The notes under the pieces: model-generated
Seen by the model: only the letters and a program-made list of their open reading frames with translations
What the model was told of the DNA's origin: nothing
Database searches by the model: none
In this document: one piece after another, positions 1 to 42,158 of the stretch
How positions within the stretch are numbered: the stretch's first letter is position 1
Layout: each line of letters opens with the position of its first letter
Source: Desulfuromonadales bacterium
GTDB lineage: Bacteria; Desulfobacterota; Desulfuromonadia; Desulfuromonadales; SZUA-540
Assembly: GCA_033549025.1 (NCBI GenBank)
Contig: JAWSUS010000026.1
Span: 1-42,158 of the forward strand
Direction of reading: 5' to 3'
Length of the DNA: 42,158 nt
Translations under genes and position numbers: made by a program

Positions 1-76
1 TTTGTGCATGACCATGTTTACAAAATCCTCCCCTCGATATTATCGGATTCTGTAAACAACGCGTCAATTTCTTACA
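1..76 (-). mobile_element. Probable insertion-sequence left end (partial), exact reverse complement of 42083-42158
   Basis: 76/76 identity to the reverse complement of the window's last 76 bp. Read on the minus strand it starts TGT and carries TTGACG-N17-GATAAT, a GGAGG RBS and ATG (MVMHK) running out of the window. IS family cannot be determined. Confidence 0.75.
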
Positions 77-126
77 AATAAAATAAGTGTTGAGCTTAAT
101 AAATATATGAATAAACTTCTTAATAA

Positions 127-885
127 TTAATTTGCCCTAAGGTTGGGGGTGGGTTCAGATAACGGATTCGTAACAACTTCACCTGGCATCCCATCCCATA
201 CCTCCCAATCATCAACTTGTCTAGAAAAAATACCAGTCTCCTCAGCATCTATAGATGGTGCAGCAATATAATACATTTCACCAACAGACCAACCAGGCCC
301 ATAGACATGATCCGCCTTCAAAACTCCATCGTACCAGGCCTTACTAGCCCCTGTCTGAAAGTTAATATAAAATTCATAATGGTGCCAATTACCATCCATC
401 ATATTTGGAAAAGTCAGCCAATTGCTAGCCGACACCATCGTGCCATTCATTTTTGCTGAATAGTAAACAGTATTATTCCCTGTGGCAGAATAATGAACAT
501 AACTTTCAGTGCCATTCCAGTGAGGATAAAAGAATTTAAAGTTTTCATTAGCATCAGTGGGTGTGAATGTTGGGTACCTCATCCAAAAGCTAAAATACAT
601 CTCTTCTGATGGCCACGGGTTTGGCAACGAATTAATTGCAGCCAGATGTACTTGGTCAACAGTACCGGATGAAAAGCAGTAGCCAACCCCACCGCGCCCA
701 ACTTGGTTTAAGTTATATTGCGGCACCGAAGCGACAACCCCAGCGCTAATCCAAGGGGTGATTTTGGAATCAATCGAACCATCATCAAAATTCTCATATA
801 AAAGCCTATTTGAGGCCATTGCTTGCCCAACAAATAAGACAATAGTCAAAAAACAAACAGAAAAAACAACTTGTCCATTTTTCAT
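127..885 (-). CDS. Secreted protein, probable concanavalin/LamG-like beta-sandwich (possible carbohydrate-binding or lyase-like)
   Basis: Start moved to ATG 885 (AGGA RBS). Sec signal MKNGQVVFSVCFLTIVLFVGQAMA. Motifs YFSFWMRY, DGNWHHYEFY and WYDG are typical of LamG-like folds. Pro-rich C-terminal tail. Confidence 0.6.
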   Translation of the reverse strand: MKNGQVVFSVCFLTIVLFVGQAMASNRLLYENFDDGSIDSKITPWISAGVVASVPQYNLNQVGRGGVGYCFSSGTVDQVHLAAINSLPNPWPSEEMYFSFWMRYPTFTPTDANENFKFFYPHWNGTESYVHYSATGNNTVYYSAKMNGTMVSASNWLTFPNMMDGNWHHYEFYINFQTGASKAWYDGVLKADHVYGPGWSVGEMYYIAAPSIDAEETGIFSRQVDDWEVWDGMPGEVVTNPLSEPTPNLRAN

Positions 886-1030
886 TTTACTTTTCCTTTC
901 ACCTAAAACCAAATCCGACTTTAAAAAGTTGCCAACATTCATAAACACCAAGCTTACCTCAAAAAGATATCCTATCTTACCACATAGAAGCCTCCCCTAT
1001 TTTTCATTTTACCAACCACAAGAAAGGTTT

Positions 1031-1046
1031 TGCAAATAAGATGCCA
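1031..1046 (-). promoter_or_regulatory. Sigma-54 (-24/-12) promoter of the secreted-protein gene
   Basis: Minus strand TGGCATCTTATTTGCA matches TGGCAC-N5-TTGCW with one mismatch, in an intergenic region. IHF-like CAAGGTATTG at 1062-1071. Confidence 0.8.
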
Positions 1047-1099
1047 TCTTCCAAGGACGGACAAGGTATTGAAATCCCGCAGATTGGAAAATAGAGGAA

Positions 1100-1864
1100 T
1101 TAAAAAAAACCTTGAATGTGTCGAAAATGCTCACTTGTCAAAAAAAAGTTGTTTATATTTTTATCCCCAGGAATCCTCCTTCTAAACGAACCACAACAAT
1201 ATACATAGGGTTCATATCCTTCTTCATGAAATATCGTAACGACCCTCTCGCCGTTTGAACCCTCAACATCTGGATTATCATTAATCTCAACAAGCCAAGC
1301 TGGTTTCCTACTTCTAATTAATCCGATTGCGCCCTTAATACACTCTAATTCATGCCCTTCAACATCACATTTTATAAATTTAATATCTTGTTCCCCAAAC
1401 AAGGAATCAATTTTATAGGTATCTACTTTAATTTTATTATCATCGCCTTCATTAACTAGAGTTGCCCTGTAAAAATTAGGCACCCCATATTCATTTTGGG
1501 GTATATCAAAAAAGGCATATCCATCACTTGAACTAATTGCAACATTTAAACATTTTACATTATTAAGATGTAGTTTTTTTATATTGTTTTTTAAAATTCT
1601 AAATGTTGTTGGTATAGGCTCAACACTAAATACAATTCCATCATCACCAACCATGGTTGATATGCACTTAGTATACAACCCTACATTTGCGCCTATATCT
1701 ATAACATTATCTCCTTTTTTGATTAATTTCTTAATAATACACAGATCAGGTTCGTCTGACTCATTCATTCTTCTCAGACTATAGGGGTAATAAAATTCTT
1801 TAATTAATATGATCACTACTTCGGGACAGAATTTAAAAATAACTTTTTTTGCTATTTTTTTCAT
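1100..1864 (-). CDS. FkbM-family SAM-dependent methyltransferase
   Basis: Motifs VIDIGANVGLY, VEP and FIKCDVEGHE. Start moved to ATG 1864 (GAGG RBS). Confidence 0.9.
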   Translation of the reverse strand: MKKIAKKVIFKFCPEVVIILIKEFYYPYSLRRMNESDEPDLCIIKKLIKKGDNVIDIGANVGLYTKCISTMVGDDGIVFSVEPIPTTFRILKNNIKKLHLNNVKCLNVAISSSDGYAFFDIPQNEYGVPNFYRATLVNEGDDNKIKVDTYKIDSLFGEQDIKFIKCDVEGHELECIKGAIGLIRSRKPAWLVEINDNPDVEGSNGERVVTIFHEEGYEPYVYCCGSFRRRIPGDKNINNFFLTSEHFRHIQGFF

Positions 1865-3689
1865 ATAAGTCCTCATATTTATATTTATCATTACGAATTC
1901 TTCGCTCAAGCGTTATCAAGTTACCAAGTTGACCATAGTAACTAAACCCATATTTTTTGGAACTTTCAATAAATTCTATATATCTTTTTCTATCAAAAAG
2001 ATTTCCAGTAATTATATTTTCATATTCCAATTTTTCTCTAAATAGACCTTGCCGTATGAGATCATTATCGTCGTATCTAATTGTTTTATCAACCAATATT
2101 GTTTTATTAAATACAACTTGAGATATTTTTTTCGCAACTTTTCTTAAATTTTTAGTTAATAATGGCGAGTACTTATAAAAGTTTCTAGAACTAAAAACTT
2201 CACAAGGGGTACCATCCAACATCTTTAAGTTTGCCAATATTGGCGAATTATGACCAATTACTGCTCTCACAAAATCCCCTCTTAGCTTATAACTTGGCTT
2301 TACAGACATACCCAAACTTAATGATGCCTTAAAGGTCAAAGGGGCAATTGTTTTAATCAATTGGCTTGATGATGATATGCTCCGCCCAGCCCATCTTCTA
2401 ATTTTTTGCCTAAAATATATATTATCTATTTGACGCGTATTATAAATTTCAGAAATTTCTGTGGGTGAATTTGTACAACTATATTTTTTATAAAGAACTT
2501 CTTTCAAGGCCTCTTTAAAACCATAATTAAAAATGGAATAATCAAATTCATACTGAAGAACCCTTGCATCAAGCAGTCTTTTTATATTAGCTGGATTCCT
2601 TCCATAGGGAAAATTTTGAACCCACCAAAAATCCCTATAAAGCTCCCCCCCTAACCCATTCATTGAAATATTATAATTTTCAGACTTAAACTCCTGGGCA
2701 TAAAGTATTGGCGCATAATTGAATATATTCTCTTCCCCATCAGTTAATCGAAAAGATTTATCGATATAGTCGGAATACATATCATTCCAGTTGTCGGGTA
2801 ACTTCAAATGAAACCCCTTTACCCCGAGTTCTTCCCAATATTTTTTAACGGTTTTTACCTCTATTGAATCATCAGGCCCAAACGTAAATGTTTCAAGATC
2901 TTTTGGATTAAGGCCATTTGCAAGGATTCCGGACAGAACAAGCCTTGAATCAAAACCTCCCGTTAGGTCACACACAATATTCTCACCGACTATCCCTTCA
3001 AGCCCATCACGGATCGCCCCTCCCACTTTCTCAACAGCTTGATTAAATGTCAGCTGATCATCTACGTCAAAAGGAGGTGCCCAATAAGTAAGCATCTTCT
3101 TTAACTCAGGCTTTTTTTCTACTTCAAAATAATATACCGAAGCAGGATCCAAGACCTTGATTTCGTTGTAAATAGTTGCGTTATCACAGATTGATGCAAT
3201 GCGAAGGAACTGATAGACGGACTCATAATCGAGGGTAACGGGAAAAGTCCGCGACAAGGCCATAGAAGATGTGCTAAGTGCAACACCATCTACGCCGCAA
3301 TATGAATAACAATTAATAATGCCGGAAGGATCTGTTATAAGTAATATTTTGCTTAGACTTTTATCGTATATAACAATAATAAAATTACCGTCCACTTCGT
3401 CACATAAAGAATTAATACCTTTTTTCTCATAAATATCTTTAGCTTTATATAAAGCTTTTAATCCTACTTCACCGCTAACTGTTGGGGTACCTATTGCAAA
3501 TAATAGGCATGCATCATTCATAATATTATCTTTTAATTTTTCATTTTTTCTACAATATTTATAAATTGAAAAATTTTTTCCTATTTCTTTAAGTGAAACA
3601 GGCAATTCTTTTATATCTGTGAAATTATCATGTAAATTATTATGTTTTTCTGTAAAAGAATTACCAATAGTACAAACAAGGCCGGCCAT
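1833..3689 (-). CDS. Asparagine synthase-related amide ligase lacking the N-terminal catalytic Cys
   Basis: PP-loop DLTGGFDSRL, GLGGELYR, Ntn-like N-terminal half (DGNF..., TDPSG). Begins MAGLV rather than MCG. Confidence 0.75.
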   Translation of the reverse strand: MAGLVCTIGNSFTEKHNNLHDNFTDIKELPVSLKEIGKNFSIYKYCRKNEKLKDNIMNDACLLFAIGTPTVSGEVGLKALYKAKDIYEKKGINSLCDEVDGNFIIVIYDKSLSKILLITDPSGIINCYSYCGVDGVALSTSSMALSRTFPVTLDYESVYQFLRIASICDNATIYNEIKVLDPASVYYFEVEKKPELKKMLTYWAPPFDVDDQLTFNQAVEKVGGAIRDGLEGIVGENIVCDLTGGFDSRLVLSGILANGLNPKDLETFTFGPDDSIEVKTVKKYWEELGVKGFHLKLPDNWNDMYSDYIDKSFRLTDGEENIFNYAPILYAQEFKSENYNISMNGLGGELYRDFWWVQNFPYGRNPANIKRLLDARVLQYEFDYSIFNYGFKEALKEVLYKKYSCTNSPTEISEIYNTRQIDNIYFRQKIRRWAGRSISSSSQLIKTIAPLTFKASLSLGMSVKPSYKLRGDFVRAVIGHNSPILANLKMLDGTPCEVFSSRNFYKYSPLLTKNLRKVAKKISQVVFNKTILVDKTIRYDDNDLIRQGLFREKLEYENIITGNLFDRKRYIEFIESSKKYGFSYYGQLGNLITLERRIRNDKYKYEDLYEKNSKKSYF

Positions 3690-3734
3690 TTTTACCTCCT
3701 CGTTAGATTGTTTGGAATAAACGAATGAAAAAAT

Positions 3735-5795
3735 TCAAAATATTTTTTGATTTTTCAACCACATCTTGGTCTGATAAAGTCCTGAATCAATATCCACTTC
3801 AGCAATTTCGCCTATTATTGCCTTTGATTTATCGTTTACAAATACTGCATTTTTATTGAACATCTTCAATTCGTCTGGGCAAGGCGTTGTTTTCAGTGAA
3901 TGTTCAACACAACGCATCATTTTGTCAGCCACTGGAAAGGTCTCCGCCACCTTCTTGACCGGTGACATAAAGTGTTTTTTTACCACGCTCCCCAACTTGC
4001 GTACGGGTATCATCATTTGGCTTTTTAATTTTGCTCTCGAGGAACCAATCTGCTTGAGAGGCGGCAAACCCATCGCCCTGTTGAACCTTTCGAAATATTC
4101 ATTCCAGGTTATTATATCGGGGCCATTGATATTAAACGCCTGCCCCACCGCATTTTCATTATCCAAAATAGCCAAAATTGTTCTCACGAGATCATCTACA
4201 TAAACTAGATTGCACAGACCATCACCATAGGATTCATAGATCCCCCACTCCCTTTTCAAAAACATATTGGCAAAGTGAATGGTCCAATTTTTACAAAAGG
4301 GGCCGTAAACTATAGAAGGACGAACTACCGTTACCGGAAGGCCTTTTTCAAAATATTCCCAGCAAACCTTCTCCGCATCGATCTTGGTCCGGTTATACTC
4401 ATTCCCCGTATATTGCAGGGGATAACTTTCATCTACATCCCCGGAAACTTCCCCATAAACTTCTGCAGTGCTGAGGTGCACGAAACGTCGAACTCCCTTC
4501 TTCAGGGAAGCTTCGAGAAGATTTTTTGTCCCTTCAGCGTTAACAACCCCAGGCCCTTTGGCACAATGAATGACTTCGGTAACCCCTTCAAGGGCCTTTT
4601 CAATGGCCTCTTCATCCAGCAGATCCATCTGAACAATGTCGACTGGATAGCGTCCCAGTCTAGCTGCACTGGCCCATTGTCTGATTCCGGCTCTGACCTG
4701 ATGATCACCGGCTAGATGGAGCATCTCCACAATGCGCCCCCCAATAAAACCGGATGCCCCGGTCACGAGGGTTATGCCTTCTTTTTTCCTCGGGTCAATC
4801 TGGATATCATCGCCAGTTTTTGCAGGAAAGTGAGTTCGTTTTGCATAGCACTCTTCGATAAATTCTATCGAATTTAAAACATCTCTTCCGCTTACGGACG
4901 GGGCAGTTTCGCCACGGATAACGCTAAGGAAATTTCCAAATAGGGGCAGAACAAACTGAGGATAGTTTTTCGCAGGCGTATCCAACTTTATCTGAGTTGT
5001 CCTCCCCGTTTCAGATACCATCTCGAGCGAATCCCAATCGAAGGGTTTTCCCTTAAGAGTTCCTTTGTCGCCAATAATTTTGAAATTCGATTCGATATCG
5101 CACAGCCGATTCAAAAATACAGTGACCGGTACATCGTTAAAAGCAGCGCTGATGCTGACCACAGATTCCGGGCCTCCAAAGGAATCGTCCATACATTCGT
5201 AAAGGTCAGGCTTCCCATCCAGCCACCAGCAGAGAAGATCAACAACATGCGGCCCCAAATCGAGAAGAACCCCCTTGGATGAATATTTCGGATCCACATA
5301 AAAACCGGTAGCGGCGGCCCAACCGAAAACGCTCCCCTCGGAAAACTCGACCGATTTAAGGGAGCCGAGCTCGCCGTCTTTGAGAATCCGCTTCACTTCG
5401 CCAAAAGAGGGGAACATCCGGCGCGTGTTGTTCACGCAGAGCTGAACCTTGTTTTTTTCTGCCGCATCTATCATGTCAACGACTTGCCACCCAAACTCCG
5501 CCAAAGGCTTTTCGCAAAGCACATGCACACCGGCATTGAGAAAATCAAGGGCCACGGGGTGATGGAGTGCATGCGGCAATGCAATAACCACCCCATCGAC
5601 GGAAGGGAGGATTGCCTCGTAGTCGGTTACCACCGTACCGTACCCGACTTCGGCCTTTATCTCTTGGGCTTGCTGAACCTGAAGGTCAACCAGGAACAGT
5701 TCCTGAATCTGGTCTCTGTATTTTTTAAGAGCGGGTGCGTAATACCTTTTTGTTGCAGCGCCACACCCGATGATGCCAATCTTCAACGAAGCCAT
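3735..5795 (-). CDS. Fused Gfo/Idh/MocA oxidoreductase + extended-SDR NAD-dependent epimerase/dehydratase
   Basis: N-half: GIIGCG, HVLCEKP, GVLLDLGPH. C-half: VTGASGFIG, HLST, YNRTK, RPSIVYGP. Start moved to ATG 5795 (AGGAG RBS). Confidence 0.85.
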   Translation of the reverse strand: MASLKIGIIGCGAATKRYYAPALKKYRDQIQELFLVDLQVQQAQEIKAEVGYGTVVTDYEAILPSVDGVVIALPHALHHPVALDFLNAGVHVLCEKPLAEFGWQVVDMIDAAEKNKVQLCVNNTRRMFPSFGEVKRILKDGELGSLKSVEFSEGSVFGWAAATGFYVDPKYSSKGVLLDLGPHVVDLLCWWLDGKPDLYECMDDSFGGPESVVSISAAFNDVPVTVFLNRLCDIESNFKIIGDKGTLKGKPFDWDSLEMVSETGRTTQIKLDTPAKNYPQFVLPLFGNFLSVIRGETAPSVSGRDVLNSIEFIEECYAKRTHFPAKTGDDIQIDPRKKEGITLVTGASGFIGGRIVEMLHLAGDHQVRAGIRQWASAARLGRYPVDIVQMDLLDEEAIEKALEGVTEVIHCAKGPGVVNAEGTKNLLEASLKKGVRRFVHLSTAEVYGEVSGDVDESYPLQYTGNEYNRTKIDAEKVCWEYFEKGLPVTVVRPSIVYGPFCKNWTIHFANMFLKREWGIYESYGDGLCNLVYVDDLVRTILAILDNENAVGQAFNINGPDIITWNEYFERFNRAMGLPPLKQIGSSRAKLKSQMMIPVRKLGSVVKKHFMSPVKKVAETFPVADKMMRCVEHSLKTTPCPDELKMFNKNAVFVNDKSKAIIGEIAEVDIDSGLYQTKMWLKNQKIF

Positions 5796-5836
5796 TCCAT
5801 TCTCCTTTCGGGACAAGCATTTCACAGTCATCACAC

Positions 5837-6976
5837 TTAACAATAGCCACCACCAAGCAGTTTCGAGTAGATATAAGCTGTTTCTTCGGCCATTTTTTGC
5901 GCCGAATATCGTTCAAAAACTATCTTTCTGCCAGCTTTCGCCATCAAACTGGCGACGGCAGGATTCTCCAGTAAAAACTCCATCCCGCTCGTCAGCCCGT
6001 CAACATCCTTCGGCTCAACCAGAAGTCCGCTGACGCCATTCTGGATTACATATGGAATTTCACCGACCCTGGTTGCCAATACCGGGACGCCGCTGGCCAT
6101 CGCTTCTAGAAGCACCATGGGCAACCCTTCGCGCAGCGAAGAAATGACAAGAAAATCTGTCTTTTCATACACATGGTCCATATCATCACGGGCACCGGTT
6201 AGCCTGACCGCCTTGTCCAGTCCTAGCAAAGATATCTTTCGGGCGATCTGCTCCGCGGATGGCCCATCCCCTACTATGAGAGCCAATGCCTCGGGATGCA
6301 TTGCAACCGCCCTTTTAAACGCTTCCAGAAAAAACTCGTGGCCCTTGTCCGGGTAAAGCCGTCCGACCACGGAAAAAACCTTTTTCCCCAGAGGGATTTC
6401 CAAGGCGGCGTGCTTTGGGCAACCGTGCTGTTGCAGTGTAGAGAAATCGAGTCCATTCTCCACGACATCAAGCTGTCTGCTTTTGACTCCTCGCTTCAAG
6501 AGAAAGTTTTTAAGTTCGCCGGAAACAGTGATCACCTTGTCATACCAGCGATAAACCACCTTTTCGTCCAACGCGAGATAGAACCTTTTCACCAGGGTCT
6601 CACGGGTTGACCCATGAGCCGTCGTCACCCGCTTGAGGCCCAGCCCTCTAGAAGCCATCAAGGCAAACAGGTTGGATTTGAAATCATGGGAATGAATCAG
6701 GGCAACGGAGTTGTTAATAAAAATCTTTCGCATAGCGCTTATGGCCCTGCCGTCCCAGCGTCCATTAACTTTTACCACCTGAACAGGAATCCCTTCTTTG
6801 CGGGCAGCTTCAACGAGTGGCTGCCCCTTTCCGTCACCTCGATCAAGGCAAAGAAGAGACACCTTGAAACGGGTTCGGTCCGTATGTTGGGCCAAACCCA
6901 AAATAACCCTTTCGCCGCCATATATTCCGCTACTGTCACGAATATGCATGATGTGGGTTCGCTGTGAATCCACCAT
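5837..6976 (-). CDS. Glycosyltransferase family 4
   Basis: GGE, HSHD, TAHG, VGRL..KG, EGLPMVLLEAMASG. Start moved to ATG 6976. Confidence 0.92.
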   Translation of the reverse strand: MVDSQRTHIMHIRDSSGIYGGERVILGLAQHTDRTRFKVSLLCLDRGDGKGQPLVEAARKEGIPVQVVKVNGRWDGRAISAMRKIFINNSVALIHSHDFKSNLFALMASRGLGLKRVTTAHGSTRETLVKRFYLALDEKVVYRWYDKVITVSGELKNFLLKRGVKSRQLDVVENGLDFSTLQQHGCPKHAALEIPLGKKVFSVVGRLYPDKGHEFFLEAFKRAVAMHPEALALIVGDGPSAEQIARKISLLGLDKAVRLTGARDDMDHVYEKTDFLVISSLREGLPMVLLEAMASGVPVLATRVGEIPYVIQNGVSGLLVEPKDVDGLTSGMEFLLENPAVASLMAKAGRKIVFERYSAQKMAEETAYIYSKLLGGGYC

Positions 6977-6978
6977 TA

Positions 6979-7956
6979 TCACCCCTGTACAGACAATTGA
7001 AGCAAATGGTCTTCCAACGCTTTTTTCATGGAATCCCATTCTTTTTCACGCATGATCTTGAGTTCTCTGACCCCCTTCTCCAGGACGTTTTTTTCCGAGA
7101 GTACTTTTAGAATCGCTTCCTCCAATTCGCTGGGCGTATTACCTGAATATACAGCTCCGAGACTGAAATACTTCTGCAGGGCCTCGGTCTTTGACAGAAT
7201 CATCGGCTTGCCGACGGCAACGGCCTCGTAAGCACCACAGACCAGGCAGTTTTCTCGGGTGGTCAAATCAATGGTGGCATCTACCGAGTTCAGCAGGTCG
7301 AGATATTCCTGTTCGGGAACGAAACCTGTCAAAATGACATTTTCAGGCAATGACTCAGGTTCAAGTCCTTTCTTGCGATAATTACCCGTGACATAGATAC
7401 AAATGTCAGTCGGGAGATTTCGGGCAGCCTCAAATACAGCCTGATACGGCTCATCAGCACCATAGGAACAGATAAAAAGAATATTGTGCTTTCCCCTAAG
7501 GGGCCTTGCCGGGGTTTTATTGATGGAGGGGATACGATCGGGCAAGACAAAGCCGCGGCCGCCGTTTGCCACAACAATGGCGCATAGATTGTCATTGGTC
7601 ACCAGCGTGAGATCCCCAAGGCGCTGGACGATTCTGGCCAGCAGCATAAGGAGAGAAGATCGGCCCTCTGCGGGGTAAAGACCAGCGTTGTGGGCATCTA
7701 CACAGACTCTGAACCCCATAGGTCTTTTCACTAAGACCAGAAACAGAGAAAGAATGAGGGAGGGATTCTGACAAAAAACGATACGCGGTTTTTCCTGTCT
7801 CAGAATGTCATAAGTTTGCCAGATTCCCCGAATGTATTTACGCAGAGGGTTCTTTATGCGGTCGATCTCGGCCAGTTCAAAGAACTTGGCTTGCAGGGCG
7901 GCGCTTAATTCGCGGTTTCGTCTCTGGCATTCCCAGGTAATCCAAATCTTATCCAT
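6979..7956 (-). CDS. GT-B fold glycosyltransferase (GT4-like, divergent)
   Basis: DAHN, LTGFVP, ENCLVCGAYEAVAVGKP (EX7E-type motif). Confidence 0.8.
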   Translation of the reverse strand: MDKIWITWECQRRNRELSAALQAKFFELAEIDRIKNPLRKYIRGIWQTYDILRQEKPRIVFCQNPSLILSLFLVLVKRPMGFRVCVDAHNAGLYPAEGRSSLLMLLARIVQRLGDLTLVTNDNLCAIVVANGGRGFVLPDRIPSINKTPARPLRGKHNILFICSYGADEPYQAVFEAARNLPTDICIYVTGNYRKKGLEPESLPENVILTGFVPEQEYLDLLNSVDATIDLTTRENCLVCGAYEAVAVGKPMILSKTEALQKYFSLGAVYSGNTPSELEEAILKVLSEKNVLEKGVRELKIMREKEWDSMKKALEDHLLQLSVQG

Positions 7957-7968
7957 AATCCACATCCC

Positions 7969-9132
7969 TTATTGAGGATTGGCAACAAGCCGGGTATAAA
8001 ACTTTTCCGTGTGCTGGATAACTGGACCCCAATCAAATTTCTGTTGAACTATTTTTCGGCCTGCTTCGCCCATACGTTTGCACCTCGCAGGGTCATCGAG
8101 GAGTGTGCACAAAGCGTCGGCCAGCGCCTGGGGATCATCGGGGGGAACAAGTTTGCCCGTTTCTCCATCGATCACAATTTCTCTGTTGCCGCCTACCGCC
8201 GTAGCAACGACAGGAAGACCAGCAACCATGTATTCGAGAATCGTATTTGAAAAGCCTTCCGAGTCGGAGCATAAGACCCCGATGGTGAAAGTCTTTATAT
8301 ATTGAATAGGGTTCTCCCGTGGGCCGGCAAAAATGACGACATCCTCAAGGTTCAGTTTTTTAGCCTGCTCTCTCAGGTCATTTTCCAGTTTACCCCCACC
8401 GATGATCAAAAACTTGACCTTATCCTGAAGTGCAACCACGAGCGATGCAGAATTCAGGAAAAGATCCAGACGTTTAACCGAACGGGAGAAGTTGGCAACG
8501 ATACCGATGATTCGATCTTCTGCTTTAATTTTGGGAAACTCTGTCACCAGATCTTTACCTGAGGCGGAAAGAATATTTACGAAATCAATTCCGTTGGGAA
8601 TAATCTCTATCTGTTTTTTGTGGAGTTTCTCCTTTTCAACGACTGTTTCCTGGACACTCTCAGAATTCACAACAAAACGATCCGTCATGTGATTTGCCAG
8701 GGAAAAAAACTTTGGCACTTTTTCCCCGTACCAGAAGCCCAAATCCCTCCGGCAGGACATCACGACCGGAACAGCAGCCAGCTTCGCAGCGACGATCCCA
8801 AACAATGTGGCATCATGAAAATAAGTCTGAACCACATCGACCCCCTCTTTTCGCAATATCCTGATGGTTTTAGCGAGAGCCCGAAGCGCGGAAATGGACC
8901 TTAAGGAATAGACATCCAGAAGGTACTTTTCTACACAAAGGTTGTCCCATAACGACAAGCCACCAAACTGCTGAAGGCAAAAAAGAATAGGTCTGAACTT
9001 TTCTTTATCCAGACGAACTATCGTTTCTAGTAGTTGCCGTTCAGTGCCACCCGTTGCCCCTCTACGATCGGCAAGAAAGTCGATAAAATAGGCAAGGGTA
9101 ATCCGTTTGTTGGTGTGGGAAGCTCTATCCAT
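7969..9132 (-). CDS. Glycosyltransferase family 4
   Basis: GGTE, IPNGID, EGFSNTILEYMVAGLPVVAT. Confidence 0.92.
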   Translation of the reverse strand: MDRASHTNKRITLAYFIDFLADRRGATGGTERQLLETIVRLDKEKFRPILFCLQQFGGLSLWDNLCVEKYLLDVYSLRSISALRALAKTIRILRKEGVDVVQTYFHDATLFGIVAAKLAAVPVVMSCRRDLGFWYGEKVPKFFSLANHMTDRFVVNSESVQETVVEKEKLHKKQIEIIPNGIDFVNILSASGKDLVTEFPKIKAEDRIIGIVANFSRSVKRLDLFLNSASLVVALQDKVKFLIIGGGKLENDLREQAKKLNLEDVVIFAGPRENPIQYIKTFTIGVLCSDSEGFSNTILEYMVAGLPVVATAVGGNREIVIDGETGKLVPPDDPQALADALCTLLDDPARCKRMGEAGRKIVQQKFDWGPVIQHTEKFYTRLVANPQ

Positions 9133-9138
9133 AAGGAC

Positions 9139-10272
9139 CTATTCGTAAGGGTTTGTCGTCTTTCCCATCAAGACTCTAATGGATCTGCCAATTCGGTTCA
9201 TACGTTCATGGACGTGATGAAAACGAAGTTTTTTAAGTTTCGAGAAAAAATCATTCGGAAACAGCATAGGACGGATTCTGAGATCCCATTCTCGCGACAG
9301 GGCATGCAATTGCCAGCGCGTTGCATACATAGAGCTTTTTAGACGCCTGCCAATACGGTTGAACTCTTTTTTCCTCAGTGGAGATTGATCAATCAGAATG
9401 GGACCATTCTTTTCACACAATGTAAAGACAGGAAATACGGATTGAACAAAACCACTTCCTGGGTCGACCTCAAATTTCAAAATCATCCCTTTTCTATTAC
9501 CCTTATTAAGCTTTTGGGTGACATAACGTTCGCCTTCTGTTGGAGAATGATAATACCACCCAAAATCGTCAAAGAGAAAATTTCCAAGGCTATAGGCAAC
9601 GAGTTTATTTTCAATATATTCAATTCCCTGAACAACATGGGGGTGGTGCCCAAGTATTACATCTGCACCTGCTGAAATAAGACTGTAAGCCAACCTTTTT
9701 TGATCAGGAGTCGGGTACTGATATTCTTCAAGACCCCAGTGCATCAAGAGGACAACTATATCTGATATACCCTTGGCGGCTTTAATTGAGTCGGCAGTTT
9801 CCTTTTGATCAAAAAAAGCAACACCTGGAATACGTTTCCCTGCCCTAGAGTGAGAAGAGACATGAACAGATGTTCTTGCCAATATCGCCACCCTAAACCC
9901 GTTAATATGAATAATAGCTGGAGCTAACGCATCTTTTATATTATGCCCTGCTCCAACCGCTACAATTCCTGCCTCTTTTAAAGCATCAAGAGTTTGATTC
10001 AACCCTGGTATTCCATAGTCCATTGTATGGTTGTTTGCGAGAGAAACTACCCCAACCCCCGAATGCTTAAGAGCCTTAGCCCAGCCGGGATAGCCGGACA
10101 AACGACATTTGTCAGGAACTCCTTTTTCGTGAACCGTCAGGGGACCTTCGAGGTTGCCAATAACGACATCTGCACTACAAAGAAAATCAGATACATCCTG
10201 AAATACTTTTCCTTCAACGTTTGAGGAAAAGTGTCCACAAAAAGCGATGTCACCTAGCGCAGCAAATTTCAT
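9139..10272 (-). CDS. CapA-family metallophosphoesterase-like capsule protein
   Basis: GD, GNLE, LANNH, HWGLE, GHHPH and YSLGNF motifs. Confidence 0.9.
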   Translation of the reverse strand: MKFAALGDIAFCGHFSSNVEGKVFQDVSDFLCSADVVIGNLEGPLTVHEKGVPDKCRLSGYPGWAKALKHSGVGVVSLANNHTMDYGIPGLNQTLDALKEAGIVAVGAGHNIKDALAPAIIHINGFRVAILARTSVHVSSHSRAGKRIPGVAFFDQKETADSIKAAKGISDIVVLLMHWGLEEYQYPTPDQKRLAYSLISAGADVILGHHPHVVQGIEYIENKLVAYSLGNFLFDDFGWYYHSPTEGERYVTQKLNKGNRKGMILKFEVDPGSGFVQSVFPVFTLCEKNGPILIDQSPLRKKEFNRIGRRLKSSMYATRWQLHALSREWDLRIRPMLFPNDFFSKLKKLRFHHVHERMNRIGRSIRVLMGKTTNPYE

Positions 10273-10276
10273 AAAT

Positions 10277-11623
10277 CTAATTCACTTTTTTATGAATGTT
10301 GCATTTTATAAATTGGTACTTCCCGGACTCAAGAAATGGTATTTTATTTACAATTTCGTGTTTAACATAAATATTCTTTCCGTAAATTTTTTCCATATTT
10401 TCTGTTTGAATTTTTAAAATTTCATTATTTTTGACTTCGCCTTCTATAAGAATCCTGAATTCGGTGTAACTTTCTTGAATTATCTGTACTCTATTTTTGA
10501 TACCAGAGGCATGAATTACGTTTGGTATTAAAGTTATTGAGGAGATTTTCTTACCATCAGGAGAATAGGTTACATCTGCAATTCTTCCACCAAGTTCTTT
10601 GATTCTTGGTGACCATCTACCGCATGAACATCTTTGTTCTTGAATTTCACCTAGATCCCCTATTTGATAACGAATAAAAGGCATTGTAAAATTTGTCAAA
10701 TCAGTTACCAGTAATTGCTTTTGCCCTTCTCTTGAATCAATGCTTTCTAAATATATATTACTAACGTTAACATGAAGACCTTCGGCTTTATCACATTCTT
10801 GAGCGATTAAACCAACCTCTCTGGTTCGATAGGAGTTGTAAACGGGACAATTAAAGACTTCTTGAATAAAAGTCTTATCTTTTTCACATAGAATCTCCCC
10901 AGTTGTTACAATTCCCCTAAAGTTTGGCATATCAATTGACTTGTTCTTAATATATTCTGACAAACACACCAAAGGCGTAGGAAAAGCTCTAATAAATCCA
11001 ATATTATATTTTCTCATCAACATAATATGCTCTTCCATAATTTTTTCATTCATTTCAAATGCATATAACGCACTAGTTCTTGTTGAAAAATAATTCCTTA
11101 TTTTACTTTTAATTGATTTGTTTATCTTATAATCAAGAGTGGCAGGCCAAACAAGGCTCATCCAATATCCAAATTTGTGTCCCGCTTTTTTATCAAAATA
11201 TTGTATTGAGGCAATCTTTGGTACTAATTCGTCTTTTGTCATACAAAAATTTGTAATAAATCCAGTTGTTCCACCAGAAGAGTATTTTATAATTTCTTTT
11301 TTTTTCAAATTATTTGAAATGAGTTGATTGTAATTTTTAGATATAGTTTCCTTTGTTAAAATGGGTAACTTTAGAATATCTTCTAGGGATTTTATTGATT
11401 CTGGTCTGATCGCAGATTGATCCATTATCTTTCTATAATAGTCAGTATTTTCATAGGCACAACTAACCAATCTTTTTAATTTCTTAAGTTGGTATTTTTG
11501 TATATTTTCAAAAGAAAGTTTTTGTGCATAATCAATTTCTTTAACATATTTATTTATCCCATTAAATCCATCTCTATGTTGGAAATAAGGGTTTAATATT
11601 TTTTCGAAAATTAATTCTTGCAC
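10277..11623 (-). CDS. Phenylacetate-CoA ligase/CapK-family adenylate-forming enzyme
   Basis: LPILTK, SSGGTTG, YRTREVG, PFIRYQIGD, SGK. Very AT-rich gene. Confidence 0.85.
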   Translation of the reverse strand: MQELIFEKILNPYFQHRDGFNGINKYVKEIDYAQKLSFENIQKYQLKKLKRLVSCAYENTDYYRKIMDQSAIRPESIKSLEDILKLPILTKETISKNYNQLISNNLKKKEIIKYSSGGTTGFITNFCMTKDELVPKIASIQYFDKKAGHKFGYWMSLVWPATLDYKINKSIKSKIRNYFSTRTSALYAFEMNEKIMEEHIMLMRKYNIGFIRAFPTPLVCLSEYIKNKSIDMPNFRGIVTTGEILCEKDKTFIQEVFNCPVYNSYRTREVGLIAQECDKAEGLHVNVSNIYLESIDSREGQKQLLVTDLTNFTMPFIRYQIGDLGEIQEQRCSCGRWSPRIKELGGRIADVTYSPDGKKISSITLIPNVIHASGIKNRVQIIQESYTEFRILIEGEVKNNEILKIQTENMEKIYGKNIYVKHEIVNKIPFLESGKYQFIKCNIHKKVN

Positions 11624-12928
11624 TTACCTAACTCCTTTTTTAAATGATTCCAATACATCTCCGTTAACATTTGAATTGTTCAGAATGTTTTCAATACCAA
11701 CAACAAGACCGGCCATCAGAAACCAATACCATATAAATGCACAATGGGAAAAATTGCCGATTACCAGACGGACAAACAGACCGATCTGGACAGCCGAAAG
11801 AATCCACCAATAAAATGATCTTTGGTTTTTCAATTCATCAATCGCTTTTAGCTGTGAAGATCGCCTGAACACAGCGAATATCCAATAGAACCAAACCACA
11901 CTGGCCAAGCCCAGCTCACCCAGGAGTTCTCCATAAAGATTGTGTGAATAGAACCAATAATTGAAGAACTGGCTGCGCGCTTCTGGATACGCCCCTATGC
12001 CAACCCCGAGAAGAGGCCGCTTGATCATCATGGATATACCGTTGACAAGCCCCAGATAGCGGTCGCTGGTGGAACGGTTGGCGAACACCCCGTCACCAAT
12101 TGTTGCAATACGACTAGTAAAATCATCTCCGGAAGCCATCAGGCAGACCCCGAGAAATATCCCGGCCAGAAGAAAACCCTTCGCCCTGTTTTTTGAAATC
12201 CACGCCAGCCCAAATCCGACACTGGCCAGTCCGACAAAACCTCCCCGTGATTTGGTCAGGATCACTCCAATTACCAGAAAAACGGCCATTGCATAAATGA
12301 GCTTTTGGGACCAGTGCCCCTTTTGAGCCATGCCCCACAACACAACCAGGGGAAGCATTTGCACAAGCGTATTGGCCAGGGCAACATGACCGGTAGCAAC
12401 ACCAAAGCGGCCGACGGCAACGTCGCCATATCCCTGTTCATTAACCACACCCCTGAAATAATTGGTCACTGGTTCGTAGGCTATCCAGCAGGTCACTAAA
12501 CCAACCCCCCACAGGAGAATCCGAAGATCCTTTTCTTCTCGCACGGACGCGACCACCATGACGTAAAAACAGGTCATTTTAAGCAGATTATAGCCACCAA
12601 GATCCCAGGAGACGCTGGGGCTGACCGATTGAACTACCGAAACCATTCCTACGAAAAAAAGAAGCCAAAGGCTTTTATTCAGGCGATTTTTTCCCGAAAG
12701 AGCATCTGAAAAACGCCCCCCGGCAACCGGAATACTCGCCAGAACAACCAAGGCGGCGACCAGTTCAAAACGTATGGCACCCAGTACCGGGTACATATCG
12801 CCAAGTTTGGCATTGAGTATGACAAAGTAAGCGACGACACCAAACACGCTGCGCTTAAAACTCATCACGAGAAGAACAACGCAGGCGACCGGGAGTATGA
12901 TTTGTATCTGTTCGGCAGCTGGGAGCAT
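11624..12928 (-). CDS. O-antigen ligase/Wzy polymerase-family membrane protein
   Basis: Multiple TM segments, TKSRGG, PLLGVGIG, SHNLY. Confidence 0.85.
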   Translation of the reverse strand: MLPAAEQIQIILPVACVVLLVMSFKRSVFGVVAYFVILNAKLGDMYPVLGAIRFELVAALVVLASIPVAGGRFSDALSGKNRLNKSLWLLFFVGMVSVVQSVSPSVSWDLGGYNLLKMTCFYVMVVASVREEKDLRILLWGVGLVTCWIAYEPVTNYFRGVVNEQGYGDVAVGRFGVATGHVALANTLVQMLPLVVLWGMAQKGHWSQKLIYAMAVFLVIGVILTKSRGGFVGLASVGFGLAWISKNRAKGFLLAGIFLGVCLMASGDDFTSRIATIGDGVFANRSTSDRYLGLVNGISMMIKRPLLGVGIGAYPEARSQFFNYWFYSHNLYGELLGELGLASVVWFYWIFAVFRRSSQLKAIDELKNQRSFYWWILSAVQIGLFVRLVIGNFSHCAFIWYWFLMAGLVVGIENILNNSNVNGDVLESFKKGVR

Positions 12929-12950
12929 GGCAACCTGAGGCTTAGGGTTT

Positions 12951-14429
12951 TCAACTCTTCATAAACAACGGGAGCTTGGGTCGAATAAAGCCCAAAACCT
13001 TTTCCTTCTCTTCAGGGTTGAAAAATTGAAGCACATAAAGAAGAAACGGGAAAACAAGAGTCAAAAGAAAATGGGCAGATAGGGCAAACAGAATATTGGT
13101 CGGTTCAATGAATTGCGATGCACCAAACAAGGTGACTGCAGCACCGACAATTTTACTGATGCGACGGAATTCGAAATAAATCCGATAGAAGCGGCTACTG
13201 AAATAATAGGTCAGGCCCACCCTGAAGATCATCGACGCCAGATTAGCAACGGCCGCCCCCACCACGCCATAAGTGGGAATCAGCAGAAAATTCATGACGA
13301 TGACAAAGCAGGCGTTGGCAATATTGATGGCGGCAAGATGTTTGGATTTCTTTTCGAGCCATAACCCCATATCAAAATGGTATTGGAGAGAGAGGACGAT
13401 GGACGATAGAACGATAATCGGCACAATGGATCCTGCCGGCCAGAACTCAGGTGTTGCCATCAGACGTATAATATCTGGCGCCAAAACTGACACCATCAAC
13501 CCGCCAAAAGCCATGATCAGCAGAAAATAGGTAAAGACCTTTCCAAATATCTTTTCGGAATGTTCTGCCTTGTACATTTCAAAGCGTCGAGGTTGCCACG
13601 CCTGGTTGAAGGGCACCGAGATAAAATTACTGGGGATATTTCCGAAACGGCTTCCCAGGGAGTAAAGTCCGGCATCAGCAATAGAACAGTACCCTTTGAG
13701 AAAGAACCTGCTTGAGAGATGAACCACAAAATTGGCTAAGTTTCCCGGGATCAGGGGAAGTCCGAATGAGAGCATTTCCCGAAAATGTGCATAGCTGAAA
13801 TGCACTCCGACCTGAAACAAAAGGGGCCAAATCAGCAGTAAATTCATGATCAGCGCTGTGATAAGTGTGCTCAGCAGGATGCCGACAACCCCTACTTTTA
13901 GCCAGCAAATGAAATAAATATTCAGGGCAATAGCGAGTACCAATCTGAGCAAGGAATATCCGACAAACTTATAGGCTTTATGTTGAATCCTTAAATAAAG
14001 AAGACCTACATTATTAACGCTTTGAAAAACCAGAGAGAGCAGCCCGATGATAAAAAAGTGGTACAGCGATGCTGAATCCAGGAGGTAGAATGCCAAACGT
14101 CCGGAGGCCAGGGACAGCCCCCCAAAAGCAAGGAACCCCAAAAAGAAAAGTGCCGTAATGGAGGTGGAAAGAAAAAGACGACGGTCTTTTTCATTGTCGT
14201 ATTGAAAATAAAACCGGAATACCGCTCCACTGATCCCGGTGGAGACAAGAATACCCACTACCTCAAGAGAAAGACCGACAAGCTCCTTGATGCCGTAATC
14301 GTAAGGCGTCAGATAGCGGGTATAAATCGGCAGGAGAAGAAAGGCAGCAATTCCATTGAGGAGGGTGCCTGCTCCATAGATGGCGCTATTTTTAGCCAGA
14401 AGTCTGGACTCTTTTTCCACCGATGCCAT
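12951..14429 (-). CDS. wzx: Oligosaccharide flippase (Wzx/MOP family)
   Basis: LLPIYTRYL..DYG, many TM segments, FGLP, LIP.YG..GAA. Confidence 0.88.
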   Translation of the reverse strand: MASVEKESRLLAKNSAIYGAGTLLNGIAAFLLLPIYTRYLTPYDYGIKELVGLSLEVVGILVSTGISGAVFRFYFQYDNEKDRRLFLSTSITALFFLGFLAFGGLSLASGRLAFYLLDSASLYHFFIIGLLSLVFQSVNNVGLLYLRIQHKAYKFVGYSLLRLVLAIALNIYFICWLKVGVVGILLSTLITALIMNLLLIWPLLFQVGVHFSYAHFREMLSFGLPLIPGNLANFVVHLSSRFFLKGYCSIADAGLYSLGSRFGNIPSNFISVPFNQAWQPRRFEMYKAEHSEKIFGKVFTYFLLIMAFGGLMVSVLAPDIIRLMATPEFWPAGSIVPIIVLSSIVLSLQYHFDMGLWLEKKSKHLAAINIANACFVIVMNFLLIPTYGVVGAAVANLASMIFRVGLTYYFSSRFYRIYFEFRRISKIVGAAVTLFGASQFIEPTNILFALSAHFLLTLVFPFLLYVLQFFNPEEKEKVLGFIRPKLPLFMKS

Positions 14430-15829
14430 CAGACGTTCTTTGCCTCCATGAGCCGTTGAGGATGAACCGCCTCAACCAAACAGTCGGTGAGTTCCTTTGT
14501 CAGAGTATGCGCATGATAGTTTTTAACGACCGCCTCAGCCGGCTGAAAGACTGTTTCATCATTGACTTTAAAAGCTCTAAATTGCGCCTCGATAATTTCG
14601 GCAACCTCTTCAGGTGAGATTCGAGAGATCACATAGCCCGTTTTGGAGGACCGGATAAGTTTTGCCGCCTCCCCTTCCGGAACCAGCGCGAGAATATTTT
14701 TGCGGCAGAGAAAGTAGTCGAAAATTTTCGAGGTAAGAATGCCTTCGCTTCCAGGGTTGAAACCGATGATTAACAGGAGCAGATGCGCACCCAGGTTGTA
14801 TCTCATGGCTTCGCTTTTTGGAACAAACCCCACCAGTCGGACAAGATTCTCTACCCCTCTTTCCGCAATCTTTTTTCGCAACTCATCGCTGGTGCTTCCG
14901 ACAAACAAAGTCTGGAATTGATCATCCAGATTGTCATGCGGATAGTGGTCCCGCCAGTATTTCAGCCCATCGAGAAACAAGTCCGGCTGACGATAGGCGT
15001 AAAAGGCACCGGTATAGACCACGGTAAACTTATCTTGCTGCAACGGCTCGAGATTTTTGACGTCATCTGGATCGAAACCATTTGTAATCGTTTCGAATTT
15101 TTCAAAATCCAGGTTGGGATACCGCTTTCTTGCTGCGTCCCGATAGAGATCGGATACCATGATCACTTTGGTTGCCCGTTGAAAGATCCAGCCCTCAATT
15201 CGAAGTGCCTGGCGTTCAAGGAAAACGGATTCGAAGCATTGCTCGGTAAAGTTATCCGCATCTCCCCAAGCGTCTCTAAAATCAGCGACCCAGGGTTTGC
15301 GGAAAAGCCAGGAAAGGATCAAGGCGGAAAGATGGGCGGAATGGGGTGGGCTGGTCGAGTAGATAACCGTCGGTTTTTCTTTGGCCATCACCAGGATTCC
15401 TCGGGCAACAGCAAAAGGTACCCAGAAGATCATGTGATCGGGGAAAGAGACCACGCGGAGGATAAGGTCTTTGATCCTTCTGGCCCACCCTGCTTGAGGG
15501 ATGCTGTTCCCTGAAGGACCCGCGTTCCCCTTGACCAGATTGCTTTTACCCTTTTTGTCTTTCGCAGATTTTTGCCTGCGCCAAAGCCAGCGAACAGGGT
15601 CTATGGTTGCTGTCCGGTATATTCTGGCTTCCGGAGGTATCTGATCCAGCAGAGAAGGATCCCTCTCAAGGTCAGGGCATTCCTTGAGCGTCAGAACCAG
15701 GGGCTGCCACCCTAGGCCCGGAAGATTTTTAACGAACCTCAAGGTTCGGTATACCCCCGCATAGGGCATTGGCGGAAAAGCATAGGCAATCATCAGGACC
15801 TTATTCGTTAAATTCATTCTTCTTCTCAC
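14429..15829 (-). CDS. Glycosyltransferase family 4 (start may be 15817)
   Basis: YAFPP, STSPP, ADFRD, ITNGFD, SKIFDY. Confidence 0.88.
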   Translation of the reverse strand: MRRRMNLTNKVLMIAYAFPPMPYAGVYRTLRFVKNLPGLGWQPLVLTLKECPDLERDPSLLDQIPPEARIYRTATIDPVRWLWRRQKSAKDKKGKSNLVKGNAGPSGNSIPQAGWARRIKDLILRVVSFPDHMIFWVPFAVARGILVMAKEKPTVIYSTSPPHSAHLSALILSWLFRKPWVADFRDAWGDADNFTEQCFESVFLERQALRIEGWIFQRATKVIMVSDLYRDAARKRYPNLDFEKFETITNGFDPDDVKNLEPLQQDKFTVVYTGAFYAYRQPDLFLDGLKYWRDHYPHDNLDDQFQTLFVGSTSDELRKKIAERGVENLVRLVGFVPKSEAMRYNLGAHLLLLIIGFNPGSEGILTSKIFDYFLCRKNILALVPEGEAAKLIRSSKTGYVISRISPEEVAEIIEAQFRAFKVNDETVFQPAEAVVKNYHAHTLTKELTDCLVEAVHPQRLMEAKNV

Positions 15830-15832
15830 CTG

Positions 15833-17236
15833 TCATTCCCACTGGCTGCTCCATCGACAAGCCACTTCATTGCAGGTCAAAAATTCAAAACCCGACGCCT
15901 GAAGGAGGTCAAGACTATTTTCGTAAACCTGTTTCCAGGGCCCAGTACCATTAGCGAAAAAGGAATTGTGCCAGTTGAACACGATCACCCCGTTCAGAGA
16001 CTGTACGTTTTCAATAAGTCTACGAATCTTGTTTTCCCCTTGTTCCGGTGTCAATTTCTGGTAGTCGGCAAGAGTCCCGTCCATAAGAGTCATGGGAATC
16101 TCCCAGATATCGATCTCTTTGCGTGTCACGGGATCAAAAGGCTTAAAGGGTGTACACACACCGCACCGAAACCCTTCCTGTTCGGCATAACCTAAAGTCG
16201 AGTCGTAAAGAAAACCGGCTTCCTGTCTAATCCGGTAAGAACCGATGAAATCGAAGCGCAGAAAGTGGCTTCTCGTACCGACAGGTTCAACCCCCGTAAG
16301 ATCGCGGACCTTATCCCTTTCGACTTGTGTTAGAAGGGCATTATTGAACCCTTCATAGCCGGGGTGCAAAGCGAGCTCATGCCCCTCATCACGCAGCATT
16401 CGCAATCTTTTACTGTATTTTGAAAGATCGAGTCCCCAGCGGTTTTCACGACTCATCAGAAGAAAATAGGTACTCCTGATCTGCCGCGTGCTTTCCTGGT
16501 GATTGAAGTAACTAAAGGTATCGTAGGGATCATCACACAACCCCAGACAGGTTCGTACGGCATTACCGAATCGCCCCGGGGTATAACCGTTTTTTCTGCC
16601 CAAAATGGATTTGAACTTCATGGAAGCTTCATTGAAAAACTTTTTATAGTAAAAGGGAATATCTATGTCGTGGCTTATCACGGCAATGGGGCGGTTCTGC
16701 CGGAATTCGACCTTTTGATTGAAAACAGCAGCCAGCAAGTCAGCCAATTTGCGGATCCATATGTTAATTACTGGTGAGGTGATGCCAAGTCCCTGTCGAC
16801 TATCGTTCGCCCAGGGGAATCTGCCATGACGGTCTCTGTGTCCCTCTGAAAATATTTCCTCATAGCGGGTAATCAAGAAAATGATGCCGAAAAAAAGATC
16901 CGCCTCAACAGCCCTTTTTTCATAAGACCAGGTTTCTGGTTCTTGAAGACGGGCAAAGAGGTTGGTGATGACCTCATTTCTAATGGCATTTTTCTGCAGA
17001 TAGAAGTTCCAGCAGATATCATCCGGTTGAATTCTTACAAAAGCCCCCGCCCTCTCCTCCGTATTTTTTTTGGCCCCATAGAAAATGGTGGGAAATCCAC
17101 TATGCATGGATTGGTCCGGTGTTTTCAGGAGAAATTCAACCTGAAGGATGCTGCCCAAGAGCCGGCAGAGATACCCAACCTCAGGACGAAGCTCCGGGTT
17201 ATCAATCCCTATATAAACTTTCAGCCTGTTTTCCAT
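15833..17236 (-). CDS. Polysaccharide deacetylase-family (CE4-like) protein
   Basis: SHDID, HELALH, RSHFLRF, YDST, EIPMTLMD, WHN. Confidence 0.82.
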   Translation of the reverse strand: MENRLKVYIGIDNPELRPEVGYLCRLLGSILQVEFLLKTPDQSMHSGFPTIFYGAKKNTEERAGAFVRIQPDDICWNFYLQKNAIRNEVITNLFARLQEPETWSYEKRAVEADLFFGIIFLITRYEEIFSEGHRDRHGRFPWANDSRQGLGITSPVINIWIRKLADLLAAVFNQKVEFRQNRPIAVISHDIDIPFYYKKFFNEASMKFKSILGRKNGYTPGRFGNAVRTCLGLCDDPYDTFSYFNHQESTRQIRSTYFLLMSRENRWGLDLSKYSKRLRMLRDEGHELALHPGYEGFNNALLTQVERDKVRDLTGVEPVGTRSHFLRFDFIGSYRIRQEAGFLYDSTLGYAEQEGFRCGVCTPFKPFDPVTRKEIDIWEIPMTLMDGTLADYQKLTPEQGENKIRRLIENVQSLNGVIVFNWHNSFFANGTGPWKQVYENSLDLLQASGFEFLTCNEVACRWSSQWE

Positions 17237-17252
17237 GAATCCCGATCTCTAA

Positions 17253-17798
17253 TCATGAGGCTTTGGATGAATATTTGAAGCACAGACAGGGCCCGTACTT
17301 CGGCCTTAAAGCCACAAACCGAAACTTTTCAGCAAATCCGATCTTGCGCATCCCCCTCATGGCGATTTCGTTTTCCACCTCTATGTCGGTATAAATCTTT
17401 TCCGCTTCCTTACTTAAAGAATCCCTAATCAACCAGGTCGCCATCAGCAACTGAAGCCCACGTCCACGCATTTCTTTGACAACATGAGCAAAATGAATAT
17501 GGGAAAACCGACCAATCAGGGGGACGTATCCATCTGCTTTTACCGTTTTAGGGGAATCATAGAGTCGGCTCCACATGTATCCGACAACCTTTTCCTTATT
17601 TCGCGCAAAAACTCCAACATGACCACGTTGCAGTTTTTCTTTGAATACCGGCACCTTACCTTCTGGAAAAGAGTGGATCACATCGAAAACATTTTCCGGT
17701 GTGATCCTTTCAATCGTCACCGGCCCGAATGTTTTATCAAAAGGTTTGAAACGATCTGCGTCAAGATCATAGACAACGTATTTTTTGAGGTTGAACAT
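17253..17798 (-). CDS. GNAT-family N-acyltransferase
   Basis: RGRGL acetyl-CoA motif, N..A....K.GF. Confidence 0.8.
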   Translation of the reverse strand: MFNLKKYVVYDLDADRFKPFDKTFGPVTIERITPENVFDVIHSFPEGKVPVFKEKLQRGHVGVFARNKEKVVGYMWSRLYDSPKTVKADGYVPLIGRFSHIHFAHVVKEMRGRGLQLLMATWLIRDSLSKEAEKIYTDIEVENEIAMRGMRKIGFAEKFRFVALRPKYGPCLCFKYSSKAS

Positions 17799-17821
17799 AA
17801 CGAGGAACTCCCTCCACCTGC

Positions 17822-18811
17822 TTATCGCCCCAGAAGAGTTTTTACTCCCGCCCGAATCTTCTGGCCGGTGGTCTTTTGCCGACTTATCTGAAAATACGGT
17901 TTCTGACGACCGCCAAAAGCTCTGAAAAATGTTTCGATATTTTTCACAACAGACCCTTCGAAATCGAAGGAATCTGCTACTGAAGATACAGCCTTCATCC
18001 CTTCAAAAAGCCCGAATGCTGAAGCTCCACTGTTACGAAGTTCGGGGTTGCCTCCACCCATCAGGTAATAAGCATAATTATTGTCAAACACCAGATAGAT
18101 GCCCGCATGGACCCTTCTCTGCGGGTCAATCACTAAAAACATGCGTCTTTTATCAAGTTTTCCCAACTTGTCGTCAAACCTTGAAAAGAAAGGGAATTGA
18201 ACGGGAGCCTCCATATTTTGCCGGGAGAAGGTACTTTTGTATGTTTCCCAGAATACATCTGGCGCGGAACGCTCTTCGACAAGGGAAAGACCCAATCGAT
18301 ATGCCTTATTGATGTCGCTTCGAATGTTTTTGGCCAATCCCCGCCATAACTGTTCTGTATCCTTTATATTTTCAAGAACATAGGTATAACGGGTGGTCTG
18401 CCGGTAACCCCGCCACATAAAAGGCATCCAGTTCTGAAAATTGTAGTGGAAATTCTGGCCGAAGAAGTCAAGATTACCAAGAGCATCAACAAGGCATTCA
18501 ATGATTCTTTTTTCCTCGCTGATTCTTTCGGTATATGCCAGATCGAAAGGTCTCAAGAGAATTCCCAGTGTCTGAGTCAAGGGCGGCATTCCATATCCTC
18601 TGGCAAACCGCCCCCTTTTTTGGATCAAGGGGATCCCTCCGACCAGAGATCCATTTCGGTAAGCGACCATAATGGAATATCCTCCCGGGGCAACAGCATC
18701 CAACCACCACGATTTGCAGAAGATGCACCCTTGAGGAGAGATGTCCACGAAGCGGTCCCAAGCCTCATAGTATTCTTCACCCAGGATTTCGACCTGATAT
18801 TTCCCAGCCAT
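17822..18811 (-). CDS. FemAB-like/tandem-GNAT acyl- or aminoacyltransferase
   Basis: WD.FV, WWLD, TTRYTY, FDFEGS, FF.AFGG. Confidence 0.8.
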   Translation of the reverse strand: MAGKYQVEILGEEYYEAWDRFVDISPQGCIFCKSWWLDAVAPGGYSIMVAYRNGSLVGGIPLIQKRGRFARGYGMPPLTQTLGILLRPFDLAYTERISEEKRIIECLVDALGNLDFFGQNFHYNFQNWMPFMWRGYRQTTRYTYVLENIKDTEQLWRGLAKNIRSDINKAYRLGLSLVEERSAPDVFWETYKSTFSRQNMEAPVQFPFFSRFDDKLGKLDKRRMFLVIDPQRRVHAGIYLVFDNNYAYYLMGGGNPELRNSGASAFGLFEGMKAVSSVADSFDFEGSVVKNIETFFRAFGGRQKPYFQISRQKTTGQKIRAGVKTLLGR

Positions 18812-18833
18812 AAGTTGACCTCACTGGCACTCT

Positions 18834-20174
18834 TCAGGTAACCATCCGATGTTTTTCTGGATTCATGGCCCCAACTCCTTCAGCATGACAGGCATTTAAA
18901 AATAAACCGAAAGGCCCATGTTTAATGGATGCATCATTAAGGTTCCAGAGAGCTTTGTCCTGAGACTCCATTTTGGTCAAAGGAAGAAGAACATTCTGGG
19001 TAGCCACATAATCCAGAGCTACCGGATCCCGGCCAGCCAGAATGGTCTTGGGATACGCACTTTTGTCCGGTCGGGTTCGGGAGCCGTATCCAACCCAATG
19101 GGCCGTGATAATATTGAGATCCGCCATGCGAACCTCTTTCATGAACCGTCCCAGAACGGCTCCGGTGTGATAAAAATATTTCCAGTTGTACTCGCGTACC
19201 GCCTTTTGTACCCTCCAATGCAAATGCTTCTGAAAGGGCAGCTTGAGATCCCTCAATCCTATGAAGTGGGTGTTGTGATATCCTTGGGGAACGCTCCCCT
19301 GGTGACCACAGGTCATGTCGACGATTCCCATGTAGTTTTTGACCGAGGCCGTGACACCGCAGTATCGGCCATGATGATTGATCGCTGAAAAATTGATAAA
19401 TTTCACGGGCTGGCCCGTATACCGGCCATCTTTCCAGGCACCTTTCTTAAAATCGATCGTCACCCCGCTGTAGGCCGAGGTAAATACGGGGTAGGTCATC
19501 ATGCACTTTCGTCCCAGAGGGCTCGAATAAACCAGATCCTCCCGCCATACGTAGCCGTCGCCTTCCCCAGGACCACTCACGATTTTGGATTCGCGGCTCG
19601 CATCTCCCTCGAGGGGATTGGGATTAGGGCCAGCACAACTCCAGTGGTATTTGGTTACCTGGGGATAGCCCGATTTTTGGAAGTGTTCAACGAGTTCATT
19701 GTAATTGAAAGCTCCATTTCGCTTTTCTGTCACCCACCCCCTGGAATTTGGCTCAGCATATTGGTGGTTTTCAGCGATGATGATTTCACCGCGGAAACCA
19801 GGGATGGAAAGAACAGCGTCAATAAAGGCCTTCATCGCATCGGTATTGGTCATTCCCTGCCCCCACCACTGGGCATTGGGCTTGAGGATGACGATATCCT
19901 CAGGGTCGATGAGACTTTCAATGCCGCCAAGCAGGGAGAGCACCCTTATCATATTCTTTTCTGCATCCTCTCCCTGGGCCATATATATTCGGGAAAATCC
20001 ATCCGGATCCACACCTAGATTGGTTCTCTCCGACACTTCTGTTCCTGGTGATGATGGCCTGTCATTACGCAACTTGGCCCATGCTTGCTCTGATCTCCCC
20101 AAACCTGGAATGCGCTTTGTGAGAAAAAAGGCCCCTATACAAGCCATAACCTTCAAAAAAGTTCTTTTGTTCAT
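18834..20174 (-). CDS. DUF362-domain protein with Tat-like signal peptide
   Basis: N-terminal NKRTFLK + hydrophobic + AWA. VILKPN, HH...GVT.SVKNYMG and DPVALD motifs. Confidence 0.75.
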   Translation of the reverse strand: MNKRTFLKVMACIGAFFLTKRIPGLGRSEQAWAKLRNDRPSSPGTEVSERTNLGVDPDGFSRIYMAQGEDAEKNMIRVLSLLGGIESLIDPEDIVILKPNAQWWGQGMTNTDAMKAFIDAVLSIPGFRGEIIIAENHQYAEPNSRGWVTEKRNGAFNYNELVEHFQKSGYPQVTKYHWSCAGPNPNPLEGDASRESKIVSGPGEGDGYVWREDLVYSSPLGRKCMMTYPVFTSAYSGVTIDFKKGAWKDGRYTGQPVKFINFSAINHHGRYCGVTASVKNYMGIVDMTCGHQGSVPQGYHNTHFIGLRDLKLPFQKHLHWRVQKAVREYNWKYFYHTGAVLGRFMKEVRMADLNIITAHWVGYGSRTRPDKSAYPKTILAGRDPVALDYVATQNVLLPLTKMESQDKALWNLNDASIKHGPFGLFLNACHAEGVGAMNPEKHRMVT

Positions 20175-20195
20175 GCGAAAAACCCTCTGTTTACA

Positions 20196-21227
20196 TCAAG
20201 TTTGAAGGAGCGACTCGACGATAATTCTTTCCAAATCCAGTGCGTATTCGAGAGGATCAAGATTGTAATCATCGGAGTAAACGAAACTCGGTTTTTCCTT
20301 ATAGAGATAATGGTGCCAAACAGGTGAAAATTCCGTAATCAGAAACTGTTCGCCGCTGTGTATCAAATCGATATTGAGCCAGCTGGCCTTGAGGACTTTC
20401 CCCAATCGCAACGACAGCTCCAAGGCATCCTGAGGAATTTCGCTCCAGACCCCCGTTCCCCCGCCGTCAATGTTCATTTTCCACATCGCGTTGTTGGCCT
20501 GAAGTCGCCAATGGCCCTCGACCACTCTGTTCCCACCGACAACGGTTTTCAAATCACGATCAATTTTTACGAATCGCTGTGCCAGTAAAGGCGGGGAAAG
20601 GAAAGGATAGGGCACTCTCTTCGCCTTGATGGTGTGATACCAAAAGAGTCGACTGGCCATCATGCTTCCAAAGTGCTTGAGAGCCTGCACATTGAATAAA
20701 TGCATTTGGGACAAGCAAAAGTATTTATCCAGATCTTTTCGATTTTCTATCTTGAATACAGAACCACCGCCGGCACCGTAACGGTTTTTGAGTATCATCG
20801 GGTAGCCGAATGATTCCTCTGCAGCATTAACATCATCAATGCTGTGAAGGGGTAGTGTGTCGGGGATCGGGAAATGGTTTTTCTTCAGAAAAAGGTACTG
20901 ACGATACTTGTCGTTGTAGTATTTGATGATGCCCGGGTCTGGATATATCTGGAGATCGGGGTATTCACTATGCAAAAAGGCGATGTTGTCATAGACCTTG
21001 TACAAGGCCAGCGGATATCCTGAAGAGTTTTCAAACGACGGATAGTAAATGGCAAAATCAACCTGAGAATAGTCAAAGTCAACCCAATCATTCTGGTCAA
21101 AGTCTAAAACCGTACAGTCAACACCATAATGGTCAAGCTTGGTTCGAAACGCTTCAAATCGTTCAGAGGACTTAAAAAGAACAGCCTTCTTTCCTTTTCC
21201 GGAAAACGCAGAGGTTTTCTGATTCAT
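20196..21227 (-). CDS. ATP-grasp (RimK-like) ligase
   Basis: NDK, YPMILK..YGAGG, QRFV..DLK, WKMNIDGGG, IDL...ITEFS. Start moved to ATG 21227 (AGGAGG RBS). Confidence 0.82.
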   Translation of the reverse strand: MNQKTSAFSGKGKKAVLFKSSERFEAFRTKLDHYGVDCTVLDFDQNDWVDFDYSQVDFAIYYPSFENSSGYPLALYKVYDNIAFLHSEYPDLQIYPDPGIIKYYNDKYRQYLFLKKNHFPIPDTLPLHSIDDVNAAEESFGYPMILKNRYGAGGGSVFKIENRKDLDKYFCLSQMHLFNVQALKHFGSMMASRLFWYHTIKAKRVPYPFLSPPLLAQRFVKIDRDLKTVVGGNRVVEGHWRLQANNAMWKMNIDGGGTGVWSEIPQDALELSLRLGKVLKASWLNIDLIHSGEQFLITEFSPVWHHYLYKEKPSFVYSDDYNLDPLEYALDLERIIVESLLQT

Positions 21228-21238
21228 TCCAGCCCTCC

Positions 21239-22387
21239 TTAAAAACGTACAGGTTTCCATGAAGTCGCTTGCTTCTTCCGAAAAAAGTCGATGATGCCCA
21301 TAGTGGCAGCCAGATTGACCAGACTGAAATAATATGGAACGGTGAGCAACCGGTTCTTGCCACCTCTGCTCTCAAAAAGCCAGCCGGCTGCCGCAGCTAT
21401 GAAAAAAGCAACGTACACCACCAAGGCAGCTCGGTATGTAATTTGACCTGACAGAGCCAGACAGGCCAGCAGATGCATAATCACCAGGGGGCCAACGAAC
21501 CATCGCAAAACTTTATGAAAGAAAATCTGCAATGCCAGCGACGGATTTCTTAATGGATTTAACAGCTTTCGATACATGGCGAGTCCGGTGAGGCCCCGCA
21601 GTGTTATTCGCCGACGTGTTTTGAATTCATGGCCTGACTGACGAGTCGGATCTTCATCAACGATGGCATCAGGCTCGAGTACGACCTTTTTCCCCTGCTC
21701 CAACACCAGCAAGGGGGTCAGCAAATCACTGATGGCTTGGGACGCCAGTGGGACATAGAGTTGACGGCGCACGGCGTAAAGAGGGCCGTCGACGCCAATA
21801 AGGGAGCCCATTCGAGATTCAAGCGCTCGAATGGCACCTTCGTAGCGCCAGTACAATCCCTGGCTGCGGGTTGTTAAATTGTCGTCCGTGTTGACAAATC
21901 GCATCCTCCCAGCCACACACCCAACCTGGGGGTCTGCAAAATTTCGGACGATGTTGCGAATTGCGCCGACATTGAGAAACGATGCGGCATCGGTAAAAAC
22001 GAGGATATCTCCTTTAGCGTTAGCAACAAGATCGTTCTGGACAGAGGTCTTTCCCCGATTGATGGGGAAAGGATAAATCTGCACCCGAGAAGAGCTGATA
22101 CGCTGTGCAACCTGAACAGTGTCGTCGGTAGATCCGTCAGAGCCAATCAGAATTTCCATCTTCTCTTCTGGATAATCCAGAGAGAGGGTGTTGATAATTT
22201 TACGCAAGATGTCTTTTTCCTCATTATAGGCGGCGATCAAAATGCTAACCGTTGGCTCAATAATATTTTTATTTACCCGTATCTTCCGAAATCGCGACAG
22301 AAGAACCAACGCCGCCGGGTAAAAAAAATACGTGGCCGAACAGAGGAAAAGAGTTGTCCAGAAGAGAAATGTCAAAAATGTTGTCAC
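21239..22387 (-). CDS. Glycosyltransferase family 2, membrane-bound
   Basis: IAAYNEE, SDGSTD, GK, FTDA, C-terminal TM segments. Confidence 0.92.
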   Translation of the reverse strand: MTTFLTFLFWTTLFLCSATYFFYPAALVLLSRFRKIRVNKNIIEPTVSILIAAYNEEKDILRKIINTLSLDYPEEKMEILIGSDGSTDDTVQVAQRISSSRVQIYPFPINRGKTSVQNDLVANAKGDILVFTDAASFLNVGAIRNIVRNFADPQVGCVAGRMRFVNTDDNLTTRSQGLYWRYEGAIRALESRMGSLIGVDGPLYAVRRQLYVPLASQAISDLLTPLLVLEQGKKVVLEPDAIVDEDPTRQSGHEFKTRRRITLRGLTGLAMYRKLLNPLRNPSLALQIFFHKVLRWFVGPLVIMHLLACLALSGQITYRAALVVYVAFFIAAAAGWLFESRGGKNRLLTVPYYFSLVNLAATMGIIDFFRKKQATSWKPVRF

Positions 22388-22399
22388 GGCGCAAACCTC

Positions 22400-23053
22400 T
22401 TATTCGCTCTTCACATAGGCAAGAAATTCAGGATAAAAGCTTTCGACGAAGCCACTCACACGCTCCCGAGCCTCCTCCGAGGTCAGATCTTTCATCCCAG
22501 TGCTCACTCGTACAAAAGCATTGGACTGACCTTCCCTGAACAGTTTCTTTTTCAGAAGCATTAATTTCTGACTGAAAGGACCTGCCATGGGCTGATCATA
22601 GGCCTGAAACCAATACAACACATATTCTTTGTCAGTATCCCGGCTGGCTGTCAGATCGGAAAAAGCAATCTCCTGAACGGATTTTCCAACGCACTCCATC
22701 CGTCCCGACCCTGGATGACTGATCGTCCACCCCTGACCAGAAAAGCACACGAGGGGAGAATGAGGTGCCCCTGCTTTAGCGGCACTATGGTAAAACCCAA
22801 CGAAAAGGTCTACCACCTGCCCTCCCTTTCGAAAGCTCGAAAAAAAATAATCGTCCAGATCAAGCCCTTGAACATACCGCGAATCCATTTCGATTTGGCG
22901 GACAAGCTCCCAACCAGGGATATGCTCAAGACCTTCAGACAAGGACAGCGACTTACTCCTTGTTTCTCCTGTTCCACGAGCCTGAACACAAAAAGCCGCT
23001 AAAAGGAACAGTATTGAAAGAACCAAATATTTCAAGATGATGGGACGGGCCAT
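22400..23053 (-). CDS. epsI: EpsI-family protein (exosortase-associated)
   Basis: HSPLVCFSGQGW, YWFQ, FVRVS. Directly downstream of the exosortase. Start moved to ATG 23053. Confidence 0.85.
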   Translation of the reverse strand: MARPIILKYLVLSILFLLAAFCVQARGTGETRSKSLSLSEGLEHIPGWELVRQIEMDSRYVQGLDLDDYFFSSFRKGGQVVDLFVGFYHSAAKAGAPHSPLVCFSGQGWTISHPGSGRMECVGKSVQEIAFSDLTASRDTDKEYVLYWFQAYDQPMAGPFSQKLMLLKKKLFREGQSNAFVRVSTGMKDLTSEEARERVSGFVESFYPEFLAYVKSE

Positions 23054-23889
23054 AGGGACACCAACCTTTGGGCCAAACATAGTAATCCTAGCGAAAGAAT
23101 AAAAAGCACCATTCCATAAAACGTGTGCCACACCCCGGTAAGCAGATCGATCCTGAACCAATACGAAGCCAGAATGATTCCGAAGATTCGCAGGGTATTG
23201 ACGGCCACCGCGATGGGCAAGCCGAGCATAAAGAGAATCCAGCGAAGGCTATTTTTTTGGAGCGTAAAATAGCCAAAAATAGCGGCTAAAAAGAGTAGTG
23301 AAAGAATCGACCTCATGCCGCTGCAAGCTTGAACAACCTGGAGTGTCTGCTCAGGGAGGTGAATGATGTTGCCCTCGCGAAACAAGGGAATTCCTGTCTG
23401 AGAAGCAAGAAATACAGCGCCTTTGGTGACTATTAATTGGAGAGGGTGAGTTAGAAGCGTGTAGATTTGGGCCGGAAACGGGACCATAAAAAACAACAGG
23501 CTTAGAGGAAGACAAAGAGTCCTCCCCCCCTGAGGCCCTAGAAATACCAGGACAAGCCCTGTGACTGTCAGTATAAGACTCAGGGCGGACAGGGTAAAAA
23601 CTCCTGCCCAGAATGAAAATACATGCAAAACAAGAGAAAACCCGACCAGGACCACTCCTGGGACCCATTTCGTGTCAGTTGCCAGGAGTTCAAGCAAACG
23701 CTCTTTTTTTTTGAAAGCGATGTACAGGCAAACCGGCACAACCAGAAAACCATGAGAGTAGTCCTCGGAATGCATCCAAGTATTCCAAAGACCACTCAGA
23801 ACAGGCCAATACACCAGGATAAATCCCGAAGCAATTGCCAATGGGCCCCCTACCCAAATAATTTTTTTATAATCCCGAGCAATTGCCAT
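23032..23889 (-). CDS. xrtA: Exosortase (EpsH/XrtA-like transpeptidase)
   Basis: YSHG, VP.P, VQACSG (catalytic Cys), NTLR (Arg), WH (His), multiple TMs. Start 23889 or 23901. Subfamily assigned from gene context. Confidence 0.88.
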   Translation of the reverse strand: MAIARDYKKIIWVGGPLAIASGFILVYWPVLSGLWNTWMHSEDYSHGFLVVPVCLYIAFKKKERLLELLATDTKWVPGVVLVGFSLVLHVFSFWAGVFTLSALSLILTVTGLVLVFLGPQGGRTLCLPLSLLFFMVPFPAQIYTLLTHPLQLIVTKGAVFLASQTGIPLFREGNIIHLPEQTLQVVQACSGMRSILSLLFLAAIFGYFTLQKNSLRWILFMLGLPIAVAVNTLRIFGIILASYWFRIDLLTGVWHTFYGMVLFILSLGLLCLAQRLVSLWPVPSS

Positions 23890-23914
23890 TAGACAATCCA
23901 TTATGGAATAAAAA

Positions 23915-24805
23915 TCAAGCAGCAACGCTGAGATAATCAGCGCAGCTTCCGAAGCGACAATCTTTAAAAGATTGAATAAATGTCTGCAGTTTGACTGCTG
24001 TCCGGTTGAGATTGACGTAATGCCTGAAACGGTGCGAAAGGGATATATCTGAAACTCGAGGTTGTTCTGGATCAAGTTCCCAGGGGTGGAGATAAAACAC
24101 AACGGCATCATTCTTTTTTAGTAGATGACGAACGCCTTGCGTGTATAAGCGGGTTGGCAGAAGACGGAAATATCCTCCGCCCCCCCATGGCAGTACATAG
24201 CGGCCTAAATGGATATTGCTGACCGGAATTTCATAGAAATTTTCTGAGACCCGATAAGCTATTCCCCTTTTAGGCAAATCTGAAAGATCAAGATCCCCGT
24301 AGCGGCTGTTCAATGAAAAAGAGTTGTAGCTCGAATCGTATAAATAACCACACTCCTGAACAAGGTTCAAAACCTCACCGTTAATTGAAAAACTCGGGGC
24401 CCGGTATCCCGTAACCGCACCTCCGATAATATCTTCAAGGAGCTTTCTGCTTGAGACCAGATCGTTTCTAAGACATTCCCTGTCTTCATTAAAACAAAGG
24501 TTGTGATAGAACCCATGGGAAGCAATCTCGTAACCTCGACAATGTATCTCACGAACAAGATCGGGCCTTTTTGCGGCAACCCAGCCGAGCACAAAAAAAG
24601 TTGCCTGCCCCTCCGATCCGTTTTTTTCATGACGGAACCCGCAGGAATCCATCAGGTCAAGAAGGGTATGTAGATTTTTGTCTACGCGTAAGGCATGACT
24701 GTTCCATTCACGGAACGAGATGCATCCCTTAAAGTTCTCCACCTGAAACCAGTCTTCCACGTCGACGGTCAGGAGTATTTTCTTGCTCTGTGACGATGTC
24801 ACCAT
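23915..24805 (-). CDS. XrtA-system polysaccharide deacetylase
   Basis: TVDVEDWF, ATFFVLG, EIASHG, GYRAPSFS, GGGYFR, YLHPWE. Start moved to ATG 24805. Confidence 0.9.
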   Translation of the reverse strand: MVTSSQSKKILLTVDVEDWFQVENFKGCISFREWNSHALRVDKNLHTLLDLMDSCGFRHEKNGSEGQATFFVLGWVAAKRPDLVREIHCRGYEIASHGFYHNLCFNEDRECLRNDLVSSRKLLEDIIGGAVTGYRAPSFSINGEVLNLVQECGYLYDSSYNSFSLNSRYGDLDLSDLPKRGIAYRVSENFYEIPVSNIHLGRYVLPWGGGGYFRLLPTRLYTQGVRHLLKKNDAVVFYLHPWELDPEQPRVSDISLSHRFRHYVNLNRTAVKLQTFIQSFKDCRFGSCADYLSVAA

Positions 24806-26370
24806 CCCTTTCCTCCGTCGATTTGATAAAACATGGCCAGACATTTTTCCCTATCGATTTTTCCGCTAGCGTGCTTGGGTATCGCCGGAACGAAATGAAT
24901 CGGCTCAGGGAGTTTATGTCGCGGTAGTCGGGCGATGCATTGCCCTAGCAAATCGTTTTGATTAAGGGCTTTGTTTGAGGGAACTGCAAGCGCCACAAGC
25001 TTGTGCCCCAAAAAGGCATCGGGAATCCCCAGAACGGCAACTTCAATCAACAGACGACTGGCCAGAAGCGTATCCTCAATTTCAAGAGGATTGATCCGAT
25101 GCCCTCCAACTTTGAGCAGGGAATCCTTCCTGCCAACGGCAAAAAAATAGCCGTCCTCATCGCGATAACCTAGATCGCCGGTGTGGTATCCCTGTTGGGT
25201 CAGTGCTTTGGCCGTTGATTGCGGGTCGCGCCAGTATCCCTTCATGATATTGGCCCCCGATGCCACGATTTCACCCACCTCGCCCACAGGCAGCTCCTGA
25301 CCGTTTTCATCCAGAACTTTCATTGAAACACCGGGGATGGGCCGTCCGATGGAGTCCATTTTTTCTCGCAGACGTTCCGGCTCGACGTAGGAGAGTCGTG
25401 CGGACGCTTCGGTGGCGCCGTACATGATGAAAAGCCGCGTCTTTTCCGGAAGAATCTCCAAAAGTTCATGTTTCAGGGAAGAGGCCATATGTCCACCTGC
25501 CTGCGAACAGTAACGAAGTGCCTGGAGTTTATCCCGTGAAGCTTTAAATGGAGAGCGATACAGCAGATAGGCGTAGGTGGAGGGCACGCCGGAGAAACCG
25601 GTCACCTTTTCTTCGATCATCTGCTGCACGACCTGGGCGGGAAACGCGAAACGGTTATTGATAACCACCTTCCCTCCAACGGCAACGTGGGTGTTGAGAA
25701 GGGATTTGCCCATGACATAGAAGAAGGGAAGCACCACCATCTGGACGTCGTCAGCGGTCAGTTCCAGGTATTCGACAATCGAGTGGACATTGGCCAGGAT
25801 ATTCCGGTGAGTCAGCATTACCCCCTTGGGTTTGCCGGTTGAACCGGAGGTCAGTATGATGCTGGCAACGTCTTCGGGATTTATTTCTAATGCCAAGTTG
25901 TCGGACTGCATCTCGCTGTCGATTTCCGACCAAGGAAATATCGTCAGGGCCTCAGCAGATGTTCTCTTATGCTGGTCAACGATGACCAAGGATTCTACGC
26001 CGAAGGTTGCAGGCGCCGTAGGCAATATCTGTTTCAGGAATCGATTGCGGGTGATGATAAGTTTTGGCTCAATGGTTTCAAGAAGCGGCCGGATCCCCTC
26101 TGCCGGAAGATCGCTATTCATCGGAACAGCCACAGCCCCGACCTTGAGGATGGCGTAGTAACTGACTATATATTCCAGGCTGTTTTCCAAAAAGATAACG
26201 ATCCTGTCCCCTGCGTTTACGCTCTGCCGAATAAGCCAACGGGCTGCTTTATTGGTCAAGGCATTAAGCACGCTGTATTGAAAGCGCTGCTCGCCATAGA
26301 CCACTGCTTCCTTTTTAGGAAAGCGGGCGGCGGACATCTCAAGTAATTGATGAACGCAAGTCGTATCCAC
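24799..26370 (-). CDS. Class I adenylate-forming acyl-CoA/acyl-ACP ligase
   Basis: TSGSTGKPKG, YGATE, TGD, GR.D, SGK. Confidence 0.9.
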   Translation of the reverse strand: MDTTCVHQLLEMSAARFPKKEAVVYGEQRFQYSVLNALTNKAARWLIRQSVNAGDRIVIFLENSLEYIVSYYAILKVGAVAVPMNSDLPAEGIRPLLETIEPKLIITRNRFLKQILPTAPATFGVESLVIVDQHKRTSAEALTIFPWSEIDSEMQSDNLALEINPEDVASIILTSGSTGKPKGVMLTHRNILANVHSIVEYLELTADDVQMVVLPFFYVMGKSLLNTHVAVGGKVVINNRFAFPAQVVQQMIEEKVTGFSGVPSTYAYLLYRSPFKASRDKLQALRYCSQAGGHMASSLKHELLEILPEKTRLFIMYGATEASARLSYVEPERLREKMDSIGRPIPGVSMKVLDENGQELPVGEVGEIVASGANIMKGYWRDPQSTAKALTQQGYHTGDLGYRDEDGYFFAVGRKDSLLKVGGHRINPLEIEDTLLASRLLIEVAVLGIPDAFLGHKLVALAVPSNKALNQNDLLGQCIARLPRHKLPEPIHFVPAIPKHASGKIDREKCLAMFYQIDGGKGW

Positions 26371-26385
26371 ATCCGTATCCAGTAA

Positions 26386-26673
26386 TCAACTACCTGAAAC
26401 AGCAGTTTGAGAACCTGCCCCGCCCTGCGACAACTTTCTGGTCAGATAGTTGAAGATGTTATTGATTGAGTCGAGGTTTTCGGGGAGCATCTCTTCGTCT
26501 TCCACTGTGACAGAAAAGTAATCCCCCATAAATTCAATTAGTTCAAGAATCCCCGTTGAATCGACAATGCCCGAATCCAGCAGAGAGGTTTCTTCATTTA
26601 AACCCTGGCCATCTCCAAAGAGAAAGTTTTCTACGATGAATTTTCGTATTTGATCCTTCATTTGACCCTCCAT
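26386..26673 (-). CDS. Acyl carrier protein
   Basis: GIVDSTG phosphopantetheine site, acidic, GAGG RBS. Confidence 0.9.
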   Translation of the reverse strand: MEGQMKDQIRKFIVENFLFGDGQGLNEETSLLDSGIVDSTGILELIEFMGDYFSVTVEDEEMLPENLDSINNIFNYLTRKLSQGGAGSQTAVSGS

Positions 26674-26699
26674 TTTTTGACCTCACTTCTTTTTAAAGA

Positions 26700-26715
26700 A
26701 GCAAGCCACATGCCA
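26700..26715 (-). promoter_or_regulatory. Internal sigma-54 promoter upstream of ACP
   Basis: Minus strand TGGCATGTGGCTTGCT in a ~200-bp intergenic gap. IHF-like CAAGCCATTG at 26721-26730. Confidence 0.85.
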
Positions 26716-26765
26716 CTATCCAAGCCATTGTTTTTGTATGGTTTTGTAGAAAGTTTACCGGCTTC

Positions 26766-26866
26766 TGTATCGCTTAGACACATCCAGTCAGCAGATTCTG
26801 TATCCCTTCGAAACAAGTCATTTAACGTGCTGAAATCACACAAACTGATTGTGTCTTTTGGATACA
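26766..26866. promoter_or_regulatory. Three predicted enhancer-binding-protein boxes
   Basis: TGTATCGCTTAGACACA (26766-26782), TGTATCCCTTCGAAACA (26799-26815), TGTGTCTTTTGGATACA (26850-26866). Confidence 0.8.
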
Positions 26867-26870
26867 ACAA

Positions 26871-27866
26871 TCACAAAGTGGGCAGGTTGATTTTCTCGAT
26901 CAACAATCCAGGCAGATGGAGGTATCTGGTGGTATTACGCTTGGTGTCGATATCACGGTAAACATGGGCTACCTGCTCAGGTGTCAAACCAATTTCAGCC
27001 GCTACGGCTTCTGTGGAGACGTTATGATTTTTTCCGAATAGGCACAGATCCATCAATTCATAGGGAAGCGAGAAGTAAAACTCGTCCTGACCCTGTGGCA
27101 GGGAATAGGTATCCGTGGTGGGTGGTCTTCGACGTATTTCTTCTGGAACATTCAGATATTCTGCAAGTTGATACACCTGTGTTTTGTAAAGATGCGCTAT
27201 AGGTTTGATGTCGGCGGCACCGTCCCCCAATTTAACGAAAAAGCCTTGATCATATTCGAGGCGATTCGGGGTCCCTGCAACGGCATAGTTCAAACGATCG
27301 GCATGATAATATTCAAGCATTTTACGGATTCGTTGTTTAAAGTTTGTGGCAGCAACAATGCTGAGATAAGTCTTCAGGGGTAGGGTTTGTTTTTCAGTTT
27401 CGCCTTCGGGGCTCTGAGCTACGATGGAAAAAAGGCTGAAACCTTGATTTTCCGTCACACTCGAAGTGACGATCTTCGATTTCCAGTCCTCCCCGTATTG
27501 AGGTATAACCGTACGGACCGCCTCATCGTAACGGCTGTAAAAACCAACGGCTTCCAGGATTTTTGAGATATCCTCATGAAGGCTCGGCATTTTGTAAGTA
27601 GAAATGATCAGGCTGCTAAGGTCCAAAGTGTCATCTGCGGAGTGTTTTTCTGGCATCTGCAAAGCAAAGACCTTTGATGCGCCTATTGCCCTGACCGCAA
27701 GAGCGGCCGTAACGCTGCTGTCGATTCCTCCAGAAATACCGACGACAACCCCTCTTTTTTTAACGTGGTTTTTGAGCATATCACGCAGACTGGAAGTAAT
27801 TTTTTCAGTCTCTGCAACGACATCGATATCAAGCACACTTTTGGAAAACTGCTCGTTCATCAACAC
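26871..27866 (-). CDS. nadE: NAD(+) synthase-like protein (NH3-dependent type, no glutaminase domain)
   Basis: GISGGIDSS, NFKQRIR, GTPN..E...GFFVK.GDG, LYKTQV, PTTD. Confidence 0.85.
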   Translation of the reverse strand: MLMNEQFSKSVLDIDVVAETEKITSSLRDMLKNHVKKRGVVVGISGGIDSSVTAALAVRAIGASKVFALQMPEKHSADDTLDLSSLIISTYKMPSLHEDISKILEAVGFYSRYDEAVRTVIPQYGEDWKSKIVTSSVTENQGFSLFSIVAQSPEGETEKQTLPLKTYLSIVAATNFKQRIRKMLEYYHADRLNYAVAGTPNRLEYDQGFFVKLGDGAADIKPIAHLYKTQVYQLAEYLNVPEEIRRRPPTTDTYSLPQGQDEFYFSLPYELMDLCLFGKNHNVSTEAVAAEIGLTPEQVAHVYRDIDTKRNTTRYLHLPGLLIEKINLPTL

Positions 27867-27896
27867 CTCACAATAGAATTGAAACTCATTTAATAT

Positions 27897-29885
27897 TCAA
27901 CCACCCACCACTTTTCGGCATACGATTCGTGAGGGCTTTTTTATTTCGCTATCACAGAATTGGTCATTACCGATAAATTGTTGATCTATCATATGGGTTG
28001 TGAGTATGGCCATTAGTGCCATATTTTGGGATTCGCTCGGAATGTTTTCGCATTTTCTGCACTTATCGACCAGATTGCGAACCTTAAGAGGATCGAAGTA
28101 GCCACTTCTGGCCACCTTTTCGAAGGAGAGAAATTCCTCCATGTAATCGTTCCCGCGAGAAGAAAAGAAACTTTGATGGATCGGTGCTCTATAAGGTTGT
28201 TTAGGCCTGGTCAGAATTTCTCCAGGAAGGATGTCGGCAAAGGCTTTCTTAAGAATATATTTCTCGTTAAGGCCCTTTATTTTCCAGTGCGATGGAAGGC
28301 GCATTGAAAAATCAATCAGCCGGTAATCAAGAAATGGCAGTCGTAATTCGATGGAGTTCCCCATGCCGACCCTGTCACCCTGGCTCGATAGGAGGTAATT
28401 GCTTAAAAACAGTTGTATTTCAAGATATTGGGCTCGTGACATCAGGTCTCTTTTATTGAAATCATCCGGAAGAGTTTCGGCTAAGGCATGAATCGGATCG
28501 TAGTCTGCCAGGCAAGCCTGTGCTTCTTTAGAGAGGAACTTAAGGTTTTTCGAACCACCATCCCAACGCACCCTGTGCGAAAAAAAGGGATCCAGTGCCG
28601 ATTCACCTTGAACACCAAAAAATTTTTCTAGAAGAAATTTTGTTCGGCTCGGATTCGTGAATATATAAGGATATAGACGCTGCAGGAGCAAAGGTCGCGA
28701 TCGGGAATCCCGTTCTTTCGCCCAGAAGGCTCTAACCTTGGCTTCTTTAAAAATATTGTAGCCACCGAATATCTCGTCTGCTCCCTCGCCAGTAAGGACA
28801 ACCTTAAAGCCATTTTCCCTTACGAGACCGGACAAAAGGAAAAGTGGCACCGGCCCCATACGTAGAAGCGGTTTTTCACTGTGCCATACCACTTTAGGTA
28901 ACAAAGCCCGAATATGATCATTTCGTGCAAGTATTTGGCGATGATCGGTTTTGAGAGACTCCACCATTTGGGTTTGATAGATCGTCTCATCAAAGGCCTT
29001 TTCTTCAAAACTAAGGGAAAAAGTTCTGAGATCGTTGTTGAAATGTCCTGAGATAAGACTGGTTATAATCGATGAATCAAGTCCTCCGCTAAGATAAGCA
29101 CCTACCGGCACATCCGCACGAAGTCGTAACCGGATGGCATCCTTAAGGAGATAAGACAATTCTTCGCATGCCTCTTCCTCAGTCCCCATCCAGCGTTCTT
29201 CCTGAGGATAGTATGGCAGTTCCCAATAAGGTTTCGGTTTTTCCGCTCCCGCACCGAGGGTTAGATAATGCCCAGGAGGAAGCTCCTTTATGCCTTTAAA
29301 AACTGATTGGTGATTTAGTGTCGTCCAAAAGGTAAAAACTTGGCTCAAGGCCGTCAATTCCAACTCTCGAGGGACTTGGGGACAGGCAAAAATCGCCTTG
29401 ATTTCAGAGGCGAAGAAAAACCGGCCGTTAACCTGACAATAAAAAAGAGGCCTAATGCCGACTCTGTCTCGCGCTAAAAAAAGTGTGTGATTTTTACTGT
29501 TCCATATGGCTAAGGCAAACTGCCCGTTTATTTTTTCCAGGCATGAAGGTCCGTATTCTTCAAAAAGATGCAACACTACCTCTGTATCCGTTGTTGTGCG
29601 AAAGCGGTGCCCTTTTTGAACCAACCCTGCCTTAAGCTCTAGATAATTAAAGGCTTCTCCATTATAAACAATCCACAAGGAGCCATCTTCATTGCTCATG
29701 GGCTGGCTGCCGTCGTCAAGCCCAATAATACTTAGCCGTGTGTGACCGAGAGCTATTTTCGAATCAAGGTAAATTCCACTTTCATCCGGACCTCTGTGGT
29801 TCAGCATGGACACCATGCTCTGAATTTCGTTCTGCTCAATATCGGCAGACTCCGTTTGTTTAAAAATCCCCGCGATACCGCACAT
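27897..29885 (-). CDS. asnB: Asparagine synthase (glutamine-hydrolysing)-family amidotransferase
   Basis: MCGIAG, HRGPD, NGE, LSGGLDSS, GEGADE. Confidence 0.93.
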   Translation of the reverse strand: MCGIAGIFKQTESADIEQNEIQSMVSMLNHRGPDESGIYLDSKIALGHTRLSIIGLDDGSQPMSNEDGSLWIVYNGEAFNYLELKAGLVQKGHRFRTTTDTEVVLHLFEEYGPSCLEKINGQFALAIWNSKNHTLFLARDRVGIRPLFYCQVNGRFFFASEIKAIFACPQVPRELELTALSQVFTFWTTLNHQSVFKGIKELPPGHYLTLGAGAEKPKPYWELPYYPQEERWMGTEEEACEELSYLLKDAIRLRLRADVPVGAYLSGGLDSSIITSLISGHFNNDLRTFSLSFEEKAFDETIYQTQMVESLKTDHRQILARNDHIRALLPKVVWHSEKPLLRMGPVPLFLLSGLVRENGFKVVLTGEGADEIFGGYNIFKEAKVRAFWAKERDSRSRPLLLQRLYPYIFTNPSRTKFLLEKFFGVQGESALDPFFSHRVRWDGGSKNLKFLSKEAQACLADYDPIHALAETLPDDFNKRDLMSRAQYLEIQLFLSNYLLSSQGDRVGMGNSIELRLPFLDYRLIDFSMRLPSHWKIKGLNEKYILKKAFADILPGEILTRPKQPYRAPIHQSFFSSRGNDYMEEFLSFEKVARSGYFDPLKVRNLVDKCRKCENIPSESQNMALMAILTTHMIDQQFIGNDQFCDSEIKKPSRIVCRKVVGG

Positions 29886-29926
29886 TGCAATAATTCACCT
29901 TATTGTCGATTGAATTGCCCTTAAAA

Positions 29927-31018
29927 TCAGCCCCAGCCGAGAGATCGGTTAAAAAGTTTTTTTTTACCTGAACGCGACTCTTCTTCATGAGACGCTGTGA
30001 GTTTCAAATATTCAGCAATGGTCTTTACCTCGCTCATCTGAGCGGAAAGTGCCTCCAGCTGGCTCGACAGCCGGGTGAACTCTTCCCGTTGTTTGGTCAT
30101 AAGGACCTTTAGAATGTTTTCGTGCATGCTGATGCGTTCAAGGAGGTTCTCTTTCTGATGAGATAATGAGTCTTCGTCGACCACCTCGACCTCTTCTAGG
30201 GCTTCGGATTCTCCCAAAATATCCAGATCTTCGACGACTTCCCTGACCATATCGAGAGTAACGTCGCGAACCTGGTCGGCAAAGGCGGCCAACAGAATGA
30301 AATCACAGAGGACATTGATCAGGCGGGGAATCCCGGTACTGAACCGGTAGATAAGATCCATGGCTCCGGTTTCGAAGGTGACGGCCTCGCGATTGCCGGC
30401 TTTTTCCATCCGATAGAGGATGTAGTCTTCGGTTTCTTCGCGCCGCAGAGGCCGTAGATGACAGCCGATATTGATGCGCTGTTTGAGCTGCCGCAGTTCG
30501 GGTTTGGCGATGAGGGTTTTCAATTCGGGCTGGCCGGCCAGGACAATCTGCAGGAGCTTGGTGTTTTCCGCCTCCAGGTTGGAGAGCAGGCGGATTTCTT
30601 CCAGGGTGTCCAGGGAAAGGTTCTGGGCTTCGTCGATGATGAGAATCGGCTTGCCGTGGTTCGCATATTCCTCAATGAGATAGCTGTTAAGCTCCCTCAG
30701 CAGGGCAACCTTGTCCTTCCCTTCGGGATTGAGGCCGAATTCTTCGTTGACCATAGCGATCAACTGCAAGGCGTCGACGCGAGTATTGAAAACCATGGCC
30801 AGCGAGGTATGGCCTGAGAACCGGCTGATGATGTCTTTAAGAATGGTCGTTTTGCCCGAGCCCACTTCGCCCGTGAGCAGAATGAAGCCGGCCCCTTCCT
30901 TAAGGCCGTACTCGAGATAGCTCAAGGCCTTGCGATGAGGGTCGCTGGGATAGAGAAATTGCGGATTGGGCACAATTTCAAAGGGTTTGAGGGTAAAGTC
31001 GAAAAACTCGTTATACAT
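29927..31018 (-). CDS. XrtA/PEP-CTERM-associated ExeA-like AAA ATPase
   Basis: GEVGSGKT, IIDEAQNL, LAGQPEL, GIPRLIN. Confidence 0.92.
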   Translation of the reverse strand: MYNEFFDFTLKPFEIVPNPQFLYPSDPHRKALSYLEYGLKEGAGFILLTGEVGSGKTTILKDIISRFSGHTSLAMVFNTRVDALQLIAMVNEEFGLNPEGKDKVALLRELNSYLIEEYANHGKPILIIDEAQNLSLDTLEEIRLLSNLEAENTKLLQIVLAGQPELKTLIAKPELRQLKQRINIGCHLRPLRREETEDYILYRMEKAGNREAVTFETGAMDLIYRFSTGIPRLINVLCDFILLAAFADQVRDVTLDMVREVVEDLDILGESEALEEVEVVDEDSLSHQKENLLERISMHENILKVLMTKQREEFTRLSSQLEALSAQMSEVKTIAEYLKLTASHEEESRSGKKKLFNRSLGWG

Positions 31019-31042
31019 TTAGAACCCCCTCGTTCAAGCGGG

Positions 31043-32281
31043 TTAGAATTCGAACGATCCTTCTACAAAAGCGATGTGATTGACATAGTCGCTGGAATCA
31101 AAATTGGAGTTTTCCTCCCGATAACGGTAACCGAGGCTGGCCGAAAAACGTCGTGCCTCATATTCCAAAGCCGGGCCGCCACCGAAGCGGTGGACACGCT
31201 CTTTTTCGGGGTCGTATTCCAGATAGTCGTAAGCTCCGGTCAAACGTAAAAGGATATTGCGAACTAGTGGCATTCCGACCGAAAGGCTACCGCCAACGAC
31301 ATCGTCTTGCCGGTCTATTTCCTTATAGCTGTCCCGGCCAGCGTGCCCTTCCAGGTCGAAAAAAACACCAGAATGTCGTGAGGCATAGATGTTGGCACGC
31401 TTACGTTCAAAGATTCCTTCGGTTACGGAATTAATGACCTCCTGCGAGTAACTCGCGCCTACTGTCCAATAAGAGGAGATTGTATAGTCAAGGCTGGCAG
31501 CCCAGAGGTTAGTCTTTTCTTCTTCCCGCTCGTCATAATCGATCCAGGATTGACCACCGTGACCTCGCAAAGTCACACGGGGTGAAAGACGATATTCCAG
31601 CCCAACCCAGGCATCCTGCCGGGAATAATCCTCGGTATTTTTGGCCTGATGATCGCGATATTCGTAATAGAGAATAAGGCTGAATCGCTGGGAGAGGTCT
31701 TTACGGACATCCGCATAGCCGGCATGGGCTTCGGAATCATCCCCTTCGGGGGCCTGGTAGGAGAGCTTTTCGAAACGATAGCCGATAATAGCCAGCAGCC
31801 CCGGCAGGGACCGATACTGATACCGGGGATTGGCCAAGAAACGATTCAGATTGGTCCGATTGACGAACAAGCTTTCTTCTACAACAGGGTCGCGTTCATC
31901 AATGGTGACCCGACTGTAATGGTCTTCAAGGGTAATGGTAAAATCGCGATCCGGCAGGATCTGCGCCGTACCCATGGCACGCTGCACATCCTTGAGACTG
32001 GATTCATTCTCTTCGGTCAGGTCGGCATAAAATATATAGTGGAGGCTGTAGTCGAGGCTGAGGTCGAGGTAATTGCTGTCCAGTTCAAGGGAGAGGCCGG
32101 GTATGGCCCGGGTGATAAAGTCCCCCTGCTCGTTGTTGGCCGACAGATAGACATTGTCGTTGTATTCTTCGCGCAAGGTGAAGCGCGGAGAGATATCGAT
32201 ACGCCCCCAAGCGACGCTAACAAACAAGAGAGTAAGCAGGCATCCCATGGTACCCGAGCGGATGAATATAGACCTCTTCAA
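31043..32281 (-). CDS. PEP-CTERM system-associated outer-membrane beta-barrel protein
   Basis: Signal peptide, EEYNDNV, alternating beta pattern, terminal Phe. Start moved to TTG 32281 (GAGGAGG RBS). Confidence 0.85.
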   Translation of the reverse strand: MKRSIFIRSGTMGCLLTLLFVSVAWGRIDISPRFTLREEYNDNVYLSANNEQGDFITRAIPGLSLELDSNYLDLSLDYSLHYIFYADLTEENESSLKDVQRAMGTAQILPDRDFTITLEDHYSRVTIDERDPVVEESLFVNRTNLNRFLANPRYQYRSLPGLLAIIGYRFEKLSYQAPEGDDSEAHAGYADVRKDLSQRFSLILYYEYRDHQAKNTEDYSRQDAWVGLEYRLSPRVTLRGHGGQSWIDYDEREEEKTNLWAASLDYTISSYWTVGASYSQEVINSVTEGIFERKRANIYASRHSGVFFDLEGHAGRDSYKEIDRQDDVVGGSLSVGMPLVRNILLRLTGAYDYLEYDPEKERVHRFGGGPALEYEARRFSASLGYRYREENSNFDSSDYVNHIAFVEGSFEF

Positions 32282-32294
32282 AGCTTTCCCCTCC

Positions 32295-33128
32295 TCAGTA
32301 GTAATATGAGTATCGTCCGGCAGACGGCATGACACTGGAATCGTTGTAGACGGCTCCCAGCAGATTGGTGCCTTTAAGACTGTCCATCGCTTCCCGGATC
32401 TGATCTGTCTTGGCAAAGCCTTCGCGGATGACGTAAATCACCCCATCGACTTCGGAACCGAGAATCTGGGCATCGGCAAAGGGCAGCGCTGGTGGCGTGT
32501 CAAAAATCACGTACCGTTCGGGGTAGCGTGATTTCAATTCACGGATCAGTTTTTTCATACGCTCTGAGGCCAGAAGTTCCAGATGGTTTTCAACGGGAGA
32601 TCCCGCAGGCAAAACAACCAGCTTGCCCAAGCCAGTCTTGATTAGGGCCTTTTCGACGGGGAGGCCTTCCTGCAGACAGTTGACCAGCCCGACTTCGGGT
32701 TGAAGCCCCAGGTAACGATGGATGGAGGGCCGCCGCAGATCCGTGTCAACCAAGAGCACCGTGTGGTCGTATTCCTGTGCCAGAGCCAGGGCCAGATTGA
32801 GAGTGGTGATGCTCTTTCCCTCACTGCCTACGGTACTGGTGACCAGCAGGGTGTTGAGAAAAGATTCCTTTTTGGTGAGCCTTCGCACCAAGGAACGGAG
32901 TTTTTTATACTCTTCAGAGACGATATCGTTATTGCGGGCCGCCATAGGCAAAAAGGGGCTTTTAATCTGGAGAGGCTTGACGTTCTGCAGAGCCTGCATG
33001 GAAGACCTGCTATCCGGATCATTGGGATAAACGGCGGTCGGCGAAACCGCCTTTGATATTTCATTGCTGTCATCAACACCCTGTCTCAGGCGGGTTGCTT
33101 TCTCGATCGCCTTTTCAATTCGGCTCAT
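32295..33128 (-). CDS. Exopolysaccharide tyrosine autokinase (Wzc C-terminal-like)
   Basis: EGKS Walker A, DTDLRRP, DTPP, C-terminal YSYYY cluster. Confidence 0.92.
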   Translation of the reverse strand: MSRIEKAIEKATRLRQGVDDSNEISKAVSPTAVYPNDPDSRSSMQALQNVKPLQIKSPFLPMAARNNDIVSEEYKKLRSLVRRLTKKESFLNTLLVTSTVGSEGKSITTLNLALALAQEYDHTVLLVDTDLRRPSIHRYLGLQPEVGLVNCLQEGLPVEKALIKTGLGKLVVLPAGSPVENHLELLASERMKKLIRELKSRYPERYVIFDTPPALPFADAQILGSEVDGVIYVIREGFAKTDQIREAMDSLKGTNLLGAVYNDSSVMPSAGRYSYYY

Positions 33129-33188
33129 ATTTACTGCCTCCCTTTGGGGGTAACGGCATTGCGTCAGACATGCCGTGGAGAGTGTCTT

Positions 33189-34691
33189 TTACCGTAGCAG
33201 GGCTTCGAAGGCGAGTAACCCGAGAACCGCTGAAAAATAGACGCCGGACACGGAATAAATAAGGGCATCACGACGCTTTACCATACGCAGTTGCTCTGTA
33301 TCAACGATGGTCGGGATGACGGCCAGCACCTCCACCCCCAACTCACGAATCTGTGCCACTTCGACAATGGTTGGGTTCAGGTGGTCCAGCAGCAGAATAA
33401 GCCCTACCCCGGTGCCCAGGCCGGCGGCAATAGCCAGAAGAATCATTCGCACCATATTGGGGGACTCAGGAGCCTTTGGCAGCTGGGCCGGATCAACGAT
33501 GCGGAAGGTTGAAGCTTTATTGCTGATTTCCATCTGCTTGGACACTTCCGACTGCCCCATGCGTGTCAGCAGCTGATCGTAGGTCTGGCGATAAGAATCC
33601 CGTTCCTGCTCCAGAGCGGCAAGAACCTTGCGGTTTTCAGGAACGTCCTGCAACTGGGCCTTGCGCCCCTCCATCCGTCGCAAAAGGCTTTCTTTCCTTG
33701 CGCTAAGGGAGCTTAGCTCCGCTTCGACAGTGAAGATATTTTGCTGTACCTCCTGGTGCACCGGGTTGATGGTGGTCATTTCTCCCGTCAGGGGCTGCCC
33801 TTCCTGGCCATTTTGCAAATGGCGCTTTAGGCCTTCGACCTCGGCTTTCAGACGAATGACTTCGGGATAATTTTCCGTGTAGGTCAGCAAAAGCTGGGCG
33901 ATCCGCTGCTCAAGCCCCACGATGCGGTCTGCTCCTTGCTGTTCGTTGAATATGGGGACAGACTGTTTTACATTCTTCAATTGCTGGGCCAGTTGTCCCT
34001 TTCTGGCCTCGAGGGTCTCCATAGTCAGGGTGATATCCTCGACTTCCCTTTGATATGCCTGGATGTCCTGCAAAATAGCCTGTTCACCCACAGCCAGGAA
34101 AACGCCCTGCTGGCGACGGAAATCGATGATGGCGTCTTCTGCTTCGTCCAGTTTCTTCTTGAAATGAACGAGCTGCTCATCGAGGAATCGGTTGGCGCCA
34201 TAGGTCTCTTCGCGCTTTTCCGATATATTTTCTTCGACATAGGTCCGCACCAGCGTGTTGACGTAATCCCTGGCGAAAACCGGATCTCCATCAACGATGG
34301 AAACGGTAAAAAGACCTTCACGATTTCTGAAATCGATCTTAGTCCTTGTCTGCAAAGCCTCCACATAATCCTGCAGCCTGGCCTCGCTGCCGAGCTCGGC
34401 ATCCATGTCCATCTCGTTAAGCACCTTGCTGATCAGGTCGCGGCTGAGCATGGCATAGCGCAGTACACGGATACGGTCATCCATGCTCGGCGTGATGGCG
34501 ATGCCCTCAACCAGGCTGTTGATGACATTGCTTTCAATGAAAACCGTACTGTCCGCCTTATATTGCTTCGGCAGATAATAACTGTAGGCAATCACCAGGG
34601 ACATAACCACCAGTGCCGTAGCAATACCCAGGTAGCGTTTCTTATAGAGTACACGCAGGTTGCGCATAATTTCAGATGACGATCTTTTCAT
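33189..34691 (-). CDS. Polysaccharide chain-length determinant (Wzz/GumC-like)
   Basis: N- and C-terminal TMs, coiled coil, YTENYPEV, IVDPAQLP..P. Confidence 0.9.
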   Translation of the reverse strand: MKRSSSEIMRNLRVLYKKRYLGIATALVVMSLVIAYSYYLPKQYKADSTVFIESNVINSLVEGIAITPSMDDRIRVLRYAMLSRDLISKVLNEMDMDAELGSEARLQDYVEALQTRTKIDFRNREGLFTVSIVDGDPVFARDYVNTLVRTYVEENISEKREETYGANRFLDEQLVHFKKKLDEAEDAIIDFRRQQGVFLAVGEQAILQDIQAYQREVEDITLTMETLEARKGQLAQQLKNVKQSVPIFNEQQGADRIVGLEQRIAQLLLTYTENYPEVIRLKAEVEGLKRHLQNGQEGQPLTGEMTTINPVHQEVQQNIFTVEAELSSLSARKESLLRRMEGRKAQLQDVPENRKVLAALEQERDSYRQTYDQLLTRMGQSEVSKQMEISNKASTFRIVDPAQLPKAPESPNMVRMILLAIAAGLGTGVGLILLLDHLNPTIVEVAQIRELGVEVLAVIPTIVDTEQLRMVKRRDALIYSVSGVYFSAVLGLLAFEALLR

Positions 34692-34758
34692 AGGGGTTCC
34701 CTCTCAAAGCAGGCCAGTTTTCCGCCAGTCATCCACCTGAGTTGGATGGTTAAACGGA

Positions 34759-35562
34759 TCAGAAAAGCCCTTCGTCGACGATGACGTAATCTCCTGGCCT
34801 GAGAAAGACGTTCTGGCTCAGGTCCTTCCCTTTAAGGAGATCCTTGACGCTGACCCGTATTTTTTCGCCCGTGTTGCGTAGCACAGTGATGTTGCTGCGA
34901 TTGGCGTATTCGTTGAAACCCCCGGATTCCAGAATGGCATCAAGAACCTTCATTTCGGATCGGTAAACGATGAACATCGGCTGCGCTACCGCCCCGACCA
35001 CATAGACTTTGTTCAGCTCATTGTTGGGGATGAAGAGGATATCTTCGGCCTGCAACTGGATATCCTGTGAAAAGTCTCCCTCCCAGAAGAGTTTGTAGAA
35101 ATCGGCCTTCACCTTCTGTCCCTGGCGCAGCAGGTAGGCATGGCGGAGATCGGCGTTTTCCAGGGTGCCGAAACGGCAGAGGAACTTAAACAGACTGGTG
35201 CGGCCCGCCAGGTTGACCACCTCGGCGGGGACACCTCCTCCCGAAACGTAGATCCGGTTATTGGTAATCTGGGAAACCGTCAGCGTCACGATCGGTTCTT
35301 TCACCAGACGCCGGATGGACTTGCGCAGGTTTTCAGCCAGAGCGGCCGGCGTCAGGCCGGATGCTTCAATATCGCCGGCGGCCGGAATGGTGATCTTGCC
35401 ATCAGGCCTGACCGTCACCTGCACGCTGAGGTCGGGTACGCCCCAAACGGACACCTGTAGCACATCGCCATCCCCGATAACGTAATCCCCCGCCCTGACC
35501 ATGGAGGGCAGCATCATGGTCAGAGTCACAAACAGCAGGCCAATACAGATTGAAAATTTCAT
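34759..35562 (-). CDS. Polysaccharide export protein (Wza/Poly_export + SLBB)
   Basis: YVIGDGD.L, VRPDGKI, SLBB repeats. Start moved to ATG 35562. Confidence 0.9.
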   Translation of the reverse strand: MKFSICIGLLFVTLTMMLPSMVRAGDYVIGDGDVLQVSVWGVPDLSVQVTVRPDGKITIPAAGDIEASGLTPAALAENLRKSIRRLVKEPIVTLTVSQITNNRIYVSGGGVPAEVVNLAGRTSLFKFLCRFGTLENADLRHAYLLRQGQKVKADFYKLFWEGDFSQDIQLQAEDILFIPNNELNKVYVVGAVAQPMFIVYRSEMKVLDAILESGGFNEYANRSNITVLRNTGEKIRVSVKDLLKGKDLSQNVFLRPGDYVIVDEGLF

Positions 35563-35566
35563 CCCC

Positions 35567-36928
35567 CTACCTTCCTCCGCGGCCGAATAGCACGACTTTG
35601 ACGGTTTCAAGAATGATCACCAGATCAAGCAGCAGTGAATAATTTTTGATGTAAAACAGGTCGTAGCGCAGCTTTTCCAGCGCATCCTCCTCAGAGGCGC
35701 CGTATGGATATTTTACTTGGGCCCAGCCGGTGACTCCCGGCTTGACGGTATGACGCGTGGCATAATAGGGGACACGTTCATTGAGCTTGTTCACGAACTC
35801 GGGACGTTCGGGACGAGGACCAACAAAGCTCATGTCGCCGCGCAGCACGTTGAACAGCTGGGGAACCTCATCCAGACGGCTCTTGCGCAAGAAGCGCCCC
35901 ACACGGGTGATACGGGGATCGTCTTCAGTCGCCCAGACCGCACCTGTGGTTTTTTCGGCGTCCTGCCCCATGGTGCGAAATTTATACAGATGAAAGGTCT
36001 TTTCCCCGACTCCGACCCTCAATTGCTTGAAAAGGATAGGTCCGGGTGAATCGAACTTGATCATCAAAGCGATAATCGGCGCAAAGGGCAGAAACAGAAT
36101 GATTCCCGTCAGGGAGAGGATCACATCGAGCCCCCGTTTCATGCCCCGCATAAACTGGGTCAGCTTGAAACCGCCGGAAAAAATAAACCCGCTTGGATTG
36201 ATGTTCTCGACCATGAGCTTGCCGGTGACATCTTCGTAAAAGGTTACGGCATCGACGATCTCAATCCCTTTAAGCTTGCAGCGCAGAATTTCACGCACCG
36301 GAAACACTCCTCGACGTTCGGACAGAGAAATGACGATTTTATTGACCTTGCGATTTTCGGCGGCGGCCAGCAGGGTATCGACAGAAGCGATGAGCGGATC
36401 TCGGGAGTCCGGATCGTATTCCCGGCCGGGTGACACAAATCCTTCAAAGACATAACCGGTATTGGACATGGAGATGAGCATCTCCATCTGCTGAGCCAGG
36501 GGACCGACGCCGAAGACGAGCACCTTTTTGGATATCCCCGGCACCCTGAGCAATAAAGGATAGCGGTTGTGCCAGAGGAATTGAATGACACCAAAAAGGA
36601 TCAACGAAAGAACCAGGATGTCCGTGCGGATGGCAATAGAGGGTTGAAAATAATACGTTACCGACAGAACGGCAAAGGCCAGCACCAACGAGGCTAGGAC
36701 ACGTCCCATAGTTTCGCTCAGGCCGAAGCGTTTTTCCCGACTGTACATTTCTGAAAAGTACGTCGTGAAAAGCAGAACAAAAGCAAACACCAGAACCTTT
36801 AGAATGTCTCCCAGGAAGTTGCCATCCAAAAGAGACAGGGTACCGGAGCGCACCATGAGACCAAAATGATGCGCTATAAGCGCGATCAGCAGGTCGCCGC
36901 CTACCAGGATCATCAGTGTCTTTCCCAT
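35567..36928 (-). CDS. Priming undecaprenyl-phosphate sugar-phosphotransferase, XrtA system
   Basis: KR..D, YKFRTM, DPRITRVG, LDEVPQL, GPRPER, PGVTGWAQ. Confidence 0.93.
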   Translation of the reverse strand: MGKTLMILVGGDLLIALIAHHFGLMVRSGTLSLLDGNFLGDILKVLVFAFVLLFTTYFSEMYSREKRFGLSETMGRVLASLVLAFAVLSVTYYFQPSIAIRTDILVLSLILFGVIQFLWHNRYPLLLRVPGISKKVLVFGVGPLAQQMEMLISMSNTGYVFEGFVSPGREYDPDSRDPLIASVDTLLAAAENRKVNKIVISLSERRGVFPVREILRCKLKGIEIVDAVTFYEDVTGKLMVENINPSGFIFSGGFKLTQFMRGMKRGLDVILSLTGIILFLPFAPIIALMIKFDSPGPILFKQLRVGVGEKTFHLYKFRTMGQDAEKTTGAVWATEDDPRITRVGRFLRKSRLDEVPQLFNVLRGDMSFVGPRPERPEFVNKLNERVPYYATRHTVKPGVTGWAQVKYPYGASEEDALEKLRYDLFYIKNYSLLLDLVIILETVKVVLFGRGGR

Positions 36929-36941
36929 CTTCCTTACTCCA

Positions 36942-39590
36942 TCAGCCAGATAGTCGCTTCAGCAGCTCATCGGTCTTGCTCGCTTCGGGGAAAGCCCCAT
37001 ATTCTTTGGCTTTCTTAAGTATGGCCAACGCTTTATCGGTTCTGCCTGCTGCACTGTAAGCAAGTCCCAGGTGATAGCAGACGGTCGGATTGTCCGGCAA
37101 CAGGACGGCAGCTTTTTCAAGGGATTGGATTGCTTCCTCGAAACGGCTGTTTTTGATGAGGACGTAGCCGAGCGTATCTAGAATACCCGGATCTTCCGGG
37201 GCGTTACGGAAAGCCTTGAGGGCCAGTTCGAGAGCTTCCGCCTTGTCGGCGTAGTTGTCGGCATAAAGATAAGCGAGATTATTCAAGGCAGGCGTGTAGT
37301 TGGGCTCTTCCCGCAGAACCTGGCGATAATGATCAAGGGCCGCTGCCTTGTTTCCCTGCCGATCTGCCAGAGCGCCGAGAGCAAAACGGGCCGGGAAGAA
37401 GTGAGGCGTTTTTTGGAGAATACCCTGGTAGGTCTTCATGGCCTGGTCATAGTCTTGCTTCTTTTCAAAGATCTGAGCGATCCGGATTTGCACTTGGGGA
37501 GAAGCGCTGGCCTCAGCTGGCATTCGCTGCAGTGTCTGCAGAGCCCTTTCATAGAGACGGTCGTGTTCATAGACGGCAGCCAAAAGCAGATGCCCGTATG
37601 GGGATTGGGTCTGGGTATAAATCACTTTTTCGGCCAGCCGGGTGGCCTCCTCTTTTTTCCCATAATGCATCAAAACCTGTACCAGAACAGGATATCCTCG
37701 GCCCGGGTTTAGTTCCTCGATCCGCGACAACAGCTCCAGGGCTTCATCCACACGGCCGGACTTGAGCAGCAGACGGCTTTTGAGTTCAAGAAGTCCCGAA
37801 TGATCTGCATACTCTTTCTGAGCCTGTTCAAGGACGGCCAATGCCTCCGGCTGAGCTCCTCTTTTAGCGTGATAATTTGCCAGTCCGACAGCACCCTCGA
37901 CTGTTCCCGTGTCTCTACCCCGTCGGTAAGACTCGAGGGCGGCCACCTCATCCCCTTGCAGCTCCATAATCATGCCGCTGGCCAAATGAGCGTTTACCTG
38001 CGTTGGTTCCAGCGAGAGCACAGCGTTCAGTTCAGCCAAAGCCAGGTCGTATTTTTCCTGTGAGAGATAGAGATTCGCCAGATTGAAATACGGGGTGAAA
38101 TAAAGAGGAGAAGCCTTTTTGGCAGCCTTCAGCCTGTCGATAGCCTCGGGAATCTTTTTCTGGGCCAGCAGCACCCCGGCCTGATAATTGTAGATCAGGG
38201 CGTCCTGCGCAGATCCCTTCACGCCCTCTTCCAGAACTTCCATGGCCTGCTGATAGTTCTGCTGCCGGATATAATGGTTGGCGAGAACCAAACGGGTATC
38301 GAGAACGTCGGGGGCGATACGGACGGCCTTGACCATGTCTTCTTCGGCCTGTGCCACATCGCCTTGGGAAAGATGAAACAGTCCTTTTTTCAGATGCACG
38401 TCAGCCAGTTTCGGGTCCAGGGTGATGGCCCGGTTGAATTCCGCCATGGCCTTGTCGTATTGCCCCATGGCCATATGGGCACTACCGAGAATATTCCAGG
38501 CCAGGCCGCTTTCCGGGTTTTTGGTCAGAATGATATCCACCTGGCTGATGGCATCCTCGAGACGCTTCTGTTTCAGAAGGGTCATCGCCACCATACAGCG
38601 GGCCTGCACCGAGTCAGGGTTGAAATCGAGAACCTTGTGAAACTGGTTTAAAGCCAGTTCGTACTGTTCCATCTGGAGGTAGGAAAGACCGAGGAAATAA
38701 TAGGCGAGAGGGTTACTGCCCTTTTTTAGAGACAGCTGGAGCTCGCGGGTAGCCTGCTCGCTCTGGCCCTGCAGATAACTGGCCATTCCTTTGAGCAGCA
38801 TCCCCTGGTCATTGGCTGGAAAGCGTTCAACCAGGATGGCAGCTACCTCTTCGCCCTCAGAAAAACGCCCGGCATCCAAATCGTACAGTCCCATTTTAAA
38901 GAGAGCGTCGGCATCTTCCGGGTCGAGGGCACTCCAGGCGTGATAAATTTCACGGCTTCGCTTTAAATTCCCCTCGGCGGCTTCCAGGTCGGCCAACATA
39001 AAATAGGCGGCCCGGGCACGGATTTTCCGGTCGACGATCACGGCGAGAAGATCACGGGCCTGCGAATTTTTTTGCTGTTTGATGAAGATCTGGGCCAGAA
39101 GAAGCTTCGCACTGAGGTTCTTATCGTTCGCAGCGACCGCTTCGCGCAAAGCTTTTTCGGCCTCATTCCATTCTTCCTTCTGGTAGAAGGCCTGCCCTAT
39201 GATTTCATAAACTTCCGAATCTGCCGGCGCGCTTTCCTGATAAGACGCCATCAGACGAAGTGCTTCGTCGGGATTTTTAGTACGAAGGTTCCATTGGGCC
39301 AGTTTGAGTTGAAGACCAGGGAAGGCAGGATTTTGAAGACGTACTTTTTCGAATTCGTTAAATGCCCGGTCGTATTTGCCGGTTTCAAGATAGGCGTTGC
39401 CCAATTGGAACCTGGCTTCAAAAAAATTAGGATCCTTCTCCAAGGCATTTTTAAATAGCACGACAGCGCCGCGGTAATTACCCTGGGCGCTCAGAGTGAG
39501 GCCTTCCTGATACAGACCTTCTTTGGTCTGTCGGTTACAACCCCCTATAATGCAGGACAAAACAATCAGGCCTACCAAAACTTTCTTCAA
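36942..39590 (-). CDS. prsT: TPR-repeat lipoprotein PrsT
   Basis: Lipoprotein-like signal ending IIGGC, many TPRs, ALNNLAY and DTLG motifs, context in an XrtA locus. Confidence 0.88.
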   Translation of the reverse strand: MKKVLVGLIVLSCIIGGCNRQTKEGLYQEGLTLSAQGNYRGAVVLFKNALEKDPNFFEARFQLGNAYLETGKYDRAFNEFEKVRLQNPAFPGLQLKLAQWNLRTKNPDEALRLMASYQESAPADSEVYEIIGQAFYQKEEWNEAEKALREAVAANDKNLSAKLLLAQIFIKQQKNSQARDLLAVIVDRKIRARAAYFMLADLEAAEGNLKRSREIYHAWSALDPEDADALFKMGLYDLDAGRFSEGEEVAAILVERFPANDQGMLLKGMASYLQGQSEQATRELQLSLKKGSNPLAYYFLGLSYLQMEQYELALNQFHKVLDFNPDSVQARCMVAMTLLKQKRLEDAISQVDIILTKNPESGLAWNILGSAHMAMGQYDKAMAEFNRAITLDPKLADVHLKKGLFHLSQGDVAQAEEDMVKAVRIAPDVLDTRLVLANHYIRQQNYQQAMEVLEEGVKGSAQDALIYNYQAGVLLAQKKIPEAIDRLKAAKKASPLYFTPYFNLANLYLSQEKYDLALAELNAVLSLEPTQVNAHLASGMIMELQGDEVAALESYRRGRDTGTVEGAVGLANYHAKRGAQPEALAVLEQAQKEYADHSGLLELKSRLLLKSGRVDEALELLSRIEELNPGRGYPVLVQVLMHYGKKEEATRLAEKVIYTQTQSPYGHLLLAAVYEHDRLYERALQTLQRMPAEASASPQVQIRIAQIFEKKQDYDQAMKTYQGILQKTPHFFPARFALGALADRQGNKAAALDHYRQVLREEPNYTPALNNLAYLYADNYADKAEALELALKAFRNAPEDPGILDTLGYVLIKNSRFEEAIQSLEKAAVLLPDNPTVCYHLGLAYSAAGRTDKALAILKKAKEYGAFPEASKTDELLKRLSG

Positions 39591-39599
39591 AACGTCCTC

Positions 39600-39998
39600 C
39601 TAATTGCCAGGCCCCTGGCAGGGCATCATGCGAGAGACTGTATCCCTGAAATTACCGAAATCGAGGGGTTTGGTCAGGCAAACCACCTGACTGAGCCCCT
39701 TGATACGTGCCAGCAGGTCGGAACTGATATAGTCAGAGAGGATGATGGTCTTGACCCGGCGGTATTTCGGCAGTTCAGACAGAATTTCGGAACCGTACGG
39801 ATAACTCAGGATGACCAGACCGTGTTGGTCCGGGTTGCAGCGCTCCTTGAACTCATGGCATTGCTGGAGATAATCCGGTGTGTAGCCGTACATTTCGAGT
39901 AAGGCGCAGCAAACCCGTCCGAACCCCGCTTCATCGACAATCATGATTTTTTTAACATCCACAAAAGCCCCCATCCGCAAGGTTTCAACCATGACCAC
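39600..39998 (-). CDS. Degenerate single-domain receiver protein (start uncertain)
   Basis: IMIVDE and LTKP receiver features. The phosphoacceptor position appears to be Ser (VILSYP). Confidence 0.65.
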   Translation of the reverse strand: MVMVETLRMGAFVDVKKIMIVDEAGFGRVCCALLEMYGYTPDYLQQCHEFKERCNPDQHGLVILSYPYGSEILSELPKYRRVKTIILSDYISSDLLARIKGLSQVVCLTKPLDFGNFRDTVSRMMPCQGPGN

Positions 39999-40049
39999 GG
40001 TGCAGTTTTCGCCATAAAATGAAAGGGAGTCCCCTCATTCCTTATCTAT

Positions 40050-40066
40050 CGCAAGCATTGTGCCGA
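40050..40066 (-). promoter_or_regulatory. Sigma-54 promoter of the main EPS export operon
   Basis: Minus strand TCGGCACAATGCTTGCG (GG-N10-GC). Imperfect IHF-like CAACCACATG at 40071-40080. Confidence 0.82.
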
Positions 40067-40125
40067 AGCACAACCACATGTTTTTACATGCTTTTTAAGG
40101 CCGCAATAAAAAACCAAGGGCAGAA

Positions 40126-40226
40126 TGCCCCCTAAGGAAACACTGTCGGCCCACCCTGTGTATCCAACAGAAACAACTGGCCCAACTACCTGGTTTTATT
40201 GGTCTTGAGTGTTTCGATTGGATACA
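40126..40226. promoter_or_regulatory. Three predicted enhancer-binding-protein boxes
   Basis: TGCCCCCTAAGGAAACA (40126-40142, degenerate), TGTATCCAACAGAAACA (40159-40175), TGTTTCGATTGGATACA (40210-40226). Confidence 0.8.
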
Positions 40227-40301
40227 GTGGTTCAATGAGAAGGATGGTAGAGGCGTAGGGGAAAACAAAAAATGGAAGGGACTGAATCGTCTGGGATAGG
40301 A

Positions 40302-41657
40302 TCAGGCGAGAATATGATAGTCGCTTAGGCGCTTGTAAAGGGCTTTGCGTGAGAGACCGAGCATTTTAGCGGCCTTGGACTTGTTGCCCTTACAGGCATC
40401 CAGCGCCTCGACAATAGCCCTTGCCTCCATCTCCTTAATTGTTTGGGTCGGCTCCGCTTTTTCATGAGTGGACTGCGGTGCAAAGAGATCCTCAGGCAGT
40501 TCCTGAAGGGTAATTTCTCTTCCCCGTGCCAGAACGACAGCACGCTCAACGACGTTGCGTAATTGGCGGATGTTTCCGGGCCAGCTGTAGCTTTGAAACA
40601 CCTCGAGTACACGTTCGGATAGAGCGAGTAACTTGTTCTCCCGGCGGCAGAATTCCTTGACAAATGACGCTGACAGAATGGGGATATCCGAACGTCGCTG
40701 ACGCAGAGAGGGAACTTTTATCTGCACGACGTTGATGCGGTAGAACAGGTCTTCGCGAAAATGTCCTCTTTTAACTTCCTCTTCAAGATCGCGATTGGTG
40801 GAGGAAATCAGGCGAAAATCGACAGAAACTCTTTTGTTGCTGCCCAGCATGTCAACTTCCTTTTCCTGCAGGACTCTCAGAAGCTTGGCCTGCACGGAAA
40901 GATCGAGTTCCCCTATTTCATCAAGAAACAGGGTTCCCCCGGAAGCCTGTTCGACACGACCGACGCGTCGATTCGAGGCGCCGGTGAAAGCGCCTTTTTC
41001 ATGGCCGAACAGCTCGGATTCGATCAGGTCTTTGGGGATGGCTGCACAGTTGACGGCAACAAAGGGTTTTGTGCCTCTCTTGCCCTCAAAGTGCAAGGCC
41101 CGGGCGACCAGTTCCTTGCCTGTCCCCGTTTCACCGGTGATCAGCACGCTGCTTTCCGAATCCTTGATCGATTTGATGGTTTCAAAAATTCGCTGGATTT
41201 CGGGGTGCCGGCCGATAATTCGGTACTTTTGATTTTCTTCGCCGAGCTGTTCCCGCAACAGGTGGAGTTCGCGTTTAAGACGGCGCTGATCCACCGCCCG
41301 GGACAGAATGCCTTTGAGATCCGTGTAGTTGGGAGGTTTGACGAAATAGTAGAAGGCCCCCTTGGTCATGGCGCTGACGGCGGACTCTACGTCACCGTAG
41401 GCGGTGAGGAACATAACGGGGATATCGGGGTAGTGCTCACTGATATAGTCGTGGAGTTCGATGCCGTCTTCTTCGGGCATCCGGACATCGCTGATCACCA
41501 CATCGATATCCAGTGACCGTAAAAGTGTTTTGGCATCCCTGGCACACTCGGCCTCTGCCACCTGGTATCCGGCCTCACTGAGGATGGCCGAAAGAACCCT
41601 GCGGGCATTGGCCTCGTCGTCAACCACCAGAATATGTCCGCAGGACTCTTCGCTCAT
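40302..41657 (-). CDS. Sigma-54-dependent NtrC-family response regulator
   Basis: Receiver (VVDD, SDVRMP, KP), GETGTGKE, GAFTGA, LFLDEI, WPGNIR, Fis-type HTH. Confidence 0.95.
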   Translation of the reverse strand: MSEESCGHILVVDDEANARRVLSAILSEAGYQVAEAECARDAKTLLRSLDIDVVISDVRMPEEDGIELHDYISEHYPDIPVMFLTAYGDVESAVSAMTKGAFYYFVKPPNYTDLKGILSRAVDQRRLKRELHLLREQLGEENQKYRIIGRHPEIQRIFETIKSIKDSESSVLITGETGTGKELVARALHFEGKRGTKPFVAVNCAAIPKDLIESELFGHEKGAFTGASNRRVGRVEQASGGTLFLDEIGELDLSVQAKLLRVLQEKEVDMLGSNKRVSVDFRLISSTNRDLEEEVKRGHFREDLFYRINVVQIKVPSLRQRRSDIPILSASFVKEFCRRENKLLALSERVLEVFQSYSWPGNIRQLRNVVERAVVLARGREITLQELPEDLFAPQSTHEKAEPTQTIKEMEARAIVEALDACKGNKSKAAKMLGLSRKALYKRLSDYHILA

Positions 41658-41661
41658 TTAA

Positions 41662-42082
41662 TCACTCACCGACTTCCATGGGGAAACCCATTTTGACCGA
41701 GGTCCCTTTGGGCGTAAGACGTTGAATATCAAGAAAACCGCCATGGCACTGCATGGCTTCGAGGGTCAGAAAAAGGCCAAAGCCCTTCCCTGACTTGCTG
41801 GCGGTCGAGGTTTGGGGCCGCGCAAGGGAGTTGATAATCTCTGTCGGCAGGCCGGGGCCATCATCAATAACCTCGACCACCGCAAACTCACCATCGCTTC
41901 TTTTCTCGCGCCGGCTCTCCACAGAGACGCTTCCCCCCTCATGCTTGAGTACGGCAATGGCGTTATTGACGACATTGAGAATAGCGTGCTCCACCTGAAA
42001 AGGATTCAAACGCAGTGCGCCCACGTCCCCGTAGTGAAAGGACAAAGTCACAGGCATGGACGAAGTCTGCAGAGAGGTAAAG
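41662..42082 (-). pseudogene. 3' fragment of a sensor histidine kinase (HATPase_c only), interrupted at the IS-like end
   Basis: N box NVVNNA, G1 DDGPG, G2 GKGFGL. The frame is open up to the repeat junction at 42082/42083. No H-box or sensor domain is present. Confidence 0.8.
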
Positions 42083-42158
42083 TGTAAGAAATTGACGCGT
42101 TGTTTACAGAATCCGATAATATCGAGGGGAGGATTTTGTAAACATGGTCATGCACAAA
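42083..42158 (+). mobile_element. Probable insertion-sequence left end (partial)
   Basis: Starts TGTAAG. TTGACG (42092-42097), 17-bp spacer, GATAAT (42115-42120), GGAGG (42128-42132), ATG 42144. Identical inverted copy at 1-76. Confidence 0.75.

Follow-up and report, generated by a model that had tools for sequence, protein, structure and literature searches.

The described systems closest to the locus studied here are the PrsK-PrsR pair with its PEP-CTERM box (Haft et al., 2006, PMC1569441; Desulfovibrio PrsR DVUA0057, PMC3333781, PMC4641369), the TGT-N11-ACA motifs of the Desulfovibrio enhancer-binding proteins DVU2394 and DVU3381 (PMC4641369), and DVU2114, an enhancer-binding response regulator at the Desulfovibrio flp pilin promoter (PMC3333781). 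In the supplement rows of PMC4641369, PrsR-type sites follow the pattern TGTCG...TTACA, and the 3' end of the PEP-CTERM box reads TTTACA (PMC1569441). The biofilm matrix of electroactive Desulfuromonas and Geobacteraceae matters for electrodes and metal reduction. Two-component systems in these organisms are mostly uncharacterised, and in one mutant polysaccharide genes were up and three PEP-CTERM genes down (PMC10599522).

The window, the whole stretch of 42,158 nucleotides that was analysed, is an XrtA/PEP-CTERM exopolysaccharide locus (Table 1). With a probability of roughly 0.83, palindromes in its two large intergenic gaps are upstream activating sequences of the adjacent enhancer-binding protein, which is not PrsR and would drive a sigma-54 operon encoding a pseudo-receiver, PrsT and export proteins. 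Operator and two-component module are judged to be real, apparently undescribed and of an ordinary sigma-54 kind. The initial annotation had not recognised the motif, and the literature, searched by motif and by the tags GSU1987-1990 and GSU1984-1988, yielded no description. Of these tags, which presumably denote orthologues, GSU1987 and GSU1985 occur in papers.

Table 1. Features of the locus; box positions are relative to the GG of the -24 element.
Feature	Position	Strand	Basis or remark
ACP, acyl-CoA ligase, polysaccharide deacetylase, exosortase, EpsI, glycosyltransferase genes	21239..26673	-	NCBIfam; first genes downstream of internal promoter
Sigma-54 -24/-12 element, internal promoter	26700..26715	-	TGGCATGTGGCTTGCT; predicted start near 26689
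IHF-like site, internal promoter	26721..26733	-	candidate; 8/9 match to E. coli consensus
Proximal box, internal promoter	26766..26782	.	exact match; -68
Middle box, internal promoter	26799..26815	.	exact match; -101
Distal box, internal promoter	26850..26866	.	exact match; -152
asnB-like and nadE-like genes	26871..29885	-	first half of asnB-nadE-ACP-ligase cassette; upstream of internal promoter
prsT and XrtA-type export block	29927..39590	-	NCBIfam; main predicted target
Stand-alone pseudo-receiver protein	39600..39962	-	first gene of operon; Pfam, Atlas, alignment
Sigma-54 -24/-12 element, main promoter	40050..40065	-	CGGCACAATGCTTGCG; predicted start near 40039
IHF-like site, main promoter	40071..40083	-	candidate; 7/9 match to E. 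coli consensus
Proximal degenerate box, main promoter	40126..40142	.	-78; single good half-site
Middle box, main promoter	40159..40175	.	exact match; -111
Distal box, main promoter	40210..40226	.	exact match; -162
NtrC-type enhancer-binding protein	40302..41657	-	Pfam: receiver, AAA+, Fis-type HTH; proposed binder
Presumed cognate histidine kinase, C-terminal part (about residues 200-338)	41662..42081	-	tblastn with intact kinase of genome G001
Multi-copy insertion sequence, end	42083..42158	+	interrupts kinase gene

Box arrays and promoter elements

The initial annotation had reported a minus-strand -24/-12 element and three 17-bp quasi-palindromes in each of the two gaps. Both elements were present (26715-26700 and 40065-40050), and five boxes matched TGTDTC-N5-GAHACA exactly (26766, 26799, 26850, 40159 and 40210). 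The sixth, at 40126 (TGCCCCCTAAGGAAACA), departs from this description in having three mismatches and in scoring 9.0 on the matrix (the other five score 17-24.5), yet its position is conserved: orthologous promoters carry a box of varying strength at -78 to -82, as at 40126, or at -91 to -93. Middle boxes of orthologues lie at -111 to -115 or -123 to -127, and distal ones at -156 to -167 or about -176. The refined consensus of the 17-base palindrome is TGTDTCCWWWGGAHACA. Distances from box to GC (65/98/149 and 75/108/159 bp) and box spacings (33 and 51 bp) agreed with the annotation, as did the lack of conservation between boxes (spacer identity of 16/50 between the two promoters). Helical phasing of the boxes, also proposed there, was only moderately supported, with a vector strength of 0.59 at 10.5 bp (66 boxes), but also of 0.49 at 12 bp.

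In 100 shuffles, exact matches averaged 0.02 and no shuffle contained five. The 3.39-Mb genome held six, against 0.44 expected, and its counts for half-sites TGTDTC and GAHACA separated by any other spacer from 0 to 12 were 0-2 each. Shuffles and whole-genome counts together rule out coincidence for the boxes. A matrix scan placed boxes of these arrays at seven of the eight top-scoring sites in the genome. An Rfam search of the window gave no match.

Downstream of strong boxes, a GG-N10-GC -24/-12 element was found in 33/40 orthologous loci. Features characteristic of sigma-54 upstream activating sequences were found: dyad repeats roughly 70-300 bp upstream that are kept in orthologues, and a linked activator with a receiver, a GAFTGA-bearing AAA+ domain and an HTH. 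The annotated CAA-N4 and T-tract element near -24 resembles the E. coli IHF consensus WATCAA-N4-TTR (Table 1); in 23 orthologous promoters the mean match peaked at 5.6/9 at offset -19, with 4.3 at -18 and 2.4-4.1 elsewhere. A sigma-70 consensus scan detected no excess over shuffles in the 26.7-kb gap and two 9-of-12 sites, against 0.9 expected, in the 40-kb gap.

Stranded RNA-seq data were available for an orthologous locus in a relative (L169). There, the regulator transcript stops near 1425 and the boxes are covered at a depth of 0-3.4. In three of four runs, signal returns at position 1128, the predicted start, or below it; in the fourth, the regulator was transcribed and the operon silent. 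A separate transcript arises in the gap at this locus. RNA pile-ups occur at 1039 and 1061, within the first gene, and not at 1128.

The regulator, its operon and the distribution of boxes

The protein encoded at 40302-41657 has GAFTGA, an intact Walker B motif and the recognition helix LSRKALYKRL, and scored 386.9 bits against TIGR02915 (PrsR), below the cut-off of 502.6. A true PrsR (650.9 bits; contig C6) and PrsK are encoded just outside the left end of the window and have a different box of their own; this pair was absent from the initial annotation, as was the insertion sequence, flanked by a 7-bp target duplication, in the kinase gene, whose N-terminal part sits on contig C47. The pseudo-receiver has Ser where the phospho-accepting Asp is expected and retains Lys-Pro (alignment of four orthologues); it scored 12 bits with Pfam Response_reg, under the cut-off, and 0.96-0.98 with receiver-like Atlas clusters. 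The export block comprises genes for a priming glycosyltransferase, an export protein, a chain-length determinant, a kinase, an outer-membrane protein and an ATPase. NCBIfam cut-offs were exceeded for TIGR02917, 03013, 03027, 03007, 03016 and 03015, while TIGR03018 fell just under. The nadE-like gene occurs in 47/301 genomes of the class; the two of these 301 that belong to the same genus yielded none.

Orthologous loci were scored with a matrix built from 13 relatives; related genomes in these counts are not independent. In Desulfuromonadia, 37/40 loci downstream of the regulator carried a box with a score of 14 or more, and 31/40 carried at least two. The three misses were two contig ends and genome G298, where the regulator is encoded at another site and two boxes remained with pseudo-receiver and prsT. 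With these misses dropped, all 23 held-out loci had a box and 20/23 had two or more. Within the class of a Nitrospirae genome, the regulator was found in 36/151 genomes; a box was present in 22/30 Nitrospirota loci, including 20/22 where the pseudo-receiver follows, and 8/30 lacked a strong box.

In the class-wide regulator search, five candidates per genome were scored, and 'regulator-negative' denotes genomes in which this query found none. Among 47 prsT upstream regions of such genomes, one had a strong box and none had two; the single positive region carries a degenerate regulator relative with the same recognition helix. Genome-wide, the exact motif occurred in 33/41 regulator-positive versus 42/260 other genomes, and a backwards control motif matched in 59/301 (by our count). 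A sample of 241 genomes from other families of the phylum gave no match to the regulator. As a control, 80 loci with unrelated NtrC-type genes, 857 kb in all, gave two single matches and no pair; they came from a genome-contig search with the regulator, in which all matches were generic NtrC-type genes (37-46% identity). When metagenomes were scanned for pairs of boxes with a 51-bp spacing, irrespective of the regulator, six loci emerged, four with the order regulator, boxes, sigma-54 element, pseudo-receiver and prsT, and two unrelated. The fixed 51-bp pattern was present in only 4/40 relatives; it misses most of them because the spacing is 51 or 52 and boxes are often imperfect. Part of the co-occurrence is expected from shared inheritance, since regulator and boxes are physically linked.

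Three genomes of family f14 encode, directly before prsT, a degenerate regulator relative (33-40% identity) with the helix LSRKTLYKRL. The two aligned proteins (G016, G264) have lost GAFTGA and the Walker B glutamate and grouped on the regulator's side in a quick tree; the third (G266) was omitted because its frame is broken. All three loci retain a box (best scores 13.1, 20.6 and 26.3), with no sigma-54 match, and the pseudo-receiver was not found in any of the five f14 genomes searched. Because the boxes co-occur with the adjacent NtrC-type regulator in two phyla, are nearly absent where it was not found and persist beside degenerate relatives that share its helix, they are most likely its enhancer, as first annotated.

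The annotated role of the regulator in coordinating an export half and a tailoring/exosortase half found no support as a general design. The 26.7-kb array, inside the asnB-nadE-ACP-ligase cassette, was found in 1/30 nadE-ACP gaps, that of this genome, so the layout is not conserved, and arrival of the promoter with its cassette found no support in the same count. A third array, absent from the initial annotation, precedes the flp/tad pilus operon of this genome. Among 24 flp loci scored, strong boxes lay within 700 bp only in this genome; in G015 an array lies 1.1 kb upstream of flp. G022, G028 and G032, which also have the regulator, showed no strong box at flp, only a single weak one of 11.7. 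A general link between boxes and flp pilins was rejected. The 26.7-kb and flp/tad arrays look like lineage-specific recruits.

Alternative readings of the boxes

The boxes could be PEP-CTERM boxes bound by the nearby PrsR, a very improbable reading. They have the same 17-bp TGT-N11-ACA frame, PrsR was present in 13/13 regulator-positive relatives, and Table 1 of PMC4641369 assigns DVUA0057 an exopolysaccharide operon. The PrsR-type sites shown in PMC4641369 and PMC1569441 nevertheless differ from the boxes, the TGTCG-type boxes at PEP-CTERM gene promoters of this genome score -1.5 or less on the new matrix, and the recognition helices of PrsR and the adjacent regulator differ. Among the genomes behind the 47 regulator-negative prsT regions, the eight checked for PrsR all had it over the cut-off, and a strong box occurred in 0/8 of their prsT regions. 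Membership in the PEP-CTERM box/PrsR regulon was rejected on site sequence, TIGR02915 and PrsK/PrsR/PrsT profile. Somewhat less improbable is binding by another protein of the TGT-N11-ACA class, such as one like DVU2394 or DVU3381, with the adjacent gene a linked passenger: the genome encodes more than 20 enhancer-binding proteins. In the material given in PMC4641369, TGTDTC-N5-GAHACA is matched exactly by one of the sites predicted for DVU2394, paired sites 32-34 bp apart are likewise seen for this protein, and motif likeness need not track binding-domain likeness. Against this, A occupies position 7 in 15/15 of the DVU2394 rows and 0/48 half-sites here, on which a DVU2394-type motif was rejected; the DVU2394 recognition helix differs in a by-eye comparison with its published binding-domain row; and the boxes track the adjacent regulator and its degenerate relatives across two phyla.

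That the boxes belong to the 3' end of the regulator gene, as terminator, RNA structure or autoregulatory site, is hardly credible. Most lie within 300 bp of the regulator stop codon and terminator-like hairpins occur at 40114-40135, but arrays also occur at promoters remote from the regulator, namely at 26.7 kb, at flp and, in G135 and G237, at asnB, and in G298 the boxes went with prsT, not with the regulator. In Desulfuromonadales, box distance is fixed relative to -24, whereas the stop codon lies anywhere between about 180 and 860 bp away. Compatible with an enhancer role, and with a somewhat less than even chance of being correct, is the reading that the arrays are idle relics in this strain. 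The circuit may be silent in this genome because the kinase gene is split, with its target duplication. The flp pilin gene is likewise cut near its 3' end by another insertion element. The regulator is intact, however, and the boxes are undecayed, since they supply seven of the eight best genome sites. Response regulators can, moreover, be cross-phosphorylated.

Proposed circuit and comparison with known systems

If the boxes are enhancers of the adjacent regulator, the upstream kinase would phosphorylate its receiver domain, and dimers would load on two or three boxes, approximately three and five helical turns apart, and then oligomerise. IHF would bend the DNA just upstream of -24 and the AAA+ ring would remodel the sigma-54 closed complex, as in textbook sigma-54 activation. 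We infer binding, sigma-54 dependence, the role of IHF and the kinase pairing, all four, by analogy with NtrC-type proteins. The same architecture also precedes the ACP-ligase-exosortase genes and the flp/tad pilus operon in this genome. PrsR, at the far end of the cluster, would act on PEP-CTERM cargo genes through a different predicted box; therefore, machinery and cargo would have two separate two-component systems.

A broader reading is possible but doubtful. XrtA/PEP-CTERM biofilm systems of Desulfuromonadia and Nitrospirota would be two-tiered: a module of kinase, activator and pseudo-receiver would license polysaccharide, exosortase and sometimes Tad pilus machinery via the box, PrsR would drive cargo, and the pseudo-receiver would feed back on the module. 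In one family, an activator without ATPase motifs, kinase and sigma-54 promoter, but with helix and box, would be a converted sigma-70-type regulator of the same operon. For electroactive Desulfuromonas and Geobacteraceae, the analysis names a candidate switch of the XrtA-type exopolysaccharide operon together with its operator, and separate regulation of machinery and PEP-CTERM cargo becomes directly testable.

Of the known systems, DVU2114 resembles the proposed one as an enhancer-binding response regulator; its two site rows differ from the new motif, and flp is here an occasional recruit (this genome and G015). The DVU2394/DVU3381 motifs in PMC4641369 share the 17-bp dyad, TGT/ACA ends and pairs 32-34 bp apart. 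The new boxes have C, G or T in place of the DVU2394 A at position 7, and the Desulfovibrio targets given there are energy metabolism and envelope stress. PrsK-PrsR shares most: a sigma-54 promoter with repeated 17-bp upstream sites, an NtrC-type activator, an XrtA/PEP-CTERM locus and an IHF-like element beside the -24 motif. In contrast to PrsK-PrsR, the new system has another site sequence and recognition helix, a regulator under the TIGR02915 cut-off and a short kinase (338 aa) that is not PrsK. It is narrower in range (41/301 class genomes, versus 161 with PrsT), and its predicted targets are the machinery operon, whereas those of PrsR are cargo genes.

Operator boxes and their genomic setting

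The two −24/−12 (sigma-54) elements that the initial annotation placed in the gaps at 40.0 kb (main promoter) and 26.7 kb (internal promoter), and every distance it gave for them, were correct on a sequence check. Five of its six boxes matched the 17-bp dyad TGTDTC-N5-GAHACA exactly; the box at 40126 carried three mismatches. Shuffled sequences predicted 0.02 exact matches in the window, against 5 observed, and the whole genome (3.39 Mb) contained 6 against 0.44 expected. The sixth, on contig C31, had a one-mismatch partner 51 bp away, and this pair occupied positions −165 and −114 relative to a sigma-54 element that precedes a Flp pilin gene. In a matrix scan, these seven boxes represented seven of the eight genome sites scoring at least 14 and were the only clustered ones. 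No box of this type was found at the window's third sigma-54 element (see table).

The protein encoded beside the main promoter combines a receiver, an AAA+ domain with GAFTGA and an HTH domain, and its closest named homologues came from Desulfuromonas species. We consider the boxes a real operator, most likely (about 0.83) that of this adjacent activator.

Coordinates of features in the window and in related loci
Feature	Location	Strand	Remark
XrtA/PEP-CTERM cluster, first genes: prsT, priming glycosyltransferase, export protein, chain-length determinant, tyrosine kinase, outer-membrane protein, ATPase	window	minus	
XrtA/PEP-CTERM cluster, following genes: asnB-like, nadE-like, ACP, acyl-CoA ligase, deacetylase, exosortase, EpsI, glycosyltransferases	window	minus	
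Pseudo-receiver gene	window 39600-39962	minus	Ser where phospho-Asp is expected
Regulator gene	window 40302-41657	minus	
Third sigma-54 element	window 1031-1046		precedes ORF 127-951
Partial PrsR-type (TGTCG) box	window 1119-1135		at −90 from third sigma-54 element
Split kinase gene	window 41662-42158 and G000:C47:77-682		insertion sequence with 7-bp target duplication
PEP-CTERM gene with PrsR-type boxes	C47:682-926		divergent from kinase gene
Third box array and sigma-54 element	G000:C31:28537-29040 (L048)		before Flp pilin gene
c-di-GMP-I-family aptamer	L004:1037-1133		leader of box-controlled operon of relative G028
c-di-GMP-I aptamers	L222:6508-6849, 9228-9304		
c-di-GMP-I aptamers	L223:7255-7592, 9980-10056, 11316-11392		

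All main genes of the window belong to the exopolysaccharide cluster. A single insertion sequence supplies both termini of its contig, C26, the left end being joined to C6 and the right end to C47 via 7-base target duplications; C6 begins with prsK, with prsR 6 kb further along. An insertion sequence interrupts the kinase gene that lies upstream of the regulator gene, at approximately residue 200 of 338. Another insertion sequence truncates the Flp pilin gene just before its end, and a tad-like operon, recognized from translations rather than by family search, lies beyond it on C40. Since the boxes are undecayed, the insertions in the kinase and pilin genes are probably recent. GC contents of 32-39% at 1-4000 and 10000-12000, versus 58% genome-wide, suggest recently acquired polysaccharide genes.

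Across 23 Desulfuromonadales promoters, boxes occupied −156 to −167, −111 to −115 and −78 to −82, counted from the −24 GG; in an alternative arrangement they were displaced outward by about one turn, to −175 to −177, −123 to −127 and −91 to −93. Those of the window's internal promoter lie one turn nearer. Boxes were most often 51-52 bp (20 times) or 33-35 bp (13 times) apart. Phase clustering over 66 boxes was 0.59 at 10.5 bp, which is only suggestive of helical phasing because the value at 12 bp (0.49) is close to it. Geobacteraceae-type loci have other spacings and a far more distant nearest box (approximately 160-400 bp). An IHF-like element peaked at a fixed offset; because PrsR-type promoters have it too, this putative site is a general trait of sigma-54 promoters in this genome. 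In one relative (L010, genome G032), about 25 head-to-tail 14-bp repeats separate regulator and boxes, approximately 130-480 bp past the stop codon.

Co-occurrence of boxes and regulator

Among 301 genomes of the class, 41 encoded the regulator and 161 PrsT. A matrix built from 24 sites in 13 relatives was applied to 40 loci downstream of the regulator, drawn from overlapping samples and leaving out G136 and G129. A box scoring at least 14 was present in 37/40 and at least two boxes in 31/40. In two of the three box-less loci the sequence stops within 160 bp of the regulator gene; G298, the third, encodes its regulator elsewhere and still has two boxes ahead of pseudo-receiver-prsT. With these three dropped, held-out loci showed a box in 23/23 and at least two in 20/23. 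By comparison, of 47 prsT upstream regions from genomes without a regulator hit (approximately 120 PrsT-positive sample genomes plus the first relatives), a strong box was present in one and two boxes in none. The exact motif occurred in 33/41 regulator-positive genomes versus 42/260 others; a backwards-motif control, by our own count, matched in 59/301. These counts overstate significance, because kin are not independent and regulator and boxes are linked.

Within the window's own phylum sample, no further regulator matches were found outside the class (2/251 in total). In another class, that of a Nitrospirae bacterium genome, 36/151 genomes encoded the regulator, and the best 30 loci had a box in 22/30, and in 20/22 where the pseudo-receiver comes next. 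A metagenome scan for two boxes 51 bp apart, blind to the regulator, returned six loci, four with this module and two unrelated.

In three genomes of family f14 (G016, G266 and G264; loci L298, L299 and L226), a degenerate relative of the regulator (33-40% identity) precedes prsT, with an intact HTH and the helix LSRKTLYKRL. No intact kinase orthologue was found upstream in these genomes. Both alignable relatives have lost GAFTGA and the Walker B glutamate, and the G266 copy has a broken reading frame. In a quick tree with 18 other activators from the window's genome, a long branch with SH-aLRT support of 100 set the two and the regulator apart from the rest, a placement that is unsure because the two are themselves long branches. 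Each of the three loci retains a box near the stop codon, with top scores of 13.1, 20.6 and 26.3; no sigma-54 match was found within the next 500 bases, and a sigma-70-like −35/−10 pair was seen by eye. The box thus tracks the helix rather than the ATPase, as expected if the helix reads the box.

Transcription and apparent recruitment of further genes

Four stranded raw-read RNA-seq runs were mapped to the orthologous locus L169, with the first mate read as antisense, in agreement with the strand of the regulator gene. The regulator transcript terminated near 1425 and depth across the boxes was 0-3.4. In three of the four runs, signal returned in bins at or below the predicted start at 1128, with operon depths of 10-12, 3-5 and 55-181; in the fourth, depth was 10-19 over the regulator and 0-1 over the operon. 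These profiles showed that the gap holds a separately controlled promoter. Read ends piled up at 1039 and 1061, so that the reads do not map the start itself. The pseudo-receiver gene opens the operon in most regulator-bearing loci. L169 has its predicted start just about 5 bases ahead of this gene's ATG, which would make the message nearly leaderless.

Boxes or a sigma-54 element occurred in 1/30 nadE-ACP gaps, that of the window's genome, to which the second promoter is therefore specific among those examined. In 11 relatives' clusters (18-40 kb), boxes upstream of a sigma-54 element occurred only behind the regulator. In genomes G135 and G237 it is instead asnB of the same cassette that is preceded by three boxes with a sigma-54 element, so the asnB-nadE-ACP-ligase cassette appears to have been placed under this motif twice, by different routes. 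Tandem c-di-GMP-I-family aptamers (loci L222 and L223) precede the gene divergent from this asnB promoter in both genomes. In G015, boxes at −165 and −80 precede a sigma-54 element that is separated from flp-tad, further downstream, by 1.1 kb; other flp loci examined had no strong boxes within 700 bp.

Relation to known enhancer motifs

An assignment of the window boxes to PrsR is very unlikely. The PrsR box described by Haft et al. (PMC1569441) is a 17-mer with the 3' end TTTACA, and Desulfovibrio PrsR rows in the supplement of PMC4641369 read TGTCG...TTACA or nearly so. Three PEP-CTERM gene promoters of this genome bear PrsR-type sites and score −1.5 or lower with the new matrix; the window boxes therefore represent a different motif. 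The regulator scored below the PrsR cut-off, and the true PrsR is encoded on C6. On predicted site sequence, the operator is not a PrsR box. With one PEP-CTERM gene divergent from the kinase gene, both systems share a single intergenic region.

The full-text literature searched did not describe the motif or module, which RegPrecise-type databases or Geobacter and Pelobacter supplements could hold; the latter genome-paper supplements list multicopy sequence features. Term searches gave no match in seven supplementary files of PMC2725144 and no relevant match in the main text of PMC2700814. By sequence, the operator would define a two-component module, apparently not described before, that acts on the XrtA exopolysaccharide operon in two phyla.

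TGT-N11-ACA is a known enhancer class in Desulfovibrio (PMC4641369, section 6). The nearest motif there, that of DVU2394, shares TGTRTC with the new box. Position 7 is A in 15/15 DVU2394 rows examined, versus 0/48 half-sites of the new box, and the DVU2394 recognition helix is unlike the regulator's. By analogy, the new operator would work in the same mode as NtrC- and PrsR-type enhancers.
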